Program-made: the position numbers and the translations under genes
The notes under the pieces: generated by a model
What the model was told of the DNA's origin: nothing
The model's database searches: none
Seen by the model: the letters and a program-made list of their open reading frames with translations, nothing else
Shown: positions 1 through 64,000 of the stretch, piece after piece
How positions within the stretch are numbered: position 1 is the first letter of the stretch
Layout of the letters: each line of letters starts with the position of its first letter
Assembly: GCA_002778465.1 (NCBI GenBank)
Contig: PFBV01000002.1
Span: forward strand, 2,312-66,311
Reading direction: 5' to 3'
Length of the DNA: 64,000 nt
From: Candidatus Magasanikbacteria bacterium CG10_big_fil_rev_8_21_14_0_10_36_32
Lineage (GTDB): Bacteria; Patescibacteriota; Patescibacteriia; Magasanikbacterales; GWA2-37-8

Positions 1-2353
1 TGTTGGTCATCCAAAAGGATATATTGCCACCGATGTTGTCGCACGAATGAAACAGATGCAAGGGTTTAATGTTTTACATCCAATGGGTTGGGATGCCTTT
101 GGTTTGCCAGCGGAAAATTATGCTATTCAAAATAAAATTCACCCAGCTGAAGCAGTCAAAAAAAATGTTGCTACTTTCAAAAAACAATTGGAGTTGCTTG
201 GTTTTACTTATGATTGGGATAAAGAAATCAATACCACTGATCCGGCTTATTATAAATGGACGCAATGGATATTTTTACAGATGTTTAAAAAAGGATTGGC
301 TTATGAATCGTTCGCTCCGATAAATTGGTGCCCCTCTTGTCAGACAGGTTTGGCCAATGAAGATTTGGAAGAGGGGAAATGTGAACGTTGTGGTTCTTTG
401 GTTGAACAAAAACCGATACGTCAGTGGGTTTTAAAAATTACCGATTATGCCGAACGTTTATTAAATGATTTAGATAAATTAAAAAATTGGCCGGAAGCGA
501 TTAAAGAAATGCAGAAAAATTGGATTGGTCGGAGTGAGGGAGCGGATGTTGATTTTAAGATTAAAAACTTTGATTTAAAAATAAAGGTTTTTACCACACG
601 ACCAGATACTTTGTTTGGAGCTACTTACTGTGTAATCGCCCCGGAGCATGAATTAATGTCAAAACTCCAGCCCGAAATTGGCAATTGGCAGGAGGTCTCT
701 ATATATATAGAAGGCGCAAAGCATAAAACCGCCTTGGAACGGACAGATTTGGCTAAGAATAAGACAGGAATTGAGCTAAAAGGCATAAAAGCCATAAATC
801 CGGTTAATAATGAAGAATTAACAGTTTTTGTGGCTGATTACATTTTGGCTGGTTATGGCACAGGCGCGATTATGGCTGTTCCGGCGCATGATAGTCGCGA
901 CTACGAATTCGCGGTAAAATATGGTATTCCGATTAAAGAAGTAGTCGTTCCTGTTGGTGAAAATCAAAAATTAAATATCAAAAATCAAAATGACAATTCA
1001 AAATTAAAAAATGAAAATAACGAACTGAAGTCTAAAGTCCAAAGTTCAAAGCCCCAAATAATATTTGAGAAAGACGGAATCGCGGTTAACTCCGGTTTTT
1101 TGGACGGTTTACCAACTAAGGAAGCTAAAGAAAAAATGATTAAATGGTTGGAAGATAATAAATTCGGCGAGCGAAAAGTAAATTATAAATTGCGCGATTG
1201 GGTTTTTTCTCGACAGCGTTTTTGGGGTGAACCGATACCTTTAATTAAATGCGAAAAATGCGGTTGGGTTCCGGTTTCTGAAAATGATTTGCCGGTGGAA
1301 TTGCCAAAAGTTAAAAGTTATACCGCAACAGGCACGGGCGAGTCACCGTTGTCCGCTATTGAAAAATGGGTTAATACAAAATGTCCAAAATGTAGTGGTC
1401 CGGCTAAAAGAGAAACCAACACCATGCCTCAGTGGGGTGGTTCTTGCTGGTATTATCTTCGTTATATTGATTCACAAAATGATAAAGCGTTAGTTGATAA
1501 AGATAAGGAAAAATATTGGTCACCGGTTGATTTTTATGTCGGTGGCGCTGAACATGCTACTCGCCATTTAATTTATGCCCGTTTTTGGCACAAATTTTTA
1601 TTTGATATTGACGCGGTTAATTATGATGAACCATTTAATCGTCTGCAAAATGTCGGTTTGATTTTGGCGGAGGACGGCAGAAAAATGAGTAAACGTTGGG
1701 GTAATGTTATCAATCCTGATGATGTGGTTAAACAATATGGCGCTGACGCTATGCGTGTTTATGAAATGTTTATGGGACCATTTAATCAACCTTGCGCTTG
1801 GAATGCCAACGGTTTAATCGGCGCAAAAAGATTTTTAGACAAAGTTTGGTTTTTACAGGATAAAGTTGATAAAAAATTAGTGGTTAGTGGGAAAATAGAC
1901 AGCTTGGTTCATCAGACAATAAAAAAAGTGACTGATGATATTGAAACAATGCGATTTAATACTGCCATTGCTAAAATGATGGAATTAGTTAATGAAATGA
2001 ACAAAGAAACAGTAATTTCAGTTTCTAATTTTAAGTTTTTAATTTCTATTCTTTCTCCATTCGCTCCTCATATTTGTGAGGAATTATGGGCGGAACTTGG
2101 TGGAAAAGAGTTGTTGATTTTGTCTTTGTGGCCGAAATACGATGAAAAATCAGTTATGGCTGAAACTACTGTTATTGTTATTCAGGTAAACGGACGAGTG
2201 CGTGACAATATTGAATTTCAAACAGCTGATATCAGTGAGGAAGTGGCTAAAGAAGCGGCTTTATCCAGTGAATCAGTTAAAAAATATATTAATGGAACAG
2301 AAATAAAGAAAATTATTTATGTTAAAAACAAACTTCTCAATATCGTAATTTAA
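1..2353 (+). CDS. leuS: leucyl-tRNA synthetase, 5'-truncated by the window edge
   Basis: The translation from nt 1 reads in frame into the listed ORF (VGHPKGYIATDVVARMKQMQGFNVLHPMGWDAFGLP...). Class I aaRS editing and catalytic regions are recognisable, and the anticodon-binding C-terminus is present. Confidence 0.9.
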   Translation, partial: VGHPKGYIATDVVARMKQMQGFNVLHPMGWDAFGLPAENYAIQNKIHPAEAVKKNVATFKKQLELLGFTYDWDKEINTTDPAYYKWTQWIFLQMFKKGLAYESFAPINWCPSCQTGLANEDLEEGKCERCGSLVEQKPIRQWVLKITDYAERLLNDLDKLKNWPEAIKEMQKNWIGRSEGADVDFKIKNFDLKIKVFTTRPDTLFGATYCVIAPEHELMSKLQPEIGNWQEVSIYIEGAKHKTALERTDLAKNKTGIELKGIKAINPVNNEELTVFVADYILAGYGTGAIMAVPAHDSRDYEFAVKYGIPIKEVVVPVGENQKLNIKNQNDNSKLKNENNELKSKVQSSKPQIIFEKDGIAVNSGFLDGLPTKEAKEKMIKWLEDNKFGERKVNYKLRDWVFSRQRFWGEPIPLIKCEKCGWVPVSENDLPVELPKVKSYTATGTGESPLSAIEKWVNTKCPKCSGPAKRETNTMPQWGGSCWYYLRYIDSQNDKALVDKDKEKYWSPVDFYVGGAEHATRHLIYARFWHKFLFDIDAVNYDEPFNRLQNVGLILAEDGRKMSKRWGNVINPDDVVKQYGADAMRVYEMFMGPFNQPCAWNANGLIGAKRFLDKVWFLQDKVDKKLVVSGKIDSLVHQTIKKVTDDIETMRFNTAIAKMMELVNEMNKETVISVSNFKFLISILSPFAPHICEELWAELGGKELLILSLWPKYDEKSVMAETTVIVIQVNGRVRDNIEFQTADISEEVAKEAALSSESVKKYINGTEIKKIIYVKNKLLNIVI

Positions 2354-2369
2354 TGATACACTATAATAT

Positions 2370-2759
2370 ATGTTTGGAAAAAATAAGAAAATTAAAAACG
2401 TGTTAATTGTAGAGGATGATGCTTTGTTATCGCAAGTTTTAGGTAAAGCTTTTTCTGCCGCTGGTTTTGATGTAACCGGATTAACAGAGGGAATAAATGT
2501 GGTTTCTACGACAAAAAAAATAAAACCGGCAGCGATTTTGTTGGATTTAGTTTTGCCTGGTTTGGACGGGTTTACTGTTTTAAAAAATTTAAAATCCGAT
2601 AAGGCAACCGCTTCAATTCCAGTGATTGTTATTTCCAATTTGGGAGAGGCGGCTGATATAAAGTCGGTTATGGCGTTGGGAGCTGTTGAATATTTTATCA
2701 AGGCCAATACTCAAATGGAAAAAATAATAAAATTCACGCAAAAAATAATTAAAGATTGA
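2370..2759 (+). CDS. single-domain response regulator, receiver (REC) only
   Basis: 129 aa with a CheY-like fold pattern: acidic pocket (VEDDA), phospho-acceptor LLDLVLPGLDG, and a conserved T...K. No output domain. Confidence 0.7.
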   Translation: MFGKNKKIKNVLIVEDDALLSQVLGKAFSAAGFDVTGLTEGINVVSTTKKIKPAAILLDLVLPGLDGFTVLKNLKSDKATASIPVIVISNLGEAADIKSVMALGAVEYFIKANTQMEKIIKFTQKIIKD

Positions 2760-2764
2760 TTTCT

Positions 2765-3157
2765 ATGGCGGGTAAAAAATTAAAAGAAGTTTTGTTGGTG
2801 GTGGAAGATGATGAAATTTTGTTGAGAGCGTTATATTTGATGTTTAACAGTGGGAAATATACCATCGCCACAGCCACTGATGGAGAAACAGCTTTGAAAA
2901 TGGCTGAACGGATAAAACCCGATATGGTTTTATTGGATTTATTGATGCCAAAAATGAATGGCTTTGAATTTCTGAAAGTGTTTAAAGCGCATGATGAATT
3001 AAAAAAAATACCAGTGATTGTTTTGTCTAATTTAGGTGACAGTGACAGTAAGGAAAAAGCAAAAGCATTGGGCGCGATTGATTATTTCGTAAAAGCAAAT
3101 ATTAATTTAACTTCATTGGCAGATAAAATTAAACAAATTTTAAGCCAAAAAACATGA
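2765..3157 (+). CDS. single-domain response regulator, receiver (REC) only
   Basis: VVEDDEIL...MVLLDLLMPKMNGFEF...KANI pattern. The ATG at 2765 is preferred over the listed TTG at 2756. Tandem with the previous REC gene. Confidence 0.7.
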   Translation: MAGKKLKEVLLVVEDDEILLRALYLMFNSGKYTIATATDGETALKMAERIKPDMVLLDLLMPKMNGFEFLKVFKAHDELKKIPVIVLSNLGDSDSKEKAKALGAIDYFVKANINLTSLADKIKQILSQKT

Positions 3158-3975
3158 AAATTAAATGGCTCAATTTAGTTCTATGGTTAACGAATAAAGT
3201 TTATACTTTAAAAAAGAACTTGGTTGAGAGGACGGGACTTATTATTATTGTAACAGTGATAAAACTGTTAATTTTGGAAGTTGTATTGGCAATTATTTCA
3301 TTGCCACTTTATTTGGGTCTTAAAACTAAAACAACTGCCGTTTATTTGGCAGAAAAAAGCGGTTTTGGGCAGGTGGCTTTTGATTATCGTTTGCGTCGGC
3401 TGTTAACTTTAACTGGAGTTGGTGTTATTTTTTTAATTTGGACAGTAAAATTAATTTTGATTATTTCCGTACCCCGCGTTTATGGCCAGTTGCAATTATA
3501 CAAAGTCGTGAATTTTCAATCCGGCACGGGCTTGTCGCAACAGTTGATTAAAACTGAAACAGATATCCAAACCGCCAAAATTTCCAATAAAATTATTGTG
3601 CCAGTGATTGAAAATGTCACAAAAACAGGGATGGACAGTTATGCAGTATCCGGCTCAGGACAATCATTTTCCACGGTGGCAGTTATGCTAACCGGACAAC
3701 AAACAATAATTTATACCATTCAAGCTGATAATAATGGTTATTGGACAATGATTCACAATCAAAAGAATTTTAGGCTGAATGATGGAAATCATTCATTATT
3801 AGCGTTTACTTATGATAAAAAAACTGGGCAGCGCAGCGATATTTCTCCGGAACAGTTCTTTAAAGTTAAGACATCATTGATAGATCGTTTAGTGAAAAAC
3901 ATAGATACCCTGACTAATTGGTCGGTGGTTATTGTAATTTTATTGGGATTATTTTTAACCATCCTAACAATATGA
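3154..3975 (+). CDS. hypothetical membrane protein
   Basis: 273 aa with two N-terminal transmembrane helices and one C-terminal helix. ATGA-type start/stop overlap with both neighbours, suggesting translational coupling. Confidence 0.5.
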   Translation: MKIKWLNLVLWLTNKVYTLKKNLVERTGLIIIVTVIKLLILEVVLAIISLPLYLGLKTKTTAVYLAEKSGFGQVAFDYRLRRLLTLTGVGVIFLIWTVKLILIISVPRVYGQLQLYKVVNFQSGTGLSQQLIKTETDIQTAKISNKIIVPVIENVTKTGMDSYAVSGSGQSFSTVAVMLTGQQTIIYTIQADNNGYWTMIHNQKNFRLNDGNHSLLAFTYDKKTGQRSDISPEQFFKVKTSLIDRLVKNIDTLTNWSVVIVILLGLFLTILTI

Positions 3976-6900
3976 TGATTAGTTGGTTAAAAATATTTTT
4001 TAAACTTTCCGGGCGGATTTTTGAATTGAAACAAAAATTATCCCAAACTGACAGTTGGATAAAATCTTTGCCTTACGCTTTCCTTTTGATTTTAGACGAA
4101 ATAGTTTTTGTTTTTATTTCTTTGCCGTTGTATTTTGCCGTGCCGCCCAAAAAAGTTCAAGAAAAAGGAATTTTATTTCCTTCAGCCGAACCGGAAACCG
4201 AAAGAATGAAAATGTTTTTTATCAGAAGAAAAATAAGTTTAATTGCTTTTATCACCGCATTGGGAATGTTAGTTTTAAAATTTTTGGTAATCGGCGGTAT
4301 TTCTTTTTATTTGATGGGCGGGCAATTGCTTTTGGCTGCCACTCAAGATTGGCTATTTACCGTCCCTGGCGATTATGCTTATGACAGTTCAAAAATTGAA
4401 TTTGTTGGAGGGATTGCCAGATTGAAAAATTTGGGAACAACGGTTACAGGCAGTACCACTAATGCTAATTTTAATACCAATGCTACTGGCTGGACTTATG
4501 CTGATTGGGATCAAGGCGGTGGTGAGGCGAATGTAGTTGGAACTTATGTGGCATCAGGGGGAAATCCAGGCGGATTTGTTCAAATTAATTTTCCAGTTGG
4601 TAAAAGCGATGAGTTTGGCGGATATTGGCGTCAAGGTTTTGCAATCACGGAAAATAATCCAACCGCAACCCTCAGTTTTGATTGGTCAATAACCGCTTTT
4701 GACAATACTCCCGCCCCAGTCACATTTAAACTTTATGCTTTCATAGATACAGGAACAGGTGTTCCGGTTATTGGTCAAGAAGTTTGGAAATCAGAAGAAA
4801 TTACCGCAACAAGCGCTTGGGTTTCTATGACAAATTTAAATATTTCTTCAAAAGTTACGGCCGCTGGCACTTATTATTTAAAAATTGCGGTATGGTTGGA
4901 AACCCCAAATAACAACACAGGTCCTTTTACGCTTGGTTACGATAATGTCATAGTCAATTGGTCAAAAACTACGATTGTTTATGATTCTAATCGTCCGACA
5001 ATTATACCAAACAATTCTTTAACACCGGTCAATCCGGCGATTTGGAGTTCTTTTACAGAAACAGCTACAAAAAACGGAGGAGAAATTTATTATCAGTTAT
5101 CGGCTGATAATGGTTCTACTTGGAACTATTGGAATGGTTCGTCTTGGATATCCGCCGGCGCGTCTAATTATAATACCGCCATTGTTGTTAATAATAATAT
5201 TGCCGGTTTTTCTACCAGCACCAACAAAATAAAATGGAAAGCTTTTTTGGAAAGCAATGGCAGTCAACAAGTTAGTTTAAGCAAGGTTTCCATCGGCTAT
5301 ACGGAAAATTCCGCTCCCAGTATTTCTGAAGTAGTTCCTGTTCAGCAGACAGATAAAGGCCAAGTTTATATTTCTTATAATTTAACTGATGTTGAAAGCG
5401 ACCCCTCCAGTTTAATTACTTATGAATATTCTTTGACGGGCGCTTTTTCCGGGGAACAGGTGACAATGATAGCGTCCACTACTAATCCAATGCACAATGG
5501 TGTGTCCGGTTTGTCGGCTTCTCCGTCTGGCATCTCGCATATTTTTGTTTGGGACGGAATTATTAATTTGCCCAATGTTTACAACACTAGTACTTATGTT
5601 CGTTTGCGCGCCAATGACGGTATCGCAAGTGGTGTTTATGTCACTTCTTCAGCTATTACGATTGATTATGTAGCACCGGTTATTAGTAATTTATCTGTTA
5701 CGCAAAATTCCGGCAGTGCTAATTTTGATATTTCTTATGATTTATTTGATAACACTTCTGATAATATAAATATTGTTTTAGAAATCTCTGATGATGGCGG
5801 TTTGACTTGGGTTGTGCCGACTGTGTCATCAGTCGGAGATTTGGGTTCCAGTGTTACAGCCGGTATCGGAAAAGTAATTACTTGGAATGCCGGAGTTGAT
5901 TATCCGGCTCATCAAGTTTCCAATATGCAAGTTCGTCTTTTGGTTAAAGATAAATATCAAAATCAAAGCGTTTATTTTAATTCAGTCAATTTTGAATTAG
6001 ATACTTTGGCGCCGGTGGCTGCAATTACAGTTGATTTAATGGCTCAGCCAAATGCCGGCGATACCGCAGTTTTAATTTTTGGTTCTTTTATTGAAACAAA
6101 TCCTAATTATAACAATTTTTTTGTTGGAGTAAACAATGGAGATTATGGTTCGGCCACAGTCGGTGATAGTAATACAATTTCTCCTTCTGCCCAGTTGGTT
6201 GCTACCGGTGTAACCTTAACTGGCGCTGATTATATTGGTAAAGCAAAGATTGCTCACACTGATGATTTTGGTTTTTCAACTGATAATGAAAATTTTTCTC
6301 CCAATAGTTCATATAAATATGTAAAACCTTATACTCCACCGGCGCCGACAGTAGGTAATCCGGCAGAAGGGTCGTTAGATGTCACTATCAACAAATATTC
6401 TTCTGAAGCTGATGGATTAGAATATTTAGTTTTTGAGAATACCCAATCAAAATATATTCAAGGCGATGGTTTATTAAGTGATAGTCCTGTTTGGTTGTCA
6501 TCAGGAACAATAACTGTAATCGGCTTGTCTGATCCTTTGTCGCAATATATTTTTAAAACAAAATCTCGCAACAATAGCGATGCGGCACATACTCTAACCA
6601 GTGAGAGTGAATGGTCGTCCGGCGCGTCTACTGATTATCAATCACCATCCGTAACAATCAATTCCGTTGCACAGACTATTAATGGAACTAAATATGTGAC
6701 AGTTGATTATGTTGGTATTGATTTTCAGAATGCTCAGAATAATCTGGTAGTATATGAATATTCCACCGATGGTTTTGGTTGGATGACAATGACGGAAAAA
6801 GTTGGTGTAGATTCCAACGGTGTAAGCGGTTTAAGTTTTTCTTCCGGCGGAACGGCTTTCAAATTCGCGTGGGATGTTGGAAACGATTTGTTTTTAACCG

Positions 6901-9683
6901 AAGATTCCACTGTTTATGTTCGTCTTCAATCCAACGACTCTATTAACAGTAGTAATCTATCTGTTTCGTCCGCTTTTTTTGTGGATACGGCCGGACCAAT
7001 AATTTCCAATATTAATGTTAGTCAAGCAACTTCTTCCAATAATATTATTATTAATTATGATTTAACAGATACTGCCGGAGCTGATAATTTTATTGAATTA
7101 TTAATCTCTGATGATAGTGGCAGTTCTTATGTTGTAAGCGTGTCTGCGGTTACCGGCGACATTGGCGAAGGTGTCAGTTCCGGTATTGGAAAAGAAATTA
7201 TTTGGAACGCTGGGACGGATTTTAACGGACAAGAGCAGTCTGATATGCGGATAAAAATCCGTGCTAAAGATAGATATCAAAATCAGGGAGATTTTACAGA
7301 ATCATCTGATTTTCTTTTAGACACCAAAGGGCCAATTGTTAGTGATGTAAATGCGGTTCAATCAAGCAGTACCGTGTTAATAAATTATACTTTATCTGAA
7401 AATGTCGGTTTAGTTGTGTTTGAGGTGTCTGATGACAGTGGATTAACTTGGGTGGTATCCACCAGCAGTGTCAATGGTGATATTGGCGCCGATCAATTGT
7501 CCGGTTTAAAAAATTTCCAGTGGAATGCCAAAATTAATTTTAATGATCAAGAACAAAACGATGTGATGGTTCGTATTAGGGCAACTGATTATTTTAATAA
7601 TGTGGGCGATTATGTTTCGTCGGCTATTTTTTCTTTAGATACTAAACCTCCGGTTATAAGCAATATTACCGCTAATCAAACTCTGAATACAAAAGATTTT
7701 TCATTTAGTTATGAATTATCCGATGCTTCAGCCACAGCCACCATAGTATTGGATATTTCTTCCAATAGCGGTTTGGATTGGAATGTGGCGACTAGTACTC
7801 TCTCTGGAGATTCGGGAGATAATATTACCATGGGTGTTAAAAGTTTAATTTGGAATGCTGGTACGGATTTCAATGATCAGGAGAGTAATGTTATGCGTTT
7901 ACGTTTTCGTGCCACTGATGCTTGGGGTAATGAAAGTTTATTTTTTGAATCATCCGATTTTTCAGTGGATACAGCCGCTCCATCTGGTTTGTCGGAATTA
8001 ACCAAATATAGCATTACTGCAACTTCAGTGACATTAAATTGGTCATCCGGAGTAAATGATTCAAATTTTAATCATTATGAACTGTGGTATGGCGCGAATC
8101 AAAATGATGTTTTAAACAGAGCTGGTTCTGCGGACAAGTGGGATTCATTGGATGATGTTGATTTGAATAATATTACTACAATTTCTACAATTATTTCAGG
8201 AACAAGTTTTATTACTACTAAATATATAAAAATTTGGGCGGTTGATAATTATGGCAATGAATCATCGGCGCCGGATATTTCAGTAATTTATATTCCGCCG
8301 ACAGTGACCTATGATTTAATAGTGCAGGCGCCTACCGGTTCAGGCTCAATTAATCCGGCAATTGGCACTCATACATATAGTAAAGGAACCAATGTAGAAA
8401 TTACCGCTACTCCGGATAGTGGTTGGAATTTTGGTGGTTGGATTTTGGATGATTTATCAGGAGGCAATACAAATCCATTAACTTTAATAATGAATGCCGC
8501 GCATACAATTGGCGCTGTATTTAGTGAGGAAACCGTATCTGTTCCTGAAAAACAAGCGCCATCAGGCGGCGCGCCATTAGTTGTGATTGAGGCAACAGAT
8601 ACTACTCCGCCAACCGCGCCGATTTTAACGCCGGTTGCCGGACCACTGTCTTCAACCAGGGTAAAAATTTCCGGTTTAGCCGAACCTGGTTCAAAACTTT
8701 TTTTATACGATAAGGAAAGTCTGGTGGGACAATTAAGTTCTTTGGTTGGTAACAATGGAAGATTTGAACAAACTTTTGTTTTTAATGAAGGTGAACATAT
8801 TTTAACTTCCAAGGCGGTTGACACCAAAGGAAATCTTAGTCAGATTTCAGAATCAATTACATTTGTGATTGATTTAACTCCGCCGGATGCGCCGCAAATT
8901 TTATCTCCGAAAGAAAACAGTGTTTTATTGGCTAATGAATTAGTTTTGGTTGGTTTATCCGAACCGTTAACCGTTATGGAAATTAATTTAAGAGAAAATA
9001 TTTACAATACTGTCGCCAACGAAAGAGGAGTTTGGCAATTTAACATCTTTAATGTTACTGAAATTATACAAGGACGCCAGACAGTGACTGTACGAGCTAA
9101 AGATGCGGCTGGAAATATTAGCCGGCCTGTAACTTGGATAGGTACAGTAACAGTAGTCACGACCACTGGTGCTATTTATCCGATTCAAATTTTACCACCG
9201 GAAATAATTTCTCCGACTCCGTTGGCGCCGGCATCAATAATTCGTGAAGTTAACCAAGCAATTGAGACCACAGCTATAACGACTCCGTCAGTGGTCAGTG
9301 TTGAATTTTCCGGAGCCGATGACATTATTAGTTTTGCCGGCAAAGCTAAACCCGATGAAGAAGTGATAATTTATATTCATAGTAATCAGGCGGTAGTTTA
9401 TCGTACTGTGGCGGATAATCAAGGTAATTGGCATGTTCATCATTCACAAAATGAATTGGAATTATCCTCCGGTGAGCACACGGTATATGCGGTTGGCATT
9501 AACAGTGAAACAAATCTTAAAAGTCCGCCAAGTTTGATAGGGACATTTATTATTGAAAAAAATTGGTGGGTTAATATTTATAGGCATTTTAATTTTACCT
9601 CAACTTTAATTACCATTGCTGTTTTATTGATGGTTATGTCGTGGTTGTATTGGTTACGCCGTCGGGAAACAGTTAAAATTTAA
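3972..9683 (+). CDS. giant cell-surface protein with tandem ~100-aa Ig-like/FN3-like modules, an InlB-B-repeat-like segment and a C-terminal TM anchor
   Basis: N-terminal TM helices. At least six related modules of pattern 'P(V/I)ISN..V.Q....F.ISY.L.D......(I/V).L.ISDD.G..W.V...S..GD.G.....G.GK.I.WNAG.D....Q.......R..A.D.' are present. An FN3-like segment (TATSVTLNWSS...YELWYG) and Big-like segments follow, then the terminal hydrophobic helix TLITIAVLLMVMSWLYWLRRRE. The start is set to the ATG that overlaps the upstream stop (ATGA). Confidence 0.75.
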   Translation: MMISWLKIFFKLSGRIFELKQKLSQTDSWIKSLPYAFLLILDEIVFVFISLPLYFAVPPKKVQEKGILFPSAEPETERMKMFFIRRKISLIAFITALGMLVLKFLVIGGISFYLMGGQLLLAATQDWLFTVPGDYAYDSSKIEFVGGIARLKNLGTTVTGSTTNANFNTNATGWTYADWDQGGGEANVVGTYVASGGNPGGFVQINFPVGKSDEFGGYWRQGFAITENNPTATLSFDWSITAFDNTPAPVTFKLYAFIDTGTGVPVIGQEVWKSEEITATSAWVSMTNLNISSKVTAAGTYYLKIAVWLETPNNNTGPFTLGYDNVIVNWSKTTIVYDSNRPTIIPNNSLTPVNPAIWSSFTETATKNGGEIYYQLSADNGSTWNYWNGSSWISAGASNYNTAIVVNNNIAGFSTSTNKIKWKAFLESNGSQQVSLSKVSIGYTENSAPSISEVVPVQQTDKGQVYISYNLTDVESDPSSLITYEYSLTGAFSGEQVTMIASTTNPMHNGVSGLSASPSGISHIFVWDGIINLPNVYNTSTYVRLRANDGIASGVYVTSSAITIDYVAPVISNLSVTQNSGSANFDISYDLFDNTSDNINIVLEISDDGGLTWVVPTVSSVGDLGSSVTAGIGKVITWNAGVDYPAHQVSNMQVRLLVKDKYQNQSVYFNSVNFELDTLAPVAAITVDLMAQPNAGDTAVLIFGSFIETNPNYNNFFVGVNNGDYGSATVGDSNTISPSAQLVATGVTLTGADYIGKAKIAHTDDFGFSTDNENFSPNSSYKYVKPYTPPAPTVGNPAEGSLDVTINKYSSEADGLEYLVFENTQSKYIQGDGLLSDSPVWLSSGTITVIGLSDPLSQYIFKTKSRNNSDAAHTLTSESEWSSGASTDYQSPSVTINSVAQTINGTKYVTVDYVGIDFQNAQNNLVVYEYSTDGFGWMTMTEKVGVDSNGVSGLSFSSGGTAFKFAWDVGNDLFLTEDSTVYVRLQSNDSINSSNLSVSSAFFVDTAGPIISNINVSQATSSNNIIINYDLTDTAGADNFIELLISDDSGSSYVVSVSAVTGDIGEGVSSGIGKEIIWNAGTDFNGQEQSDMRIKIRAKDRYQNQGDFTESSDFLLDTKGPIVSDVNAVQSSSTVLINYTLSENVGLVVFEVSDDSGLTWVVSTSSVNGDIGADQLSGLKNFQWNAKINFNDQEQNDVMVRIRATDYFNNVGDYVSSAIFSLDTKPPVISNITANQTLNTKDFSFSYELSDASATATIVLDISSNSGLDWNVATSTLSGDSGDNITMGVKSLIWNAGTDFNDQESNVMRLRFRATDAWGNESLFFESSDFSVDTAAPSGLSELTKYSITATSVTLNWSSGVNDSNFNHYELWYGANQNDVLNRAGSADKWDSLDDVDLNNITTISTIISGTSFITTKYIKIWAVDNYGNESSAPDISVIYIPPTVTYDLIVQAPTGSGSINPAIGTHTYSKGTNVEITATPDSGWNFGGWILDDLSGGNTNPLTLIMNAAHTIGAVFSEETVSVPEKQAPSGGAPLVVIEATDTTPPTAPILTPVAGPLSSTRVKISGLAEPGSKLFLYDKESLVGQLSSLVGNNGRFEQTFVFNEGEHILTSKAVDTKGNLSQISESITFVIDLTPPDAPQILSPKENSVLLANELVLVGLSEPLTVMEINLRENIYNTVANERGVWQFNIFNVTEIIQGRQTVTVRAKDAAGNISRPVTWIGTVTVVTTTGAIYPIQILPPEIISPTPLAPASIIREVNQAIETTAITTPSVVSVEFSGADDIISFAGKAKPDEEVIIYIHSNQAVVYRTVADNQGNWHVHHSQNELELSSGEHTVYAVGINSETNLKSPPSLIGTFIIEKNWWVNIYRHFNFTSTLITIAVLLMVMSWLYWLRRRETVKI

Positions 9684-9687
9684 TGAT

Positions 9688-12411
9688 ATGATGGTTATAG
9701 ATGAAAAACAAAAATTAAAATTAATTAAATTTTATCAATCTATATCTCATTGGTTGGGGATTGTTGTTTTAACGATTGGCGGGGTGGTGTTGGTGGGCTG
9801 GATTTTTGACATTCAAATATTAAAAAGCGTTTTACCTGGTTTGGTTGCAATGAAGGCCAATACCGCCGTTTGTTTTGTTTTATCAGGTTTTACTTTAATT
9901 TTATTACAGGAAAAACGTATTGGAACGGTTCAACGAATAATAGGGGGAATATTTTCATTTTTGGTTTTATTGTTAGGTGTTTTAACTTTGACTGAATATA
10001 TTTTTGGATTTAATTTTTACATTGATCAGTTGTTATTTAAGGAATTACCTGATGCTGTTTTAACTTTTTCACCGGGGCGAATGGCTGCCAATACCGCATT
10101 TAATTTTTTTCTTATTGGTGTTGCTTTGTTGACAGTCAGTTTAAGCAGGAAGTCAAAAATAATATTTGCAAATATTTTAGTTGTAATAGTCGGAATAGTT
10201 TCTTTATTGGCTTTAATCGGCTATATTTTTGGCGTATCGGTATTTTATCAAGGCATAGCATTGTATACGGCCATGGCTTTGCATACCGCGATTGCTTTTT
10301 TATTTATCGCAATCAGTATTTTTTTTATCAGGTTTGACCATGATTCAGTTCCTGTTTTAGGAGCCGGTGGAACCGGAGGCGCGGTTGTTAGACGTTTATT
10401 GCCGGTGATTGTAATAGTGCCAATAGTGTTAGGTTTATTGTTTCGTTTAGGCGAACAAAGAGGCTATTATAATAATGATTTTGAACTTTCTTTTCTCACC
10501 ACCTTTATTATTGTTATTTTGATGATATTTTTTTGGTTTAACGCTAAAAATATTAATAAAAATGAAATTTTGCAAGCCGAGAGTATTTTAAAATTAGAAG
10601 AATCAGAAAAAAAATATCGGGAAATTTTTAATAACATTCAGGATATCTTTTTTGAAGTTAATATGAATGGAATTGTTGTTGATATATCCCCTTCAATTGA
10701 ACAAATTACTAAATACAAAAGAGATGATCTGATTGGCCGAGACATAGGTCAATTATATGCTAAAAAAGAAGAAAGAAATGATATTTTAAAAACACTGGCT
10801 AAAATCGGAAAAGTTTATGATGTGGAAGCTGATTTTATTGATAAAGATGGTGCCAAATTAACCGGTTCAATGGTAGCCAGATTGATTAAAAACGAAAAAG
10901 GTGTTCCTTTGAGAATTGTCGGTACCATTCGCGATGTTACTGCCCGCCGGAGAGCCGAGGATGAATTGAAATTTAAGAATATTATTTTAGATACACAGCA
11001 AAATACTTCTTTAGATGGAATTTTGATAGTTGACGAAGAAGGAAAAATAATTTCTTTTAATCGACGTTTCGTGAAAATGTGGAATATAACGGATCAAGTG
11101 TTGGAATCAAAGTCAGATGAGCTCGCTTTACAATCGGTGCTTGACAAATTGGTAAATCCTGAAGAATTTTTGTCGCGGGTTAAATTTTTATATGAACATA
11201 AAAATGAAAAAAGTCGTGAAGAAATCTCATTAAAGGATGGAAGAATTTTTGACCGTTATTCTTCGCCAATGTTGTCTTTGGAAAAAGAGTATCTTGGCAG
11301 AGTTTGGTATTTTAGTGATGTGACGGAAAATCGCCAAGCCTCCAGTATATTAAAAAAATCAGAAGAAAAATATGCCGCTTTGGTGGAAAATAGCAATGAT
11401 GGCGTTTTAATTTTACAGGATGAGGTGATTAAATTTGCTAACCGAGCTATGTTGAATATGTTTGGTCTTACAGAAGAAAGGGTTATCGGTCGTTCTTTTT
11501 TAGACTTTACCGATGAACCGTCAAAAAAAATTGCTGCTGATAAATATAAAAAACGAATGAAAGGTGAAAAAATTGCTTCGCGGACGGAATTAAATTTAAT
11601 TCATAGCAGTGGACGGACATTTTCCGCGGAAATCAATGCGGCATTGATTTATCATGAAGGCCGGCCGGCCGATATGGCAACCGTGCGCGATATCAGCAAG
11701 GCAAAAGAAATAGACCGTATGAAATCAGAATTTGTGGCTGTTACTTCGCACCAATTAAGGACTCCTTTGACCGGCATAAAATGGTTTACCGAGTTGTTGA
11801 TAAAAGATAAAAAGCATAAATTATCAAAAGAACAAAAAGATTTTATTCAGCAAATTTCCGTCAGCAATGAGCGGTTAATAAGATTAGTTGATGATTTGTT
11901 AGATGTTTCACATATAGAAACCGGTCGTAAATATAATGTTGTTTTAAAGTCTGAAAGTTTACATGATGTGATTCAAGAGGTGGTGGATAGTCAAAATCTT
12001 TCGGCCAAGAAAAAAGATGTTAAAATAATTTGTCCGCGTTGCCGTGAAAAATTGATTATGCCGATTGATCGGGAAAAAATCCGACAGGTATTTTCCAATT
12101 TAGTCAGTAATGCTATTAAGTATTCTCCGGCTAAAAGCGTTATAGAAATAGGTAGAGAAAAAAAACACGAAGAGATTATTATTTTTATTAAAGATCACGG
12201 AGTGGGAATACCCAAACATCAACAGAAACGAGTTTTTGAAAAATTTTTCCGGGCGGACAATGTATCCACTACTGAAACAGGCACAGGGCTTGGTTTGTAT
12301 ATTGCTAAAGCAATTGTAGAAGGACATGGTGGGCGAATTTGGTTTGAATCAATAGAAAAAAAGGGTACGACTTTTTATGTCGCTTTGCCTATAAAAAATA
12401 AATTAATTTAA
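9688..12411 (+). CDS. sensor histidine kinase with multi-TM N-terminus, PAS domains, HisKA and HATPase_c
   Basis: About 8 N-terminal TM helices and PAS-like repeats. H-box SHQLRTPLTGI. N/G1/G2 boxes (NLVSNAIKYS, DHGVGIP, GTGLGLYIAKAIVEGHGGRIW). Confidence 0.8.
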   Translation: MMVIDEKQKLKLIKFYQSISHWLGIVVLTIGGVVLVGWIFDIQILKSVLPGLVAMKANTAVCFVLSGFTLILLQEKRIGTVQRIIGGIFSFLVLLLGVLTLTEYIFGFNFYIDQLLFKELPDAVLTFSPGRMAANTAFNFFLIGVALLTVSLSRKSKIIFANILVVIVGIVSLLALIGYIFGVSVFYQGIALYTAMALHTAIAFLFIAISIFFIRFDHDSVPVLGAGGTGGAVVRRLLPVIVIVPIVLGLLFRLGEQRGYYNNDFELSFLTTFIIVILMIFFWFNAKNINKNEILQAESILKLEESEKKYREIFNNIQDIFFEVNMNGIVVDISPSIEQITKYKRDDLIGRDIGQLYAKKEERNDILKTLAKIGKVYDVEADFIDKDGAKLTGSMVARLIKNEKGVPLRIVGTIRDVTARRRAEDELKFKNIILDTQQNTSLDGILIVDEEGKIISFNRRFVKMWNITDQVLESKSDELALQSVLDKLVNPEEFLSRVKFLYEHKNEKSREEISLKDGRIFDRYSSPMLSLEKEYLGRVWYFSDVTENRQASSILKKSEEKYAALVENSNDGVLILQDEVIKFANRAMLNMFGLTEERVIGRSFLDFTDEPSKKIAADKYKKRMKGEKIASRTELNLIHSSGRTFSAEINAALIYHEGRPADMATVRDISKAKEIDRMKSEFVAVTSHQLRTPLTGIKWFTELLIKDKKHKLSKEQKDFIQQISVSNERLIRLVDDLLDVSHIETGRKYNVVLKSESLHDVIQEVVDSQNLSAKKKDVKIICPRCREKLIMPIDREKIRQVFSNLVSNAIKYSPAKSVIEIGREKKHEEIIIFIKDHGVGIPKHQQKRVFEKFFRADNVSTTETGTGLGLYIAKAIVEGHGGRIWFESIEKKGTTFYVALPIKNKLI

Positions 12412-12416
12412 ATTAT

Positions 12417-12794
12417 ATGCACAAAATTCTTATCGTGGAGGATGATAATATTTTGGCTCAAGCCATTTATACGGCTGTTAGGCGAGCCGGTTTTTCCGCT
12501 GAAGTGGCGGTTGATGGCGAGGATGCTTTAAAAAAAATGAAAAAAATAAAACCGGACGTGGTACTGCTTGATTTAATTTTACCAAAACGTTCCGGTGAGG
12601 ATGTTTTGGGAGCAATGAAACAGGATGAAACATTAAAAGAAGTACCTGTTTTGGTAATTACCGTCAAAGGCGACAAAGAAACTATCAGCCAGTGTGTAAA
12701 AATGGGTATTCGTGGATATTTAATCAAAGCGCATTATACTTTACAAGAAATAATCAATCAAATTAAAAAAGTGATTGCGGAAACAAAAAAATAA
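12417..12794 (+). CDS. single-domain response regulator, receiver (REC) only
   Basis: ILIVEDD...VVLLDLILPKRSGEDV...GYLIKA. No output domain. Immediately downstream of the kinase gene. Confidence 0.7.
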   Translation: MHKILIVEDDNILAQAIYTAVRRAGFSAEVAVDGEDALKKMKKIKPDVVLLDLILPKRSGEDVLGAMKQDETLKEVPVLVITVKGDKETISQCVKMGIRGYLIKAHYTLQEIINQIKKVIAETKK

Positions 12795-12796
12795 TT

Positions 12797-14278
12797 ATGA
12801 AGCCGGTGAAATTTTTTGAAAAAGTCGCCGGTTCCAAAAGCAAAACGTTTATTTCGTTTTGCTTTTGTTTTATTATGGGGGTTGGTTTTTTTTCTTTTAT
12901 TGAAATATCAGGAACAAAACTTTATTACTTATTAATTTGCGGTTTTGTAATTTTATTTGGTTTGATATTTTGGTGGAAAAATAAAGTGGCGCGGTTGATT
13001 TTATTGTGTTTATTGTTTGTAGTGTTGGGCAGTATGCGTTTTGTTGGTGAAATGATGTCGTCTCAGGCGGTAACAAATAATGATGGTCGGTTATTTTATG
13101 GAATTGTGGACGAAGAACCCAATTTTAAAATTGATAATGCTGAATATATTGTATCAACGGAATTTAATGAAAAAGTCTTAATCCGCCTTCCTCTTTATCC
13201 GCAATATAATTATGGCGATCGTTTAATGATTGATTGTCTTCCGGCACTTCCACAAAATTATCCTTCCGGCATATTTGATTATCGTCGTTATTTATCCAAT
13301 CAAGGAATTTTTTCGGTTTGTTTTAATCCTCCAGTCACAAAAATCGGAATTGATGAAGGTAATTTATTAAAATCAATTTTATTAAAAACCAAGAATATGG
13401 TCAGCGAACAGATAAACAGATTATTTGTTGAACCAGAAAGCAGTTTGTTGGCAGGTTTATTATATGGAGGACGCAGCGGTTTGCCTAAAGAATTGTCTGA
13501 TAGTTTTCGTCGGACAGGTTTGAGTCATATTGTGGCGGTATCAGGTTATAATATTTCCATTATTTCCGTGATATTTTTAAATATTTTAATTGTTCTTGGT
13601 TTTTCTCGTCCAAAAGCTTTTTGGTTGGCGATAATTGGTTTAGTTTCTTTTGTAATATTTACCGGCGCTTCCGCTTCAGTTGTCCGTGCCGGTATTATGG
13701 GATCATTGGTGTTGATTGCCGAAAAAGTTGGTCGGTTATCGGATGCCGGACGGTTGTTGTTTTTAGCCGGCGCTTTAATATTGCTGGTTAATCCGCGTTT
13801 ATTAGTTTGGGACGCAGGTTTTCAGTTGTCTTTTTTGGCTACTTTGGGTTTAATTTATTTAACGCCACATTTATGGTTTTCCAAAAGAAAAATTCCGGAA
13901 TTATTTTTTAACATAGTCAACCCGACTGTGGCGGCGATTATCGCTACCGCGCCGTTGATTATGTTTCAATTTGGACAGTTATCTTTGTCCGCTTTACCGG
14001 CTAATGTTTTAGTAATTTGGATGATACCATGGCTAATGTTGTTTGGATTTTTATCATTGTCTTTGGGGTGGATTTTTTATCCCTTGGGACAAATAATCGC
14101 GTGGTTGACAGGTTTTGGTTTAAAATATGTTATAATGGTGACAAGTTGGTTTTCTGCCCGAACCTGGGCGGCGGTTGAAATGAATATTTCTTGGTGGATG
14201 ATGTTAATAATGTATTTGTTAATTGTTTTATTTTTTTATGCCAAAAGTAAAAATTTTATCATCGGTCGCCGGATATGA
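12797..14278 (+). CDS. comEC: ComEC/Rec2-family competence membrane protein (DUF4131 plus competence domain; no MBL domain in this ORF)
   Basis: Polytopic. The motif ...GLLYGGRSGLPKELSDSFRRTGLSHIVAVSGYNISII... is typical of the ComEC competence domain. Confidence 0.7.
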   Translation: MKPVKFFEKVAGSKSKTFISFCFCFIMGVGFFSFIEISGTKLYYLLICGFVILFGLIFWWKNKVARLILLCLLFVVLGSMRFVGEMMSSQAVTNNDGRLFYGIVDEEPNFKIDNAEYIVSTEFNEKVLIRLPLYPQYNYGDRLMIDCLPALPQNYPSGIFDYRRYLSNQGIFSVCFNPPVTKIGIDEGNLLKSILLKTKNMVSEQINRLFVEPESSLLAGLLYGGRSGLPKELSDSFRRTGLSHIVAVSGYNISIISVIFLNILIVLGFSRPKAFWLAIIGLVSFVIFTGASASVVRAGIMGSLVLIAEKVGRLSDAGRLLFLAGALILLVNPRLLVWDAGFQLSFLATLGLIYLTPHLWFSKRKIPELFFNIVNPTVAAIIATAPLIMFQFGQLSLSALPANVLVIWMIPWLMLFGFLSLSLGWIFYPLGQIIAWLTGFGLKYVIMVTSWFSARTWAAVEMNISWWMMLIMYLLIVLFFYAKSKNFIIGRRI

Positions 14279-14843
14279 TTTGTCTGCCGCCGATTATGAT
14301 AAAAAAGAAAAATATTTAAACAGTTTTGAAAAAAATAAAATTTGGCTATTGTTGGGATATTTATCTGGAAAAAAAATTTTAGATGCCGGAACAGGAACTG
14401 GACGTTTAGCTGTTGAAATGTCAAAAAATGGCGCGGAAGTAACCGCTCTTGATGTGTCGTCAGAAATGTTAAAACAGTTGTCGCGTAAAAGTAATAAAAT
14501 AAAAACCATGATTGGCGATGCTGAATGTTTGCCTTTTGACAAAGAGATTTTTGATTTGGTGACAGCCGCTTTTTTAATCGTTCATTTTAAGGATCCTTCT
14601 CGTTTTTTTGACGAAGCTTATCGTGTATTGAAAGATGGTGGAAGATTATTGGTGACAAATATTAATCAAAAAGAACCGCCAGAAATAAAAACTAAGCAAG
14701 GAGTTATAAAAATTGAATCGTTTTATCATCGCCCGGAAAAAATCAGGGAGATTTTACAGTCATTGGCTTTTACCATTGAAAAAGAAATTATTGTTAAAGA
14801 AGGGGAGAATTGGATAAATCAGATAATAGTAGCTAAAAAATAA
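14238..14843 (+). CDS. class I SAM-dependent methyltransferase (start uncertain; ATG 14238, or TTG 14280 just after the comEC stop)
   Basis: ILDAGTGTGRLAVEM (motif I), VTALDVS (motif II) and DLV (motif III) fit a UbiE/Methyltransf_11-like fold. The 5' end overlaps the comEC 3' end. Confidence 0.6.
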   Translation: MPKVKILSSVAGYDLSAADYDKKEKYLNSFEKNKIWLLLGYLSGKKILDAGTGTGRLAVEMSKNGAEVTALDVSSEMLKQLSRKSNKIKTMIGDAECLPFDKEIFDLVTAAFLIVHFKDPSRFFDEAYRVLKDGGRLLVTNINQKEPPEIKTKQGVIKIESFYHRPEKIREILQSLAFTIEKEIIVKEGENWINQIIVAKK

Positions 14844-14847
14844 TTCA

Positions 14848-15122
14848 CCCCGTTAGAGATATTTATGGTTTATATTTATTTAATGCAGAGCAAGAAAGAT
14901 AATCTTTGGTATACAGGTGCTACTAGAGATTTAAAAAAACGTTTTAAAGAGCATAATGATGGGAAAGTAAAAGCAACAAGGGATAGAAGACCTTTTGTGT
15001 TAATATATTATGAAGCTTGTTTGAATGAACACGATGCTTTTACTCGTGAAAAATATTTAAAGTCAGGAATGGGAAAACGTTATCTTAAAAATCGTTTAAA
15101 ACGTTTTTTATCTCTAACGGGG
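14848..15122. mobile_element. GIY-YIG cassette bracketed by perfect 14-bp terminal inverted repeats (CCCCGTTAGAGATA ... TATCTCTAACGGGG)
   Basis: The left repeat at 14848-14861 lies 3 nt upstream of the ATG. The right repeat at 15109-15122 lies inside the last codons, immediately before the TAA. The 10-nt core CCCCGTTAGA recurs as an inverted pair at 53097/53199. Confidence 0.5.
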
Positions 15123-15125
15123 TAA
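14865..15125 (+). CDS. small GIY-YIG nuclease-family protein (YhbQ/UPF0213-like)
   Basis: 86 aa. IYL...(11 aa)...WYTG...R..KEHN matches the GIY-YIG core (Tyr pair, Arg, Glu, Asn). Paralogous to the ORF at 47285-47527. Confidence 0.7.
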   Translation: MVYIYLMQSKKDNLWYTGATRDLKKRFKEHNDGKVKATRDRRPFVLIYYEACLNEHDAFTREKYLKSGMGKRYLKNRLKRFLSLTG

Positions 15126-15128
15126 ATT

Positions 15129-15986
15129 ATGAAAAAGTTGTTTATAGTTATAGTAGTTGTCCTGCTGTTAAGCGTGGGCTTATTTTATTATATTCATTTT
15201 TCCGCCAATGAAAAAAAATTTGATATTATTTTTTTTGATGTTGGGCAAGGCGATGCAACGCTGGTGCGTTTTGAAGATGGAAGTAAAATGTTGGTAGATT
15301 GCGGACCGGACAGGACTATTTTGAAAAAACTCGGACAATATCTTCCTTTTTATGACCGGACGATTGATTATTTGCTTATTACTCATCCGGACAATGATCA
15401 TTATGGCGGTTGTGTTGACGTATTGCGTCGTTATCAAGTGAAAAATATAATTACAAATAGTGATCGTAAACCGGACGATACTTTTTGGCAAACTTGGCGT
15501 TTTTATGAAGAAAATGAAGATGCAAAAATTTTTATCATTGATGAACCGCAAATTTTTGAAATTGGGAACAATAAAATTGAATTTATTTATCCGGATACAT
15601 CTTTAATTTTATCTTCAGCCGGCGATACCAGCAATAATCAATCGTTGGTTTTTCGTTTAGTTGATAAAAGTGTAAAAGTTTTATTTACCGGAGATATTGA
15701 AGAATCATTGGAAAATGCTTTGATAAAAAAATATTGTTCAATTACAAACTGCCCTTTTTTATCAGCTGATATTTTGAAGGTCGCCCATCATGGCAGTGAC
15801 ACGTCAAGCAGTGAAGAATTTTTGAATGCGTCTAATCCGAAAGCGGCAGTGATTTCCGTCGGTCAGAATCGTTTTGGACATCCGTCTTTGCGAGTTTTGA
15901 AAAAGATGGAACGTTTACCGGTAATTGTTTTGCGCACTGATGAGTATGGCGATATTACATTTGACAAAATTTTAAAAACATGGTAA
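15129..15986 (+). CDS. membrane-anchored metallo-beta-lactamase-fold protein, ComEC C-terminal-domain type
   Basis: N-terminal TM helix. HPDNDHYGG (HxHxDH-like), VAHHGSD and later His residues are consistent with the ComEC/Rec2 MBL nuclease domain. Confidence 0.7.
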   Translation: MKKLFIVIVVVLLLSVGLFYYIHFSANEKKFDIIFFDVGQGDATLVRFEDGSKMLVDCGPDRTILKKLGQYLPFYDRTIDYLLITHPDNDHYGGCVDVLRRYQVKNIITNSDRKPDDTFWQTWRFYEENEDAKIFIIDEPQIFEIGNNKIEFIYPDTSLILSSAGDTSNNQSLVFRLVDKSVKVLFTGDIEESLENALIKKYCSITNCPFLSADILKVAHHGSDTSSSEEFLNASNPKAAVISVGQNRFGHPSLRVLKKMERLPVIVLRTDEYGDITFDKILKTW

Positions 15987-15997
15987 TATATTACTAG

Positions 15998-16029
15998 AAA
16001 CGCTTCCATAATGAAGCGTTTTAATTTTT
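15998..16029 (+). terminator. rho-independent terminator
   Basis: AAACGCTTC-CATAAT-GAAGCGTTT hairpin followed by a T-run. Confidence 0.6.
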
Positions 16030-16055
16030 GACTTAATTTAATTTATTTTTTATAT

Positions 16056-17309
16056 ATGTCATCAGAAATATCAAAAGCCATTCAGGCATTATGTGCTGAA
16101 AAAAATCTCTCGTTAGAGGTGGTTATGGAAACCATTGAAACAGCTTTGTCAGCTGCTTATCGTAAGGATTTTGGCAATAAACAGCAAAACATCAAGGTTA
16201 AGTTTGATCCCGAAACAGCTGGAATAAAAGTGTGGGATGTTAAAACGGTTGTTGAAGATATTGAGGAAGAGACTTTGGAAGCAGCTCAAGAGGAATTAAC
16301 CGTTCGCCGTGAAAAAGCTCGAGCTGAAGGCCGTGAATTAACAGAAGAAGAAACTGAGGACTTGCCGCGTTTTAATCCAAAAACTGAAATAATGCAAACC
16401 CCAGCTAAAGAATTTAAGAAAAAAGCGAAAATTGGCGATGTTTTGGAAATTTCCTTGGAAGTACCCGGTGAATTTGGTAGAATGGCCGCTCAAACAGCCA
16501 AACAAGTTATTATTCAAAAAATTCGCGAGGCGGAACGAAATATGGTATTTGATGATTACAAAGATTATGAAGGTAAAATTATTGTTGGTACCATTCAAAG
16601 AGTTGAGGGTCGTAAAGTTTTGGTGGATTTAGGTCGTGGCACCGGTCTTTTACCGTCTGATCAACAGGTGAGTCGTGATCATTATCGCCCCGGCAGTCGA
16701 ATGAAATTTTATGTTGCTTCAGTTACTATGTCTATTCGCGGTCCGGAAATTATTTTATCTCGTAGTGATATAGGCATGGTACGTGAAATTTTTAAACAAG
16801 AAATTCCGGAAATCAGCGACGGTGCTATTTTGATTAAAGGTGTGGCTCGAGATGCTGGCGCCCGTTCCAAAATTTCTGTTTATACAGAAGACAGTTCGGT
16901 TGATCCAATAGGTTCATGTATTGGACAAAGAGGTGGACGTATTAATACTATTATTGAAGAATTAAACGGAGAAAAAATTGATGTGATTAGATACAGTGAG
17001 GATCCTGCAGAGTATATAGCTCACGCCTTGTCTCCGGCAAAAATTTCTCGTGTGGAAATTATCAGCCAAGAAGAACAAAACGCAGAAGTTTATGTTCCGG
17101 CCGATCAGTTTTCTTTAGCTATTGGACGAGGCGGTCAAAATGTTCGTTTAGCTTCCCAATTAACTGATTGGAAAATAAAAGTTATTGAAGAAGGCGGGTC
17201 AAAAGAAATATCAAGTGAAGATGTGAGCGAAGAAAATCCTGGTGAAGAAGAATTAGCCGTAGCTGATGAGGTGAAAGAAGAACCAAAAGAATCTGCTGAA
17301 ATAAAATAA
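16056..17309 (+). CDS. nusA: transcription termination/antitermination factor NusA
   Basis: N-terminal domain, S1 and two KH regions (…GTIQRVEGRKVLVDLG…; …IGSCIGQRGGRINTI…; …SLAIGRGGQNVRLASQLTDWKIKV…). Acidic C-terminal tail. Confidence 0.85.
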   Translation: MSSEISKAIQALCAEKNLSLEVVMETIETALSAAYRKDFGNKQQNIKVKFDPETAGIKVWDVKTVVEDIEEETLEAAQEELTVRREKARAEGRELTEEETEDLPRFNPKTEIMQTPAKEFKKKAKIGDVLEISLEVPGEFGRMAAQTAKQVIIQKIREAERNMVFDDYKDYEGKIIVGTIQRVEGRKVLVDLGRGTGLLPSDQQVSRDHYRPGSRMKFYVASVTMSIRGPEIILSRSDIGMVREIFKQEIPEISDGAILIKGVARDAGARSKISVYTEDSSVDPIGSCIGQRGGRINTIIEELNGEKIDVIRYSEDPAEYIAHALSPAKISRVEIISQEEQNAEVYVPADQFSLAIGRGGQNVRLASQLTDWKIKVIEEGGSKEISSEDVSEENPGEEELAVADEVKEEPKESAEIK

Positions 17310-17336
17310 AAATAATATAAAATTAAAATTATTATT

Positions 17337-18110
17337 ATGTTTACTTCCGTTTTTCACACTATTTTATACCAACCGATATTTAATTTTTTTGTCGGTTTAT
17401 ATAATTTAATTCCGGGTCATGATGTTGGTTTGGTAATTTTAATAATTACCATTTTAATTAGAATATTGGTTTGGCCACTTACTTCATCCTCAATTAAAGC
17501 TCAGCGATCTGTTCAAGAATTGCAGCCCAAGGTTGATGCGGTCAAAAAAGAATTTGCCAACGATCAGCAAAAACAAGCGGCGGAATTAATGAAATTATAT
17601 AAAGAAAACAAAGTTAATCCGTTTTCATCTTGTTTGCCATTGTTAATTCAATTGCCAATTTTGATTGCTTTATATATGGTAATGCGGGATGGATTAATGG
17701 CTGATAAATTTGCCGTTGAACTTTATTCTTTTGTTGATAATCCGGGAAAGCTTAATCCTTTATCGTTAGGATTTTTAGATATGGCTAAACCAAATTATGT
17801 TTTGGCGATTTTAGCCGGTTTGGCTCAATTTTGGCAGGCTAAAACAATGATGTCTAAACAACCGCCGAAAGCAGCTGGTGCTGGCGCCAAAGACGAGGGA
17901 ATGATGGCTACAATGAATAAACAAATGCTTTATTTTATGCCGGTCATGACTGTAATTATTGGTTTTGGTTTGCCGGCCGGTTTGACGGTTTATTGGTTTT
18001 TTAGCACGCTTTTAACCGTTGCCCAACAATCAATATTATTAAAGAAAAAAAATAAAAAAAATCCTGTTGAAGAAAAAGTTATTGAAGGTAAAGTGGAAGA
18101 AATAAAATAA
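17337..18110 (+). CDS. yidC: membrane protein insertase YidC/Oxa1, short form
   Basis: 5-TM core. ...RILVWPLT... and KLYKENKVNPFSSCLPLLIQLPILIALY are typical of YidC/SpoIIIJ. Confidence 0.8.
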   Translation: MFTSVFHTILYQPIFNFFVGLYNLIPGHDVGLVILIITILIRILVWPLTSSSIKAQRSVQELQPKVDAVKKEFANDQQKQAAELMKLYKENKVNPFSSCLPLLIQLPILIALYMVMRDGLMADKFAVELYSFVDNPGKLNPLSLGFLDMAKPNYVLAILAGLAQFWQAKTMMSKQPPKAAGAGAKDEGMMATMNKQMLYFMPVMTVIIGFGLPAGLTVYWFFSTLLTVAQQSILLKKKNKKNPVEEKVIEGKVEEIK

Positions 18111-18136
18111 GCTCGTAAACCGATAAGATAAAAAGT

Positions 18137-19060
18137 ATGTCTCCATTGGAACAATCCATCGTGAGAACTTTGACTTATTTTGATTTAGTTGATTATCCTT
18201 TAACCAAAGAGGAATTATTTTCTTATCTTTGGCGTCCGCCATTCGGTCGTTATGATGATTTTTTAACCGCTTTAGAATCGGGCAGTCAAAAATGGGAAAA
18301 TAAGTGGGGTTATTATTTTTTGTCTGGACGGGAACATATTGTTGAAAATCGCCGAGTGCGATTATTGCCCAGCGAACAAAAGTTACGTTTAGCGCGTCGT
18401 GCGGCAAAAAAAATTCGTTCCGTTCCTTTTTTGCGGGCGATTTTTTTATGTAATTCAGTTGCTTCCGGAACAGCCGGCGAATCCAGTGATATAGATTTTT
18501 TTATTATTGCCGATCCAAAAAGAATTTGGTTGGTGCGTTTTTTTACCAATTTTATTTTAAAACTTTTTGGTTGGCGTACTTATGGACAAAAAATTCGCAA
18601 TAGAATCTGTTTGTCTTTTTATGTTGATGGAGGACATTTGGATATTTCCCCGTTGCGAGCGGTGCCGGAAGATATCCATTTTATTTATTGGTTGTATCAA
18701 ATGTTGCCGCTTTATGATCCGGACAATTATAATGATAAATTTTTAAAGGCTAATAAATGGGCGGGTGATTATTTGCCCAATCTCAAAAAAGAAAATTTGC
18801 CGATTAGCGATTCGGCATTTCAAAATTCTCGGCTTGGCTTAATTTGGAAAAAAATTTGGGAAAAAATGTGGAGTGTCGGTTACGGCGATTTGCTTGAAAG
18901 TCAAGCTAAGGGATTTCAGTTGGCCATGATGAAAAAGAATATTAAATCAATGGCGGATATGGGGGATAATAGTGTAGTTATTGGAGATTCCGTCATCAAA
19001 TTACACGAAAACGATACAAGAAAGGAATATTATGAAAAATGGAAAAGCAGAATAAATTAA
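18137..19060 (+). CDS. hypothetical protein with a minimal nucleotidyltransferase-like motif
   Basis: ...SGTAGESSDIDFFII... resembles the Pol-beta-type NTase G[SG]-x(n)-D.D signature. Otherwise unassigned. Confidence 0.4.
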   Translation: MSPLEQSIVRTLTYFDLVDYPLTKEELFSYLWRPPFGRYDDFLTALESGSQKWENKWGYYFLSGREHIVENRRVRLLPSEQKLRLARRAAKKIRSVPFLRAIFLCNSVASGTAGESSDIDFFIIADPKRIWLVRFFTNFILKLFGWRTYGQKIRNRICLSFYVDGGHLDISPLRAVPEDIHFIYWLYQMLPLYDPDNYNDKFLKANKWAGDYLPNLKKENLPISDSAFQNSRLGLIWKKIWEKMWSVGYGDLLESQAKGFQLAMMKKNIKSMADMGDNSVVIGDSVIKLHENDTRKEYYEKWKSRIN

Positions 19061-20403
19061 TATTTAATATGTTATCTCGCCTTACTAATTATCTTATCCT
19101 CTTATTTTTATTTGCGTTGCCTTTTCAAACCCGTTGGATTATTGAATATGGAATTTTAAATAATCGTCCATGGGAATTTGGGACTATCAGTTTGTATGGT
19201 ACGGAATTTTTTTTATGGCTGATAGTGATTTTGACCGGCATTCGGATTTTTGGCCGACCGGATTTTTGGAAATCATTCTCAAATTGTAGAATCAATGCTG
19301 ATTATTTTAAAATGCACAAAAAAAATATATTGGCTGTTTTGATTTTTTTATTCAGCACGGCTGTTTTTATACGTTCCGGCAATCCGATATCATGGCAATT
19401 TACCACTTGGTTTTTGGGAGGAATATGTTTAATGATTTCAATAGCTGTATCTGAATTATCTTTTTCCCGTGCCGGCATGACATTGTGGTTAAGCGGGGTT
19501 GTGCAAGGAGTATTGGCAGTTCAACAATTTTTTTATCAAAAAATTATTGGTTCAAAATGGTTAGGTATGTCCGCACAAAATTCAAGTGACTCAGGAGTTA
19601 GTGTGGTGCAGTTTGGTGACGAACGCTGGCTGAGAGCCTATGGCAGTTTTGGATGGCCTAATTCTTTGGGAATTTATTTAGCAGTTATCTTTGTTTTGGG
19701 TTTAATTTTATATTTTTATTTTTCTAAAACTAAATGGCGAATATTAATCCTGGTGGGACAATTGATTATTCTAACGGGGTTATTATTGTCTTTTTCCCGC
19801 GGTGCTTGGTTGGCGGCAGTTGGCGGTTTGCTTATTTTTGGGTTGATTGCTTGGAATAATCTGCCTTTTGAATTTACGCGGCGTAAATTTTATAGTCAAT
19901 TTGTAAAACAGTTGGCAGTTTATGCGGTATTAGTAATCAGTCTGGTGACGATTTATTTTCCAGTTTTTACAAATCGGTTTAATACAGGTAATTATTTGGA
20001 ATATTTATCTATAACGGAACGGCAAGATCAATTGAATGTTGCTGGTCAGATGATATCGGACAATTTATTTTTTGGTGTTGGCCCCGGATTGTACACTAAT
20101 TATTTGGCTAGATATTTTGTTTCGCCGACATATGGAGTTTATCAGCCTGTCCATAATATTTTTTTATTAGCACTGGCTGAATTGGGTATATTTGTGTTTT
20201 TATTTATTTTGGTCTTTGTCTTTTGGTTGATTAAAAAAATCGGTCGCGCCGGACCGATTTATTTTTCCGTTTTGACAGTTTTGTTTTTAGCCGGTTTTTA
20301 TGATCATTTTCTTTGGAGTTTATACGCCGGTCAGTTGATTTGGTGGGTGGTTTTGGCTTTAGGATTAATGTTAAAAAAATCGCAATCCAATATTGAAAAA
20401 TAA
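19039..20403 (+). CDS. polytopic membrane protein, O-antigen ligase (Wzy_C)-like
   Basis: About 10 TM helices. FSRGAWLAAVGGLLIFGL lies in a large loop, as in the WaaL/O-antigen polymerase family. Confidence 0.45.
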   Translation: MEKQNKLIFNMLSRLTNYLILLFLFALPFQTRWIIEYGILNNRPWEFGTISLYGTEFFLWLIVILTGIRIFGRPDFWKSFSNCRINADYFKMHKKNILAVLIFLFSTAVFIRSGNPISWQFTTWFLGGICLMISIAVSELSFSRAGMTLWLSGVVQGVLAVQQFFYQKIIGSKWLGMSAQNSSDSGVSVVQFGDERWLRAYGSFGWPNSLGIYLAVIFVLGLILYFYFSKTKWRILILVGQLIILTGLLLSFSRGAWLAAVGGLLIFGLIAWNNLPFEFTRRKFYSQFVKQLAVYAVLVISLVTIYFPVFTNRFNTGNYLEYLSITERQDQLNVAGQMISDNLFFGVGPGLYTNYLARYFVSPTYGVYQPVHNIFLLALAELGIFVFLFILVFVFWLIKKIGRAGPIYFSVLTVLFLAGFYDHFLWSLYAGQLIWWVVLALGLMLKKSQSNIEK

Positions 20404-20449
20404 TAAAAAATTATTATTTTATTTGTTTTGTTTTTAAAATAAATAACAA

Positions 20450-20487
20450 AAATAATACCCATTCTAATGGGTATTATTGTTTTTTTA
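20450..20487 (+). terminator. rho-independent terminator (stem TACCCATT..AATGGGTA)
   Basis: AATAATACCCA-TTCTAA-TGGGTATTATT followed by GTTTTTTT. Confidence 0.6.
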
Positions 20488-20565
20488 TAAAAAAGCCAGC
20501 CATGTTGATTTTTATTTAAAATTAAGGTAAAATTTTATTATTCAGCCAACCGATATAATCTTTTT

Positions 20566-21192
20566 ATGATTACCCATATAATTGAATTTTTAGCCAATAT
20601 TGTAATCAATGTTATTGATTGGTCGGGATATGCCGGCGTTTTTTTTCTTATGTTGGTGGAGAGTTGCGGGATTCCAATGCCTTCGGAGGTAATTATGCCG
20701 TTTGCCGGCTTTTTGGTTTCCAAAGGAAAATTGTTATTTTGGGCAGTGGTGTTTCTGGGTGCGGCAGGAAATTTAATCGGATCTTGGCTGGCTTATTTTA
20801 TTGGAGTTAAAGGTGGACGGCCTTTGTTGGAAAAATATGGCAAGTATATTTTAATTTCTAGGCATGATTTGGATGTGGCTGACAGGTGGTTTGTCCGTTA
20901 TGGAGAGGCGACTGTATTTTTTGGTCGTTTGTTGCCGGTTGTTCGTACTTTTATTTCTTTTCCGGCTGGAGTGGCAAAAATGAATTTTAAAAAGTTTTCT
21001 TTTTATACTTTTGCTGGCGCTTTACCCTGGTCATTATTATTTGCTTGGTTGGGTGTAAAAATGGGAAATAATTGGGATTTAATTCGTGCAAAATTACACA
21101 GTTTTGATTTATTTATAGGTTGTCTTGTTTTGATTTTAATAATTTGGTATATTTGGCGACATTTAAAACATCGGCGTGAATATGTTAAATAG
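20566..21192 (+). CDS. DedA/SNARE-associated family membrane protein
   Basis: ...VESCGIPMPSEVIMPFAGFLV... and ...GRLLPVVRTFISFPAGVAKMNFKKF... are DedA signatures. Confidence 0.75.
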   Translation: MITHIIEFLANIVINVIDWSGYAGVFFLMLVESCGIPMPSEVIMPFAGFLVSKGKLLFWAVVFLGAAGNLIGSWLAYFIGVKGGRPLLEKYGKYILISRHDLDVADRWFVRYGEATVFFGRLLPVVRTFISFPAGVAKMNFKKFSFYTFAGALPWSLLFAWLGVKMGNNWDLIRAKLHSFDLFIGCLVLILIIWYIWRHLKHRREYVK

Positions 21193-21685
21193 TTTTTTAG
21201 AAATAGTTATTAATTTTTTTTCAGTCTTTCCGCGGGATTTGGCTGTTTTTTTACTTAGTATGTTTCCGGTTGGTGAATTGAAATTATCTTTGCCGGTAGG
21301 ACTTTTGGTTTATCATTTGCCGATTTGGCAGGTAGTAGTTTTGTCAATCGTCGGAAATATGATTCCGACTACTGTAATTTTATTTTTTGCCGACCGCTTT
21401 CATTGTTGGGTGGAAAAACGATCCGGATTTTTTTCCAAGAGATGGATTAATACTCTTGCTAAAATACAAAAAAAATTTTCCGGTCGATATGAAAAATATG
21501 GTTTGATTATTTTAGTGTTGATAACCAGTATTCCCGTACCTGGTTCGGGCGCTTATGCTGGCGCGTTAGCCGCTTTAGTTTTTGGTATTTCGGTAAAAAA
21601 ATCCTTGCCTTGTATTTTTTCCGGTATCTTATTATCAACCCTGATAATTATATTGTTAACTATTGGTGTGGATAAGGTGTTCTAA
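21176..21685 (+). CDS. small polytopic membrane protein (COG2426-like small export protein, tentative)
   Basis: 169 aa, 4-5 TM helices. Overlaps the dedA stop. Confidence 0.4.
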   Translation: MNMLNSFLEIVINFFSVFPRDLAVFLLSMFPVGELKLSLPVGLLVYHLPIWQVVVLSIVGNMIPTTVILFFADRFHCWVEKRSGFFSKRWINTLAKIQKKFSGRYEKYGLIILVLITSIPVPGSGAYAGALAALVFGISVKKSLPCIFSGILLSTLIIILLTIGVDKVF

Positions 21686-21875
21686 GCAAAAATCATAAGT
21701 TTCAATGGCCAAACCCTGAACAATTTTATTTCAAATACCAAAGTCCAAATGTTAAAACCAAAACCTTTAATATTAAAAGTTAAATTAAAAATAGTAATGG
21801 TGTGTTTTTATCCTAGATTTGAGGTTTTGAGTTGTGGATTTGACATTTAACATTTGAGTTTTAAGATTATTTATT

Positions 21876-22949
21876 ATGTCTGATCGTTTGAAAAAAATTC
21901 AAGAAAAAATAGTAGAAGTATCCAAACTTTTAAAATTGGATGATTTAAAAAATAAAATGTCTCAGTTATCCGATGAAATGAACGCTTCTGATTTTTGGCA
22001 AAATCGTGAAAATGCCCAAGCGGTATCGCAAGATTATGAAGATATAAAAAAAGAATTGGAAAAATGGAAAGCGATTGAAACGAAAGCTGCCGATTTGGCG
22101 GAATTATCAGTTGTTAATGATCAATCATTGTCCGATGAAATAGAAAAACAAACCGCGGATTTGGAAAAAGAATTTTCTGAATATGAATTATATCTTTTAT
22201 TAAATGGACCTTATGACAAAAGCAATGCTGTGGTGGCGATTCATGCCGGTTCAGGCGGAACTGAAGCGCAAGATTGGTCAGAGATGCTTTTACGAATGTT
22301 TTTAAGATTTTGCGAATCGCGTGGTTGGAAAACAAAAATTATTGATGAATCGCGCGGGCAAGAGGCCGGCTATAAGTCAATTATGTTTGAGGTGACAGGA
22401 CGTTATGCTTTTGGTTATTTAAAATCTGAACACGGTGTTCACCGTTTGGTTCGTATTTCTCCGTTTGACGCAGAAAAAATGCGTCACACGTCATTTGCAT
22501 TAATTGAAGTATTGCCGGAATTGGATGATAAAATTGACATTAAATTGGAAACAAAAGATTTAAGAATTGATACTTTTATGTCCGGCGGACATGGTGGTCA
22601 AAGTGTTAATACCACTTATTCGGCGGTGCGAATTGTGCATATTCCGACTAATATTAGTGTTTCTTGTCAAAACGAGCGTTCACAACAACAAAATAAAGAA
22701 ACAGCTTTAAAAATTTTAAAAGCCAAATTATATCGTTTGGAAGAAGAAAAAAAAGCTAAAGAAAGAAATGAAATGCGCGGTGAATATAAATCAGCTGAAT
22801 GGGGCAATCAAATTCGTTCCTATGTGTTACATCCATATCATATGGTAAAAGATCACAGGACGGAGTATGAGTCGTCTGATCCCGAAGGAGTTTTGGAAGG
22901 AAATTTATTGCCATTGTCTGAAGCGTATTTAAAGTGGATTAAACAATAA
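21876..22949 (+). CDS. prfB: peptide chain release factor 2, intact ORF with no programmed +1 frameshift
   Basis: SPF tripeptide (VRISPFDA) and GGQ (SGGHGGQSVNTT). The continuous reading frame starts at the N-terminus. Confidence 0.85.
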   Translation: MSDRLKKIQEKIVEVSKLLKLDDLKNKMSQLSDEMNASDFWQNRENAQAVSQDYEDIKKELEKWKAIETKAADLAELSVVNDQSLSDEIEKQTADLEKEFSEYELYLLLNGPYDKSNAVVAIHAGSGGTEAQDWSEMLLRMFLRFCESRGWKTKIIDESRGQEAGYKSIMFEVTGRYAFGYLKSEHGVHRLVRISPFDAEKMRHTSFALIEVLPELDDKIDIKLETKDLRIDTFMSGGHGGQSVNTTYSAVRIVHIPTNISVSCQNERSQQQNKETALKILKAKLYRLEEEKKAKERNEMRGEYKSAEWGNQIRSYVLHPYHMVKDHRTEYESSDPEGVLEGNLLPLSEAYLKWIKQ

Positions 22950-22961
22950 AATGAAATTTTT

Positions 22962-23585
22962 ATGATTATTTTAAAAATAACCGATTTGGATAAGGTGGTG
23001 GAATTATTGCGAAAAGGAAAAGAAATAATTTTTCCGACTGAAACTTCGTATGGATTGGGTTGTGATGCCACCAATCAATTTGCAGTTGATACAATATTTA
23101 AGATAAAAGAAAGACCGATTGCCAAATCGTTGTTGATTATTGTGTTAAACGCGGAAACGGCTAAAAAATATTTGGTTTGGAATGAAATGTTGGAAAAAAT
23201 CAGCCAAAAATATTGGCCCGGTCCTCTGACCGTGATAGGAAGTTATAAAAAAAATCCGTTTTGGCAATTTTGGAAAAAAAATTTAGCTCGCGGTGTGGTT
23301 GGTACTGATAACAGCGTGGCTGTTCGCGTGACCGATTATCCTTTGATGAGTGAATTATCAGCCAGATTGGGTTGTCCGATAGTAGCCACATCAGCCAATG
23401 TTTCAGGCAATGGAGATTTTTATAATAGTCAGGAAGTTATCGGTCAATTTTCCGATCAGAAATTTTCTCCGGATGCTTTGATTGACGGCGGAGCTTTGCC
23501 TTTAAGATCGCCAACCACTATTGTTAGTGTAATTGATAATAAATTAAAAGTTTTGCGGCAAGGAGAATGTATTGTTGAAATATAA
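22962..23585 (+). CDS. tsaC: L-threonylcarbamoyladenylate synthase (YrdC/TsaC type)
   Basis: ...IFPTETSYGLGCDATN...KERP...SLLIIV... YrdC fold signature. Confidence 0.8.
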   Translation: MIILKITDLDKVVELLRKGKEIIFPTETSYGLGCDATNQFAVDTIFKIKERPIAKSLLIIVLNAETAKKYLVWNEMLEKISQKYWPGPLTVIGSYKKNPFWQFWKKNLARGVVGTDNSVAVRVTDYPLMSELSARLGCPIVATSANVSGNGDFYNSQEVIGQFSDQKFSPDALIDGGALPLRSPTTIVSVIDNKLKVLRQGECIVEI

Positions 23586-23634
23586 AAATAGTTAAAGATT
23601 CTTAAGTTTAATTAAAAAATTTATTTTACTGGAT

Positions 23635-24786
23635 ATGGTAATAGTTTATCCGACAAAATTATTCGGCTGGGCGATGATTATTTTATTTGCCATCAGTTCG
23701 GCTTTATTTATTGGTTCGCAAATTGTTTATACCGGCGCTTATGTGGACACGGAAATGTCATTGATGCTTCCGGCCGTTTTGTCAGATGAACACAAGTCGG
23801 ATGTTAAAACGAAATCGTCGCTCCGTGAAATTAAGGGAATTTATTTAACCGCTTATTCGGCCGGCAGTTCTAAAAAAATTGATGAAATTATCAGACTGAT
23901 AGACAGAACAGAGTTGAATGCGGTGGTGATTGATATAAAAGATTATAGTGGTTTGATTTTTTACGATAGCCAAGTTCCTTTGGTTAAGGAATTAAAATTA
24001 AAAGAAAAGCGTTTGGGCGATATTAAAGCGTTGATTGATAAGTTGCATCGCCATAAAATTTATGTGATTGCCAGACAGTCGGTTTTTCAAGACCCATTGT
24101 TGGCTGAGAAAAAAAACGATTGGGCGATAAAAAATAAAAATGGAGGTTTGTGGCGCGATAACAAAGGTTTGGCTTGGGTGGATGCGGCGAAAAAAGAAGT
24201 TTGGGATTATAATATTTTGATTGCCAAAGAGGCGGTTGCTTTGGGGTTTGATGAGATTAATTTTGATTATGTTCGTTTTCCATCTGACGGCAAAATGAGT
24301 GAAATGGTTTATTCCGGCGGAGAAAAAAAGAAATATCAAATTATGGCTGAATTTTACGCTTATGTTAGTAGGAAATTAGTTCGCGAACCGGCTTGGATTT
24401 CTATTGATATGTTTGGTTTGGTGATGGAAAAGAGTGGAGAAGATGATATGGCGATTGGTCAGCGTATTGTTGATGCGAATAATCAAGTTGATTACATTTG
24501 TCCAATGATGTATCCGTCACATTATCCGTCTGGTCATCTTGGTTTAAAAAATCCGGCTGATCATCCCTTTGAAGTGTTGGATAACGGAATGAATAAGGGT
24601 ATGACAATGTTTCAAAACACCAGGGCGCAACCGCGGCCTTGGTTGCAAGCTTTTAATTTGGGTGCTGATTATGACGCGACAAAAATTCGCGAGCAAATTG
24701 ATGCGGTGGAAAAATATGCTTCGGCAGGTTGGCTTTTGTGGAATGCCAGCAATAGATATAGTGATGCGGGATTAAAGTTAAATTAA
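23635..24786 (+). CDS. putative glycoside-hydrolase-like TIM-barrel protein (DUF4015/GHL type), membrane-anchored
   Basis: N-terminal TM helix. IKGIYLTAYSAGS...ELNAVVIDIKDYSGLIFY...GFDEINFDYVRFPSDG pattern. Confidence 0.45.
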   Translation: MVIVYPTKLFGWAMIILFAISSALFIGSQIVYTGAYVDTEMSLMLPAVLSDEHKSDVKTKSSLREIKGIYLTAYSAGSSKKIDEIIRLIDRTELNAVVIDIKDYSGLIFYDSQVPLVKELKLKEKRLGDIKALIDKLHRHKIYVIARQSVFQDPLLAEKKNDWAIKNKNGGLWRDNKGLAWVDAAKKEVWDYNILIAKEAVALGFDEINFDYVRFPSDGKMSEMVYSGGEKKKYQIMAEFYAYVSRKLVREPAWISIDMFGLVMEKSGEDDMAIGQRIVDANNQVDYICPMMYPSHYPSGHLGLKNPADHPFEVLDNGMNKGMTMFQNTRAQPRPWLQAFNLGADYDATKIREQIDAVEKYASAGWLLWNASNRYSDAGLKLN

Positions 24787-24798
24787 AATTATCAGATT

Positions 24799-25644
24799 AT
24801 GCCAAATTTATTCAATCAAGATTATTTGGCGCATCTTTGCGGAAAATATAATCTTCAACCGTCTAAGCATTACGGTCAGAATTTTTTAATTAATTTTGAG
24901 CCGGTTGAAAAGATGATTGATATATCCGATTTATCAGCTGATGATTCGGTGGTGGAAATTGGTCCGGGTTTTGGCGGTTTAACTTTTGTTTTGGCGGCTA
25001 AAACAAAAAAAGTTTTAGCTTTTGAAATTGAGAAAAAAATATCAGCTTATTGGGAAGAACAAATTAAAAAATACCCAAATATAGAAATTGTTTGGGGAAA
25101 TATTTTAAAACAAAATATAAATTTAAAATTAGAAGCAGGAAATTATAAAGTAGTGGCTAATTTGCCATATCAAATTACTTCATCGGTTATCAGATTTTTT
25201 TTGGAAGCGGAAAATCCGCCGGAGATTATGGTTTTAATGGTTCAAAAAGAAGTGGCGGACAGAATTTGCGCCGAGGCGGGGGATATGTCTTTATTATCGG
25301 TGGCGGTTCAATATTACGCTAAGGCGGAAATTGTCGCTCAAGTTTCGCGTTTAAATTTTTGGCCGGCGCCAAAAGTTGATTCGGCAATAATAAAATTATC
25401 AGTCAATAATCATCAGTCGGTTAAAAATAGTGAAGAATTTTTTAGAATTGTAAAAATTGGATTTGCCAATCGCCGAAAAATGCTGATAAAAAATTTGGAA
25501 TCAATTGTCGGTAAAAAAAACAGATCAAACTTAGAAAAAATTTTTATAAAATTGGATTTAAATCAAAAAATTCGAGCGCAAGAATTATCAGTGGAAAAAT
25601 GGAAACAGTTAACTGATTTATTGAAGCCGATTATCACTATTTAA
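24799..25644 (+). CDS. rsmA: 16S rRNA (adenine1518/1519-N6)-dimethyltransferase
   Basis: ...YGQNFLIN...VVEIGPGFGGLT...NLPYQITS... KsgA/RsmA motifs. Confidence 0.85.
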   Translation: MPNLFNQDYLAHLCGKYNLQPSKHYGQNFLINFEPVEKMIDISDLSADDSVVEIGPGFGGLTFVLAAKTKKVLAFEIEKKISAYWEEQIKKYPNIEIVWGNILKQNINLKLEAGNYKVVANLPYQITSSVIRFFLEAENPPEIMVLMVQKEVADRICAEAGDMSLLSVAVQYYAKAEIVAQVSRLNFWPAPKVDSAIIKLSVNNHQSVKNSEEFFRIVKIGFANRRKMLIKNLESIVGKKNRSNLEKIFIKLDLNQKIRAQELSVEKWKQLTDLLKPIITI

Positions 25645-25667
25645 TGTTGTTTTGATTTATGTTATAA

Positions 25668-26354
25668 TTGATAAAGCTTTATAAAATTATGATAGAGGAA
25701 CAAAATCAAGAAAATTCGCAAAATCAGTTTTCCAAAGAACATAAAATCGGGTTGGTTTTATTATCGCTTTTTGCCGTTTTAGCGGTTGGTTTGGGTATTT
25801 TACAAATTAGAAATAATGCTTATCGTCCGTTTGCTTTAAACAATTCAATCCCGCCATTTTTAAATGAAGAAATAAATACCGAGGAAGCATTGCGTTACCG
25901 TGATACGGATTTAGATGGCTTGAATGATTTTGATGAATTATATATTTACAGCACCAGTCCCTATTTGGAGGATACTGATTCTGATGGGGTTAAAGACAAA
26001 GAGGAAATTGACAAAGGACGAAATCCTCTTTGTTATGAAGGAAAAAATTGCGGTTTTAATGATATGAGCATTAATGCCAGTTCATTTCCGGCCAAACAGG
26101 ATAATGTAGCTTTATATGGCGAAGCGGCTCCGCAATCAATGGAAGAATATTTGCAGAATCCTGACACCATTCGTGAATTGTTACTTACTTCAGGTTTGAG
26201 TCAGGAACTAGTTAATAAATTAACTGATGATGATTTAAAGACAATGGCTGGAGAAATTTTTGCATCCACTACTTTAATGACTGCGTCAAGTACGTCGGAT
26301 GAAACTGATTTGAGCGCCACCGCTGAATTTATAAATGATTTAATGAATAAATAA
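25668..26354 (+). CDS. membrane-anchored protein with thrombospondin-type-3-like Ca-binding Asp-rich repeats
   Basis: N-terminal TM helix. DTDLDGLNDFDELY...DTDSDGVKDKEEIDKGRNP. Confidence 0.4.
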   Translation: MIKLYKIMIEEQNQENSQNQFSKEHKIGLVLLSLFAVLAVGLGILQIRNNAYRPFALNNSIPPFLNEEINTEEALRYRDTDLDGLNDFDELYIYSTSPYLEDTDSDGVKDKEEIDKGRNPLCYEGKNCGFNDMSINASSFPAKQDNVALYGEAAPQSMEEYLQNPDTIRELLLTSGLSQELVNKLTDDDLKTMAGEIFASTTLMTASSTSDETDLSATAEFINDLMNK

Positions 26355-26365
26355 TAATTTTTTAT

Positions 26366-27898
26366 ATGCCACAAAAGAAAATTGTGGTTTGGTTAATTAT
26401 GATTTTTGTATGCGGCGCGTTAGTACGACTGCCGCATTTTTTAACTGTCATTCCCAACGCCGGAGTTTGGGAGTCAAAAATCGCTTGGTATGATGAGGTT
26501 TTGTCTATTCATTTTGCTTCACAAGAAATAAATAGCACAATCGCTTTATCAGGTTTAGACACCAGTCCGTGTCTTTTTTTTATGATTCTTCATTTTTGGC
26601 TTTTGATTTTTAGTAACGCCAGTGTGTTTGTTGCGGCCATTCTGCCTTTTTTGTTCAGTTTAGCCGGCATTGTCGCTATTTATTTTCTCGGTCGGAGAAT
26701 TTACGACGAAAAAATTGGTTTGTTTTCCGCCGCTTTGCTTGCTTTATCTCCTTTAAATATTCAATATGCCACAGAAATCAGAGTCTATTCATTATTGGTT
26801 TTTTTGACAATTTTATTTTTGTTGTTTTTGTGGCGAATTAAGGATTTGAGCAAAATAAAAGATTGGACAGGATTTATCATCTGTTCTTTATTATTGCTGT
26901 ATGCTCATTATACGGCAATAATTTTAATTATTTTTGGTTTTATGTTTTTAGTGTTTTTTAAAAGAAATGAAACCAAGAAAATAATTTTTTCTTTTTTTGC
27001 AATCTCTGTTGGAGTAATTCCTTTAATTTTAATTTTTCAAAGATGGACGGATTTTGTCGGCGCAAATTTTTCTTTTTTTAGCCGTTTTTTTTCACATGGC
27101 GGTTTGTTGTCATTTTTTCAATATTTATATTTTATTTCTTTCGGTTCATCCGGCGCCGATGGAGCGATGATAATTTTTTCGTTGTTGATTGCCGGTTTTT
27201 TTATTTATTTTTGGCGGCGCTCAGTGGATATTAACAGTCGAGTTTTAATTGTTTTCGTTATTGCCGGTTGGTTGGCATTGGCCGGTTTTAAGTTTATTTA
27301 TCATGAACGATATTATTTAATTTTGACTATTCCGCTGATATTATTGGCGGCTGTCGCCTTGCGAATTGTTTTTGAAAAATATCGTCTGGTGAGCGTGATA
27401 GGCGGTTTATTGTTTTTGTTTATTTTTATTTTTTCTTGTTATATTGTTCCACCCGAGCACGCTTATAAATATTTTACGCCTGAGTTTGTTAAGATAATCA
27501 ACAGCCAATATCAAACAGGGGATGTGATAATTGCCGATCATTATAGTAAATTATTATGGAATCAATATTATCCTGGACCGGCTGAAATTAAATTATTTTT
27601 TCCTTATGAAAATGAATTGTTGCCGGCTGATTCAAATTTGCGCTGGCGATTTAGCGATTACGCCAATGTTAATTCTGACAATGTCGTTTTATTTGATAAT
27701 TTAGTAAAAAATGAACAAAGATTTTGGATTGTTATGTTTAATCCTCTAAATTATTCAGTTCAAGATCCGCAAGGATTACTGCCTGAATATTTAGACAGCC
27801 ATTATTCAAGGTGGGCGACTTATTTTTTTCCGCTTTTTGTCTCGAAAAACGACTTTCAGGTTGAATTACGATTATATGTCGTAAAACCAGCTGATTAA
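26366..27898 (+). CDS. polytopic membrane protein, GT-C-fold glycosyltransferase-like (ArnT/PMT type, tentative)
   Basis: About 11 TM helices with a DE motif (AWYDEV) in the first extracytoplasmic loop. Confidence 0.4.
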   Translation: MPQKKIVVWLIMIFVCGALVRLPHFLTVIPNAGVWESKIAWYDEVLSIHFASQEINSTIALSGLDTSPCLFFMILHFWLLIFSNASVFVAAILPFLFSLAGIVAIYFLGRRIYDEKIGLFSAALLALSPLNIQYATEIRVYSLLVFLTILFLLFLWRIKDLSKIKDWTGFIICSLLLLYAHYTAIILIIFGFMFLVFFKRNETKKIIFSFFAISVGVIPLILIFQRWTDFVGANFSFFSRFFSHGGLLSFFQYLYFISFGSSGADGAMIIFSLLIAGFFIYFWRRSVDINSRVLIVFVIAGWLALAGFKFIYHERYYLILTIPLILLAAVALRIVFEKYRLVSVIGGLLFLFIFIFSCYIVPPEHAYKYFTPEFVKIINSQYQTGDVIIADHYSKLLWNQYYPGPAEIKLFFPYENELLPADSNLRWRFSDYANVNSDNVVLFDNLVKNEQRFWIVMFNPLNYSVQDPQGLLPEYLDSHYSRWATYFFPLFVSKNDFQVELRLYVVKPAD

Positions 27899-28015
27899 AT
27901 TGAAAAGTTATTCACATTTTTAGCTATTCCAAGCATTCGTATTGTGTTATACTAATATAGTAATTGAACAGTTTATGATTGAGCCAAAAAAATATTTTTT
28001 CTCAAACAAATTGGC

Positions 28016-31000
28016 TTGATTTTGATATTTATGATGAAATGTCCGCGAAAAATTAGTCTGAAAATTTTAATGGCCTTATTTATCGTGTCAGGTTTTTTTG
28101 GCACGGCGATTTTTGGAGTGGAAAAAGCTCAGGCGCAATACGATAATCAAATCAATGCTTCGTTTTTATCTTGGCAGGCGCAGGGTGAAGCGGAAAAAGC
28201 CAAGGCCGAAGTTCAGTCAAATTTATTGAAGAATAAAAATTACATGGTGATGAATGCGGTTATTAATGCCATGAGTTATTTTGCCAATAAAATTTCTTAT
28301 GATATGGCTGTTTGGCTGGCATCGGGTGGAAAAGGACAAGCGCCGTTTTCAAGTACTTCCGGATTTTTTAAATATTTAGGGCAAGTAACCGGAGATTCTC
28401 TCGGTGAATCGCTTGGTTCATTGGGTGAGAGTCTTGGTTTAAATATCTGCGATTTGCCGGATCCGCGGCTGGACTTGGCGCTTCAATTAGGTTTAAATTT
28501 TCATTATGCTGAACCGACACCGAAATGTTCCTGGCAGGATTTAAAAAAAGCTTACAGCGTGGAAAATTTTAAAAGTAAATATCTGAGTCAGGAAGGAACC
28601 ATTGGAAGGTTGTCCGCTTCAGTGACGGTTAAAGATACTGATTTTGGCATTTGGACTGACGCTCGCGCTAAGATTGACGGCATAGCTGTTCAAAAAGAAA
28701 ATGCCGCCCAAGCTGATCGTGAAGAAGGAAGCGGTATGAAAGCTGTAACCGATTTAATTTCCGGACAAGTTAAAACGCCGGCCGTGGTAGTGAAAGACAC
28801 GATGATGAAACAGTCGGCTGACAGTAAAATGACAAAAGAGGAAGCAAAAAAGACCGGTGAGGTTTGGGGAGCTTTCGGCGCGGGCGCTACTCAAGTCGCG
28901 TATAAAGCGGCCAGCACTTTTATCAGTACCATGCTTGGTACGGTGCTTAAGAATTTTATGGAGGGTGGTATGTTGCCGGGAGGACACAAAGTTTGTAATC
29001 CGGGTTTGACATTGACCGGTGTTAATTTGGAACCGTGTTCCAGTGATTCTTCAGGCGGCAATAATTTAGCTGATAATTATTACGCTGACGCCAGAAATAC
29101 TGATAATCGTGCCGCCGCTCAAGCTATGTTTAGCCAATTGTTGATACCCCAAATAAAAACTCTGGATAATTATAATTTGATTGCCAGTTTGGCGGAATGT
29201 TCACCTGAAAATTTATCGCCGGACAGTTGTGTGGTAGATCAATCGTTTTTACAAATTTTACAGTCAGCCGATAATGGAGAATCTTTAACTGTTAAACAGG
29301 CGATGGAAAAAGGCTGGCTACACGGAGATTGGAAAATGATTTCATCGCTTGATAAAGCCGCTTCGCAAAAACAAGATTGTTCCCAGAGCGCTTATTGTCA
29401 GCGTAATATGACATTTTTGCGTCAAGCCAGAATTTTGTCGGTTGGTTTTGAATTTGCCGCGCTTTTATCGCCGGTAAATAATCCGGTTAGCTTAAAAGAA
29501 GTAGTAGACAATTTTTATACCGTTGGCAGTCCTTATTATCATTTGATTAATCCGCATTGGGTTATTAAATTGCCAAAAATTCGCTGTAAAGCTTTTACTT
29601 TCAGTTCTATCGCTCAAAATGGCGCGCGATTGGAAGAATGTTCTGATTTGCAACATTGTGTTGGTTACAATAAAGACGGTTCTTGTCAGACTTGGGGTTA
29701 TTGTATGAAAGAACGTCCAATTTGGAAATTTAATGCCAATTACTGTGATTCGCAATATAGCACTTGTCGAGCATTTACTGATTCTGATGGAAATAGCGTC
29801 GGATATTTGGTTAGAACGTTGGATACCAGTTTTTGCGGAGAAGATACAGATGGTTGCCGTCGTTATTCGGCCGGTAAAGTTTATGCCAGCGCTACTAATT
29901 CCGTTTGGTTGCCGGAAGAAATAAAATATAATACCGTTTCTAATTATTTTTACAATTCCAGTTTATATTTTAATAAAAAACTAACCAGCTGTGACGCTAA
30001 AGATGACGGTTGTTCGGCTTTTAAATTAGCTTCTAAAACTGATACTTTATTATATTTGCGCAAAGCGCCGGATTATCTCGGTTGTTATGATGCTGATTTA
30101 AAATCAGTTCCGGCTAAATTATATGATGGAATTGCTTGGCCGAAAAATTTAACCGAATTAAGTTTGGTTACTCCGCAAAATACTGAAGCTTGTAAAAATT
30201 ATGCTCAGGTTTGTTTGCCTGAAGAAGAAAATTGCAATCTCTACACTTCTGTTTTAAATCAGGAAGCAATACCTGGTAAATTTAAACCGGCTGAAATAGT
30301 TTCCATGACCGCCGGTCAGCAATTAGTTTGGAATGATCAGTGCGATGCTTCTTGTGTCGGTTATGCCGCTTATAAAGAAATGCCAAGCAGTTATACTAAT
30401 GGAGAAAATTTGGCATATATTATTCCTTCATCCGGAAACACCTGCACATCTTATGATGCAGGTTGTTCAGCTTTTACGAATTTGAGCACCACTAATCCGT
30501 CAGGTATGGAACAAACTGAATATTTTTCTTATTTGCGTTCCTGTATTTTGCCGGATCAAACAAAACAAAAAACTTTTTATCTTTATGAAAGTTCAGAATC
30601 AGGCGGATATAAACTGCAAACTTTTGTTTTAGAAAAAGACGCTACTGGCGCGCCAAAACAAATTTGGCGAGATATATCTGAAATTGATTCATTTGGTGAT
30701 TGTGATTCAACCAGTTATGCCGCCGGAACGGCTGATCCGGATTGTCATCAGTTTAATGACGATGGTGGAAATATTTATTATAAATATCTTTCAAAAACAA
30801 TTTTAGTATCGGAAAATTGCAATCCTTATCGTTTGAACAATACCGAGTTGGTTGATGGACAATGTCCGTTTGATTTTGACGGTTTTGGCAATCGTGTTGG
30901 TAATGCGGTGGAGAAAATCAATGAGGCTTGTTATTATTATGGTTTGCCGGTAGGAGATACCAGGGGAGCAGGGGAAACAAAAGTTTGTTCAGCCGCGACT

Positions 31001-34000
31001 AATTCATGCCGCGCCTACAAGGGTAATGCCGGCAATAATGTGCGGGTGGTTTTTCAAGATAATTTTGAAAATGAAGAAATAGGCGATTGGTCTGGAGGTT
31101 TGGGCGGCAGTTTGGAAATTTCCTTGGAATCAAATCAAATTAATGGCCATTCATTAAAGAATTTTGGTCAAGATGGTTTTTATCGTCAGAATGTTGAGGT
31201 TGCAGAAGGTAAGAGTTATGTTTTAACTTTTTGGGCCAAAGGTAATGCTATTATTTTTCCTTCTTTTCAAGATGAAGGAGTTTATAAATTAAGTTTTGGT
31301 GATGCGGTTAGCTTGACTGATGTTTGGCATTATTATTCTTTCGGACCGTTAGAATTTAATCAATCAGTTACCAGTACATATTTAAATTTTAATATTTCAG
31401 GTACGGGATTAAAAAATGTTTTTATAGACAATATAAAATTAATGGAAATTACCGATTACCTGTATTTGGTTAAAAACAGTTTAAGTGTTAATCAGATTTG
31501 TGATAGTAATTTGGAAGATAATATGCCGGGTGAGGCGTTGGGTTGCACGGCCTATAAAGATCCATTAAATAATATATATAATTTAACCAATTTCAGTTAT
31601 CTTTGTCGTGAAGCGGCGGTTGGTTGTACTGCTGTGTTGGATACATATAATACTTTGAATACTGCCGAACCGCGTACTTATAATGTGTGGCTTTATGGCG
31701 AGATGATAAATTTAGATGGTCGGAGCGCTGAGGTGGTAATCGGTGGAAAAACTTTTTCATGTATTGTGCCGACAGGAGCGAAAGGTTGTTATGTTGATAT
31801 TTTTGGACCGACTTTGGCGCAAATAGTAAGTGTTAGTGTTCCTGGTATTTTAACTTCTTCCACTATTTATATTCCGGGAGATACGCCAACCAGTTCACCG
31901 ATTTATTTGGTGGCCAACAAATCGGCAACTTGTAAATCTGAAAATATCGGTTGTCGATCGGTTGGAAAAGGCACTGTCACCAGAGATGGAGTATTGAATC
32001 CTTTGTCCAGTGAATATGAAGATGTGGCGGTTAAAAATGATCCGGCGCTGTTTGATGATGTTTTGTGCGGCAGTGAATCGGTAGGTTGCCGCGGTTACAC
32101 ATCCGGTGACAGCAAATATTATTTTAAAGATCCGAAAATTATCGGCCAACGCGTTTGTGCTTATATGTCCGCTAAAAATGATAGTGGCTTGCCGATTATG
32201 GGTTGGTATTGGAAAGATAATAAAATGTGTGGCGATTCATCCGGATTTTGTTCATCAGATGCCGATTGCGCCGCCGGAGTTAAATGTCAAAATGTTCCGT
32301 GTTATCCTCTTTATTATAAATTTAATGAAACACAAGGCGCTATTGAATGGGGATTGTGGTCTTTTGGCAGTACTCAGTATAAAGGTTTTGTGGGACAATG
32401 TCCTGAAGAACAAAACGGTTGTACTGAATTTATAGATCGTGCCAGCAGCGCTCAGGTTTCTGGTAAAAAATGCGCTTTCACTGGCAAAAAATGTGAACTA
32501 AATAGTGATTGCAATGAAGAAGAAAATGATTATTGTAAAGAAAATGTTTCTGGCACTTATTATCTTTTAAATGATGGAGTTTTGGCTGAAACAAAAAATA
32601 AATGTAATGGCATGGTCAGTCAAGCCGAAGGTTGTATTTTGCTTGATCAAACGGACAAGCCGAATAAATATTGGAATACCACTTCAACCTATGAAGTTTC
32701 CCAATCCGCTCAAGATGCTTTTGTTGTGCCAGTAGATAAAGCCGAATTAAACGATGCCAATATAATTTTAAAAGTTACCCACGACAGAGAATGCGCTGAA
32801 TGGGGATATTGCGATTTAAAACAAGATTATAAAGATGAAGATACTGGTGAAACAACTTCTCGTTGTTATCATTTGGGTGTTTGTCAAAAAGCGACCGGTT
32901 CTTCAATTTTTAACAAAGAATGTTTGGTGCCGGTTACTCAATGGGATGATAAAAATCAGGAACTCTCATTGGCTCATTATAATTCCCGTGAAGCTTATTG
33001 GGATTCTTTGGATTACTCCGGTTATTCAGTGCCATGGCTTTACTCAATTGCTGATTTAACCGCTCGTCCGTTGGCTGGTGATAATTTTCATTTGGTTCAT
33101 GTTGATTACAGTGAAGATGCGGCGGGAGATTGTAATGGCAGCGCCGACAATGGAGATGTTTGCGGTTTGGATGATACGGGAAAGTGTTTTAACGGAGAAT
33201 GTTTGCATTCACCAAATAATTATTCCTCTTTGACTAACCATTTAACATTGTTAAATTGTCGTGGTAACGCCGAAGATTCCAGTCCGTTTCCATCATCTGT
33301 TTTGACTGATGAAAGCGCCAGTTTAGATTATAAAATATTTAAATCAGGATTTGAGAGTGTTAATTTATGTTATGATAAATCCGGCAGTGTGGTAAATTGT
33401 GATTGCAGTTATAAAAAATTAAGAACTTCAGCTGGTGATGTTTATACCCCGTCCAATCAGTCAGTTGGCAGTTCATATGTTTGTAGTGGTGGAACAAAAC
33501 AAGGTAAATTCTGTAATGGAAAAGATGATATCACCACTTGCGGCAGCGATGGTATTTGCGGCGTTATTCAAACATTGAGCGCAATGAACGGCTGGCAGGG
33601 ATATTGTTTGGAACGTGATACGCGACAGTTTATCAATGGCACTGAAACCGGAAATTGTTTGACTTGGTGGCCGATTGAAGTTCCGCCGGGGACTACTAAT
33701 ATTTGGGATATTGACGATTCAGCTGGTTATCAAATTGCTGAAGGAAAACAAGACAGGTTTATGTGTTTGGTTAATGAGCCGGTTATTAACGATCCTGAAA
33801 TAATGATGCATATATTATTATATGGGAGTCATGTTTCCGCAGCCAATGATTATAATATTCAGCAATTACCCAAATCTTATAAAATACAAACCGCCGGTCT
33901 TGACCATAGTTTTAAAATAACCGATTTGCCGCCCAATGCGGCTGTATCTGGTTGTTCGGACAATAATGCGGATGATGATTTTTATGACCCGTTACCTGGA

Positions 34001-36127
34001 ACGCCCAGTAATAATGTATATAATTATCAGATATATGACTATGATAGCAATAAAAATTCAAAAGGAAAGTTTTGTCCAATAAACAGAGAAACTTTGCGCA
34101 AGGATGGCGATACAATGCGAATGTGTGCGAATCCAACTTGGGATGATGATAATCAAACCTATTCTGAATGTCCGCCGTCGGGTATTCTCGCTGCCGATGG
34201 TACGCGTTGGGTAAATAACAACTATGAAAATAAATATTTCCATCGCAATGAAATAGAAAGAATTGATATTGTTTTTGATAGAATAGGCGATGATCAATAT
34301 GCTGATGGATATATTAGTTTTATAACAGACAGTATTAACGCTGTTGAAGGTCATGCTTTTGATACGGAAGAACATTTTTTAAATAAAGAAGGAGAAAGCG
34401 CGACTAAGGGCGTGGTTGATAATTATGAAATGAGATGTCCGGATTGGAATAGTATTGAAGATGGATTGGGAAATTTAAGAGCTTGGGAATGGCGCGGTGG
34501 AGTAGGTGTTCCATCGTGGACTTTGCCTGATGCGGATGATACAACATTAAGTAAAATGCAAGTTCTCGCTCAGGGTGTTTGTGAAGATTTATACAGAGAA
34601 GTTCAAGTTAAATCAAGTGAAGTAAATCAGAAAAATTTGGCTATAAGAGTGGTTTGGGATGGAGATTATCATTTACGCGGTATTTGGGTAAATTTGGAAA
34701 ATACGGGGTCGGCTGATGTAAACGCTGGATTCTTTTTCGTAATCCATTTTAATGATGGCCGTTGTGAAAAATTTGCCAAAGTTGCCACCGATACTGCTTC
34801 AAAAGATTTTGCTTTTAAACCATTCACTAATAATTTAGCGACAGGCAAAACAATCAATATGGGTTCCGCGCCGGTTGGTATTACTTTAACTGACAGAGTT
34901 TCTAATTTAAACGGTGGAAATTACGGATTAGCTTGGGGCGAGGGAGAATATTTAGAACCGCCAAGCGCCAGTGTTAAAGAAGCCTTTGTAAATCCGTTTA
35001 TACCATGGCCCAATACGCATCTTTTTATTGATACTGTGATTTTTTCACAGGGCGGCGATTATTTAAAAAATTATGAAATGACCAATTTTAAAGCCGGCGT
35101 GCCGTTGGTTTGGGCAAGATACGGATTGGCAAAATATGAAGACGGAGGTATTTATGATGGACCTGATTATACAACATTTAATAGTGAGATTTTTGATGTT
35201 TCAACTGTAGATATGCCGTGGGAAATTATGTTGGAAAATATGTACGCCAAAGTTTTTGGACAGTATGAGCAAAGTTACAGTGGTGGTATGCCGACTGAAT
35301 TTACATTATTATCCGGCACGGAATTAGATATGGCAAATTCTGCTAACGCTATCAAAAGCGGATTAAAAATTTATCCGCCTCATGTGGCCGCGCCGATTAT
35401 CGGTTCAACCGGAGATGATTGGCAGTTGGATGCCATATCCGTTAATGACAGGGTGTCCGGTGATATTTATTTAGTCAGCGGTTCGCAGGTGCATATTAAA
35501 TTTTATGCTTGGGCTCATGGTAATCAAATGCCATTGAGAAAAATCTGGGTTGATAAAGGTGATGGAATTAAAATCAGCAATGATAGTGTCAGTTTTGGCA
35601 ACCGCAAATTTAAATGCGCCGAAGGCACTTGTGGCGCCACTGCTGGCGGCTGGCAATTTCCTTGTGAAAATAATGATGATTGTGCGCCATTGTATAGTGA
35701 TTCAATCACGGACGATTCTACTGCCTGTTATTATCCGGCTGCATATGACCATCGTAAGTTTGGTAATACCGGAGATACCGGTTGTCATGAAGGTCCGTAT
35801 GATTTTGTTACTGATTTTAATTGTCCTTACGGCGATTTGACGCATTGGCCTGTTAGTTGGTTGGAACCGGAAGAACAGGCTTATATTCAAAGTCAATTTG
35901 GAGATATTAGTTATGTTTGTATGGTACAACCAAAAGTCCAAGTGACTGATAATTGGGGTTGGTGTAATGGAACTTGTAAAACTACTTATGCTGGAGGTGG
36001 TTCTAATATTGAGGGTGATGGTTGTTATGAAGATTATAGTGGGAAAGATTGTTCAACCGACGAATATGGCAATAACAAAGCTTGGACTAAATATAACGGA
36101 AGATTAATCATTATTCCAACACAATAA
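28016..36127 (+). CDS. giant (2,703 aa) secreted/anchored cysteine-rich protein with a recurrent C-x(3-6)-[DN]-G-C-[STR]-x-[FY] motif
   Basis: N-terminal signal anchor. At least 14 copies of the motif (e.g. DTDGCRRYS, KDDGCSAFKL, YDAGCSAFTNL, LGCTAYKDP, VGCTAVLDTY, IGCRSVGKG, VGCRGYTSG, NGCTEFIDR). No catalytic signature recognised. Confidence 0.7.
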   Translation: MILIFMMKCPRKISLKILMALFIVSGFFGTAIFGVEKAQAQYDNQINASFLSWQAQGEAEKAKAEVQSNLLKNKNYMVMNAVINAMSYFANKISYDMAVWLASGGKGQAPFSSTSGFFKYLGQVTGDSLGESLGSLGESLGLNICDLPDPRLDLALQLGLNFHYAEPTPKCSWQDLKKAYSVENFKSKYLSQEGTIGRLSASVTVKDTDFGIWTDARAKIDGIAVQKENAAQADREEGSGMKAVTDLISGQVKTPAVVVKDTMMKQSADSKMTKEEAKKTGEVWGAFGAGATQVAYKAASTFISTMLGTVLKNFMEGGMLPGGHKVCNPGLTLTGVNLEPCSSDSSGGNNLADNYYADARNTDNRAAAQAMFSQLLIPQIKTLDNYNLIASLAECSPENLSPDSCVVDQSFLQILQSADNGESLTVKQAMEKGWLHGDWKMISSLDKAASQKQDCSQSAYCQRNMTFLRQARILSVGFEFAALLSPVNNPVSLKEVVDNFYTVGSPYYHLINPHWVIKLPKIRCKAFTFSSIAQNGARLEECSDLQHCVGYNKDGSCQTWGYCMKERPIWKFNANYCDSQYSTCRAFTDSDGNSVGYLVRTLDTSFCGEDTDGCRRYSAGKVYASATNSVWLPEEIKYNTVSNYFYNSSLYFNKKLTSCDAKDDGCSAFKLASKTDTLLYLRKAPDYLGCYDADLKSVPAKLYDGIAWPKNLTELSLVTPQNTEACKNYAQVCLPEEENCNLYTSVLNQEAIPGKFKPAEIVSMTAGQQLVWNDQCDASCVGYAAYKEMPSSYTNGENLAYIIPSSGNTCTSYDAGCSAFTNLSTTNPSGMEQTEYFSYLRSCILPDQTKQKTFYLYESSESGGYKLQTFVLEKDATGAPKQIWRDISEIDSFGDCDSTSYAAGTADPDCHQFNDDGGNIYYKYLSKTILVSENCNPYRLNNTELVDGQCPFDFDGFGNRVGNAVEKINEACYYYGLPVGDTRGAGETKVCSAATNSCRAYKGNAGNNVRVVFQDNFENEEIGDWSGGLGGSLEISLESNQINGHSLKNFGQDGFYRQNVEVAEGKSYVLTFWAKGNAIIFPSFQDEGVYKLSFGDAVSLTDVWHYYSFGPLEFNQSVTSTYLNFNISGTGLKNVFIDNIKLMEITDYLYLVKNSLSVNQICDSNLEDNMPGEALGCTAYKDPLNNIYNLTNFSYLCREAAVGCTAVLDTYNTLNTAEPRTYNVWLYGEMINLDGRSAEVVIGGKTFSCIVPTGAKGCYVDIFGPTLAQIVSVSVPGILTSSTIYIPGDTPTSSPIYLVANKSATCKSENIGCRSVGKGTVTRDGVLNPLSSEYEDVAVKNDPALFDDVLCGSESVGCRGYTSGDSKYYFKDPKIIGQRVCAYMSAKNDSGLPIMGWYWKDNKMCGDSSGFCSSDADCAAGVKCQNVPCYPLYYKFNETQGAIEWGLWSFGSTQYKGFVGQCPEEQNGCTEFIDRASSAQVSGKKCAFTGKKCELNSDCNEEENDYCKENVSGTYYLLNDGVLAETKNKCNGMVSQAEGCILLDQTDKPNKYWNTTSTYEVSQSAQDAFVVPVDKAELNDANIILKVTHDRECAEWGYCDLKQDYKDEDTGETTSRCYHLGVCQKATGSSIFNKECLVPVTQWDDKNQELSLAHYNSREAYWDSLDYSGYSVPWLYSIADLTARPLAGDNFHLVHVDYSEDAAGDCNGSADNGDVCGLDDTGKCFNGECLHSPNNYSSLTNHLTLLNCRGNAEDSSPFPSSVLTDESASLDYKIFKSGFESVNLCYDKSGSVVNCDCSYKKLRTSAGDVYTPSNQSVGSSYVCSGGTKQGKFCNGKDDITTCGSDGICGVIQTLSAMNGWQGYCLERDTRQFINGTETGNCLTWWPIEVPPGTTNIWDIDDSAGYQIAEGKQDRFMCLVNEPVINDPEIMMHILLYGSHVSAANDYNIQQLPKSYKIQTAGLDHSFKITDLPPNAAVSGCSDNNADDDFYDPLPGTPSNNVYNYQIYDYDSNKNSKGKFCPINRETLRKDGDTMRMCANPTWDDDNQTYSECPPSGILAADGTRWVNNNYENKYFHRNEIERIDIVFDRIGDDQYADGYISFITDSINAVEGHAFDTEEHFLNKEGESATKGVVDNYEMRCPDWNSIEDGLGNLRAWEWRGGVGVPSWTLPDADDTTLSKMQVLAQGVCEDLYREVQVKSSEVNQKNLAIRVVWDGDYHLRGIWVNLENTGSADVNAGFFFVIHFNDGRCEKFAKVATDTASKDFAFKPFTNNLATGKTINMGSAPVGITLTDRVSNLNGGNYGLAWGEGEYLEPPSASVKEAFVNPFIPWPNTHLFIDTVIFSQGGDYLKNYEMTNFKAGVPLVWARYGLAKYEDGGIYDGPDYTTFNSEIFDVSTVDMPWEIMLENMYAKVFGQYEQSYSGGMPTEFTLLSGTELDMANSANAIKSGLKIYPPHVAAPIIGSTGDDWQLDAISVNDRVSGDIYLVSGSQVHIKFYAWAHGNQMPLRKIWVDKGDGIKISNDSVSFGNRKFKCAEGTCGATAGGWQFPCENNDDCAPLYSDSITDDSTACYYPAAYDHRKFGNTGDTGCHEGPYDFVTDFNCPYGDLTHWPVSWLEPEEQAYIQSQFGDISYVCMVQPKVQVTDNWGWCNGTCKTTYAGGGSNIEGDGCYEDYSGKDCSTDEYGNNKAWTKYNGRLIIIPTQ

Positions 36128-36138
36128 AAAATAAATTA

Positions 36139-36178
36139 AAAAATCCCCCAACAATTTAGTTGGGGGATTTGTTTTTTT
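36139..36178. terminator. bidirectional rho-independent terminator between convergent genes
   Basis: AAAAATCCCCCAAC-AATTTA-GTTGGGGGATTT flanked by A-run and T-run. Confidence 0.7.
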
Positions 36179-36222
36179 AAAGGACAAACTTATCTGTGGA
36201 ACTCCACAGTTCTGAGATGACC

Positions 36223-36747
36223 TCAAGCGTAACCTGACTGAATCAGATTGCCATTGGATAGTATAGTCGCTATCAGCCAGCCGCAACTGCCGGTTTTTAC
36301 CAGTGGCAGATTCTTTCCTTGATAATCTCCCTTGAGAAAAGCGAGAGTGCCGTTTCCGGTAAAGTTTACCACGCACATATTTCCGATTTCCGGAGTGATT
36401 GTGACGGTCATCACCATGGTAGTTTCAGTGTTGTACCAGTCGCCGGCGATATGTGTCAGCTCATTGCAACTAGCAGGATCAATGAAAACCAGTTTGGACA
36501 ATTCCGTGTCCATCACACTGTTTTCCGGCTCGGTAATGATTGGCGGCAGATTGAGATCTGAATCGCCGTTCATTTCTGAATCGCCGTATTCATCCATCAA
36601 TTCGCCACCATCAATGTCTTCGTCATAAGGATAACATCCAGATGTTATAACGGCGAACAAGAGCATTACAGCAATGGCTATAATTGCAATGACAATTGTG
36701 GCAACCGCTCCTACTGTAACATGGGAATCATAATGTAAATTTCTCAC
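36223..36747 (-). CDS. membrane-anchored hypothetical protein; locally GC-richer gene
   Basis: N-terminal TM helix (VGAVATIVIAIIAIAVMLLFAVI), then an acidic segment. GC visibly above the flanks. Confidence 0.5.
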   Translation of the reverse strand: MRNLHYDSHVTVGAVATIVIAIIAIAVMLLFAVITSGCYPYDEDIDGGELMDEYGDSEMNGDSDLNLPPIITEPENSVMDTELSKLVFIDPASCNELTHIAGDWYNTETTMVMTVTITPEIGNMCVVNFTGNGTLAFLKGDYQGKNLPLVKTGSCGWLIATILSNGNLIQSGYA

Positions 36748-36960
36748 CGTTTCCTCCTTTTTGTTTCAGATTTTGGTCGTTTGAATATTCAAAGAACTTT
36801 AATAGTTTTAGCATATTTAAAGATTTTTGTCAATCTCGCATAAATTTAAAATAGCCTGTTAAAATAAATATTTTTAAAATGGAATTTTAAATGTTAAATT
36901 ATCTTAATTTTAGCCATCTTTAGCCTTTTTTTATGTGGATAACCAACGATTTTTTGTTGT

Positions 36961-36989
36961 TTGTTGTCTTCTTTAATTTATGGTATAAT
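36961..36989 (+). promoter_or_regulatory. candidate sigma70-type promoter with extended -10 (TTGTTG-N17-TGgTATAAT)
   Basis: TGGTATAAT at 36981-36989. About 100 nt upstream of the first gene of the T4SS-like cluster. Confidence 0.3.
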
Positions 36990-37094
36990 ATGAGTATTAA
37001 ATTAGCTGTAAAAAGGCTATAAGCGAACGAAGATGAGTGAAATAATCGTCGAGAAGGCGGATATTTCCAAGTCAAGAAGCTTATATTATTATAT

Positions 37095-47102: not shown

Positions 47103-47131
47103 CGCCAGCTGTTTTTAACAGCTGGCTTTTT
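47103..47131 (+). terminator. rho-independent terminator
   Basis: GCCAGCTG-TTTTTA-ACAGCTGGC followed by TTTTT. Confidence 0.6.
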
Positions 47132-47158
47132 AAATACCCATTTAAACGGGTATTTAAA
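47128..47158. repeat. palindromic element TTTAAATACCCATTTAAACGGGTATTTAAA (copy 1)
   Basis: 11-bp arms. A near-identical perfect 30-bp palindrome sits at 61888-61917, and a related one at 20450-20478. Confidence 0.5.
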
Positions 47159-47221
47159 TACGAGATGATTTGTTCAGTGTTTGACTTTTCAATTTATTTT
47201 TGCTATTATTATCCGAGAATT

Positions 47222-47273
47222 GGAGAGGTGGCTTCTGAGCTCCTGCCTGCCGGTAGGCAGGGGTCGAAAGCGG
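47222..47273 (+). pseudogene. duplicated tRNA-Ser 5' fragment (nt 1-12 and 18-29 of the tRNA) interrupted by a 20-bp palindrome
   Basis: GGAGAGGTGGCT and GGTCGAAAGCGG are identical to the intact tRNA-Ser at 47529. CCTGCCTGCCGGTAGGCAGG is inserted at the D-loop position. Confidence 0.55.
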
Positions 47274-47284
47274 TAATAAAATTT

Positions 47285-47527
47285 ATGTATTGCGTGTATT
47301 TTTTACAAAGTCTGAAAGATAAAGGTTTGTACATCGGAAAAACGAATAATATTAAACGTCGGTTATCTGAACACAACGCCGGTAAAGTTCAATCGACAAA
47401 AAGTAGAAAACCTTTTATTTTGTTGGGATTAGAAAAATACCAAACAGAAAAAGAATGTTTGGCGGCAGAATTAGAATGGAAAAAAGGATATAAACGCGAA
47501 CAATTAAAAGTTAGATATAGTCTATAA
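47285..47527 (+). CDS. small GIY-YIG nuclease-family protein (paralogue of 14865-15125)
   Basis: VYF...LYIGKT...RRLSEHNAGKV core. Shares the Y.L.S.KD..LY.G.T....R...HN.GKV..T..R.PF.L pattern with the other copy. Ends 1 nt before the tRNA-Ser. Confidence 0.65.
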   Translation: MYCVYFLQSLKDKGLYIGKTNNIKRRLSEHNAGKVQSTKSRKPFILLGLEKYQTEKECLAAELEWKKGYKREQLKVRYSL

Positions 47528-47528
47528 T

Positions 47529-47624
<96 letters not shown>

Positions 47625-47781
47625 GGACAATTTAGTATCGGATAGACCCGAGTAATGGTGAAGAATCCGTGATCCGACTGCCTAAAAAATTGTAATAAAA
47701 ACAACGATTTTCTGGTCGCTGTTTTTTTAATAAAAAATAGGTTCTTCAATAAGGTGAATATTTGAGTTATAATATAAGCAA

Positions 47782-47967
47782 ATGAACTGCCCCGATATGA
47801 AGAATAAACTTTTATACTGTATCCCAAAAATTCTAGCAATACTGCTGGGGATATTTTTTATCATTTTCGGTGAATTTGATGATAGTCCCGGAGCGCAACT
47901 ATTAGGTGTGGTATTAGTTGTGATCGGTATTGTTAGTATATTTAAAAACAATAAAAAATCTGCATGA
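47782..47967 (+). CDS. possible small membrane protein
   Basis: 61 aa with one strong TM helix. No clear Shine-Dalgarno sequence. Confidence 0.3.
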   Translation: MNCPDMKNKLLYCIPKILAILLGIFFIIFGEFDDSPGAQLLGVVLVVIGIVSIFKNNKKSA

Positions 47968-48003
47968 AATTTTTTAACCAAGATTTTATTTAACGGGGTA
48001 AAT

Positions 48004-49569
48004 ATGAATAATCATTTAAAATCAATTTTAAAAATCCTGTTAATCGTTTTGTCCTACACTTTCATCATCTGCATTTTTTCCAACAGCTATGACTATGATT
48101 TAGGCTGGCATTTGAGATTTGGCAAAGAATTTTGGGAAAGTTTGAAATTTTCTTTTACCGACACTTACACTTGGCAACATTTTGGACAGTTTTGGACAAA
48201 TCATGAATGGGGAGGTGATTTATTGTTTTGGCCGATTTACAACGATCTTTCTTATTTTGGCTTAATTTTATTAGTCGCTTTGTCGCCGTTGGCGGCGTTT
48301 TTAATTGTTTTGAAAATTTTTCAGCCGCGATGGACGATAGCCGGATTGATTTTAATTTTTGTTTTTTTATGGACAATGCCGCATATCCTGATTTTGCGTT
48401 TGGCAATGTTAACGCCGTTATTTTTGGCAATTCTTTGGTATTTTTTGGAAAAATTTCCTAAGCAAAATAATTATTTTTTTTGGCCGTTGGTATTATGGTT
48501 TTGGTCAATTTTGCATGGCAGTTGGATTTTAGGTTTTATTGTGATTGGTATTTATAGTTTTGGAAATATTTTAAATTTGGTGGCGAAAAAATATTGCCCG
48601 CGTTTTCATAATCCAAAATTATGGTCAATTAAAGATATTCGGAATGCTATTGTTTGGACTTTGATTTCCGCCGGCGTGATTTGCATTAATCCTTATGGTT
48701 GGCATATTTGGCAAGAAGTTATAAATTATTTTTCTTTGTCATTTTACAAATTGCATATCTTGGAATGGGTGCCGAGTTATGTTTATCCGATTTATTGGAA
48801 ACCGCTGTTTATTATGGGCGCCGGCATTCCGTTGGCAGTTTGGGGTTTTGTTAAAAAAAGAGTGACTTTACCGCAAATTCTCTTATTCGCCGCTCTTTGG
48901 TTGGCCGCTTGGCAATATAAACGGCAGGCGATTTTATTTTTATTGGTTTGTCTGTCGTTGTTTTCAGGTTGTTGGGAAATAGTAAAATCAAGGTTATTAA
49001 ATCGTTTTACAATCAAAGTTGTTTATTTTTTTCCGATTATTGCCGTGTTTTTATTAATCGTCGGTTATTTAATCAGGATTGATTGGACAAAAGATATTTG
49101 GAATAATCAAAGTTTATTATCTGCTAACACCATGCCGGTTGAAGCGGTTGAATTTTTGAAGGAACGAACTGTCGGACACACAACTTTTGTATTTAATGAA
49201 TTCAGCTGGGGCGGATATATGAATTGGACATGGCCGGAGGGGTTGGTTTTTTTTGACGGTCGTGGCGCCGCCACTTGGATGTATGATAAAAAAACAACAA
49301 TGACTGAAAAATATTTTAATATTAAATATGAAGCCGGCGGATTTGAATTTTTAGAAGCTTCTCCGGCTGAATATATCATACTCAGTAAAGATGTTATCGC
49401 TTATCCGCCACCGGATAAATTAAACCGGTTGTTTTTTGGACAAAAAGATTTGGATAAAATTTTAAAACCCGCTTCGCCACAGCTTCAGCAAATGCTTGAC
49501 CGGAGCCAAAGTTGGCAAAATATCTATGAAGATGAAGTTTGTAATGTTTGGCAACGGTTCAGCCGATAA
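48004..49569 (+). CDS. polytopic membrane protein (possible GT-C-like glycosyltransferase)
   Basis: At least 10 TM helices. A DYD motif in the first loop. Confidence 0.45.
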   Translation: MNNHLKSILKILLIVLSYTFIICIFSNSYDYDLGWHLRFGKEFWESLKFSFTDTYTWQHFGQFWTNHEWGGDLLFWPIYNDLSYFGLILLVALSPLAAFLIVLKIFQPRWTIAGLILIFVFLWTMPHILILRLAMLTPLFLAILWYFLEKFPKQNNYFFWPLVLWFWSILHGSWILGFIVIGIYSFGNILNLVAKKYCPRFHNPKLWSIKDIRNAIVWTLISAGVICINPYGWHIWQEVINYFSLSFYKLHILEWVPSYVYPIYWKPLFIMGAGIPLAVWGFVKKRVTLPQILLFAALWLAAWQYKRQAILFLLVCLSLFSGCWEIVKSRLLNRFTIKVVYFFPIIAVFLLIVGYLIRIDWTKDIWNNQSLLSANTMPVEAVEFLKERTVGHTTFVFNEFSWGGYMNWTWPEGLVFFDGRGAATWMYDKKTTMTEKYFNIKYEAGGFEFLEASPAEYIILSKDVIAYPPPDKLNRLFFGQKDLDKILKPASPQLQQMLDRSQSWQNIYEDEVCNVWQRFSR

Positions 49570-49627
49570 AAACAAATTAGTCATTTTAACGTAAAAATAG
49601 TATAATATATGTATAATTATACTATTT

Positions 49628-50293
49628 ATGAAAAAAATCCTGTTTTTATTTGTTGTTTTAACGCTTTGTCTTGCTGGAACAGTTGATGCTCATCAACCAA
49701 GATTGGTATTTGGCGGGAATGTTGTTGATATTAAAAATCCTGAAATATCCCAAGCATTTTACAGCGAGTTAAAAGGAGAGCCGGCTTATTATCAGATAAA
49801 ATCCGATGATTATTTTGATTTTTATGCCAACCTTTTAGTGCCGAACATTAAAGAAATAAAAACTGATGTTTCAGCCGAAGTGACCGATGAAAATGGGGCA
49901 ATAATATTTTTTTTGGATGGTCCAGAACAAAAAGAATGGAAATCTTTTTATGAACCGTTTGCCGGCGATTCATATTTAAAAGGTCCTGAAGCAAAAGTGC
50001 CCGAGGGAGAAAAAATGCTGCCGGGAAATTATCAGATAAAAGTATTCAGTTCTAACAATAATAGCAAGTATGTGTTAGTGGTGGGGGAGAAAGAAAGTTT
50101 TCCTATTACAGAAATTATCAATATGGTTAAAGTGTTGCCAATTTTAAAATCAGATTTTTTTGGAAAACCGCCGTTGTTCGCTTTTTTTAATTTAACCGGA
50201 TTGGTTTTACTGGTTCCATTTGTGGTTTTATTTGGATTGGCGATGGTCGCGATTTTGAAGATAAAAAAACAAAAAAGAAAAAAAGTGGTATAA
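49628..50293 (+). CDS. secreted protein with signal peptide and C-terminal TM anchor plus basic tail
   Basis: N-terminal signal peptide. C-terminal LVLLVPFVVLFGLAMVAILKIKKQKRKK. Confidence 0.5.
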   Translation: MKKILFLFVVLTLCLAGTVDAHQPRLVFGGNVVDIKNPEISQAFYSELKGEPAYYQIKSDDYFDFYANLLVPNIKEIKTDVSAEVTDENGAIIFFLDGPEQKEWKSFYEPFAGDSYLKGPEAKVPEGEKMLPGNYQIKVFSSNNNSKYVLVVGEKESFPITEIINMVKVLPILKSDFFGKPPLFAFFNLTGLVLLVPFVVLFGLAMVAILKIKKQKRKKVV

Positions 50294-50337
50294 TATATTA
50301 AAGTTTTTAAACTTAATAAATTATAAGTTAATTAAGT

Positions 50338-50787
50338 ATGTTAGATGAATCGAAAAAATTTGATTTGCCGGTCGGCATGGGTGATGATATTGATGAAGAT
50401 TTAATGATTTTTTCGTCTTTGAAAAAAGCCGCCGAGTCGGCTGTTTTAGAAGATGGAGATGAGGGGCAATTAACCGTTGATGTGGCGGAAACCGAAACAG
50501 AACTGATTATTGTTTCAACCATGGCCGGAACACCGAAAGATAAAGTTGAATTGCATTTGAACAATGATTTATTGACCATTAAAGGAGAACGAACTCCGCC
50601 GATTTCATCGGAAGCCGCTTATCATTACCATGAATGTTATTGGGGGAAATTTTCCCGCAGTATTGTTTTGCCGGTTGATGTCAGAGCGGATTTGGCCATC
50701 GCTGAATATAAAAACGGCTTGTTGATTGTCCGTCTGCCAAAAATTAAAACTGATCAGTCAATTCCGGTATATATAATAGAAGAGTAA
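50338..50787 (+). CDS. Hsp20/alpha-crystallin small heat-shock protein
   Basis: Alpha-crystallin domain pattern ...LTVDVAETETELIIV...LPGNKLD...GLLIVRLPK. Confidence 0.8.
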   Translation: MLDESKKFDLPVGMGDDIDEDLMIFSSLKKAAESAVLEDGDEGQLTVDVAETETELIIVSTMAGTPKDKVELHLNNDLLTIKGERTPPISSEAAYHYHECYWGKFSRSIVLPVDVRADLAIAEYKNGLLIVRLPKIKTDQSIPVYIIEE

Positions 50788-50799
50788 ATTTGATAAAAT

Positions 50800-52797
50800 A
50801 TGGCCGAAGGTGCAATTAAAAAAATCGCGGAAAAAATACAGCTTATTCCAGCCAGGAAAAATAATTGGAAAACCGTCGTAATAATATTGGCGGTTGTTTT
50901 TGGTTTATTGGCGGTTGTGTTCGGCGTATCAGTCGTTTATTCCAAAACATACGTTGGAAAAGTTTATCCCGGAATTTATCTTGGGCATTATGATTTGTCA
51001 GGTTGGACAGCCGATGATGTAAAAAAGTTTGTTGATAGTTTTAGCCGACGTTTATCTCAGGAAGGATTGGTTTATATGTTTGAGCAAAACGGGCAATCGC
51101 AAAGAGTAGCGGTTAATCCGGCGCTTATTTCCAGCGAAGCGGCCATTGAAACGATTTTTTTAAGCAATAAAGAATTTGCCGGTGAAATTTTAAATATTGG
51201 CAGGGGAGAATCTTTTTGGTTTAAAAAAATGTGGCTGCCGTTGTGGTATAGAATAAAAACGATTCATTTGTCTTTGCCGGTGAAAATTGACCGTCAGAAT
51301 TTTCAAGGGATTATAGAAAACGCGTTAGAGGGATATGTGATTGAACCGCGTGACGCCAATATTCATTTGAGCAGTATTAATCCGTTGGCTTATGAGCTGA
51401 CTTTAGAACAATCAGGTGAAGTTTTTGATTATGAACAAATTATAGATGATACAGTTCAAAAATTATCTGAGCCGTCGCTGGAATCAATCGTTATTTCAAA
51501 ACGGTTGGTTATTCCATCGGTGACAAAAAAAGATTTAGCGGCAGCTGAAGAAAATATTTTAAGGGCGTTTAATTTTGGTCCGGCGATATTATCCCATACC
51601 GATACCGATGCCAAAGAAACTCAAGTTTGGTCGGTTGGTCCGGAATTATTGGTAAAATGGTTAAAACCTGTTTATGATTCCACCGGGAAAATTAAGTTGG
51701 AATTAAAAGAAAAAGAAGTGGGTCAATATTTGGAAAATTTGAGGGTGATTGTTGATCAGCCGGCTGAGGATGCTAAATTTTCAATGGAAAATGGCAAGGT
51801 GAGTGAATTTAAAAATGGTCATTCCGGACGCAGTTTGAATGTGGCTAAAACTTACGGTGAATTAAATAATTTATTTATCAAAATAAGCCAAGGAGAAAAT
51901 GTTGATAAAACAGTTATTAATTTAGCGGTTGACCAAACCGAACCGAAATTGAAATTATCCGATATTAATGATTATGGAATTACCGGAATATTCGGCGTTG
52001 GTACTTCAACTTTTTATGATAGTCATAATAACCGCATTAAAAATATTGCCAACGCAGTTGAACGGTTGAATGGTATAATTATCAAGCCGGGGGAAGAATT
52101 TTCTTCTATTAAATATGCCGGTTCATTTACTGAAGAAAATGGATTTTTACCGGAAGAAATAATCAAAGGCAATAAAATTATTAAAGAAGTCGGAGGAGGA
52201 ATGTGTCAGATTGGCACCACTTTGTTCAGAATGGCCATGAATTCCGGTATGCCGATTACAGAACGAACCAATCATTCTTTGGTGGTTGGTTATTATGCAG
52301 ATCCAATTAATGGAAATCCGGGTACGGACGCTACTTTGTATGAACCAATTTTGGATTTTAAATTTATGAATGATACCGGCGGTTATTTGTTGTTGCAAAC
52401 GGAAATTAATTATAAAAAACAAATGTTGATTTTTACTTTGTGGGGAACACCTGATGGTCGTTCTGGATTTTATAGCCGTCCGATAGTGAGTAAATGGATT
52501 CCAGCCGGTTTGCCGCAAGAAATAAAAACAACCACTTTAAAACCTGGTGAGACAAAATGTCAAAATGCATTTCGTGGCGCGAACGCCAGTTTTACATATA
52601 CTCGGTTTAATCAATCGGGTGAAAAAATTGAACGGGTATTTTCCAGTTATTACCGTCCGTTGCCAAAAATGTGTATGACTGGCATTAGTCCGAATGAATG
52701 CCCTGACGGAAAAACAACTTGTGATATTATTGTTAAAAATACAGCCACCAGTACGCCTTCGGCCACACCGAATTCTCAACCTCTTTTAGCTGACTAG
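50800..52797 (+). CDS. VanW-domain protein, membrane-anchored
   Basis: N-terminal TM helix. VanW core ...VGGGMCQIGTTLFRMAMNSGMPITERTNHS. Confidence 0.7.
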   Translation: MAEGAIKKIAEKIQLIPARKNNWKTVVIILAVVFGLLAVVFGVSVVYSKTYVGKVYPGIYLGHYDLSGWTADDVKKFVDSFSRRLSQEGLVYMFEQNGQSQRVAVNPALISSEAAIETIFLSNKEFAGEILNIGRGESFWFKKMWLPLWYRIKTIHLSLPVKIDRQNFQGIIENALEGYVIEPRDANIHLSSINPLAYELTLEQSGEVFDYEQIIDDTVQKLSEPSLESIVISKRLVIPSVTKKDLAAAEENILRAFNFGPAILSHTDTDAKETQVWSVGPELLVKWLKPVYDSTGKIKLELKEKEVGQYLENLRVIVDQPAEDAKFSMENGKVSEFKNGHSGRSLNVAKTYGELNNLFIKISQGENVDKTVINLAVDQTEPKLKLSDINDYGITGIFGVGTSTFYDSHNNRIKNIANAVERLNGIIIKPGEEFSSIKYAGSFTEENGFLPEEIIKGNKIIKEVGGGMCQIGTTLFRMAMNSGMPITERTNHSLVVGYYADPINGNPGTDATLYEPILDFKFMNDTGGYLLLQTEINYKKQMLIFTLWGTPDGRSGFYSRPIVSKWIPAGLPQEIKTTTLKPGETKCQNAFRGANASFTYTRFNQSGEKIERVFSSYYRPLPKMCMTGISPNECPDGKTTCDIIVKNTATSTPSATPNSQPLLAD

Positions 52798-52831
52798 CTG
52801 TGTTGGCAGGATAATTTAAACTAAAAAACAA

Positions 52832-52864
52832 ACCACCCCGCATTATTTTGCGGGGTGGTTTAAT
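52832..52864 (+). terminator. rho-independent terminator
   Basis: ACCACCCCGC-ATTATTTT-GCGGGGTGGT followed by a T-run. Confidence 0.65.
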
Positions 52865-53096
52865 TGATATTGGGGGAATGAACCCCCTAGAGTTCCGTAT
52901 TCAAGAAGATGTGTCAAAGGTGGAGATAAGCCGTGGCCTATGCAGACCGTTAACACATCCCCATGCTTGTGGTGAATACGGGAAATTGCTCGTTTTTTCT
53001 CGTTAAAAGGGGCAATTTCTCGTATTCTTACAGCATTGGATGTCCGTAGATTTTCAAACAACAAAGTATTGTATCACATCTAAATCATTTTGTCAA

Positions 53097-53211
53097 CCCC
53101 GTTAGAAAAGCCAATTGAAAAATTTTAGTAATCTTAGCCTAAAAATTGAATAATACCCTGTGGATAAACCTTTAGAAAAGCATCTTTTCGTGGAATAATT
53201 TTCTAACGGGG
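53097..53211. mobile_element. ORF-less miniature element bounded by inverted repeats CCCCGTTAGAAAA / TTTTCTAACGGGG (MITE-like relative of the GIY-YIG cassette repeats)
   Basis: The 13-bp arms share the 10-nt core CCCCGTTAGA with the repeats flanking the GIY-YIG gene at 14848/15109. The ~90-nt interior has no ORF. Confidence 0.45.
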
Positions 53212-53221
53212 TCAAGCCCGA

Positions 53222-53241
53222 CCTGCCTGCCGGCAGGCAGG
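53222..53241. repeat. perfect 20-bp palindrome CCTGCCTGCCGGCAGGCAGG
   Basis: One-mismatch copy at 47242-47261, inside the tRNA-Ser 5' fragment next to the second GIY-YIG gene. Confidence 0.55.
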
Positions 53242-53424
53242 CGTAAAAAAGTCGGGGTCCCGACCCCCCAAAGGGGCGTCGGGAGGGATCAATTTAGTCA
53301 TTTTTTGGTTTAAACTGGGGAAAAATATTATTTTTGGCTAATGTTAGGGTTAAAATCTGTATTATCCGTATTTTGTTTATTAATTCAAGTCAATGTGTTA
53401 ATTTTATTTATTTTTATTTCAGAA

Positions 53425-53456
53425 TAAAACAAAAACCCCGCATTTACGGGGTTTGA
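53425..53456 (-). terminator. rho-independent terminator for the minus-strand small gene
   Basis: AAACCCCG-CATTTAC-GGGGTTT with the T-run on the minus strand. Confidence 0.55.
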
Positions 53457-53473
53457 AGAACAATAAAGGTATT

Positions 53474-53680
53474 TTATTTGCGATTGTGTATGATGTTATA
53501 GAAAAATTCAGCGCTGACTGCGCCAAGGGCTATACCAAACAGAATACCAATCGCGCCCAATGAATTTTTGAATAAGAATCCGATGACTCCTCCGGCCACA
53601 GCTCCAATGAGCATAATTGATTTGTCCAACATTATTTGTCTCCTTGGTTTTGGTTGCGTATTAAAAAGAACATTGTTCAA
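53474..53680 (-). CDS. small Gly-rich two-TM protein, GlsB/YeaQ/YmgE (transglycosylase-associated) family-like
   Basis: 68 aa. GAVAGGVIGFLF...GAIGILFGIALGAV GxxxG-rich helices. Confidence 0.45.
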   Translation of the reverse strand: MNNVLFNTQPKPRRQIMLDKSIMLIGAVAGGVIGFLFKNSLGAIGILFGIALGAVSAEFFYNIIHNRK

Positions 53681-53719
53681 AAGATAGCATTTTTATATAG
53701 ATGTGTCAATTATAGATAA

Positions 53720-53753
53720 AAACAAAAAACCACTCCGTTTACTGAGTGGTTTT
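53720..53753 (-). terminator. rho-independent terminator downstream of clpP
   Basis: ACCACTC-CGTTTACT-GAGTGGT with a T-run on the minus strand. Confidence 0.55.
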
Positions 53754-53763
53754 AATTTGAATC

Positions 53764-54387
53764 TTACTCAATAATTTTATCTATCAAACCGTATTTTTTA
53801 GCTTCAGTCGGATTGATGAAATAATCACGGTCAGTATCTTTTTCAATTGTCGGCATCGGCTGTCCGGTATGTTTGGCTAAAATTTTATTCAAACGATCTT
53901 TCATTTTAATAATTCTTTCCGCATGGATTTTAATGTCGCTGGCTTGACCTTCCATCCCACCCATCACTTGATGAATCATTACTTCGGCGTTTGGCAGAGC
54001 TAATCGTTTTCCTTTGGCGCCAGCGGCCAAAAGAACGGCGGCCATGCTGGCGGCCATACCGACACAAATTGTGCTGACATCGGATTTAAGAAATTGCATT
54101 GTGTCATAAATCGCCATGCCGGAAGTGACTGAACCGCCTGGAGAATTAATATATAGTTTAATGTCTTTGTCAGGATTTTGATTATCCAAAAATAGCATTT
54201 GAGCGATAACTAAATTAGCCACCGCGTCATCAATCGGTCCACCAAGAAAAATAATTCTGTCTTGTAATAAACGGGAAAAAATATCAAACGACCGTTCGCC
54301 ATAGCTGGTTTTTTCCACCACGATAGGAACGAGATGTTGAGCTTGTGGCATTTTTTGGGAAATAGTTGTATTTTCTTCTTGTGTCAT
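53764..54387 (-). CDS. clpP: ATP-dependent Clp protease proteolytic subunit
   Basis: ...[20 protein letters not shown]...MIHQVMGG... Ser-His-Asp triad context. Confidence 0.9.
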
Positions 54388-54428
54388 ACGTTTTTAATTT
54401 ATATTATAAGTTTAATTTTATATTATTT

Positions 54429-55388
54429 TTAATCCAAAGTCAAAATACGGTTTAAAACTTCTTCAATTGTTCCGTCGGCCGTAAATCCGGCAGCTTTTTT
54501 ATGTCCGCCGCCGCCAAGTTTTCTAGCAATGGACGATACATCCACTGTGTTGCCTGTTGTGCGAAGATTACCTTTTATTTTATTGTCTGGAATTTCTCTC
54601 AACATTAAAGCAATTTGCGTGTTGCTTAAAATATTTAAAAAATTAGAAATGCCGTCGCCGTCTTCTTCGGCCGCGCCGCATTTTTTAAAATCTTCCAAAG
54701 TTAAATAAGTGTGGGCTAAATCCATTTTTTCATTTTTAGTTAGACGAGCTAAAGCAATGCCCCACAGTTTTAAGGAATTGATGGTTTTTTCTTTTTGAGT
54801 GTAATAATAAATTAAATTGAAATTTGCGCCTAAACGAACCAAATCGCCGGCAATAGTGAAAGAATCGGGAGAAGTGCCGCCATTAGTGAAGTTGTCCGTA
54901 TCGGTGATTAAACCGGACAGAAGAGCGGTAGCCATAGACGGACTGATGCGAATGCGATTGTGTTGAAAAAATTGATAAAGAACTTCAGCGGTTGCAGCCG
55001 CTTTTTTCATTACCATATTATAATGGCCGTAATTTTCATTGGTAGCATGATGATCAATGTTGATTATCGTCGCCGGATGATTATGAATAAATTCAGCAAT
55101 GCCCGCATAATGTAAATCCCCGCAATCCATCACTACAATTAAATCAATTTTTCGGTCGTTGAATAATTCAGTATTATTTTCCAATTGTGGAAAATTCGGC
55201 AGGAATTTTAATCTTGGGCTGGCCGGTGTCACACAAAAAATAGTTGGCGAATGGCCAAGATTGGTTAAATGTTCCAATAAAGCGTTGGCTGAACCTAAAG
55301 TATCTCCATCCGGATGAGGGTGGGTGACAATTACGATTTTATTGGCTTTTTCCATTTCCTGTTGAATTTGTTTGGCTATGCGTTGCAT
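54429..55388 (-). CDS. nrnA: DHH-family phosphoesterase, NrnA-like (oligoribonuclease/pAp phosphatase)
   Basis: HPHPDGDTLGS, IDHHATN and the DHHA1 GGGH motif (GGGGHKKAAG). Confidence 0.75.
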   Translation of the reverse strand: MQRIAKQIQQEMEKANKIVIVTHPHPDGDTLGSANALLEHLTNLGHSPTIFCVTPASPRLKFLPNFPQLENNTELFNDRKIDLIVVMDCGDLHYAGIAEFIHNHPATIINIDHHATNENYGHYNMVMKKAAATAEVLYQFFQHNRIRISPSMATALLSGLITDTDNFTNGGTSPDSFTIAGDLVRLGANFNLIYYYTQKEKTINSLKLWGIALARLTKNEKMDLAHTYLTLEDFKKCGAAEEDGDGISNFLNILSNTQIALMLREIPDNKIKGNLRTTGNTVDVSSIARKLGGGGHKKAAGFTADGTIEEVLNRILTLD

Positions 55389-55740
55389 GATAAATGAAAG
55401 TCAAATGTCAAAATTCAAATGTCAAAACTTTGGTATCCGTATGGCGGATTATTTTTTATGATAAATTATCGTAAAACGACCCTGTAATTTTGATTTTTGA
55501 TTTTTGCATTTTGAGTTTAACAAATTATTATATCCCTCTTGTTCATTATTGTCAAGATATGTTATAATTATGGGTATAAAATGGCTGTTAGCAGCAAATA
55601 CAGGCGAGTAAAATTAACAAATAAATTTTTTATATTTTCACGCCAAAAAAGTTTATTTTGCCTGGTATTGTGAAGTTTTTTCAGTTTTAATAAAATTTTA
55701 TCCGCAAATTATCCTGCGGTCTCTGTTTTAGGGGTTTACT

Positions 55741-64000: not shown

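What the first reader, a model, noticed from the sequence alone, without database searches (positions are those of the whole stretch)
2370..12794. Giant Ig/FN3-repeat surface protein embedded between three receiver-only response regulators and a PAS histidine kinase
Two tandem REC-only genes precede a small membrane protein (ATGA-coupled) and the 1,900-aa repeat protein. A multi-PAS kinase and a third REC-only gene follow. None of the three regulators has a DNA-binding or enzymatic output domain, so signalling is presumably by protein-protein interaction or a phosphorelay. The tight gene-to-gene overlaps suggest one transcription unit coupling a sensory system to a cell-surface adhesin-like protein. 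The surface protein has at least six ~100-aa modules with a conserved ISDD.G..W...WNAG.D core plus FN3-, InlB-B-repeat- and Big-like segments.
Basis: partly seen in the sequence, partly recalled or inferred. Interest (0 to 1): 0.6.

Follow-up and report, generated by a model that had tools for sequence, protein, structure and literature searches.

The report
Kinase-linked giant surface protein cassette
In a group of ultra-small, probably host-attached bacteria (Patescibacteria), phosphorylation-switch proteins are always encoded next to a small and a giant cell-surface protein that share a previously undescribed membrane anchor, which suggests that these cells switch a surface adhesin on and off by phosphorylation rather than by gene regulation.

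Summary
Window 2370-12794 encodes REC1, REC2, a 273-aa membrane protein, a 1,903-aa surface protein, a multi-PAS histidine kinase and REC3. All three receivers are output-less and have intact phospho-acceptor pockets. The genome is a Candidatus Magasanikbacteria MAG.

The new points are these. The 273-aa protein is a miniature paralogue of the giant. Both share a ~115-aa N-terminal membrane module, with a conserved Glu in TM1 and a conserved Lys in TM2, and both end in an Ig domain plus a C-terminal anchor.

That module gave only 199 hits among 1.84 billion representative proteins. It sits at the N-terminus in nearly all of them (within ~40 residues in all but two short hits). The hits are either ~255-290-aa proteins or 1,000-5,700-aa giants, plus fragments.

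REC1-REC2-small-giant order is conserved in about 32 loci from several Patescibacteria lineages, in different flanking contexts. In distant relatives with unrelated ectodomains (LamG, beta-helix), a REC2-type receiver still precedes the small gene and a kinase is usually nearby. Kinase sensor domains vary and most adjacent kinases are soluble.

I read it as a two-component system whose output is the surface-protein pair itself (inside-out control of adhesion). The genomic coupling is shown. The physical mechanism is inferred. I found no published description.

The parts
2370..2759 (+). REC1: a receiver-only response regulator of 129 aa. Its key residues are E15 D16 D17, D59, S89 and K111.
   Evidence: Pfam Response_reg scores 65.8 bits. 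Orthologues at 45-60% identity lie directly upstream of REC2 in every Magasanik-/Uhr-/Buchanan-/Falkowbacteria-type locus examined.
2765..3157 (+). REC2: a receiver-only response regulator of 130 aa. Its key residues are E14 D15 D16, D58, S88 and K110. It is the best-conserved gene of the cassette.
   Evidence: Pfam Response_reg scores 81.9 bits. Orthologues are 57-69% identical and always lie immediately upstream of the small gene. In distant loci the receiver upstream of the small gene is REC2-type, at 47-51% identity. REC2 is 40% identical to REC1.
3154..3975 (+). Small membrane protein (273 aa). It consists of an N-terminal helix, TM1 (with a conserved Glu), a basic loop (FDYxxRR), TM2 (with a conserved Lys), one Ig-like domain and a C-terminal TM helix. 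It is a miniature paralogue of the giant.
   Evidence: It has no Pfam or NCBIfam hit. The family has 69 clusters, all but three 266-275 aa long and the named ones all called 'hypothetical'. The AF2 model has mean pLDDT 74.6, with helices at 2-25, 30-55, 78-105 and 242-272 and a beta-sandwich at 151-238. BLASTP against the giant gives 37% identity over the N-terminal 60 aa (E = 6e-7) and 25% over the C-terminal Ig plus TM (E = 2e-7).
3972..9683 (+). Giant surface protein (1,903 aa), anchored by the N-terminal module and by a C-terminal TM helix with a basic tail.
   Evidence: Homologues of about 1,650-2,100 aa and about 3,000-3,450 aa occur in Magasanik-, Uhr-, Buchanan- and Falkowbacteria. The protein has no LPXTG motif, no RTX nonapeptide and no prepilin motif.
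3972..4316 (+). Shared N-terminal membrane module of the giant (residues 1-115): an N-helix, TM1 with Glu43 and an SLP kink, a basic loop (Y..RRK), and TM2 with Lys103.
   Evidence: In the alignment of giants and small proteins, L6, P52 and K103 are invariant, and K20, E43, S50, Y82, R85 and R86 are conserved in at least 90% of sequences. The profile gave 199 hits among 1.84e9 representatives, starting within the first ~40 residues in all but two short hits.
4332..5306 (+). Membrane-proximal ectodomain pair: a beta-jelly-roll (residues 121-335) and an Asp-box beta-sandwich (residues 343-445).
   Evidence: The AF2 model has pLDDT mostly above 90 here. Foldseek matches carbohydrate-binding modules (CBM4, CBM11, CBM61), gingipain adhesin domains and a phage tailspike lectin-like domain at E about 1e-4 to 1e-5. 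The pair is 40-55% identical to repeated units in Patescibacteria giant pseudopilins. It has no Pfam hit.
5343..8006 (+). Six ~110-aa Asp-box Ig-like modules at residues 458-573, 576-688, 903-1014, 1016-1125, 1126-1232 and 1234-1345. A ~215-aa unrelated insert lies between modules 2 and 3.
   Evidence: The HMM built from four modules recovers all six. No Pfam family scores above threshold; BNR scores E = 0.11.
8328..9128 (+). Flg_new_2 (InlB B-repeat), Big_6 and Big_13 domains.
   Evidence: On the C-terminal fragment Pfam gives E = 8.8e-13, 3e-13 and 6.1e-14, all above the curated cut-offs.
9276..9683 (+). Last Ig-like domain, C-terminal TM helix and basic cytoplasmic tail (RRRETVKI). This end is conserved in all giants and shared with the small protein.
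9688..12411 (+). Sensor histidine kinase (907 aa): about eight TM helices, three PAS regions, HisKA (His688) and HATPase_c (N, G1 and G2 boxes present).
   Evidence: Pfam hits are, motif positions and the TM prediction. The 8-TM domain is conserved only in the closest relative (L006) and, as a separate gene, in L007.
12417..12794 (+). REC3: a receiver-only response regulator of 125 aa. Its key residues are E8 D9 D10, D52, T82 and K104.
   Evidence: Pfam Response_reg scores 80.0 bits. A receiver follows the kinase, directly or one gene later, in the window, L004, L006, L009, L014, L021 and L041.
12801..12876 (+). Two adjacent stem-loops followed by a U-run, immediately after the REC3 stop codon. 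This is a candidate intrinsic terminator marking the 3' end of the unit. It lies inside the annotated first 26 codons of ComEC.
   Evidence: The terminator scan found a perfect 13-bp stem. The fold has MFE -29.6 kcal/mol and z = -3.0, and 1 of 200 shuffles folds as well.

Best explanation
This is a conserved Patescibacteria signalling-plus-surface cassette. A histidine kinase, usually a cytoplasmic multi-PAS kinase, phosphorylates small CheY-like receiver proteins that have no output domain. The target of those receivers is the pair of membrane proteins encoded next to them.

The pair consists of a ~270-aa 'small' protein and a 'giant' adhesin-like protein. They share a unique N-terminal membrane module: an N-helix, TM1 with a buried Glu, a basic juxtamembrane loop, and TM2 with a buried Lys.

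The proposed mechanism is inside-out control. The phosphorylated receiver docks on the cytoplasmic face of the module, at the basic loop and possibly the N-helix. This changes how the helices pack, or how the small and giant proteins associate. That in turn changes the state of the ectodomain: exposure, clustering or release of a glycan-binding, Ig-repeat surface fibre anchored at both ends.

Shown here:
- gene content;
- intact phosphotransfer residues;
- paralogy of the small and giant proteins;
- restriction of the module to these two protein types;
- conserved REC-small-giant linkage across deep divergence.

Inferred, with no direct evidence:
- phosphotransfer from this kinase to these receivers;
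- receiver docking on the module;
- the effect on the ectodomain;
- the adhesive role.
For: **Linkage in close relatives.** The order REC1-REC2-small-giant is found in every locus with enough sequence, about 32 loci. They come from Magasanik-, Uhr-, Buchanan- and Falkowbacteria-type genomes and other Patescibacteria. Flanking genes differ between them: LeuRS, an ABC transporter, SMC, a SpoU methylase and others.

**Linkage in distant relatives.** Here the giants carry unrelated ectodomains (LamG, NosD/beta-helix, MopE).
- L041: REC-small-giant-PAS kinase-REC.
- L039: REC-FIST-PAS kinase-small-giant.
- L040: small-giant-PAS kinase.
- One contig has REC-small divergent from giant-MASE6/GAF kinase.
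- In a metagenome survey, a REC gene lies directly upstream of the small gene in 22 of 25 loci where the small gene was found.
- The upstream receiver is REC2-type.

**Module specificity.** The profile gave 199 hits at E <= 1e-3 among 1.84e9 representative proteins. The match starts within the first ~40 residues in all but two short hits. Apart from fragments, lengths fall into two groups, about 255-290 aa and 1,000-5,686 aa.

**Direction of signalling.**
- REC2 is the most conserved gene (57-69% identity) and is always adjacent to the small gene.
- The kinase varies in position and in sensor domain.
- 10 of 15 adjacent kinases have no predicted TM helix, so they cannot couple to the pair inside the membrane.
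- A conserved response-regulator/target pair fed by variable kinases is the usual pattern for an output module.

**Competence of the parts.** The receivers have canonical acidic pocket, Asp, Ser/Thr and Lys residues. The kinase has H, N, G1 and G2 boxes. No DNA-binding or enzymatic output is present.

**Topology.** The loop before TM2 has net charge +4.5 in giants and +2.7 in small proteins. The sequence after TM2 has net charge -3.3 and -2.1. The giants' C-terminal tail is basic. This places the loop and the tail in the cytoplasm and the Ig/CBM-like domains outside.

**Ectodomain character.** It is adhesin-like: Big_6, Big_13 and Flg_new_2 domains, a CBM-like jelly-roll, and a head unit shared with pseudopilins.

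**Clustering in the window.** These are the only REC, kinase and module genes in 64 kb. A terminator-like structure follows REC3.
Against: - There is no direct evidence for any protein-protein contact.
- Module topology is not settled. The N-helix is also basic (net +3.9 and +4.5), while AF2 draws TM1 as one continuous helix. So it is unclear which conserved surfaces face the cytoplasm.
- In some loci no kinase is visible within the sequence held, for example L005, where an MFS transporter follows the giant.
- One REC1 orthologue has Asn at the phospho-acceptor position.
- In these compact, largely co-oriented genomes, gene adjacency alone is weaker evidence than in other bacteria.
- The adhesive function rests on fold and domain resemblance only.
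Confidence: 0.45

Rival explanations
1. Outside-in sensing. The giant/small pair is a contact, ligand or mechano-sensor. It modulates the kinase, and the receiver-only proteins carry the signal to other targets such as the type IV pilus motor or the DNA-uptake machinery.
For: - The window's kinase has an 8-TM domain with no large extracytoplasmic loop, as in intramembrane-sensing kinases that depend on accessory membrane proteins.
- In L004 the cassette is followed by PilB, PilC and pilin genes.
- A pilin gene lies next to the cassette in another contig.
- ComEC follows the cassette in the window.
- The giant's head unit is shared with pseudopilins.
- PilG/PilH-type CheY proteins are known to control pili (established knowledge).
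Against: - 10 of 15 adjacent kinases have no predicted TM helix, so they cannot sense the pair within the membrane.
- The kinase's position and sensor domain vary, whereas REC-small adjacency is nearly invariant.
- Pilus genes are adjacent only occasionally.
Confidence: 0.22
2. Co-expression only. The receivers are phosphorelay intermediates or phosphate sinks of a general signalling pathway. The surface-protein pair sits in the same operon without any physical coupling.
For: - Receiver-only proteins often act as Spo0F-like shuttles or as sinks (established knowledge).
- The nearest solved structures to REC2 include Spo0F, CheY, DivK and the PleD receiver, with no specific subfamily signal.
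- L007 carries six receiver genes and two kinases upstream, which suggests a wider network.
Against: - No Hpt or Spo0B-like transferase and no output-bearing regulator appears in any of the loci annotated.
- REC-small adjacency persists even when the giant is on the opposite strand. This argues for a specific partnership and not shared transcription alone.
Confidence: 0.18
3. The pair is an envelope or S-layer-like structural scaffold, not an adhesin. On this reading the neighbouring signalling genes regulate envelope remodelling, for example during division.
For: - Both proteins are anchored at both ends, which suits a surface-parallel scaffold.
- The small protein has only one Ig domain, so it can hardly reach a partner cell.
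- The size classes of the giants are discrete.
Against: - Ectodomains are swapped wholesale between lineages (Asp-box Ig modules, LamG, beta-helix, MopE). That is typical of fast-evolving binding proteins and not of structural lattices.
- The head unit is CBM-like and shared with pilus-borne proteins.
- One complete genome has deleted the giant.
Confidence: 0.1
4. Chance synteny with no functional relation.
For: Patescibacteria genomes are compact and co-oriented. LeuRS and ComEC are packed just as tightly against the cassette.
Against: The linkage is conserved across about 32 close loci and about 29 distant ones, with rearranged flanks, changed ectodomains and even changed strand arrangement.
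Confidence: 0.03

Closest known systems
Lap system (LapD-LapG-LapA) of Pseudomonas fluorescens: inside-out control of a giant adhesin (PMC3032545)
   Same: A cytoplasmic signal is passed through a membrane protein to control a giant repeat adhesin at the cell surface. The regulators and the adhesin are encoded together.
   Different: - The signal here would be a phosphorylated receiver, not c-di-GMP.
- There is no LapD (HAMP-GGDEF-EAL) and no LapG protease.
- There is no T1SS, no RTX repeats and no outer membrane.
- The adhesin itself carries the membrane module.
- There is no sequence homology.
CheY-FliM, and PilG/PilH-type single-domain response regulators
   Same: Receiver-only proteins with canonical phospho-sites that act by docking on a target protein and not by binding DNA. 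CheY~P recognises a short conserved peptide. The conserved basic loop or N-helix of the module could play that part here.
   Different: - The kinase is HisKA-type with PAS sensors, not CheA.
- No CheW, MCP, flagellar or (usually) pilus-motor genes are adjacent.
- The proposed target is a surface-protein anchor.
Giant bacterial Ig-like repeat adhesins (SiiE, MpIBP, Bap)
   Same: Tandem Ig-like domains form a long surface fibre. Foldseek matches the Ig domain of the small protein to SiiE, MpIBP and Bap domains. Big_6 and Big_13 domains are present.
   Different: - Anchoring is by an N-terminal two-helix module plus a C-terminal TM helix.
- There is no T1SS signal, no LPXTG motif and no RTX repeats.
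- The six Asp-box modules and the head unit have no Pfam family.
Accessory membrane proteins of two-component systems (YycH/YycI with WalK; LiaF with LiaS)
   Same: Small membrane proteins with extracytoplasmic domains are encoded inside a two-component operon.
   Different: Those proteins regulate the kinase through TM contacts. Here most adjacent kinases are soluble, and the tight linkage is to the receiver and not to the kinase.
Patescibacteria giant pseudopilins (prepilin N_methyl proteins of 1,050-1,450 aa)
   Same: They carry one to three copies of the same jelly-roll plus Asp-box unit, at 40-55% identity to residues ~125-445 of the giant.
   Different: They have a prepilin N-terminus and are presumably displayed on pili. 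They lack the N-terminal module and the C-terminal anchor.

Membership tests
Two-component system, HisKA-type sensor kinase | HisKA dimerisation domain with the phospho-acceptor His (H-box) | tested here: met
   Pfam HisKA scores 68.8 bits against a cut-off of 26.9. The H-box HQLRTP is at His688.
Two-component system, HisKA-type sensor kinase | HATPase_c catalytic domain with N, G1 and G2 boxes | tested here: met
   Pfam HATPase_c scores 101.6 bits. The N-box is at 804, G1 at 836 and G2 at 865.
Two-component system, HisKA-type sensor kinase | Autophosphorylation and transfer to the adjacent receivers | not testable with these tools
   This needs biochemistry.
Single-domain (CheY-like) response regulators | Receiver fold with an acidic pocket, a phospho-acceptor Asp, a conserved Ser/Thr and a conserved Lys | tested here: met
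   All three window proteins meet this. So do 27 REC1 and 31 REC2 orthologues, with two exceptions.
Single-domain (CheY-like) response regulators | No output domain | tested here: met
   The proteins are 125-130 aa long. The Response_reg match spans nearly the whole protein, and no other family scores above its cut-off.
Chemotaxis-type CheY pathway | CheA kinase with CheW and MCP partners | tested here: not met
   The only kinase in the window is HisKA/PAS-type. None of the annotated related loci shows CheA, CheW or MCP domains.
Bacterial Ig-like (Big) repeat surface proteins | Big-family domains scoring above Pfam thresholds | tested here: met
   On the whole protein, Big_6 scores 48.1 bits, Big_13 43.0 bits and Flg_new_2 44.4 bits, all above their cut-offs. 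The hits are repeated on the C-terminal fragment.
Bacterial Ig-like (Big) repeat surface proteins | Extracellular location | tested here: inconclusive
   The charge distribution around TM2 and the basic C-terminal tail predict that the repeats lie outside, and domains are shared with pseudopilins. There is no experimental localisation.
Fibronectin type III | fn3 profile match | tested here: inconclusive
   PF00041 scores E = 0.057 and 14.1 bits against a cut-off of 25 on residues ~1346-1380. Some homologues carry precomputed PF00041 hits.
BNR/Asp-box repeat | S-x-D-x-G-x-T-W hairpin motif | tested here: inconclusive
   The motif is present in the modules and in the head domain. The Pfam BNR match is sub-threshold (E = 0.11). 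The context is Ig-like or beta-sandwich, not a sialidase propeller.
Lap-type adhesin control (LapA/LapD/LapG) | LapG-type protease, a LapD c-di-GMP receptor, and a T1SS-secreted RTX adhesin | tested here: not met
   No such domains occur in the cassette. There is no GGxGxD repeat.
Sortase-anchored (LPXTG) surface proteins | A C-terminal LPXTG motif followed by a TM helix and a basic tail | tested here: not met
   There is no LPxTG-like motif. The TM helix and basic tail are present.
Type IV pilin-like proteins | An N-terminal prepilin cleavage/methylation motif | tested here: not met
   The motif is absent from the first 60 residues. The relatives that do carry N_methyl lack the N-terminal module.

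The most novel reading that the evidence does not exclude
The small/giant pair with its charged two-helix module is a previously unrecognised class of phosphorylation-gated surface machine, specific to Patescibacteria. A CheY-like protein binds the anchor directly and switches a double-anchored giant fibre between states such as extended and collapsed, or attached and released. This would give genome-reduced, transcription-factor-poor episymbionts a fast, non-transcriptional way to attach to and let go of host cells. In effect it would be a bacterial analogue of integrin inside-out activation, with interchangeable ectodomains.
Probability: 0.25. Interest if true: 0.85.

Novelty: new variant of a known kind. 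Interest (0 to 1): 0.6.

Why it matters
Patescibacteria (the CPR) make up a large share of bacterial diversity. Those studied so far live attached to other cells. They encode few transcription factors, and how they control attachment is unknown.

- **A concrete hypothesis.** A cassette in which output-less receivers are genomically tied to a surface-protein pair, across lineages and across ectodomain swaps, gives a testable hypothesis for post-translational control of attachment.
- **A new module.** It defines a new, sharply delimited membrane module. The small-protein family has no Pfam or NCBIfam match.
- **A link between display systems.** The same putative glycan-binding head unit occurs on membrane-anchored giants and on pilus-borne proteins.
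- **Limits.** The parts themselves are of familiar kinds: a two-component system and Ig-like adhesins. The organisms are uncultured. So the finding is a lead and not a demonstrated mechanism.

Tried and rejected
- **Promoter scan.** The sigma-70-type scan across 1800-15200 found 47 sites against 49.5 expected, so it says nothing about operon boundaries. Only the hairpins after REC3 stand out.
- **Small-protein fold search.** Foldseek of the AF2 model against the PDB matched only generic Ig/FN3 domains at E >= 1.6e-3. The N-terminal module has no structural analogue there.
- **Kinase orthology.** I tested whether the adjacent kinases are orthologous through their sensor domain. They are not. 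The window's 8-TM domain recurs only in L006/L029 and, as a separate gene, in L007/L036.
- **Metagenome scan.** A 15-sequence subset worked.
- **REC2 versus solved structures.** REC2 resembles the PleD receiver, Spo0F, CheY, RR468 and DivK about equally, so there is no informative subfamily.
- **Literature.** Six full-text searches and one paper read found no description of this cassette. The giant-gene preprint 10.1101/2023.11.21.568195 concerns Omnitrophota and does not cover it.
- **Alternative anchoring or secretion types.** I considered and rejected an RTX/T1SS adhesin, an LPXTG protein and a pilin, because the defining motifs are absent.
- **Complex prediction.** Receiver-plus-module prediction was not possible with the tools provided.

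Full report
**What is in the window.**

The region lies in a low-GC (33-38%), almost entirely + strand, tightly packed genome. The giant protein is identical to the 'hypothetical protein COU29_00440' of a Candidatus Magasanikbacteria MAG. The same gene string is found on 11 public contigs.

The genes run in this order:

| Gene | Coordinates | Size |
|---|---|---|
| LeuRS | 47-2353 | |
| REC1 | 2370-2759 | 129 aa |
| REC2 | 2765-3157 | 130 aa |
| small membrane protein | 3154-3975 | 273 aa |
| giant protein | 3972-9683 | 1,903 aa |
| histidine kinase | 9688-12411 | 907 aa |
| REC3 | 12417-12794 | 125 aa |
| ComEC | 12797-14278 | |

REC2/small and small/giant overlap by ATGA. The other junctions are gaps of 2-16 nt. 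That includes the junctions with LeuRS and ComEC, so spacing alone does not define a unit.

**Checking the observation.**

- Pfam finds Response_reg as the only above-threshold domain in each receiver.
- The kinase carries three PAS regions, HisKA and HATPase_c. About eight hydrophobic helices come before them. The H, N, G1 and G2 boxes are intact.
- The receivers carry the full catalytic set. REC1 has E15 D16 D17, D59, S89 and K111. REC2 has E14 D15 D16, D58, S88 and K110. REC3 has E8 D9 D10, D52, T82 and K104.
- The giant has Flg_new_2, Big_6 and Big_13 above threshold near its C-terminus.
- An HMM built from four modules recovers six ~110-aa modules with an Asp-box-like core.
- FN3 is only sub-threshold.
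- No other REC, kinase-core or module gene occurs in the 64 kb.

**The small protein is a miniature of the giant.**

BLASTP aligns the first 60 residues of the two proteins at 37% identity (E = 6e-7). It aligns the last Ig domain plus C-terminal TM helix at 25% (E = 2e-7). The same relation holds in every related locus.

A joint alignment of 38 N-termini shows the following:
- an N-terminal helix (WLNL...K.K);
- TM1 with a near-invariant mid-helix Glu and an SLP.Y motif;
- a basic loop ending in Y..RR;
- TM2 with an invariant mid-helix Lys.

AF2 models place helices at residues 2-25, 30-55 and 78-105 in the small protein (mean pLDDT 74.6). In the giant's first 470 residues they lie at 3-25, 29-56 and 77-114 (mean pLDDT 82.9). 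The loop is disordered in both.

The loop has net charge +4.5 in giants and +2.7 in small proteins. The sequence after TM2 has net charge -3.3 and -2.1. The giants' C-terminal tail is basic. This puts the loop and the tail in the cytoplasm and the ectodomain outside.

The N-helix is also basic, so its side of the membrane, and whether TM1 spans or re-enters, remain open. I flag this as unexplained.

**How specific the module is.**

A profile of the module was searched against 1.84 billion representative proteins. It gave 199 hits at E <= 1e-3.
- The match starts within the first ~40 residues in all but two short hits.
- Apart from obvious fragments, lengths fall into two groups: about 255-290 aa and 1,000-5,686 aa.

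The small-protein family has no Pfam or NCBIfam match. The module is therefore a sharply delimited, so far undescribed element, confined to 'small' and 'giant' partners.

**Neighbourhood conservation.**

*Close relatives.*

I used six contigs carrying giant homologues. I added 29 species-representative genomes found with the small protein, annotated with my own ORF and BLAST pipeline.
- REC1-REC2-small-giant is present in every locus with enough sequence.
- Flanking genes differ between loci.
- The lineages are labelled Magasanik-, Uhr-, Buchanan- and Falkowbacteria, plus other Patescibacteria.
- Identity to the window is 57-69% for REC2, 45-60% for REC1, 41-51% for the small protein and 43-59% for the giant.

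*The kinase in these loci.*
- A kinase, mostly followed by a receiver, lies just downstream in about ten loci.
- It lies upstream in four or five loci.
- It is absent from the sequence in view in a few, for example L005.
- The window's 8-TM sensor recurs only in the nearest relative and, split off as its own gene, in L007.

*A natural deletion.*

One complete 896-kb chromosome (L037) has a truncated small gene abutting a kinase fragment. This is a deletion of the giant that preserves the expected order.

*Distant relatives.*

Their giants carry quite different ectodomains (LamG, NosD/beta-helix, MopE), yet the same association holds.
- L041: REC-small-giant-PAS kinase-REC.
- L039: REC-FIST-PAS kinase-small-giant.
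- L040: small-giant-PAS kinase.
- One contig has REC-small divergent from giant-MASE6/GAF kinase.
- The upstream receiver is REC2-type, at 47-51% identity.
- In 26 further metagenome loci, a receiver gene lies directly upstream of the small gene in 22 of 25 loci where the small gene was found. The giant lies downstream or is divergently transcribed.

**What this says about mechanism.**

- The invariant part is receiver + small + giant. The kinase is usually nearby, but it has interchangeable sensors (PAS arrays, HAMP, GAF/MASE6, the 8-TM domain).
- 10 of 15 adjacent kinases have no predicted TM helix.
- The receivers have no output domain, so they must act through protein contacts (established knowledge for CheY, DivK, Spo0F and CpdR).
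- No Hpt-type transferase or output-bearing regulator is seen in any locus.

The simplest reading is that the surface-protein pair is the output. The phosphorylated receiver would dock on the cytoplasmic face of the shared module and alter the anchor, and through it the ectodomain. The buried Glu/Lys pair may take part.

This is inference. I put it at about 0.45. Functional coupling of the genes as such is about 0.9.

The main rival is outside-in sensing by the pair, with the receivers acting elsewhere, for example on pili. Occasional adjacency of pilus genes and the window's own TM-rich kinase support it. The prevalence of soluble kinases, and the tighter linkage to the receiver than to the kinase, weaken it.

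**The ectodomain.**

- Residues 121-445 are modelled with pLDDT mostly above 90, as a beta-jelly-roll followed by an Asp-box sandwich.
- Foldseek matches the jelly-roll to carbohydrate-binding modules, gingipain adhesin domains and the lectin-like domain of a phage tailspike, at E about 1e-4 to 1e-5.
- This unit is 40-55% identical to one to three copies found in Patescibacteria giant pseudopilins. So the same probable binding unit is displayed both on pili and on these membrane-anchored giants.
- The protein then has six Asp-box modules, an FN3-like segment, and Flg_new_2, Big_6, Big_13 and a final Ig domain.
- Both ends are membrane-anchored.
- There is no LPXTG motif, RTX repeat or prepilin motif.

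**Transcription unit.**

Consensus promoter scanning is uninformative. Two adjacent hairpins and a U-run lie directly after the REC3 stop codon, at 12801-12876. The fold has MFE -29.6 kcal/mol and z = -3.0. This is compatible with a terminator that closes the unit before ComEC. In that case the ComEC start would be the ATG at 12875.

**Comparison with known systems, and novelty.**

- *Works like.* The Lap inside-out adhesin control (PMC3032545) and CheY-type docking regulators.
- *Not a member of either.* There is no LapD, LapG or T1SS, and no CheA, CheW or MCP.
- *Ectodomain.* It belongs to the broad class of Ig-like repeat surface proteins.
- *Literature.* Six full-text searches found no description of the cassette, the module or the small-protein family.

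I rate it a new variant of known kinds: a two-component system with a non-transcriptional, surface-protein output. It carries a new membrane module and a well-supported comparative-genomic signature.

Interest is 0.6. It offers a concrete handle on how transcription-factor-poor, host-attached bacteria might regulate attachment. The mechanism is unproven and the organisms are uncultured.

Noticed in passing
window 28016-36127 (and on to 42889): A second giant ORF of 2,703 aa has a signal-peptide-like N-terminus, no Pfam hit and no N-terminal module. It is followed by ORFs of 1,050, 343 and 395 aa without Pfam hits, and then by a PrgI-family gene at 42464-42889. This may be a type IV secretion or conjugation-like cluster.
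   Followed up: partly
window 12801-12876: Two adjacent stem-loops and a U-run lie directly after the REC3 stop codon, inside the first 26 codons of the annotated ComEC gene. The fold has MFE -29.6 kcal/mol and z = -3.0. The real ComEC start may be the ATG at 12875.
   Followed up: partly
L037 10001-12117 (OW818634.1, complete 896-kb chromosome): The small gene is truncated at about residue 218 and runs straight into a kinase fragment that aligns to window kinase residues 415-903. The giant gene appears to have been deleted in this genome.
   Followed up: partly
window 4332-5306; proteins P0079-P0111: The jelly-roll plus Asp-box head unit of the giant recurs, at 40-55% identity and in one to three copies, in Patescibacteria pseudopilin-like proteins of 1,050-1,450 aa that carry prepilin N_methyl motifs.
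   Followed up: partly
L016 (REC1 orthologue): One REC1 orthologue has Asn instead of the phospho-acceptor Asp ('LMNL' in place of 'LLDL'). It may be a phosphorylation-independent variant.
   Followed up: no
L054 and L055: Two metagenome loci carry REC-small(268)-small(283). In L054 a kinase follows. They have two small paralogues in tandem and no giant.
   Followed up: no
L007 2556-3212: A separate 214-218-aa membrane protein is homologous to the window kinase's N-terminal 8-TM domain. It lies directly upstream of a HAMP-PAS kinase, so it is a split version of the sensor.
   Followed up: no
homologues of the giant: The giants fall into discrete size classes, about 1,650-2,100 aa and about 3,000-3,450 aa, with outliers of 3,982 and 5,686 aa. 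This suggests block duplication of the central repeat region between fixed ends.
   Followed up: no
L013, L017, L026, L030, L033: Several species-representative MAGs that carry this Patescibacteria cassette are titled 'uncultured Gammaproteobacteria bacterium' in their records. This is probably a taxonomic mislabel.
   Followed up: no

What the first reader, a model, noticed from the sequence alone, without database searches (positions are those of the whole stretch)
14848..15122. GIY-YIG nuclease gene bracketed exactly by 14-bp terminal inverted repeats between the comEC competence-domain gene and the ComEC-type MBL gene
CCCCGTTAGAGATA lies 3 nt before the start codon, and its perfect reverse complement TATCTCTAACGGGG occupies the last codons before the stop. 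An 86-aa GIY-YIG ORF framed by terminal inverted repeats looks like a minimal autonomous mobile cassette. It sits, together with a methyltransferase gene, between the competence-domain part and the MBL part of ComEC.
Basis: seen in the sequence. Interest (0 to 1): 0.8.

Follow-up and report, generated by a model that had tools for sequence, protein, structure and literature searches.

The report
Tiny GIY-YIG nuclease mobile element
The 290-bp feature is one copy of a very small mobile DNA element, found in many bacterial phyla, whose only gene is an 86-residue GIY-YIG nuclease enclosed by inverted repeats. The same repeats also bound swarms of gene-less hairpin elements that insert with a 4-bp target duplication, a kind of bacterial transposable element I could not find described.

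Summary
The 14-nt perfect inverted repeat is really 22 nt with one mismatch (14840-14861 / 15109-15130). It encloses an 86-aa GIY-YIG ORF.

It is not chance. In 76 of 78 homologous loci from many phyla, the same repeat (core CCCGTTAGAG) brackets the gene. The two arms show many independent compensatory changes, and the synonymous sites of the last four codons are frozen.

The same ends bound many gene-less hairpin elements of 25-130 nt, one of them at window 53097-53211. Of 148 such elements, 80 have a perfect 4-nt direct repeat (mostly TNNA or CNNG). A relative carries one inside its MBL gene, and the window shows the matching empty site.

Relatives keep the ComEC-MTase-MBL-NusA synteny without the cassette. 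One relative holds a deleted copy that is 96.5% identical at the same site, while its flanking genes are only 71-77% identical.

So this is a mobile-element family. Whether the nuclease alone drives mobility is inferred, not shown.

The closest known system is the Ssn nuclease with its NTS/SRM repeats (Chenal 2025). The published SRM motif is absent here, and the protein is nearer to UPF0213/Slx1. I rate it a new variant of a known kind. The cassette did not split comEC.

The parts
14840..14861 (+). Left terminal inverted repeat. The perfect core is 14848-14861 (CCCCGTTAGAGATA). The outer part overlaps the MTase stop codon.
   Evidence: The same core lies 2-16 nt upstream of the ATG in 76/78 homologous loci.
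14865..15125 (+). 86-aa single-domain GIY-YIG nuclease gene. Its TAA stop (15123-15125) lies outside the repeat core, in the flank.
   Evidence: Pfam E 1.1e-16. Y5, Y16, R26, H30 and E50 are invariant in 34 homologs. AF2 model pLDDT 91.7, with nearest folds UPF0213 and Slx1. The stop is supplied by the flank in 56/78 loci.
15109..15130 (+). Right terminal inverted repeat. It covers the last codons (L) S L T G, the stop codon, and 5 nt reaching into the MBL start codon.
   Evidence: The synonymous positions of TCT CTA ACG GGG are nearly invariant across phyla, and the position before them covaries with the left arm.
14844..14847 (.). Left flanking tetranucleotide TTCA, at the position where family members carry the 4-bp target duplication.
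   Evidence: Its partner on the right is TAAA (15123-15126), so the duplication is imperfect here. The TTCA/TAAA combination recurs in 9 loci.
15123..15126 (.). Right flanking tetranucleotide TAAA. It supplies the stop codon of the nuclease ORF.
53093..53215 (.). Gene-less sister element: 115 nt at 53097-53211 with 13-nt inverted ends CCCCGTTAGAAAA. It is flanked by a perfect 4-nt direct repeat TCAA (53093-53096 and 53212-53215). It lies in a ~650-nt intergenic region.
15961..15964 (.). Unoccupied target TTGA in the 3' end of the MBL gene. This is the empty-site counterpart of a 97-nt gene-less element inserted in relative L083.
   Evidence: Removing the L083 element and one TTGA restores ...GDIVFDNLIELW*, colinear with the window's ...GDITFDKILKTW*.

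Best explanation
The feature is a complete copy of a very small mobile element bounded by terminal inverted repeats (about 275 bp from CCCC to GGGG). Its only gene encodes an 86-residue single-domain GIY-YIG nuclease of the UPF0213/Slx1-like branch.

The element's right end is the last 12-14 nt of the ORF, and the ORF has no stop codon of its own. The same ends bound numerous gene-less hairpin derivatives (MITE-like, 25-130 nt). These insert at YNNR tetranucleotides, mostly TNNA or CNNG, and duplicate those 4 bp.

Shown here:
- The two arms are kept complementary.
- The end sequence is conserved at the nucleotide level across phyla.
- Diverged nuclease subfamilies carry different ends and have their own gene-less derivatives.
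- Family members are present or absent at orthologous sites, with a 4-bp duplication.
- This cassette is an insertion into a conserved ComEC-MTase-MBL-NusA gene order.

Inferred by analogy with Ssn nucleases, which bind a hairpin repeat in ssDNA and cut beside it even when the two halves of the hairpin are supplied separately, and with Slx1, which cuts branched DNA:
- The nuclease recognises the stem formed when the two arms pair, or the two identical duplex ends.
- It nicks at the base of that stem.
- The 4-nt offset of the cuts gives the duplication.
- Host replication or repair enzymes do the joining.

Insertions survive mainly just 5' of a co-directional host gene. There the flank provides the nuclease's stop codon, and the host start codon stays within about 12 nt or overlaps the stop.
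For: Conservation of the repeat:
- It brackets the gene in 76/78 loci from Patescibacteria, Omnitrophota, Planctomycetota, Thermodesulfobacteriota, Elusimicrobiota, Nitrospirota, Clostridia and others.
- Position -1 is C-G in 41 loci and T-A in 27. Position +11 is T-A in 40, C-G in 18 and A-T in 18, with 76/78 Watson-Crick pairs. Permutation gives p<5e-5, and at least 18 and 23 changes are needed on a tree of the ORF interiors.
- Compensatory changes occur even where they alter the protein.

Gene-less derivatives and duplications:
- 80 of 148 unique copies have a perfect 4-nt direct repeat abutting CCCC/GGGG. In the first 85 copies the figure was 50, against a permutation mean of 6.9. No 5-, 6- or 8-nt duplication was seen.
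- L083 and the window form a filled/empty pair.

This cassette as an insertion:
- Empty sites exist in L088, L086/87 and L083.
- L085 has a 177-nt internally deleted copy at the same junction. It matches the window at 110/114 nt, while MTase, MBL and NusA match at 73, 71 and 77% nt.
- The closest full-length relative lies between prfA and tsaC.

Link between nuclease and ends:
- In 1.4 Mb, adjacent left-right end pairs are at most 130 nt apart (178 pairs) or 251-320 nt apart (73 pairs, the nuclease gene). None exceeds 380 nt, so no transposase-sized partner was seen.
- Three diverged nuclease subfamilies have different ends at the same positions; two of them (the L019b and L045b types) also have matching gene-less pairs in the loci searched, L015b has none.

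Other support:
- The long-range stem appears in both the MFE and the centroid fold, for ssDNA and for RNA, with z about -5.
- The fold and sequence are nearest to UPF0213 and Slx1.
- Ssn biochemistry is described in PMC11893778.
Against: - No GIY-YIG enzyme is known to catalyse strand transfer, and a 4-bp duplication is typical of DDE transposases.
- The window copy itself lacks a clean duplication (TTCA/TAAA). Only 29/78 gene-bearing copies have one, and the recurrent TTCA/TAAA and TTTA/TGAA flank pairs are unexplained.
- No nuclease gene was found in 751 kb of contigs chosen for the short elements. About one would be expected, so this is weak evidence.
- The sampled DNA is biased toward the elements, so a rare trans-acting transposase could have been missed.
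- Nothing here separates recognition of ssDNA from recognition of duplex DNA.
Confidence: 0.68

Rival explanations
1. Passenger model. The inverted-repeat elements are MITEs moved in trans by an unidentified conventional (DDE-type) transposase. The GIY-YIG gene is merely cargo of one MITE lineage, i.e. a 'mobile insertion cassette'.
For: - A 4-bp duplication at a loosely palindromic target is classic for DDE transposases (established knowledge of IS5-like families).
- GIY-YIG nucleases hydrolyse DNA but are not known to join it.
- No nuclease gene was found in 751 kb of contigs bearing the short elements.
Against: - No element longer than 380 nt with these ends was found in 1.4 Mb.
- The right end is built into the last codons of the nuclease ORF in all phyla.
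- Three diverged nuclease subfamilies carry their own different ends, and two of them have matching gene-less pairs. That pattern is expected for an enzyme and its sites, not for cargo.
- Ssn relatives do recognise their flanking repeats (PMC11893778).
Confidence: 0.15
2. Domesticated Ssn-like host system. The nuclease cuts incoming or replicating ssDNA at the dispersed hairpins, for example to modulate natural transformation. On this reading its position in the comEC gene set and in pilin genes reflects function, and the elements are no longer mobile.
For: - N. meningitidis SsnA limits transformation by DNA that carries its NTS hairpins, and ssn genes are flanked by those repeats.
- The window copy lies between comEC genes.
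- 4 of 78 copies are fused to type IV pilin-like genes.
Against: - Genomic contexts differ in nearly all 78 loci.
- Relatives lack the cassette at this site.
- The cassette DNA is 96.5% identical between hosts whose flanking genes are 71-77% identical. Together with clean 4-bp duplications and a filled/empty pair, this shows recent mobility.
- The pilin cases are explained by the target GG|TTTA|C inside the G-F-T codons.
- This rival is not exclusive of the best explanation.
Confidence: 0.1
3. RNA-level device. The two arms pair in the mRNA to occlude the nuclease start region and the downstream gene's ribosome-binding region, or to create an RNase III site. On this reading the repeat is a regulatory stem rather than a transposon end.
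For: - The RNA fold closes the cassette with the long-range stem.
- The GGGG of the right arm sits 7-9 nt before the MBL ATG.
- Covariation alone cannot tell RNA pairing from DNA pairing.
Against: - Gene-less copies with 4-bp duplications, some inside coding regions and lying in either orientation, are not explained by an mRNA stem.
- The end sequence itself, not just the pairing, is frozen across phyla.
- Mismatches show no bias toward G.U over C.A.
- Rfam has no match.
- An RNA role could exist in addition to mobility.
Confidence: 0.04
4. Free-standing homing endonuclease gene. It cuts one specific empty site and is copied in by recombinational repair.
For: - Near-identical cassette DNA occupies the same MTase/MBL junction in two diverged hosts.
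- GIY-YIG enzymes are classic homing endonucleases. There is a weak TIGR01453 match, 23.9 bits against a cut-off of 56.
Against: - The protein is 86 aa with no DNA-binding domain.
- There are more than 70 different insertion contexts.
- Target duplications and gene-less derivatives with unrelated interiors are not products of homing.
Confidence: 0.03

Closest known systems
Ssn nucleases with NTS/SRM hairpin repeats (Chenal et al. 2025, Nat Commun, PMC11893778; CDD cd10448)
   Same: - A single-domain GIY-YIG protein of about 90 aa.
- The gene is flanked on both sides by its own repeat in inverted orientation, and further copies of the repeat are dispersed in the genome.
- The repeat and the enzyme co-diversify.
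- The authors already noted that the layout resembles an insertion sequence.
- The proteins are homologous: hhalign probability 97.6%, E 3.8e-12, against SRM-flanked Ssn-type proteins from Rhizobium and Azospirillum.
   Different: - The published SRM motif is absent: 0 hits in the window and 0/77 loci.
- Here each flank is only half of a hairpin. The gene sits in the loop and the 3' half is coding sequence.
- The protein is nearer to UPF0213/YazA (45% identity, E 2.8e-14) than to Ssn-type proteins (32%), and its C-terminal third differs.
- The repeats here show 4-bp target duplications, filled/empty sites and internal-deletion derivatives. The Ssn paper's main text does not use the words MITE or duplication.
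- The hosts are mainly Patescibacteria, Omnitrophota and other uncultured phyla. [quoted passage not shown]
UPF0213 proteins (B. subtilis YazA, E. coli YhbQ, PDB 1ZG2/1YWL) and the Slx1 nuclease domain
   Same: - Closest in sequence and fold.
- Slx1 is a structure-selective nuclease for branched DNA (established knowledge). That fits recognition of a stem base.
   Different: - yazA sits in a housekeeping gene row (trmNF-yazA-rsmI) with no flanking repeats evident from the annotation.
- UPF0213 proteins lack the conserved KRFLSLTG C-terminus.
RAYT transposases with REP/REPIN sequences, and IS200/IS605
   Same: - A small nuclease gene flanked by inverted copies of a short palindromic repeat, which is also dispersed as gene-less hairpins or doublets.
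- Recognition of a DNA structure is likely.
   Different: - Those enzymes are HUH/Y1 transposases that form covalent intermediates and make no target duplication (established knowledge).
- Here the protein is GIY-YIG, and a 4-bp duplication is made.
Bacterial MITEs and their parent insertion sequences (e.g. IS5-type, with 4-bp duplications)
   Same: - Terminal inverted repeats of 10-14 nt and a 4-bp target duplication.
- Bimodal sizes.
- Derivation of a short copy from a gene-bearing copy by internal deletion at a microhomology (L085).
   Different: - The only gene ever found between these ends is an 86-aa GIY-YIG nuclease, not a DDE, HUH, serine or tyrosine transposase.
- At about 275-290 bp the gene-bearing form is far smaller than any known autonomous IS (about 700 bp and up, established knowledge).
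Rickettsia palindromic elements (RPE)
   Same: Short palindromic selfish elements that can sit inside protein-coding genes without destroying them. Compare the in-frame pilin fusions and the 31 candidate in-gene insertions.
   Different: This resemblance is recalled from memory only. It was not tested here, and no sequence relationship was examined.

Membership tests
GIY-YIG nuclease superfamily | Match to the GIY-YIG catalytic domain profile | tested here: met
   PF01541, E 1.1e-16, 61.3 bits against a cut-off of 22.6, residues 2-68.
GIY-YIG nuclease superfamily | Conserved catalytic residues (the two Tyr, Arg, His/Tyr and the metal-binding Glu) and the beta-beta-alpha-alpha-beta-alpha fold | tested here: met
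   Y5, Y16, R26, H30 and E50 are invariant in 34 homologs. AF2 model pLDDT 91.7 with the expected order of strands and helices. Nearest solved folds are UPF0213, Slx1, I-TevI and UvrC. The assignment of these residues to catalytic roles rests on established knowledge, not on a test here.
Ssn family (Chenal 2025) | Single-domain GIY-YIG protein of at most 150 aa | tested here: met
   86 aa with one domain.
Ssn family (Chenal 2025) | Belongs to the cd10448 clade, or gives blastp E<1e-10 to N. meningitidis SsnA over 75% of its length | tested here: inconclusive
   Neither CDD nor the SsnA sequence is available here. As a proxy I used SRM-flanked Ssn-type proteins from Rhizobium and Azospirillum. 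They align to the family profile with E 3.8e-12 and 32% identity over 66 of 86 columns. UPF0213 YazA scores better: E 2.8e-14 and 45% identity.
Ssn family (Chenal 2025) | Gene flanked within 500 bp by the SRM motif HGTCWYN(0-2)YYVSBRHN(0-5)WNVSBRGN(0-2)RNCYNB | tested here: not met
   0 matches in the 64-kb window and 0 of 77 homologous loci. The regex does find the NTS example and the repeats around the Rhizobium and Azospirillum genes.
Ssn family (Chenal 2025) | Cognate repeat in inverted orientation on both sides of the gene, and dispersed elsewhere in the genome | tested here: met
   The bracket is present in 76/78 loci. There are 30 gene-less pairs near the genes, one of them in the window. 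Here, however, each flank is half a hairpin rather than a whole one.
Ssn family (Chenal 2025) | Site-specific cleavage of ssDNA only, beside the repeat | not testable with these tools
   This needs purified protein and oligonucleotide substrates.
Insertion sequence / MITE family (TIR transposon) | Terminal inverted repeats shared by gene-bearing and gene-less copies | tested here: met
   (perfect ends of 10-14 nt in 122 of 124 short copies).
Insertion sequence / MITE family (TIR transposon) | Target-site duplication of fixed length | tested here: met
   For the family: a 4-nt perfect duplication in 80/148 short copies, plus 21 more with 3 of 4 matching. In the first 85 copies the count was 50 against a permutation mean of 6.9, and none had a 5-, 6- or 8-nt duplication. 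For gene-bearing copies the count is 29/78 against a permutation mean of 7.2. For the window's own copy it is not met (TTCA vs TAAA).
Insertion sequence / MITE family (TIR transposon) | Presence/absence polymorphism at orthologous sites | tested here: met
   The cassette is absent in L088, L086/87 and L083, and present in deleted form in L085. The short element in the L083 MBL gene has its empty site in the window and in L085.
Insertion sequence / MITE family (TIR transposon) | Element-encoded transposase of a known catalytic class (DDE, HUH, serine or tyrosine) | tested here: not met
   The only ORF between the ends is GIY-YIG.
RAYT/REPIN and IS200/IS605 | HUH/Y1 transposase; no target duplication | tested here: not met
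   The protein is GIY-YIG, and a 4-bp duplication is present.
Free-standing GIY-YIG homing endonuclease | Nuclease domain joined to a DNA-binding domain; one conserved target site | tested here: not met
   86 aa with a single domain. TIGR01453 scores 23.9 bits against a cut-off of 56. There are more than 70 different genomic contexts.

The most novel reading that the evidence does not exclude
An 86-residue GIY-YIG nuclease is the sole element-encoded protein of a previously unrecognised class of prokaryotic transposable element. It would be the smallest autonomous mobile element known (about 275-290 bp). It would move itself and swarms of hairpin MITEs by structure-guided staggered cleavage that leaves 4-bp YNNR duplications, and it would spread horizontally across Patescibacteria, Omnitrophota and many other phyla. 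By extension, the Ssn/NTS systems of Neisseria, Wolbachia and Rickettsia would be domesticated or active relatives of the same kind of transposon.
Probability: 0.4. Interest if true: 0.9.

Novelty: new variant of a known kind. Interest (0 to 1): 0.8.

Why it matters
All established families of bacterial insertion sequences use DDE, HUH, serine or tyrosine enzymes. A transposon whose only protein is a minimal GIY-YIG nuclease would add a new mechanistic class and set a new lower size limit for an autonomous element.

It would also give the recently discovered Ssn ssDNA nucleases an evolutionary and mechanistic context. Their authors could only hypothesise an IS-like origin. This family supplies target duplications, empty sites and deletion derivatives.

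There are practical consequences too:
- The elements are a source of many natural nuclease / recognition-sequence pairs, useful for ssDNA or structure-specific cutting.
- They are a marker of horizontal exchange among uncultured, reduced-genome bacteria.
- They are an annotation hazard, because ORFs read through into flanks, pilin genes become fused, and host genes get truncated.

Tried and rejected
- **Rfam.** The whole window at gathering threshold, and 14700-15300 and 52700-53500 at E<=1, gave nothing relevant.
- **Published SRM motif.** No match anywhere.
- **Viral contigs.** Only two distant partial relatives, so no sign of phage carriage.
- **Plasmid collection.** Only 3 hits at E<=1e-3. 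The best was B. subtilis yazA.
- **Translation from the duplicated host start codon.** Only 7 of 21 upstream ATGs are in frame and open, which is what chance gives. Idea dropped.
- **Duplications longer than 4 nt, or shifted element boundaries.** No signal except that expected from the 4-nt duplication.
- **G.U versus C.A mismatch asymmetry, to separate RNA pairing from DNA pairing.** Too few mismatches in the core, and both types occur at the outer positions. Uninformative.
- **Cassette splitting comEC, or arriving with the methyltransferase.** Rejected. A stand-alone MBL protein of about 285 aa and the MTase are conserved in relatives without the cassette.
- **Inversion switch.** The cassette would read the same after inversion, because the reverse complement of the left arm also encodes LSLTG*. 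There is no recombinase and no inverted variants were seen, so I did not pursue it.
- **Clean duplication for the window copy.** I could not reconstruct one. The native left flank in relatives (TAATTTG/A) suggests an original TTTA target whose right copy changed to TAAA, creating the stop codon. This is speculation.

Full report
**1. The observation.**
- The 14-nt sequence CCCCGTTAGAGATA lies at 14848-14861. Its exact reverse complement lies at 15109-15122.
- The repeat extends outward to 22 nt with one mismatch: 14840-14861 / 15109-15130.
- The left arm ends 3 nt before the ATG at 14865. The right arm is the last 14 nt of an 86-codon ORF whose TAA stop is at 15123-15125.
- The ORF is a GIY-YIG domain (Pfam E 1.1e-16).
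- Its neighbours are ComEC (DUF4131 + Competence), a class I SAM methyltransferase and an MBL-fold protein.
- The source is a Candidatus Magasanikbacteria metagenome-assembled genome.

**2. The repeat is a conserved feature, not chance.**
- The protein has thousands of relatives. A profile of 34 homologs matches representatives of 3,007 clusters (50% identity) at E<=1e-10.
- Relatives share 67-80% identity across Patescibacteria, Omnitrophota, Planctomycetota, Thermodesulfobacteriota, Elusimicrobiota, Nitrospirota, Clostridia and others.
- In 76 of 78 usable loci the gene has the same bracket. The core CCCGTTAGAG lies 2-16 nt upstream of the ATG, and its complement forms the last codons, TCT CTA ACG GGG.
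- The paired zone runs from position -2 to +11 relative to the CCCG.
- Two positions in that zone vary, and they vary together. Position -1 is C-G in 41 loci and T-A in 27. Position +11, a codon wobble position, is T-A in 40, C-G in 18 and A-T in 18, with 76/78 Watson-Crick pairs.
- No permutation out of 20,000 reached these counts. At least 18 and 23 changes are needed on a tree of the ORF interiors.
- Rarer compensatory changes even alter the protein, for example Ser to Phe, Val or Thr.
- The synonymous sites of the final four codons are essentially frozen. The constraint is therefore on the nucleic acid, and the C-terminal peptide SLTG may be a by-product of it.
- The long-range stem closes the cassette in both the MFE and the centroid fold, as ssDNA and as RNA, with z about -5.

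**3. The same ends bound gene-less elements that insert with a 4-bp duplication.**
- Around the homologous genes I found 30 adjacent left-right end pairs only 27-126 nt long. One is in the window at 53097-53211, flanked by TCAA on both sides.
- Of 148 unique short elements in those contigs, 80 have a perfect 4-nt direct repeat abutting CCCC/GGGG, and 21 more match at 3 of 4 positions.
- In the first 85 elements the count of perfect repeats was 50, against a permutation mean of 6.9 and a maximum of 16 in 5,000 permutations. None had a 5-, 6- or 8-nt duplication.
- The duplicated tetranucleotides are TNNA (58), CNNG (14) and others (8).
- One case is a filled/empty pair:
  - Relative L083, whose MBL protein is 74% identical to the window's, carries a 97-nt element inside the 3' end of its MBL gene, flanked by TTGA.
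  - The window (TTGA at 15961-15964) and L085 show the uninterrupted sequence.
  - Removing the element and one TTGA restores an ORF ending ...GDIVFDNLIELW*, colinear with the window's ...GDITFDKILKTW*.
- In 1.4 Mb of fetched DNA, adjacent end pairs fall into two size classes: at most 130 nt (178 pairs) and 251-320 nt (73 pairs, all carrying the nuclease gene). There is one pair each at 131-250 nt and at 379 nt, and none larger.

**4. The window's cassette is an insertion.**
- Relatives keep the order ComEC - methyltransferase - MBL - NusA - YidC.
- In L088 the methyltransferase stop and the MBL start are 1 nt apart (AAGTAAAATG), with no cassette.
- L086/87 have an unrelated 104-nt spacer there. 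L083 has no cassette in the 101 nt upstream of MBL.
- L085 has, at exactly the same junction, a copy with a 177-nt internal deletion joined at a TTTA microhomology. It matches the window at 110 of 114 nt, while the flanking methyltransferase, MBL and NusA genes are only 73, 71 and 77% identical.
- The cassette DNA is therefore much younger than the split between the two hosts. It also shows one route from a gene-bearing copy to a short copy.
- The closest full-length relative (88% aa) sits between prfA and tsaC in another contig from the same sample as L085.
- Stand-alone MBL proteins of about 285 aa are the rule in this group. The cassette therefore did not split comEC.

**5. Anatomy of gene-bearing copies.**
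- The ORF has no stop codon of its own. In 56/78 loci the first three bases of the right flank (TAA, TGA or TAG) provide it. In the other loci the ORF reads on into host DNA.
- In 54/78 loci a co-directional host ORF starts between -1 and +30 nt after codon 86. In 22 of them it overlaps as GGGATGA.
- In 4 further loci the nuclease ORF is fused in frame to a type IV pilin-like gene exactly at the prepilin motif (...LSLTG|FTLIE...), at a GG|TTTA|C target.
- Perfect 4-nt duplications are seen in 29/78 gene-bearing copies, against a permutation mean of 7.2.
- The window copy has TTCA on the left and TAAA on the right. That same pair recurs in 9 unrelated loci, and TTTA/TGAA recurs in 8. I cannot explain this.

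**6. The link between the nuclease and the ends.**
- Three diverged paralogous subfamilies (51-60% identity) have the same layout but different repeat sequences: CCCCCACACCAAATTATT, CCTCTCAACTTTTTGAGAA and ACCCTGTTAAATAA.
- Two of them (the L019b and L045b types) also have gene-less pairs with their own ends in the loci searched; L015b does not.
- This co-diversification is what is expected of an enzyme and its recognition sites.
- The AF2 model is confident (pLDDT 91.7). It shows the GIY-YIG core plus a long basic C-terminal helix.
- Its nearest solved relatives are UPF0213 proteins and Slx1, a nuclease for branched DNA.

**7. What is known.**
- Chenal et al. 2025 (PMC11893778) described Ssn, a family of GIY-YIG proteins of about 94 aa (CDD cd10448).
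- Ssn proteins bind a hairpin repeat (NTS/SRM) in ssDNA only and cut beside it, even when the two halves of the hairpin come from separate oligonucleotides.
- Their genes are flanked by the repeat on both sides, and the repeat is dispersed in hundreds of copies.
- The authors noted the resemblance to insertion sequences and to RAYT/REP. Their main text does not use the words MITE or duplication.
- I tested membership directly:
  - Their SRM pattern finds the repeats around bona fide Ssn-type genes that I fetched from Rhizobium and Azospirillum plasmids. It has no match in the window or near any of 77 homologous genes.
  - The present family is homologous to those Ssn-type proteins (hhalign E 3.8e-12, 32% identity over 66 columns). 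It is closer to UPF0213 YazA (E 2.8e-14, 45%).
- I therefore do not file the family as Ssn. It works like Ssn in layout, and probably in how it recognises its repeat.
- Four further literature searches found no description of a bacterial GIY-YIG element with terminal inverted repeats and MITEs.

**8. Mechanism.**
- *Shown:*
  - complementary, sequence-conserved ends;
  - gene-less derivatives;
  - 4-bp duplications at YNNR targets whose outer bases are complementary, so that they extend the stem;
  - empty and filled sites;
  - recent horizontal spread.
- *Inferred:* the nuclease recognises the stem made by the two arms, or the two identical duplex ends. It nicks both strands at the base of that stem with a 4-nt offset, and host enzymes complete the joining.
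- *The main rival:* an unseen conventional transposase moves these elements and the nuclease gene is cargo. The size distribution and the co-diversification argue against this, but neither excludes it.
- A host role like that of SsnA in transformation, and an RNA-level role for the stem, could exist in addition.

**9. Verdict.** The finding is a new variant of a known kind, the Ssn-type pairing of a nuclease with its repeats. It carries the first clear signatures of transposition for such a system, and it may represent a new mechanistic class of transposon.

Noticed in passing
window 47222-47624: A second, diverged GIY-YIG gene (47285-47527, 39% identical to the first) ends 1 nt before tRNA-Ser(GCT) at 47529-47624. 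Upstream of it, 47222-47273 repeats the first 29 nt of that tRNA, interrupted by a 20-nt palindrome. This looks like an insertion into the tRNA gene that rebuilt the tRNA's 5' part. It has no CCCCGTTAGAG ends.
   Followed up: partly
window 47242-47261 and 53222-53241: The palindrome CCTGCCTGCCGG(C/T)AGGCAGG occurs twice. One copy lies inside the duplicated tRNA fragment. The other lies 7 nt after the gene-less element's duplication. It may be another short repeat family.
   Followed up: no
window 47990-48006: TTAACGGGGTAAATATG is a solo motif resembling the element's right end plus its usual flank. It sits directly before the start of ORF 48004-49569. It could be a relic end or a favoured target.
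   Followed up: no
window 19770-19779: TCTAACGGGG occurs inside the Wzy_C-type ORF with no partner arm. It is probably coding sequence (..ILTG..) that happens to match.
   Followed up: partly
window 12797-17309; loci L085, L086, L088: The ComEC competence-domain protein and a stand-alone MBL protein of about 285 aa are separate genes with a SAM methyltransferase between them, followed by NusA and YidC. This arrangement is conserved across related Patescibacteria, so the split ComEC is ancestral in this lineage.
   Followed up: yes
loci L034, L045, L071, L082: The nuclease ORF is fused in frame to type IV pilin-like genes exactly at the prepilin motif (...LSLTG|FTLIE...). Prepilin peptidase could in principle release an intact pilin from such a fusion, which would make the insertion harmless.
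   Followed up: partly
locus L030 1-400; locus L081 2981-4503: L030 has tandem nuclease cassettes whose junction, TCTCTAACGGGGTAAACCCCGTTAGAGA, is a perfect palindrome. L081 has four gene-less elements clustered around a nuclease gene whose own ends are disrupted, which suggests nested insertions.
   Followed up: no
78 homologous loci, including window 14844-14847 / 15123-15126: The flank pairs TTCA/TAAA (9 loci) and TTTA/TGAA (8 loci) recur in unrelated genomic contexts. They are neither direct nor perfect inverted repeats, and the facing bases are always C.A or T.G. This is unexplained.
   Followed up: partly
metagenome loci L100-L219: For 31 short elements with a perfect duplication, removing the element leaves an open frame of at least 80 codons across the site. 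This hints that many sit inside genes. The test was crude, using stop-to-stop frames in six frames.
   Followed up: no
window 63809-64000: The 5' end of a 16S rRNA gene runs off the end of the window.
   Followed up: no

Follow-up and report, generated by a model that had tools for sequence, protein, structure and literature searches.

A cysteine-rich giant protein family of Patescibacteria and its possible part in T4SS host contact

A large part of the diversity of bacteria belongs to the Patescibacteria (CPR), which apparently live attached to other cells. The ultrasmall groundwater bacterium from which the present DNA derives is probably host-dependent as well. The window, i.e., the whole 64-kb stretch of DNA that was analysed, contains a single uninterrupted open reading frame (ORF) of 8.1 kb for a secreted protein at positions 28016..36127 on the forward strand, where an earlier note made from the sequence alone had already placed it. 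An identical protein is recorded in NCBI as a hypothetical protein of Candidatus Magasanikbacteria (COU29_00535, 2,697 aa). The length of 2,703 aa given earlier was counted from TTG 28016, a start that lies 15 nt too early; in view of the 2,697 aa of the NCBI record, translation probably begins at ATG 28031 or 28034 (2,698 or 2,697 aa).

28031..36127, + strand: giant gene, 2,698 aa plus stop, likely start ATG 28031 or 28034

By sequence comparison, the giant protein is a member of a very large, unnamed family in Patescibacteria (CPR) lineages, which include Magasanikbacteria, Jacksonbacteria and the Parcubacteria group. An exhaustive HMM profile search at a threshold of E<=1e-30 returned about 1,300 cluster representatives, and the best 150 of these all score above 990 bits and are mostly 2,500-3,300 aa long. 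Besides the identical NCBI protein, 34 close relatives were found. Literature searches yielded no published description of the family, and Pfam, NCBIfam and PDB, searched with the whole protein as well as with family profiles, gave a CBM match only. Extra domains occur in distant members: CBM-like inserts, PA14 or a dockerin, the last a Pfam match in one of them.

Repeating a word-index homolog search with alignment brought almost no gain, and the true size of the family became apparent only in the exhaustive HMM search.

Conservation, profile matches and structure prediction divide the protein into the following regions:

28031..28135, + strand: signal peptide, aa 1-35, hydrophobic aa 7-33, predicted cleavage AQA|Q
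28136..29020, + strand: conserved N-terminal region, aa 36-330, defined by conservation, with the motif AVWLASGGKGQxPF
29183..29575, + strand: small alpha/beta domain, aa 385-515, the most conserved part (LHGDWKL, RILPLGFEIAA, HLIxPxW)
29585..31030, + strand: Cys-rich core I, aa 519-1000, C-x6-C hairpins at 572, 602, 654, 721, 728, 805 and 986
31043..31450, + strand: CBM4/9/22-type beta-sandwich, aa 1005-1140
31451..33766, + strand: Cys-rich core II, aa 1141-1912, C-x6-C hairpins at 1192, 1301, 1346 and 1457
33767..35380, + strand: hypervariable, indel-rich region, aa 1913-2450, column occupancy 0.3-0.5
35381..36124, + strand: conserved C-terminal region, aa 2451-2698, defined by conservation, AF2 pLDDT 65-88

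The N-terminal hydrophobic stretch previously described as a signal anchor is present at aa 7-33 and is the only clear hydrophobic segment of the protein, a second and weaker one lying at aa 1257-1275. Signal peptidase would cleave after A35, judging from the family consensus PAxA|Q. The giant protein lacks LPXTG and an SLH domain, and it has neither a further clear transmembrane segment nor a hydrophobic stretch at its C-terminus. In the adjoining N-terminal region, C140 and C166 are fully conserved, and a variable pair, C322/C336, occurs in about one third of relatives; the region gave no PDB or Pfam match and is predicted by AF2 to be helical, at a pLDDT of only 30-60. The small alpha/beta domain reaches a pLDDT of 74-85 (AF2) and contains the near-invariant residues N459, R464 and E474.

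Although the earlier note saw no recognisable domains, aa 1005-1140 adopt a CBM fold. The Pfam family CBM_4_9 (PF02018) matches here with 17.9 bits, below its gathering cut-off of 25.9, and is on record for many relatives; the predicted beta-jelly-roll superposes on solved CBM4/22 modules and holds the conserved aromatics W1020, W1068, W1099 and Y1102. A self-comparison produced a single off-diagonal match, a weak internal similarity between aa ~481-1044 and ~1088-1669 (hhalign probability 61%). In the hypervariable region, close relatives are 12-37% identical, compared with 45-70% elsewhere, conservation being limited to C2245 and a short island at aa 2200-2280. In the C-terminal region, a beta-rich domain (FYAWAxxNQMPxR..VDxGDG) precedes a Cys-rich end that contains DNWGWCxGxC, and the protein terminates in ...YNGRLIIIPTQ. 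AF2 returned a poor model for aa 36-1140 (14 sequences, pLDDT 54, pTM 0.29) and a moderate one for aa 1499-2698 (30 sequences, pLDDT 61, pTM 0.54); a Foldseek search of the latter against PDB gave nothing below E 0.5 and no enzyme-like fold. With both models low to moderate in quality, the absence of a known fold outside the CBM is a weak negative.

The giant protein contains 99 cysteines (3.67% of residues), 98 in the mature part, which bears out the abundance remarked on before. The mature count is even in 145 of 150 full-length representatives, over a range of 84-140 (p=8.6e-37), and gains and losses within the family comprise local pairs or four-Cys modules. The even count and the paired gain and loss indicate that the cysteines are paired and, together with the Sec signal, strongly support the disulfide-stabilised extracellular modules proposed earlier. 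The recurring unit is C-x6-C, found 13 times against 2.6 expected and equalled in none of 2,000 shuffles, while C-x5-C occurs eight times against 2.7 expected. In eight C-x6-C copies Gly precedes the second Cys, and in six of these that Gly is at least 80% conserved in the family. The motif put forward in the earlier note, C-x(3-6)-[DN]-G-C-[STR]-x-[FY], fares less well: its quoted example strings all exist, yet the strict pattern matches three times rather than 14. Nearly all cysteines of core I are at least 97% conserved among 156 representatives, and core II includes four-Cys mini-modules at 1400-1419, 1481-1502, 1701-1724 and 1818-1843. CxxC is absent from the core (0 against 3.2 expected); a Zn- or Fe-S-type metal cluster was rejected on this absence, on the lack of a conserved His and on the even parity, which favours disulfides. 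A biochemical puzzle follows, as a reduced-genome bacterium would need ~49 disulfides in one exported protein. A scan of ORFs in the window revealed no disulfide-forming (Dsb-like) enzyme, and the CG10 sample presumably came from apparently anoxic groundwater.

Across the family, 135 positions are at least 95% conserved: 58 Cys, 21 Gly, 11 Pro and 22 aromatic residues are among them, and no His. These positions appear structural, and three fold searches returned no enzyme fold, in line with the earlier remark that no enzymatic motif is visible. Together with the CBM, dockerin and PA14 inserts and the hypervariable region, they point to binding rather than catalysis.

Upstream of the giant gene, the following genes are relevant:

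25668..26354, + strand: small partner gene, probable start ATG 25689, encoding a single-pass membrane protein
26366..27898, + strand: PMT_2 (GT-C glycosyltransferase) gene between partner and giant gene, lineage-specific

The small partner carries two Ca loops of the EF-hand/TSP3 type (DTDxDGLNDFDE, DTDSDGxxDKxE), along with a conserved pair of Cys. TSP3_bac matches all nine small-partner members, and the top-ranking PDB entry is 7c7u, the EF-hand region of Bap; within the pair formed by the small partner and the giant protein, neither a dockerin nor a cohesin profile matched. A homolog of the partner lies upstream of the giant gene in 36 of 36 loci with enough flank. An apparent fusion of the two ORFs in L037 was ruled out by an internal stop. 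KsgA is found upstream in 32 of 34 loci, and the housekeeping genes RF1, Sua5 and DUF4015 also keep their order. Among the loci compared, the PMT_2 insertion was seen only here and in the P0002 locus. The downstream side is arranged as follows:

36141..36170, bidirectional: intrinsic-terminator-like hairpin, 12-bp stem with 6 G-C pairs, T-runs on both strands
36223..36747, - strand: convergent small gene, 174 aa, acidic, signal/lipobox-like, fast-evolving, one hydrophobic segment
37095..40247, + strand: VirB6/TrbL-like gene, polytopic membrane N-terminus and long hydrophilic charged C-terminal region, possibly coiled coil
40280..42461, + strand: two conserved genes of the T4SS cluster, 343 aa and 395 aa (ORF 41274-42461, overlapping the end of the first)
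42464..45463, + strand: PrgI (VirB3-like), TrsD/TraC-like protein and VirB4 ATPase

The hairpin and the convergent gene (GC 0.45 compared with 0.365 for the window) correspond to the shared bidirectional terminator and GC-richer neighbour of the earlier note; counterparts of the convergent gene occupy the same position in L001, L003, L006 and L007. A VirB6-like gene follows the giant gene in 20 of 25 loci with enough flank, the five without it being L004, L006, L009, L037 and L040, and counterparts at this position in distant loci match Pfam TrbL_3. PrgI, TrsD and VirB4 come next in this window and in L001, L003, L005, L034, L039 and the P0167 locus; the order as far as VirB4 is complete in close loci and likewise in L005, L039 and the P0167 locus, which are distant loci at 25-30% identity. 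A search for related loci with a narrower alignment reached mainly Magasanikbacteria. The pair of small Ca-loop gene and giant gene usually stands at the upstream edge of a chromosomal T4SS cluster. In a Saccharibacterium, the single species examined in this respect, the T4SS is essential for epibiotic growth (PMC10633639), and a 2025 survey of Patescibacteria T4SSs found KsgA and ComF near virB4 and no PrgB-like adhesin (PMC12102498). Huge, constant in length, invisible to Pfam and adjacent to the T4SS, the present family is a concrete candidate for this host-contact part, which is still missing.

The best explanation, to which we give an even chance, is that the giant protein is a Sec-exported, disulfide-stapled surface protein that makes host contact for the T4SS. 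In this model, Sec export and signal peptide cleavage would release a mature protein of ~2,660 residues, and oxidative folding outside the cell would convert its 98 cysteines into ~49 mostly local disulfides. The product would be a long, largely beta-rich scaffold carrying at least one CBM4/9/22-type sandwich, the hypervariable region and the conserved C-terminal domain. The small membrane partner, the VirB6-like protein or both might keep it at the surface; such retention is conjectural, as no recognisable anchor remains after signal-peptide cleavage. The CBM-type module and the variable region could then reach host-cell surface polysaccharide, and a contact through which the T4SS works would be made or stabilised. 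Glycan and host binding, like the functional coupling to the T4SS, are inferred, and it is gene order alone that ties the protein to the T4SS. The linkage of the housekeeping gene KsgA is at least as tight, so that the block may be an old conserved neighbourhood. The hypervariable region could mark host range. A more far-reaching version is tentative, and we would sooner doubt it than adopt it: here the family would supply the Patescibacteria T4SS, in the lineages that carry it, with its missing extracellular arm, one polypeptide of ~49 disulfides with a Ca-binding membrane tether, seated on the VirB6/TrbL-like channel, replacing a pilus or PrgB-type adhesin and recognising host glycans through its CBM-type and hypervariable regions. 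In this way it would contribute to the choice of hosts from which the ultrasmall cells, once attached, draw material.

The same gene order can be read in another way, which is rather unlikely in our estimation: the protein may act on its own at the surface as an adhesin or in host recognition, with the Ca-binding partner as its tether, and have no mechanistic tie to the T4SS, the adjacency being inherited gene order of a conserved stretch of chromosome. The sequence KsgA, small partner, giant gene is indeed steadier than the association of giant gene and VirB6-like gene, the housekeeping RF1, Sua5 and DUF4015 are likewise retained, the pair occurs without nearby T4SS genes in L004, L006 and L040, and in the window the giant gene is set off from the T4SS genes by a convergent gene and a strong terminator. 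However, the order from giant gene to VirB4 persists at 25-30% identity where other flanking genes differ, and in the P0167 locus the TrbL_3 gene begins 49 nt past the giant gene.

A structural envelope protein, e.g., an S-layer-like or cell-surface lattice component, would fit a very widespread, length-constant, secreted family whose conserved residues are structural, and a conserved, possibly highly expressed neighbourhood (PMC12102498). Against it, a Pfam search found no SLH or other wall-binding domain, ~49 disulfides are unusual for S-layer proteins, and the hypervariable region and the variable CBM, dockerin and PA14 inserts resemble ligand recognition. S-layer proteins are typically Cys-poor. 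We consider this reading improbable, and an S-layer protein was rejected on the missing SLH domain and the Cys content.

Still less probable is the delivery to the host of a secreted toxin or of an enzyme that degrades the envelope, although the protein is giant and secreted, the organism is probably host-dependent, and genes for a putative glycosyl hydrolase (DUF4015) and for a glycosyltransferase lie close by. There is no catalytic constellation and no conserved His, no immunity-like gene pattern accompanies the conserved C-terminus, and the Sec signal speaks against a T4SS substrate. The toxin reading was rejected on these grounds. A polymorphic toxin (Rhs/CDI-like) does not fit either, since aa 2451-2698 are conserved and the variation precedes them, and no RHS or YD match was obtained. 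Among the roles originally left open (adhesin, toxin-like and S-layer-like), the latter two are thus disfavoured. An assembly or annotation artefact, i.e., a fused or read-through ORF, might be suspected for an unusual 8.1-kb ORF from a metagenome-assembled genome and had been named earlier as what would overturn the finding, yet it is virtually excluded by the intact frame, by an architecture that is colinear throughout the family in more than 150 independent relatives of similar length from many samples, and by Cys positions kept all along the protein in even number.

Among known systems, the host-contact model may be compared with PrgB (the aggregation substance of pCF10) and related surface adhesins of Gram-positive conjugative T4SSs. 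There, too, a monoderm (MPF-FATA-type) T4SS comes with a gene for a large surface protein that is exported by Sec, and the role proposed here is likewise cell-to-cell contact. Like PrgB, the giant protein is encoded within a T4SS cluster, with the VirB6-like gene downstream and PrgI, TrsD and VirB4 following. In contrast, it lacks LPXTG, is about twice as long and would hold ~49 disulfides; Pfam, NCBIfam and PDB gave no match to PrgB adhesin domains, nor was any sequence or fold likeness to them seen. With the giant bacterial surface adhesins SiiE, LapA, Ebh and Bap it shares size, secretion, a likely elongated extracellular shape and a Ca-binding element, located here in the partner and resembling the Bap EF-hand region. 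Those proteins are poor in Cys and string together tens of Ig-like repeats in tandem, whereas the giant protein is essentially non-repetitive and disulfide-stapled, and the absence of any Big, Ig or Cadherin Pfam match sets it apart from tandem-repeat adhesins. In the CBM4, CBM9 and CBM22 modules of xylanases, laminarinases and cellulosomal enzymes the fold recurs, but in the giant protein the module makes up ~5% of a Cys-rich scaffold with no catalytic domain. The cohesin-dockerin pairs of the cellulosome offer a parallel in that a duplicated Ca-loop motif sits in a separate membrane-anchored protein beside a large CBM-bearing secreted protein, although the loops of the partner score as TSP3_bac and the interaction is putative. 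Finally, dense local disulfides, small Cys-knotted mini-modules and, in the partner, TSP3-type Ca loops recall disulfide-rich extracellular proteins of eukaryotes, with their LDL-receptor/EGF-type modules, and thrombospondin; the giant protein matches none of their profiles, is bacterial and follows a spacing of its own, that of C-x5-G-C hairpins.

The open reading frame at 28016-36127 (+), for which the earlier note had described a giant secreted protein, is uninterrupted, as confirmed by ORF scan and translation. Its earliest in-frame ATG codons are situated at 28031 and 28034, and the identical NCBI entry ([quoted passage not shown]) comprises 2,697 aa; the length is therefore 2,697-2,698 aa instead of the 2,703 aa first given (positions below refer to the 2,698-aa form). 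The only clear hydrophobic segment covers residues 7-33, with a weaker window at residues 1257-1275. This segment agrees with the proposed N-terminal signal anchor, but a permanent anchor is not favored: the family consensus near residues 31-36, PAxA|Q, is a typical signal-peptidase I site and the N-terminus is therefore inferred to be a cleaved signal peptide. The giant protein is real and secreted.

A word-indexed search identified 34 relatives of 2,000-3,900 aa. An exhaustive HMM search, in which a profile of residues 36-1140 was compared with 1.84 billion cluster representatives, yielded 3,316 matches at E<=1e-3, of which 1,300 reached E<=1e-30; the top 150 all exceeded 990 bits and were mostly 2,500-3,300 aa long. 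The giant protein belongs to a very large, length-conserved family. Named members were assigned to Candidatus Magasanikbacteria, Candidatus Jacksonbacteria, the "Parcubacteria group" and the "Patescibacteria group," while a few labels (e.g., Methanoregula, Udaeobacter, "uncultured Gammaproteobacteria") seem to stem from mis-binning or to be placeholders. Members share a colinear architecture: residues ~100-1900 are conserved, residues 1913-2450 form a hypervariable, indel-rich segment (12-37% identity among the closest relatives vs. 45-70% elsewhere), and residues 2451-2698 are again conserved. Because of this colinearity, an assembly artefact, including the fused mis-assembly named earlier as an outcome that would overturn the gene, is excluded. 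A literature search of limited coverage found no publication describing the family.

The abundance of cysteines held true (99 residues, 3.67%). At least 14 copies of C-x(3-6)-[DN]-G-C-[STR]-x-[FY] had been reported; as literally written, this pattern matches only three times, yet an underlying regularity exists. C-x6-C occurs 13 times (2.6 expected; equalled in 0 of 2,000 shuffles) and C-x5-C eight times (2.7 expected), whereas CxxC is absent (3.2 expected). Glycine precedes the second cysteine in eight of the 13 C-x6-C copies and, in those at 602, 654, 805, 1192, 1301, and 1346, is at least 80% conserved in the family, with variable residues in the loop. In 150 full-length representatives, one per 50%-identity cluster, between 84 and 140 cysteines follow the signal peptide, and their total is even in 145 (p=8.6e-37); the mature giant protein of the window contains 98, which implies about 49 disulfides. 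Fifty-eight cysteines are at least 95% conserved across the family. Non-universal cysteines are gained or lost as nearby pairs (322/336, 1244/1253, 1711/1724, 1780/1790, 2585/2598, 2649/2665) and also co-vary as four-cysteine mini-modules (1400/1407/1413/1419, 1481/1488/1494/1502). Parity, co-variation and motif content are three independent lines in favor of the suggested disulfide stabilization, and the protein is very probably fully disulfide-bonded. Zn or Fe-S sites are disfavored, as CxxC and conserved histidines are both missing.

The statement that no domains are recognizable requires one amendment. Pfam returned a sub-threshold CBM_4_9 match (a carbohydrate-binding module, CBM) at residues 1006-1120 and nothing else; CBM_4_9 is on record for many relatives, and CBM22/CBM4 modules were the only matches of family profiles to PDB sequences. 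The protein thus has at least one CBM-type sandwich besides its hypervariable segment, and only this module of ~135 aa belongs to a known fold. An AF2 model of residues 1499-2698 was mostly beta and weak (pLDDT 61, pTM 0.54), and its Foldseek comparison with the PDB gave no match below E 0.5. Distant members carry additional CBM-like inserts at other positions, a dockerin in one case and PA14 in another. In a profile self-comparison, residues ~481-1044 weakly matched residues ~1088-1669 (window 29471-31162 vs. 31292-33037, +; probability 61%, E 8e-5, 442 columns). This may reflect ancient duplication of a ~560-aa super-module, but cysteine bias could inflate the score. The 135 positions conserved at 95% or more include, besides the 58 cysteines, 21 glycines, 11 prolines and 22 aromatic residues, only about 15 polar residues and no histidine. 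Such a make-up is characteristic of scaffold or binding proteins rather than of an enzyme, and is in line with the previously noted lack of an enzymatic motif.

Genes and features surrounding the giant gene, in order
RF1
22962-24786, Sua5/YrdC and DUF4015 (putative glycosyl hydrolase), separate genes
KsgA
25668-26354 (+), 228-aa membrane protein, the small partner
26366-27898 (+), PMT_2 (GT-C) glycosyltransferase
28016-36127 (+), giant gene
36141-36170, terminator hairpin 3' of the giant gene
36223-36747 (-), convergent small gene
37095-40247 (+), VirB6-like gene; 1,050-aa protein with polytopic membrane N-terminus and long hydrophilic, charged C-terminal region
two uncharacterized genes
PrgI (VirB3-like), TrsD/TraC-like protein, VirB4 ATPase
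45494-46852 (+), 198-aa uncharacterized gene, then ComF, directly after VirB4
47165-47527 (+), small GIY-YIG nuclease-domain ORF, in the gap following ComF

Both the bidirectional terminator and the GC-richer convergent gene described earlier were recovered, the latter with a GC content of 0.45 (GC3 0.46) vs. 0.365 for the window. Its product begins with a signal/lipobox-like N-terminus, continues with a highly acidic linker and ends in a small cysteine-containing domain. Counterparts of the same design at the same position in four loci (L001, L003, L006, L007) share an (A/E)GDWY..C motif but are barely alignable, so this is a fast-evolving gene. Elsewhere in the window, a second giant ORF (3918-9683, +; 1,921 aa; Big_6, Flg_new_2, and Big_13 domains) encodes a surface protein of the conventional Ig-repeat type; response regulators flank it, and a PAS histidine kinase comes next. 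Of 51 ORFs with 120 aa or more, the minus strand carries only eight: two with clear Pfam matches (ClpP, DHH), the convergent gene, and five inside longer plus-strand ORFs. Cumulative GC skew climbs steadily over positions 1-64000, which fits a single replichore with no origin inside.

Forty related loci, sampled with a bias towards Magasanikbacteria, were compared using tblastn. A homolog of the small partner was found upstream of the giant gene in all 36 non-redundant loci with enough flank, immediately adjoining it in the loci inspected. The partner contains a transmembrane helix, two EF-hand/TSP3-type loops (DTDxDGLNDFDE, DTDSDGxxDKxE) and a conserved cysteine pair; TSP3_bac matches nine of nine members, and in the PDB the best match is to the EF-hand region of staphylococcal Bap. 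The PMT_2 gene was found only in the window and, differently placed, in the P0002 locus; conjecturally, its enzyme could glycosylate the Ser/Thr-rich giant protein. A VirB6-like gene lies downstream of the giant gene, within about 0.6-6 kb, in 20 of 25 loci, and the complete order through VirB4 exists in L001, L003, L005, L034, L039, and the P0167 locus. In L039 and P0167 the gene after the giant gene matches Pfam TrbL_3; in these two and L005 the giant protein is only 25-30% identical to that of the window and the other flanks differ. The giant gene thus always comes with the gene of a small Ca-loop membrane protein and usually lies at the edge of a type IV secretion system (T4SS) cluster. 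Sua5/YrdC and DUF4015 are fused (~577 aa) in L001 (4800-6530) and L003 (6517-8253). In the distant P0026 locus (L004), a second giant gene (18720-26861, 2,713 aa) directly follows the first and a third large, Laminin_G-rich protein (1,715 aa) is encoded further downstream, with no T4SS genes nearby.

Patescibacterial T4SSs are related to the monoderm MPF-FATA class and usually have no relaxase; KsgA is a frequent neighbor of virB4, joined by comF in class ABY1 (2025 survey, PMC12102498). The window agrees on both genes, and ComF together with ComEC (12797-14278) agrees with the competence-gene association of ABY1 loci (PMC12102498). The survey annotated neighbors with Pfam, NCBIfam, and TIGRFAM (PMC12102498), none of which recognizes the giant family. 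A Saccharibacterium cannot grow on its host without the T4SS (PMC10633639; PMC12857230).

The genomic context is the main addition to the earlier observation. Judging from gene order, we consider the chances about even that the giant protein is retained on the cell surface as a host-contact protein, where it would bind host surface polysaccharide and serve the T4SS. Somewhat unlikely, yet the main rival, is an adhesin of the same kind mechanistically unconnected to the T4SS: the unrelated housekeeping gene KsgA is tied to the giant gene even more tightly (32 of 34 loci), in the window a strong terminator and a convergent gene stand between the giant gene and the T4SS genes, and five loci (L004, L006, L009, L037, L040) show no T4SS genes near it. 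An S-layer-like structural component appears improbable, and a toxin or enzyme, given the residues conserved, highly improbable. The giant protein does not qualify as a member of the PrgB-type, Ig-repeat, S-layer, or polymorphic-toxin families, and is best regarded as a putative giant bacterial surface or contact protein. As a host-contact protein serving the T4SS, it would act as PrgB-type adhesins do for Gram-positive conjugation systems; this proposed role is what it has in common with known giant adhesins and T4SS adhesins, from which it differs in sequence, fold, anchoring, and chemistry.

Follow-up and report, generated by a model that had tools for sequence, protein, structure and literature searches.

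A conserved structured small RNA gene and inserted repeat DNA in an intergenic spacer of Candidatus Magasanikbacteria

The 560-bp spacer at positions 52865-53424 of the 64,000-nucleotide stretch of DNA analyzed here (the window) appears to be a composite, made up of a minus-strand small RNA (sRNA) gene on the left, a genome-specific insertion in the middle and, beyond it, a displaced upstream module; we put the probability of this reading at roughly 0.8. A real structured RNA gene accounts for about one third of the spacer, and most of the remainder is inserted repeat DNA. Judged from the sequence and its relatives, the left part is a single-copy, independently transcribed, highly structured sRNA gene with predicted transcript ends, and it represents an uncatalogued sRNA family conserved in Candidatus Magasanikbacteria (CPR/Patescibacteria). 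Genome size in the ultra-small CPR/Patescibacteria is about 1 Mb, and to our knowledge almost no regulatory RNAs have been characterized in them. A search of the literature on small or structured RNAs of the CPR, Patescibacteria or Magasanikbacteria found nothing relevant.

An earlier note on this DNA had described the spacer as a GC-rich, highly structured region bracketed by two convergent terminators. The local GC excess was confirmed, with values of 0.44 to 0.455 in 52800-52999 and 53100-53299 compared to 0.365 for the window as a whole, and the four hairpins that had been named were all found in their places. Folding of the whole region gave z scores of -4.3 (plus strand) and -8.0 (minus strand), far beyond chance, and the region contained 9 terminator-like sites (1.7 +/- 1.3 in shuffles) and 10 promoter-like sites (4.4 +/- 2.3 in shuffles). 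The structure does not, however, belong to one unit, the RNA gene lying on the left, repeats in the middle and an AT-rich spacer on the right (Table 1). The bracketing by a convergent terminator pair did not hold up: the left terminator is bidirectional and is the RNA gene's own 3' end, and the right one scores as a terminator for the minus strand alone, at the end of a small ORF lying to its right. The structured RNA gene that had been suspected is present but is limited to the minus strand of 52823-53062, the supposed left terminator included. Two of the named hairpins, GGGGGAATGAACCCCC (P4) and GAAATTGC/GCAATTTC (upper P2), belong to it, whereas approximately 210 bp that are absent from relatives hold the "miniature element" and the palindrome together with GGGGTCCCGACCCC and CCCCAAAGGGG. 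An assembly artifact was ruled out for the region, since 52798-53763 was 100% identical in four other assemblies.

Table 1. Features of the spacer and its surroundings, listed 5' to 3' along the minus strand
Feature	Position	Strand	Description and basis
Small membrane-protein ORF, 53 aa	53474-53635		Own consensus promoter at 53681-53709; weak glycine-zipper/DUF456 match
Intrinsic terminator of the 53-aa membrane ORF	53433-53454	minus	Scores on the minus strand only; outside the finding
AT-rich spacer	53342-53424	.	About 25% GC; no feature found
Ancestral promoter-upstream module	53307-53341	minus	TTAGCCAAAA...TTTTTCCCC...AACC; separated from the -35 hexamer today by about 210 bp
GC-rich palindromic block, 91 bp	53216-53306	.	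Hairpins GGGGTCCCGACCCC and CCCGACGCCCCTTTGGGGGGTCGGG
Inverted-repeat element, 114 bp	53097-53210	.	No ORF; termini CCCGTTAGAAAA / TTTTCTAACGGGG
Promoter	53068-53096	minus	-35 TTGACA (53096-53091), 17-nt spacer, extended -10 TGaTACAAT (53076-53068)
Small RNA gene, about 240 nt	52823-53062	minus	Promoter and terminator flanks, fold, homologues, one R1 match
5' strands of P1 and of the P2 base	53019-53036	minus	AUGCUGU (53036-53030) and GAAUACGAG (53027-53019); minimum-free-energy fold
Upper P2 hairpin	52982-53018	minus	AAAUUGCCCC...GAGCAAUUUC; the earlier note's GAAATTGC/GCAATTTC hairpin
Switch segment	52974-52981	minus	CCGUAUUC (family CCGUAUyy, 8 nt); two alternative partners
J2/3	52963-52973	minus	ACCACAAGCAU with invariant ACAAGCAU; columns invariant in alignments A2 and A3
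P3, long hairpin	52905-52962	minus	Base helix GGGGAUGUG/CACAUCUUC, invariant CUUCUU; RNAalifold and pair counts
3' strand	52895-52902	minus	GAAUACGG, Pc partner of CCGUAUUC; consensus pairing
P4, G+C-rich hairpin	52872-52887	minus	GGGGGUUCAUUCCCCC; the earlier note's first hairpin (GGGGGAATGAACCCCC)
Bidirectional intrinsic terminator	52829-52862	.	13-14 pairs, T-runs on both strands

Promoter, terminator and homologues of the small RNA gene

The strongest single-sequence clue to the gene, which the earlier note had missed, is a minus-strand promoter of the extended -10 type that comes close to consensus, fitting 11 of 12 consensus positions in addition to the TG of the extended -10. Sites of the type TTGACA-17-(TG)TAnnnT numbered 6 in the window, compared to 0.04 expected. 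The predicted transcript would start near 53062/53061 and finish with a U-tail at 52823, and the 238-nt minus-strand transcript folds at -91 kcal/mol (z = -8.6). The terminator is common to the sRNA (minus strand) and the convergent vanW-family gene (plus strand).

Homologues were found in 65 other loci fetched from Candidatus Magasanikbacteria genomes and metagenomes (two of them duplicating others), with one copy per locus. Ten of these loci were collected via the VanW-family protein and, having been reached through the protein, are unbiased as to the RNA; all 10 carried it at the equivalent position, at VanW identities of 45 to 75%. The 55 metagenome loci were collected with an RNA pattern that demanded CCGTATYY...ACAAGCATGGRGRTG, and since these make up 55 of the 65 homologues, the invariance of those columns is partly due to ascertainment and the family may be wider than seen. 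The resulting alignment comprised 58 distinct sequences, with a consensus structure and a covariance model, R1, whose effective sequence number was only 1.45. R1 had a single match in the window, scoring 98.8 bits on the minus strand compared to 28 bits on the plus strand, and one match per locus in the 65 loci. Upstream of the core, a single TTGACA-17-(TG)TAnnnT promoter occurred in 63 of 66 loci, the remaining three being cut by contig ends, and a terminator was found at the equivalent position in every complete homologue. The gene's own promoter (63/63 testable loci) and intrinsic terminator are thus both conserved among relatives, as befits an independent sRNA gene. The alignment, consensus structure and covariance model are usable for an Rfam entry and for mapping the family across CPR genomes.

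An alternative to be weighed here is that all of the spacer is debris of decaying mobile elements or repeats and contains no functional RNA, with the hairpins as relics of palindromic elements. This is indeed the better description of the middle 210 bp, which are truly genome-specific repeat material, and small GIY-YIG elements of this genome are associated with the inverted-repeat termini and the palindrome seen there; for 53097-53306 the debris description stands. It fails for the left 240 nt, where it is already refuted by conservation in 65 loci together with promoter, terminator and compensatory changes, and a perfect TTGACA-17-TG-TAnnnT in every testable locus is unexpected of debris. 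The earlier note had itself proposed a check of conservation and covariation, with debris as the reading if neither appeared; the gene was kept in all 65 related loci and compensatory changes were seen. As an account of the whole spacer, debris is extremely unlikely.

The genomic surroundings were also conserved, with clpP just upstream on the same strand in 54 of 57 testable loci and a convergent vanW or hsp20 downstream in 50 of 51. This arrangement raised the alternative that the RNA is a cis-acting part of a neighboring mRNA, either as a structured 3' untranslated region belonging to clpP or as a module that serves the convergent hsp20-vanW operon as antisense or terminator. The position directly downstream of clpP and the terminator held in common with the vanW-family gene would both fit such a role. 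However, a clpP terminator precedes the RNA in all 10 relatives reached through the protein and in the majority of the listed stretches upstream of the promoter, the RNA always has its own consensus promoter, and both promoter and RNA were intact in the three loci where clpP was not upstream (L012, L029 and L035). In addition, the RNA, with its end at about 52823, does not overlap the vanW coding sequence, which stops at 52797. We consider a cis-acting role very unlikely and favor an independently transcribed sRNA. The flanking VanW-family protein is only 42 to 75% identical among the species whose loci keep the RNA. Being single-copy and present in every relative examined, with a base-conserved promoter and loops more conserved than the flanking proteins, the sRNA is likely to be important to its hosts.

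Conserved structure and alternative pairing

From 5' to 3', the RNA consists of a variable leader (51 to 284 nt across homologues), P1/P2, the CCGUAUyy segment, an invariant 11-nt strand containing ACAAGCAU, P3, an rrRURCGG strand, the GC-rich P4, an A-rich linker and the terminator, and the sRNA of the window has four or five hairpins. The upper P2 hairpin is kept in homologues even though its 3' strand is only 45% identical among them, and its cognate duplexes averaged -10.1 kcal/mol compared to -6.7 kcal/mol for non-cognate ones. A GC-rich hairpin was present at the P4 position in homologues, with a sequence that is not conserved. The apex of P3 is a CACG tetraloop in the window and UUCG or UACG elsewhere. 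In several minimum-free-energy folds a stem was formed between the 5' leader, which is unalignable, and the 3' strand. The search pattern demanded the J2/3 columns, which accounts for part of their invariance, but the first ten loci, found through a protein and not the RNA, have them as well.

The RNAalifold consensus contained 30 pairs, of which 12 were changed on both sides (compensatory); by RNAalifold and pair counts, both-side changes affected 8 of 16 pairs of helix 2 and 2 of 5 pairs of helix 3. For the core structure, 97.6% of cells could pair, compared to 41 to 49% when the partners were slid by 1 to 3 columns, and none of 500 shuffles reached any of the five observed measures. The strand is fixed by an invariant G.U at columns 34-92. 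The structure has therefore been kept through compensatory substitutions, as in an independent sRNA gene.

The same substitutions bear on whether the conserved sequence could encode a small protein, from the 73-aa ORF on the minus strand or from a tiny ORF starting at the invariant AUG in ACAAGCAUGG. The former does exist (52843-53064), and the invariant AUG is followed by a GGAGGUG-like sequence. In agreement with the earlier note, which saw no credible ORF, none of the ORFs in the region has support: the 73-aa ORF starts with TTG, lies wholly within the RNA gene and has no Pfam or NCBIfam match. Single-nucleotide indels in the conserved core, together with the variable 5' region, break every frame, the peptide following the AUG ranges from 3 to more than 40 codons depending on the homologue, and the substitutions compensate pairing and lack codon periodicity. 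The probability of a small protein is accordingly negligible.

The CCGUAUyy segment has two alternative partners. It paired upstream, within P2, in 54 of 56 full-length folds, and an upstream complement (at least 7 of 8 pairs) was present in 78% of homologues compared to 11% of shuffles. In the RNAalifold consensus it paired downstream instead, forming the helix Pc in which 99.4% of cells pair, with CG 49, UA 8 and UG 1 at columns 20-97 and CG 57 and UA 1 at columns 21-96. Both partners covary with the segment (UC with GA, CC with GG and CU with AG), this covariation resting on two independent changes, one in the UC clade and one in the L010/L049 pair. Possession of two conserved, mutually exclusive partners suggests a conformational switch. 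As thermodynamic folding favors P2 and the alignment consensus favors Pc, the two-state model is something we infer rather than observe.

In such a model, CCGUAUyy would pair in the first state with the upstream GGAUnnGG to complete P2, and the neighboring GCUU(G) would sequester ACAAGC. In the second state, CCGUAUyy would pair with the downstream rrRURCGG to close helix Pc around P3, which would present ACGACAAGCAU as an 11-nt asymmetric internal loop. We tentatively propose, at somewhat less than even odds, that the sRNA is a trans-acting, stable regulatory or protein-bound RNA that works as a conformational switch. A possible alternative is a single static fold in which the other complement is used for another purpose. 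For the switch proposal, the two mutually exclusive conserved helices provide a concrete hypothesis that is testable by structure probing.

Comparison with known RNAs and possible function

When the window and 13 loci were scanned against the 4227 families of Rfam 15 at gathering thresholds, only tRNA and 16S rRNA were detected. In E-value mode, 52700-53800 and 15 homologous loci gave only terminator-driven matches that fell far below threshold, and no recurring family, and ARAGORN predicted no tRNA or tmRNA in the region. The RNA thus belongs to none of the Rfam 15 families, 6S, SRP RNA, RNase P RNA, tmRNA and raiA included, which bears out the earlier assessment by eye that any RNA here would be unclassified.

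The most plausible way for a universal RNA to be involved would be as a divergent copy missed in the CPR by the Rfam models, and 6S RNA (ssrS) would be the best candidate, as it is the housekeeping RNA hardest to find by sequence. The sRNA resembles 6S RNA in its size (approximately 200 to 300 nt), single copy, core status in the lineage, strong stable-RNA-type promoter and conserved alternative pairing. Its promoter-upstream module (TTAGCC / TTATCCAC) also precedes the 16S rRNA promoter of the window. In 6S RNA a structural rearrangement releases RNA polymerase, and by analogy the alternative helices of the sRNA might be taken to resemble that rearrangement. In contrast to 6S RNA, however, the sRNA shows neither a rod fold closed by its 5' and 3' ends nor a two-sided central bubble. 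Its conserved fold consists of separate hairpins (P2, P3 and P4) and a terminator, the length of its 5' part ranges between 51 and 284 nt, and the two sides of its internal loop are unequal, at 11 nt and 1 to 2 nt, which argues against a 6S-type rod. No match to 6S, SRP, RNase P or tmRNA models was obtained in the window and 15 homologues even at E values of up to 5 to 10. We therefore regard a divergent universal RNA as improbable and retain a lineage-specific sRNA as the preferred reading.

Riboswitches and attenuators likewise have one strand with two conserved, covarying, mutually exclusive partners, and the asymmetric internal loop conserved in the sRNA might serve as a binding pocket. 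Unlike them, the sRNA has no same-strand gene downstream, the next gene being convergent, and its sole terminator is constitutive and separate from the alternative helices, which is not the arrangement of a cis-acting riboswitch or attenuator. The RsaE/RoxS-type sRNAs of Firmicutes share the succession of promoter, structured body, A-rich linker and terminator hairpin with U-tail, and the invariant pyrimidine-rich CUUCUU could pair with a Shine-Dalgarno-like AAGGAG. In the present RNA, however, CUUCUU is mostly paired within P3, complementary sites were not enriched in the 64 kb or at the neighbors' start sites, and both the length and the degree of structure exceed those of typical seed-type sRNAs. 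Orphan structured bacterial noncoding RNAs that comparative genomics brought to light, such as the raiA motif (ModT), OLE and similar Rfam "Gene" families, are similar in being stand-alone genes with a multi-helix, lineage-restricted fold, a role not evident from sequence and invariant nucleotides concentrated in loops and junctions. The sRNA differs from these in having no similarity, in sequence or in structure, to any Rfam 15 family and in being found so far only in Magasanikbacteria, tied to the clpP locus.

A broader reading is that the sRNA represents an unrecognized class of CPR housekeeping RNA, core and abundant, driven by an rRNA-type promoter module and toggling between two conserved conformations so that the invariant 11-nt loop becomes accessible to a partner, either a protein or a small molecule. 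We regard this as doubtful. If true, the RNA would function as a switch in trans or as the RNA component of a ribonucleoprotein particular to the lineage, perhaps with a link to the flanking proteostasis genes clpP and hsp20.

The mean unpaired probability was 0.56 for ACAAGCAU and 0.27 for CUUCUU. Sequences complementary to J2/3 and to the 3' strand were not enriched within the 64-kb window and gave no signal at the start sites of five neighboring genes in the 65 loci, and no target, ligand or protein partner was found. Two specific candidates were considered. Pairing of ACAAGCAUG with the 5' region of 16S rRNA (CAUGCAAGUCG) has two central mismatches in the organism's own 16S rRNA and was rejected. 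Shine-Dalgarno or anti-Shine-Dalgarno mimicry by the base of P3 found no support: only some of the homologues have GGAGGUG, and the A/G changes are neutral opposite U.

The insertion and the displaced upstream module

The middle of the spacer, 53097-53306, is on comparison with relatives a genome-specific insertion of approximately 210 bp, consisting of the 114-bp element and the 91-bp block. The 114-bp element sits in the -35 hexamer of the sRNA promoter. A perfect inverted repeat of 14 nt was detected at its ends, the arms lying at 53096-53109 and 53199-53212, and it is flanked by TTGAC at 53092-53096 and 53211-53215. When 53097-53306 was deleted in silico, the window became colinear with the TTAGCCAAAA-N-TTATCCCC-N-CCTTGACA arrangement of relatives, and GGGC/ACC-TTGACAAAA was restored as found in them. 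As in MITE-like elements, there are thus terminal inverted repeats and a duplicated target site, and relatives have the site empty; the register of the duplication is ambiguous (TTGAC, or TG with a longer repeat). We suggest that a miniature element inserted into the -35 hexamer, which was re-formed by the duplication of TTGAC. Element and palindromic block together now part the promoter from its ancestral upstream module. The locus would then be a case of a miniature inverted-repeat element entering a -35 hexamer and regenerating it.

The likeness to MITE-like elements extends to the short, non-coding and genome-specific nature of 53097-53210, its perfect terminal inverted repeats and its flanking direct duplication, and its termini bracket a protein-coding unit elsewhere in the window. 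The element termini were found at 6 sites in the window compared to 0.63 expected, and one pair, ACCCCGTTAGA, flanks a GIY-YIG ORF at 14847-15123. In contrast to MITE-like elements, however, the coding unit with the same termini has an 86-aa GIY-YIG nuclease and no transposase, few copies are visible in the 64 kb, and mobility is putative. In the 64-kb window searched, the interiors of units with common termini were unrelated and only the termini recurred. The terminus motif was absent from the 65 related loci, and neither the element nor the RNA core had a match in scans of viral contigs. In the same genome, small GIY-YIG elements are associated with the same inverted-repeat termini and palindrome, and the locus thus ties the element termini to small GIY-YIG genes of its own genome. 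Population variants free of the insertion were not found: the four assemblies with an identical ClpP were all 100% identical across the spacer and for that reason are uninformative on polymorphism, and a search with the exact VanW-family protein returned no record.

The palindromic block (53216-53306), which was compared with REP-like palindromic units, was missing from relatives. It includes a 20-nt perfect palindrome, CCTGCCTGCCGGCAGGCAGG, at 53222-53241, with a second copy at 47242-47261, and its minus-strand sequence GGGGTCGGGACCCCGAC-TTTTTT is similar to a terminator.

A perfect DnaA box, TTATCCACA, was located at 53159-53167, and DnaA-box-like motifs were present upstream of many homologues. 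A replication origin was considered and rejected, as DnaA boxes were not enriched in the window (27 compared to 21 +/- 5 expected) and there was no GC-skew switch. Given these two results and the occurrence of the same motif at the rRNA promoter, the DnaA-box-like motif was read as a promoter-upstream module.

A predicted small RNA gene between vanW and clpP

The spacer at 52865-53424 had been described in an earlier note as a highly structured, locally GC-rich region without a credible ORF. In a reading of positions 52400-53900, all four hairpins cited there were found, and the lack of a credible ORF was borne out, the 73-aa minus-strand ORF at 52843-53064 (TTG start) having no Pfam or NCBIfam match. 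The fold also lay far beyond that of shuffled sequence (z = -4.3 on the plus strand and -8.0 on the minus strand). The GC excess was real in two 200-nt windows (0.44-0.455 versus 0.365 for the whole window) but not at 53300-53499 (0.255). On a consensus scan, the left terminator was bidirectional and the one at the small ORF scored on the minus strand only, so no convergent terminator pair brackets the region as had been claimed. The whole spacer was identical across four independent assemblies; it is thus real sequence and, in the population sampled, fixed.

Features of the spacer and its flanks
Feature	Position	Strand	Description
hsp20 gene	left of spacer	plus	
VanW-domain gene	left of spacer	plus	665 aa
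Small RNA gene (predicted)	52823-53062	minus	
Left terminator	52829-52862	both	
Inverted-repeat element	53097-53210		114 bp
Palindromic block	53216-53306		GC-rich, 91 bp, upstream of left TTGAC copy
Small-ORF cassette	53433-53709		promoter, 53-aa ORF and own terminator, between clpP and the small RNA gene
Cassette terminator	53433-53454	minus	
Small ORF	53474-53635, right of spacer	minus	glycine-zipper/DUF456-like membrane ORF, 53 aa
Cassette promoter	53681-53709		extended -10 consensus
clpP	right of spacer	minus	
nrnA-like DHH gene	right of spacer	minus	
smc	right, beyond nrnA-like DHH gene	plus	

The best promoter match of the area in the consensus scan was on the minus strand: TTGACA (53096-53091), a 17-nt spacer and TG-a-TACAAT ending at 53068. 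Starting at about 53062 and ending at the left terminator, the predicted transcript is about 240 nt long and folds at -91 kcal/mol (z = -8.6). Six full-consensus promoters of this type occur in the 64-kb window versus 0.04 expected, and the extended -10 promoter would thus appear to be the standard strong promoter of this genome. The six are those of the small RNA, the small ORF, 16S rRNA and three protein genes, the last three (TTGACA-N14-TGnTAnnnT) at 15961-15989, 60107-60135 and 61196-61224.

An Rfam scan, proposed in the earlier note, was run with Rfam 15 and returned no family in the region. At gathering thresholds the whole window gave only tRNA-Ser and the start of 16S rRNA, and at E <= 10 positions 52700-53800 gave only weak, terminator-driven matches. 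ARAGORN likewise found no tmRNA. The RNA family matches nothing in Rfam 15, and no description of it was found in the searchable literature. The product is in kind a predicted chromosomal, independently transcribed, structured small RNA, and we give a probability of about 0.9 to 52823-53062 being a true RNA gene from a new family. The earlier note had weighed a structured RNA against mobile-element debris; each applies to a part, the RNA gene to 52823-53062 and inserted, probably mobile, repeat DNA to the middle of the region, and such a composite anatomy of the region as a whole is likely.

Conservation, context and consensus structure

The VanW-family protein of the window has 100% identity to one from Candidatus Magasanikbacteria bacterium CG10_big_fil_rev, which places the window in a CPR/Patescibacteria genome. 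Ten related loci were chosen through this protein, one syntenic locus (L001) from a genome-collection scan and L002-L010 from contig look-ups for eight VanW homologues of 45-75% identity. Since they were picked without reference to the RNA, the result was unbiased: all ten carried, on the clpP strand between the vanW-family gene and clpP, first a clpP terminator, then a promoter of the form TTGACA-17-TG-TAtAcT, a 5' region that varies, a core that hardly varies (CCGUAUyy..ACAAGCAUGGrGrUG...CACAUCUUCUUrrrUrCGG) and, last, a GC-rich hairpin followed by an intrinsic terminator. None of the ten had the inverted-repeat element, the palindromes or the small-ORF cassette of the window, and the 65 loci finally assembled yielded no ORF similar to that of the cassette. 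The spacer from the vanW-family gene to clpP is 966 bp in the window versus about 340-450 bp in these relatives, except L004 and L008, which have an additional ORF between the RNA and the vanW-family gene. L001 (CAYOXC010000003.1) is titled 'uncultured Gammaproteobacteria bacterium' but carries the small RNA and is fully syntenic with Magasanikbacteria loci (hsp20, vanW-family gene, small RNA, clpP, nrnA-like gene and smc); its taxonomic label is probably wrong.

A metagenome scan with the pattern CCGTATYYN{2,4}ACAAGCATGGRGRTG gave 55 more loci, in which the pattern itself imposes invariance on part of the 5' half of the core. In 54 of 57 testable loci clpP preceded the core on the same strand (median distance 262 nt), and in 50 of 51 a convergent vanW-family or hsp20 gene followed downstream. 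In 63 of 66 sequences TTGACA-17-TAnnnT occurred exactly once, 57-290 nt before the core and in nearly all cases extended by TG; the remaining three were cut by contig ends. The rearranged loci L012, L029 and L035 lack clpP upstream yet retain promoter and RNA, which shows that the RNA gene is autonomous. These related metagenome loci keep the downstream vanW-family gene, and L012 has 6.9 kb of other sequence in the place of clpP. A clpP 3' UTR or a leader was rejected, as the RNA has its own promoter, is preceded by the clpP terminators, persists without clpP and has no same-strand gene downstream.

The 58 distinct sequences were aligned and a consensus was obtained with RNAalifold. It comprised a closing helix, Pc, in which CCGUAUyy(A) pairs with (U)rrRURCGG, around a long hairpin, P3, capped by a GGC-UUCG/UACG/CACG-GCU stem-loop. 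Standard pairs filled 97.6% of cells versus 41-49% when the 3' partners were slid by 1-3 columns, and none of 500 column shuffles reached the observed pairing values. Covariation across homologues, also raised in the earlier note, was evident, with 12 of 30 consensus pairs changed on both sides. One G.U pair, which is invariant, and several further pairs fixed the strand of the RNA. A covariance model of the core, whose effective sequence number is only 1.45, scored 98.8 bits on the minus strand of the window (52892-52993) and 28 bits on the opposite strand; it found no second copy in the window and exactly one per locus in the 65 loci. A coding reading was rejected on the grounds of 1-nt indels that break the frame within the core, a 5' part of variable length and compensatory substitutions.

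Alternative pairing of a putative switch segment

Folds of full-length transcripts did not form Pc; the putative switch segment CCGUAUyy paired with an upstream strand, GGAUnnGG, in 54 of 56 cases, at a distance of 23-50 nt and with a mean pairing probability of 0.81 upstream versus 0.05 downstream. At least seven of eight ungapped pairs with the upstream complement were formed in 78% of sequences versus 11% of shuffles; this complement is genuine. The hairpin above the P2 base was maintained despite an identity of only 45% for its strand across the family, its duplexes averaging -10.1 kcal/mol for cognate and -6.7 for non-cognate strands. Changes at yy were matched in both partners (UC by GA and GA, CC by GG and GG, CU by AG and AG), amounting to two independent events. 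With 99.4% of cells paired, the downstream partner was the more strictly complementary; a central mismatch is usual in the upstream one. Directly 5' of the upstream partner, most sequences had one of GCUU(G), CUUGU and CAUG, which, in differing registers, complement a portion of the invariant ACAAGCAUG.

Because CCGUAUyy has two conserved, covarying partners, the RNA may adopt two mutually exclusive states. State A would have complete P1 and P2 hairpins, a sequestered ACAAGC and a free 3' strand; state B would have Pc around P3, with ACGACAAGCAU presented as a one-sided 11-nt loop, and a free 5' strand. Judged from conservation and from the two covariation events, a conformational switch is a tentative mechanism, at somewhat below even odds.

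The RNA resembles 6S RNA in size, promoter type and alternative pairings, but does not look like one: its hairpins are separate, it has no two-sided central bubble and no model matched at E <= 5-10 in the window or 15 homologues. It shares mutually exclusive helices with riboswitch-like switches but fails their defining tests, and, like raiA/ModT and other orphan structured RNAs, it is conserved and complex but has no evident function. No complementary target sites were found in the 64-kb window or at the start sites of five neighbouring genes across loci, and an attractive complement within 16S rRNA did not hold up in the 16S of this organism.

Inserted repeats and the promoter-upstream module

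The minus-strand junction reads ...GCAGGCAGGTCGGGC-TTGAC-(CCCGTTAGAAAA ... 114 bp ... TTTTCTAACGGGG)-TTGAC-AAAATG..., which places the inverted-repeat element within the -35 hexamer with TTGAC at each end, the right-hand copy regenerating TTGACA. Besides the hairpins GGGGTCCCGACCCC and CCCCAAAGGGG, the palindromic block contains a perfect palindrome of 20 nt. In most relatives a conserved module, TTAGCCAAAA-N-TTATCC(C/A)C-N-CCTTGACA, is immediately upstream of the promoter (TTAGCC[A/T]AA in 39 of 60, TTATCC[A/C]C in 25 of 60), whereas that of the window, TTAGCCAAAA...TTTTTCCCC...AACC, is at 53341-53307. Both repeats were missing from about 500 kb of related loci, the terminus ACCCCGTTAGA occurs at six sites in the window versus 0.63 expected, and deletion of 53097-53306 made the window colinear with the relatives' promoters in alignment. 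The middle of the region is therefore inserted DNA of a repeat type, probably mobile. Solo ACCCCGTTAGA-type termini at 19767-19780 and 47986-47999 lie one within coding sequence and one immediately before the ORF 48004 start codon.

The module (TTAGCC(A/T)AAA or its complement with a DnaA-box-like TTATCC(A/C)C(A)), found upstream of the small RNA promoters in most relatives (among L007-L065), also precedes the 16S rRNA promoter of the window at 63466-63528 (GGCTAAGATTATCCACA-N10-TTGACA-17-TGTTATTCT); a regulator of stable-RNA genes may bind this shared sequence. DnaA boxes were not enriched across the window. The inverted-repeat element carries a perfect TTATCCACA and a GGCTAAGATTA, both also at the rRNA promoter.

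Nested within the stem of the clpP terminator in L049 and in L010 (minus strand, about 5240-5320) is a second palindrome, CCTGCCTACCTACCGG...CCGTAGGTATGCAGACAGG. Its resemblance to the CCTGCCTGCC palindrome of the window points to a Magasanikbacteria family of small palindromic insertions. At 14847-15123, an 86-aa GIY-YIG nuclease ORF (Pfam 1e-16) lies inside a 21-nt inverted repeat, ATAATT[C/T]ACCCCGTTAGAGAT, whose core equals the termini of the 114-bp element and provides one inverted pair of the six ACCCCGTTAGA sites. The right arm of the repeat also encodes the last codons of the ORF and lies shortly before position 15129, where the next gene starts. At 47211-47621, an intact tRNA-Ser(GCU) gene is preceded by a copy of its first 29 nt, and this partial copy is broken in the D-loop by 'tct' and by a recurrence of the 20-nt palindrome, CCTGCCTGCCGGTAGGCAGG (47242-47261). 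A second GIY-YIG ORF (80 aa, 47285-47527) lies between the partial copy and the intact tRNA, and the arrangement resembles the insertion of a small element in a tRNA gene.

What the first reader, a model, noticed from the sequence alone, without database searches (positions are those of the whole stretch)
53097..53211. ORF-less miniature copy of the same inverted-repeat element ~38 kb away
CCCCGTTAGAAAA at 53097-53109 and TTTTCTAACGGGG at 53199-53211 share the 10-nt core CCCCGTTAGA with the repeats flanking the GIY-YIG gene, but enclose only ~90 nt of non-coding sequence. An autonomous copy (repeats plus nuclease gene) alongside a non-autonomous copy (repeats only) is the classic signature of a transposable-element family and its MITE-like derivative. 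Here the family would be built around a GIY-YIG nuclease rather than a transposase.
Basis: seen in the sequence. Interest (0 to 1): 0.75.

Follow-up and report, generated by a model that had tools for sequence, protein, structure and literature searches.

The report
Gene-less copy of GIY-YIG mobile element
This 115-bp stretch is a gene-less copy of a tiny, widespread mobile DNA element whose full form carries only an 86-residue GIY-YIG nuclease gene; it landed in a promoter and duplicated 4 bp, which points to a little-known nuclease-based type of transposon.

Summary
A perfect 14-nt inverted repeat (53096-53109 / 53199-53212) shares its core CCCCGTTAGA with the repeat around the GIY-YIG gene at 14865-15125.

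- In 68 loci from many phyla, the 86-aa UPF0213/Slx1-like GIY-YIG ORF lies between the same arms. The right arm encodes its last codons, S-L-T-G.
- More than 140 ORF-less pairs with the same arms were found.
- The paired part is exactly 13-14 bp. It covaries strictly by Watson-Crick rules, with almost no G·T, so it is a DNA hairpin and not an RNA stem.
- Over half of the elements have a 4-bp T-N-N-A target duplication. The window mini has TCAA.
- Relatives carry the uninterrupted site GGGCTTGACAAA. The mini split the -35 box of a conserved ncRNA promoter, and the duplication rebuilt it.
- A sister species holds an internally deleted copy of the window's full element at the same gene junction. 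A more distant relative has that junction empty.

The closest known system is Ssn/NTS (2025): a small GIY-YIG ssDNA nuclease plus hairpin repeats. Its SRM motif is absent here, and the protein looks UPF0213-like.

That the GIY-YIG protein mobilises the element is inferred, not shown.

The parts
53097..53211 (.). ORF-less mini element (CCCCG...CGGGG), 115 bp. With the outer A/T pair it spans 53096-53212.
   Evidence: The arms are identical in core to 68 full and more than 140 ORF-less elements elsewhere.
53096..53109 (+). Left arm ACCCCGTTAGAAAA
   Evidence: I4: 14 nt, 100% complementary.
53199..53212 (+). Right arm TTTTCTAACGGGGT
53093..53096 (+). Left copy of the 4-bp target duplication TCAA (TTGA on the minus strand)
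   Evidence: Relatives have a single copy within GGGCTTGACAAA.
53212..53215 (+). Right copy of the target duplication TCAA
53169..53181 (+). Internal degenerate copy of the left arm (CCTTTAGAAAAGC versus CCGTTAGAAAAGC). It can pair with the right arm across 19 nt.
   Evidence: D5, I14.
14847..15123 (+). Full-length element: left arm 14847-14861, GIY-YIG ORF, right arm 15109-15123
   Evidence: A sister species holds a deleted copy at the same junction and a further relative has it empty.
14865..15125 (+). 86-aa single-domain GIY-YIG nuclease gene (UPF0213/Slx1-like). Its last four codons S-L-T-G are the right arm, and the stop codon lies just outside the arm core.
45464..45489 (+). Possible strongly deleted copy (TTCAC + TTTTTATTTAACAGGGTAAAA) directly upstream of the ATG at 45494
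   Evidence: Low confidence.
47984..48003 (+). Possible solo right end (TTTTATTTAACGGGGTAAAT) directly upstream of the ATG at 48004
   Evidence: Low to moderate confidence.
53068..53096 (-). Promoter-like site TTGACA-17-TACAAT, the host target. Its -35 box is rebuilt by the duplication.
   Evidence: 11 of 12 matches, TG extension. Conserved in relatives.
52829..53061 (-). Conserved structured ncRNA of unknown family with its terminator. It is host context, not part of the element.
   Evidence: No Rfam hit.

Best explanation
The feature is a non-autonomous, ORF-less member of a family of very small hairpin-ended mobile DNA elements.

The family is defined by a 13-14-bp perfect terminal inverted repeat with the nearly invariant core N-CCCGTTAGA / TCTAACGGG-N'. 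Full-length copies are about 275-290 bp. They carry one gene, an 86-aa single-domain GIY-YIG nuclease of the UPF0213/Slx1-like type. Its last four codons are the right arm.

Elements insert at T-N-N-A and duplicate those 4 bp. The window mini inserted into the -35 hexamer (TTGA|CA) of the promoter of a conserved ncRNA. The duplication restored the hexamer. These points are shown.

The following steps are inferred. In single-stranded DNA the two arms pair into a 14-bp stem. The GIY-YIG nuclease, supplied in trans by the full copy at 14847-15123, recognises that stem and cuts at its base. This is what was shown biochemically for Ssn nucleases and their NTS hairpins. Host repair or ligation then completes excision and insertion. 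Minis arise from full copies by internal deletion, or carry other cargo.
For: Architecture: the repeat-ORF-repeat unit is conserved in 68 loci spanning Patescibacteria, Omnitrophota, Bdellovibrionales, Planctomycetota, Clostridia, Nitrospirota and others. The protein is 65-80% identical across them.

Stem:
- Pairing is confined to 14 positions.
- The variable positions are 91-100% Watson-Crick against 40-59% expected.
- Pairing drops to chance one base further in.
- There is almost no G·T.
- The synonymous third base of the Leu codon covaries with the left arm.

Target duplication:
- 40 of 94 elements have a flanking direct repeat of at least 4 nt, against a null mean of 8.9 and a maximum of 17 in 2000 re-pairings.
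- An independent set gives 64 of 116, against 6.9 +/- 2.4 and a maximum of 16 in 5000.
- 46 of 61 tetramers are T..A. The window mini has TCAA.

Right boundary: where the flank supplies no stop codon, the ORF reads a few codons into host DNA.

Empty site: four relatives have GGGCTTGACAAA where the window has GGGCTTGA[mini]TTGACAAAA.

Full element:
- A sister species holds the left arm plus the first 78 nt of the ORF fused to the right arm, at the same methyltransferase|MBL junction.
- That copy differs by 2 substitutions in about 100 nt. The flanking proteins are only 65-75% identical.
- A further relative has the stop codon and the ATG 1 nt apart.

Other support: sub-families of minis share interiors at different sites. 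Catalytic-type residues are invariant across homologues. Small single-domain GIY-YIG proteins can be hairpin-guided, ssDNA-specific, site-specific nucleases (PMC11893778).
Against: - No enzyme activity or movement was observed.
- GIY-YIG nucleases are hydrolytic, with no known strand-transfer or ligation step. How a 4-bp duplication arises is therefore unexplained.
- About half of the elements lack a duplication. This includes the window's own full copy (TTCA / TAAA).
- The empty site of the mini is seen only in distant relatives (VanW 52-55% identical). The predicted empty-site 23-mer was not found in metagenomes.
- The closest relative's contig ends 3 nt before the site.
- The window mini's interior has no sibling among about 150 minis. 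Its own amplification as a mini is therefore not shown.
- Most mini interiors are unrelated, and three carry tRNA genes. This is unlike classical MITE families.
Confidence: 0.75

Rival explanations
1. This is a domesticated nuclease/repeat system rather than a selfish transposon. As proposed for Ssn/NTS in Neisseria, the hairpins would be recognition sites through which the GIY-YIG nuclease acts on single-stranded DNA, for example incoming transforming DNA. The mini would then be such a site, kept for a host function.
For: SsnA cuts ssDNA next to its NTS hairpins and modulates transformation (PMC11893778). The window's full element sits inside the comEC gene cluster. Insertions preserve host signals: the start codon or the -35 box is regenerated.
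Against: Target duplications, empty sites, a deletion derivative and near-identical element DNA in diverged hosts all show insertion events. Any host function would come after mobility. There is no evidence for function at this site. The two readings are not mutually exclusive.
Confidence: 0.2
2. The mini is a full GIY-YIG element that decayed where it sits, by internal deletion or replacement. It would not be a mini that was mobilised as such.
For: The L215 locus shows exactly this process at the other site. The window mini's interior is an orphan.
Against: The interior shows no detectable similarity to the GIY-YIG ORF on either strand. L215 still keeps 78 nt of the ORF. Other mini sub-families with shared interiors lie at different sites with different duplications, so minis do move.
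Confidence: 0.25
3. The repeat is the closing stem of a structured RNA, either an ncRNA or a cis-regulatory hairpin.
For: The region folds better than shuffles (z -2.3 and -3.3). The surrounding intergenic region is highly structured.
Against: There is no Rfam match. Interiors are unrelated among about 150 copies. G·U pairs are no commoner than other mismatches at covarying positions. Flanking direct repeats are present. The adjacent promoter reads away from the mini.
Confidence: 0.03
4. The repeats flank an invertible DNA switch acted on by a recombinase.
For: Short inverted repeats flanking 35-300 bp resemble invertons. Because the right arm encodes the ORF's C-terminus, the ORF would stay intact after inversion.
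Against: No recombinase is linked to the arms. Loci sampled twice in metagenomes always have the same orientation relative to their flanks. Target duplications and empty sites indicate insertion.
Confidence: 0.03
5. The match is a chance pair of 10-mers.
For: None beyond the AT-rich composition of the genome.
Against: 0 of 100 shuffles reach the observed count. The same arms recur in more than 200 elements elsewhere.
Confidence: 0.005

Closest known systems
Ssn nucleases with NTS/SRM hairpin repeats (Chenal et al., Nat Commun 2025, PMC11893778)
   Same: Both have a single-domain GIY-YIG protein of about 90 aa. In both, the gene is bracketed by hairpin-forming repeats, and the repeats also occur without the gene in many copies. 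Both are spread across phyla. The authors themselves note an IS-like NTS-ssnA-NTS layout.
   Different: - Here each arm is half of one long-range 14-bp stem that encloses the gene or cargo. It is not a self-contained 20-50-nt hairpin on each side.
- The SRM search motif is absent (0 in 57 loci and in the window).
- The protein's nearest solved relatives are UPF0213 proteins. Membership of cd10448 could not be tested.
- Target duplications, empty sites and a deletion derivative are documented here. They were not reported for Ssn.
Bacterial MITEs and their parent insertion sequences
   Same: The terminal inverted repeats are shared with a longer coding element. Both have a short target-site duplication, lack an ORF, are around 100 bp, and can arise by internal deletion (L215).
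   Different: The coding partner encodes no known transposase type (DDE, HUH, serine or tyrosine), only a GIY-YIG nuclease. Interiors are mostly unrelated. Variable arm positions covary like a hairpin rather than simply matching a parent element.
IS200/IS605 and REP/RAYT (BIME) systems
   Same: These are very small elements that act through DNA hairpins in single-stranded DNA. They have tetranucleotide target preferences and numerous gene-less hairpin copies.
   Different: Those use a HUH Y1 transposase, have sub-terminal hairpins rather than terminal inverted repeats, and make no target duplication. None of these applies here.
Free-standing GIY-YIG homing endonuclease genes (e.g. phage T4 Seg, I-TevI relatives)
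   Same: Both are selfish GIY-YIG genes placed between host genes. The same site is occupied in diverged genomes, with element DNA far more similar than the flanks (window versus L215).
   Different: There is no DNA-binding domain (86 aa in total). The element has terminal inverted repeats and target duplications. Many unrelated insertion sites and abundant gene-less derivatives are seen.
UPF0213 / prokaryotic Slx1-like stand-alone GIY-YIG proteins (PDB 1zg2, 1ywl; E. coli YhbQ, B. subtilis YazA)
   Same: This is the best sequence match (E 5.5e-8 with one sequence, 1e-9 with a profile). The domain architecture is the same minimal one.
   Different: Those were regarded as vertically inherited repair proteins (PMC1564403). 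They are not known to be flanked by inverted repeats or to be mobile.

Membership tests
Ssn / SRM system (PMC11893778) | Single-domain GIY-YIG protein of about 90-100 aa | tested here: met
   86 aa. Pfam GIY-YIG covers residues 2-68 and there is no other domain.
Ssn / SRM system (PMC11893778) | Protein falls in CDD cd10448, or gives BLASTP E<1e-10 over at least 75% of N. meningitidis SsnA (CAX49033.1) | not testable with these tools
   Neither CDD nor the SsnA sequence is available. Indirect hints are negative: the nearest PDB entries are UPF0213 proteins, and tblastn against 72,556 plasmids finds only 3 weak hits, including B. subtilis yazA.
Ssn / SRM system (PMC11893778) | Gene flanked by SRM hairpins (HGTCWYN0-2YYVSBRHN0-5WNVSBRGN0-2RNCYNB) | tested here: not met
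   0 matches within +/-500 nt of 57 family genes, and 0 in the whole window.
Ssn / SRM system (PMC11893778) | Cognate repeats present in many gene-less copies | tested here: met
   26 gene-less pairs in 618 kb of genome loci plus the window, and more than 120 for one arm variant in metagenomes. The window itself (64 kb) has one mini plus two possible remnants.
Ssn / SRM system (PMC11893778) | Site-specific cleavage of ssDNA only, next to the hairpin | not testable with these tools
   This needs biochemistry.
MITE (non-autonomous DNA transposon) | Terminal inverted repeats shared with a longer coding element | tested here: met
MITE (non-autonomous DNA transposon) | Target-site duplication of fixed length | tested here: met
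   The window mini has TCAA. 4 bp is found in 38 of 94 and 61 of 116 elements, far above the re-pairing null.
MITE (non-autonomous DNA transposon) | Presence/absence at orthologous sites | tested here: met
   Relatives L209-L212 have the uninterrupted target. They are distant relatives only.
MITE (non-autonomous DNA transposon) | Multiple copies with related interiors | tested here: inconclusive
   The window mini's interior is an orphan. Several other sub-families of 2-6 members lie at different sites, and there are three identical copies in L169.
MITE (non-autonomous DNA transposon) | Parent element encodes a recognised transposase | tested here: not met
   The only ORF is a GIY-YIG nuclease. 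There is no transposase, PADLOC or PHROG match.
IS200/IS605 - REP/RAYT | HUH (Y1) transposase; sub-terminal hairpins; no target duplication | tested here: not met
   The protein is GIY-YIG. The inverted repeats are terminal, and a 4-bp duplication is present.
Free-standing GIY-YIG homing endonuclease gene | GIY-YIG catalytic domain joined to a DNA-binding domain; no inverted repeats; homing to one cognate site | tested here: not met
   There is only the catalytic domain. The match to TIGR01453 is below its cut-off. Inverted repeats and many different insertion sites are seen.
UPF0213 / prokaryotic Slx1-like GIY-YIG (protein family) | Sequence similarity to 1zg2 and 1ywl; minimal stand-alone domain | tested here: met
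   E 5.5e-8 and 3.5e-3 with a single sequence, and 9.8e-10 and 3.7e-4 with a profile.

The most novel reading that the evidence does not exclude
The full-length form is an autonomous DNA transposon of about 280 bp whose only gene is an 86-aa GIY-YIG nuclease. That would make it the smallest self-mobilising element known, and a transposition mechanism outside the DDE, HUH, serine and tyrosine classes. It would work through a 14-bp DNA hairpin formed by its own ends, one of which doubles as the C-terminus of the gene. It would have spread by horizontal transfer through CPR bacteria and many other uncultured phyla, and it would seed large numbers of gene-less copies that can carry cargo such as tRNA genes.
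Probability: 0.4. Interest if true: 0.9.

Novelty: new variant of a known kind. Interest (0 to 1): 0.78.

Why it matters
- It gives the recently described pairing of small GIY-YIG nucleases with hairpin repeats the genomic hallmarks of real transposition: exact ends, 4-bp target duplications, empty sites and deletion derivatives. For Ssn/NTS this was only a hypothesis.
- It re-reads the supposedly vertically inherited UPF0213/Slx1-like bacterial proteins, at least in this branch, as the cargo of a mobile element.
- It offers a defined protein/14-bp-hairpin pair for testing as a new single-strand-specific, sequence-specific nuclease.
- It explains recurrent annotation errors in CPR genomes. These include 'excinuclease ABC subunit C' names, MNPVRD N-terminal extensions, and probably broken assemblies at repeats.
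- It shows how insertions survive in very compact genomes. They land at start codons or -35 boxes, where the duplication restores the host signal.

Tried and rejected
- **Rfam.** The gathering search of the whole window and the permissive search of 52780-53700 found nothing at the mini.
- **Interior homology.** Aligning the mini, on both strands, with the GIY-YIG element showed only the arms matching.
- **Same-strain contigs.** L001-L007 are 100% identical to the window and so useless for empty-site comparison.
- **Predicted empty site.** The 23-mer gave 0 hits in metagenomes.
- **Right arm as a gene-start or ribosome-binding motif.** I considered this because TAACRGGGTAAA precedes three ATGs. 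I rejected it as a general signal: the genome has essentially no Shine-Dalgarno motifs, and the motif is the conserved element end in other phyla. The two extra sites are better read as solo remnants.
- **SRM motif of the Ssn paper.** Absent.
- **PADLOC and PHROGs.** No match for the 86-aa protein.
- **Plasmid tblastn.** Three weak hits only.
- **Other readings.** RNA stem, inverton and chance are rejected, as set out under the rival explanations.
- **Literature.** Seven searches found no description of this repeat or element. The repeat sequence itself appears only as unrelated primers.

Full report
**1. The observation**

The window has ACCCCGTTAGAAAA at 53096-53109 and TTTTCTAACGGGGT at 53199-53212. 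This is a perfect 14-nt inverted repeat with 89 nt between the arms. The core CCCCGTTAGA occurs five times exactly. With one mismatch allowed there are 7 matches against 1.62 expected, and no shuffle of 100 reaches 7.

Two exact copies bracket an 86-aa ORF at 14865-15125. Its arms are ACCCCGTTAGAGATA (14847-14861) and TATCTCTAACGGGGT (15109-15123). The right arm lies inside the last codons...F-L-S-L-T-G-stop.

The 89-nt interior of the mini has no credible ORF and no Rfam match. It does not resemble the interior of the ORF-bearing copy on either strand.

**2. The gene**

The ORF is a single GIY-YIG domain (Pfam E 1e-16). Its nearest solved relatives are the UPF0213 proteins 1zg2 and 1ywl, followed at a distance by I-TevI and Slx1. 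This places it among the prokaryotic Slx1-like stand-alone GIY-YIG proteins of Dunin-Horkawicz et al. (PMC1564403).

The source is a Candidatus Magasanikbacteria genome (name attached to P0001). The family is very large: 4944 proteins at E<1e-5. It is strikingly uniform, at 65-80% identity between Patescibacteria, Omnitrophota, Bdellovibrionales, Planctomycetota, Clostridia, Nitrospirota, Elusimicrobiota and others. The C-terminal K-R-F-L-S-L-T-G is nearly invariant.

**3. The repeat belongs to the gene everywhere**

In 68 loci (67 of the fetched genome loci plus the window's own copy), the ORF is preceded by (N)CCCGTTAGAGA 5-25 nt before its ATG. It ends in TCTCTAACGGG(N'). Some gene calls start at an upstream ATG and read through the left arm, which gives the 'MNPVRD' N-termini.

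Where the flank does not supply a stop codon straight after the arm, the ORF runs a few codons into host DNA. This fixes the right boundary of the element.

**4. A DNA hairpin of fixed length**

Across 68 full and 26 unbiased gene-less copies, pairing is confined to 14 positions.
- The invariant core is flanked by positions that vary between copies but stay complementary.
  - At the outer N position of full copies: C-G 33, T-A 26, G-C 2, A-T 1. This is 91% paired against 45% expected.
  - At inner position 10 of full copies: 96% against 40%.
  - At inner positions 8-10 of gene-less copies: 96-100% against 44-59%.
- One base further in, pairing is at chance (0.47 against 0.48, and 0.31 against 0.26).
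- G·T combinations are no commoner than other mismatches.
- In full copies the inner covarying position is the synonymous third base of a Leu codon.

This pattern fits base pairing of DNA, as a hairpin in single-stranded DNA or a cruciform. It does not fit an RNA stem, and coding constraint alone cannot explain it.

**5. Gene-less copies are common**

The genome loci plus the window hold 26 arm pairs 35-116 nt apart. A single metagenome scan used the exact 13-nt arms of the window mini and a 74-104-nt gap. Those loci contain 122 such elements, 116 of them distinct.

Most interiors are unrelated. Several sub-families share interiors at different sites, and one contig has three identical copies. 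Three elements carry an intact tRNA gene as their only cargo. Nested copies also occur.

**6. Target-site duplication**

I looked immediately outside N-CCCG...CGGG-N'.
- 40 of 94 elements have a direct repeat of at least 4 nt, and 38 of these are exactly 4 nt. Re-pairing left and right flanks gives 8.9 on average and at most 17 in 2000 trials.
- The independent metagenome set gives 64 of 116, against 6.9 +/- 2.4 and a maximum of 16 in 5000.
- The words are T-N-N-A (46 of 61): TAAA/TTTA, TCAA/TTGA and TGAA/TTCA.
- Palindromic centres are under-represented.

The window mini is flanked by TCAA (53093-53096 and 53212-15). The window's full copy has TTCA / TAAA, so it has no duplication.

**7. Where they sit**

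In 39 of 61 full copies, a host ORF of at least 60 aa starts within -4 to +15 nt of the right end, against 23% at random positions. The commonest case is the host ATG overlapping the element end and the GIY-YIG stop codon (GGGATGAA). In that sub-type the left arm is preceded by ATGA(A/G). This is the duplicated host start.

Nineteen of 232 elements abut TTGACA.

**8. Empty site of the window mini**

On the minus strand, the mini lies directly upstream of TTGACA-17-TACAAT (11 of 12 matches, with a TG extension). This promoter reads into a structured region that ends at a terminator (52862-52829).

Four relatives (VanW 52-55% identical) keep the same VanW-ncRNA-ClpP layout. At the promoter they have ...GGGCTTGACAAA... 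or close variants. The window has GGGCTTGA[CCCCG...CGGGG]TTGACAAAA.

So the mini is an insertion that duplicated TTGA and thereby rebuilt the -35 box. The closest relative (75% VanW identity) has a contig that stops 3 nt short of the site. The predicted empty-site 23-mer was not found in metagenomes.

**9. The full copy is polymorphic too, and shows how minis arise**

- A relative with 56% identical MBL protein has the methyltransferase stop and the MBL ATG 1 nt apart.
- A 74% relative has unrelated sequence upstream and no arms.
- The sister species (65% MBL; same sample as the 75% VanW contig) carries an internally deleted copy at the same junction. It keeps the left arm and the first 78 nt of the ORF, joined directly to TCTCTAACGGGG.

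That remnant differs from the window copy by two substitutions in about 100 nt. The flanking genes are far more diverged. This points to recent transfer of the element rather than shared ancestry.

**10. How it probably works**

Shown:
- exact ends;
- a 14-bp DNA stem under selection;
- 4-bp T-N-N-A duplications;
- insertion polymorphism;
- derivation of gene-less copies;
- horizontal spread.

Inferred: the GIY-YIG protein recognises the stem formed in single-stranded DNA and cuts at its base, acting in trans on gene-less copies. The basis is the exclusive association of this gene with the arms. It also rests on the demonstration that other small single-domain GIY-YIG proteins (Ssn) bind their own hairpin repeats and cut only ssDNA next to them (PMC11893778).

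Unexplained: how a hydrolytic nuclease yields integration with a 4-bp duplication. Host repair or ligation must be invoked.

**11. Comparison with known systems**

The Ssn/NTS system is the nearest in logic, and its authors noted an IS-like gene layout. The differences are:
- Here the arms are halves of one long-range stem.
- The Ssn SRM motif is absent.
- The protein looks UPF0213-like.

Membership of cd10448 could not be tested.

Classical MITE criteria are met, except that the parent element encodes no recognised transposase. IS200/IS605-REP/RAYT and homing-endonuclease criteria are not met.

No paper describing this repeat or element was found. One study lists GIY-YIG genes among those transferred from Patescibacteria to other bacteria (PMC12455944).

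**12. Verdict**

The mini is an insertion of a gene-less member of a widespread, apparently undescribed family of hairpin-ended mobile elements linked to a GIY-YIG gene. I rate it a new variant of a known kind, and of high interest. The role of the nuclease as the mobilising enzyme still needs experimental proof.

Noticed in passing
window 52829-53061, minus strand (promoter 53068-53096): A conserved structured ncRNA of about 190-230 nt lies between the VanW and ClpP genes. It is present in five Magasanikbacteria relatives, has three hairpins and 10 compensatory pairs, and carries its own promoter and terminator. It has no Rfam match on either strand.
   Followed up: partly
window 47181-47624: A second GIY-YIG gene (47285-47527, 39% identical to the first) sits between a duplicated 5' half of tRNA-Ser (47222-47241 plus 47262-47273) and the intact tRNA-Ser (47529-47624). 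It lies downstream of a promoter-like TTGACT/TATTAT. This looks like a different GIY-YIG gene inserted into a tRNA gene. The mechanical ORF call 47165-47527 is over-extended.
   Followed up: partly
window 53222-53241 and 47242-47261; L050, L080 (two copies), L110, L177, L183 (two copies): The 20-nt perfect palindrome CCTGCCTGCCGGYAGGCAGG occurs next to the mini and inside the tRNA-Ser pseudo-half. Seven more copies occur in 1.26 Mb of unrelated loci, some inside minis (L183; a near-copy in L120). It is probably a second, even smaller, widespread palindromic element or recognition site.
   Followed up: partly
window 45464-45489 and 47984-48003: Two sequences closely resemble the right end of the GIY-YIG element (TTTTTATTTAACAGGGTAAAA and TTTTATTTAACGGGGTAAAT). 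Each lies directly before a host ATG. The first is preceded by the same AAAAAATAATTCAC as the full copy. They are possibly solo remnants of deleted elements.
   Followed up: partly
L215 650-760; L216 2990-3003: The sister species has an internally deleted copy of the window's full element at the same methyltransferase|MBL junction. The element DNA is about 98% identical while the flanking proteins are 65-75% identical. A further relative has the junction empty, with the stop codon and the ATG 1 nt apart.
   Followed up: yes
L137 2255-2360, L139 2693-2799, L114 1753-1860: Arm pairs enclose an intact tRNA gene (Thr-CGU, Pro-UGG, Pro-CGG) as their only cargo.
   Followed up: partly
L169 5867-7455: Three identical 102-bp minis lie within 1.6 kb between short ORFs. 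None has a matching flanking duplication.
   Followed up: no
window 12797-15986: The comEC functions are split into a DUF4131+Competence gene, a methyltransferase gene, the GIY-YIG element and a separate MBL-fold gene. The methyltransferase-MBL adjacency is conserved in relatives.
   Followed up: partly
window 53213-53300: GC-rich hairpins (cccgac...gtcggg around the palindrome, and tcccgacccccc/ggggcgtcggga) lie beside the mini. Together with the 68-aa ORF at 53474-53680 they are absent from the relatives' VanW-ClpP spacer.
   Followed up: no
window-wide; 63809-64000: Genes almost entirely lack Shine-Dalgarno motifs and often abut or overlap. The window ends in the first 191 nt of a 16S rRNA gene.
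   Followed up: no
window 19770-19779: A single arm-like TCTAACGGGG lies inside the Wzy_C-family gene with no partner. It is most likely chance.
   Followed up: partly
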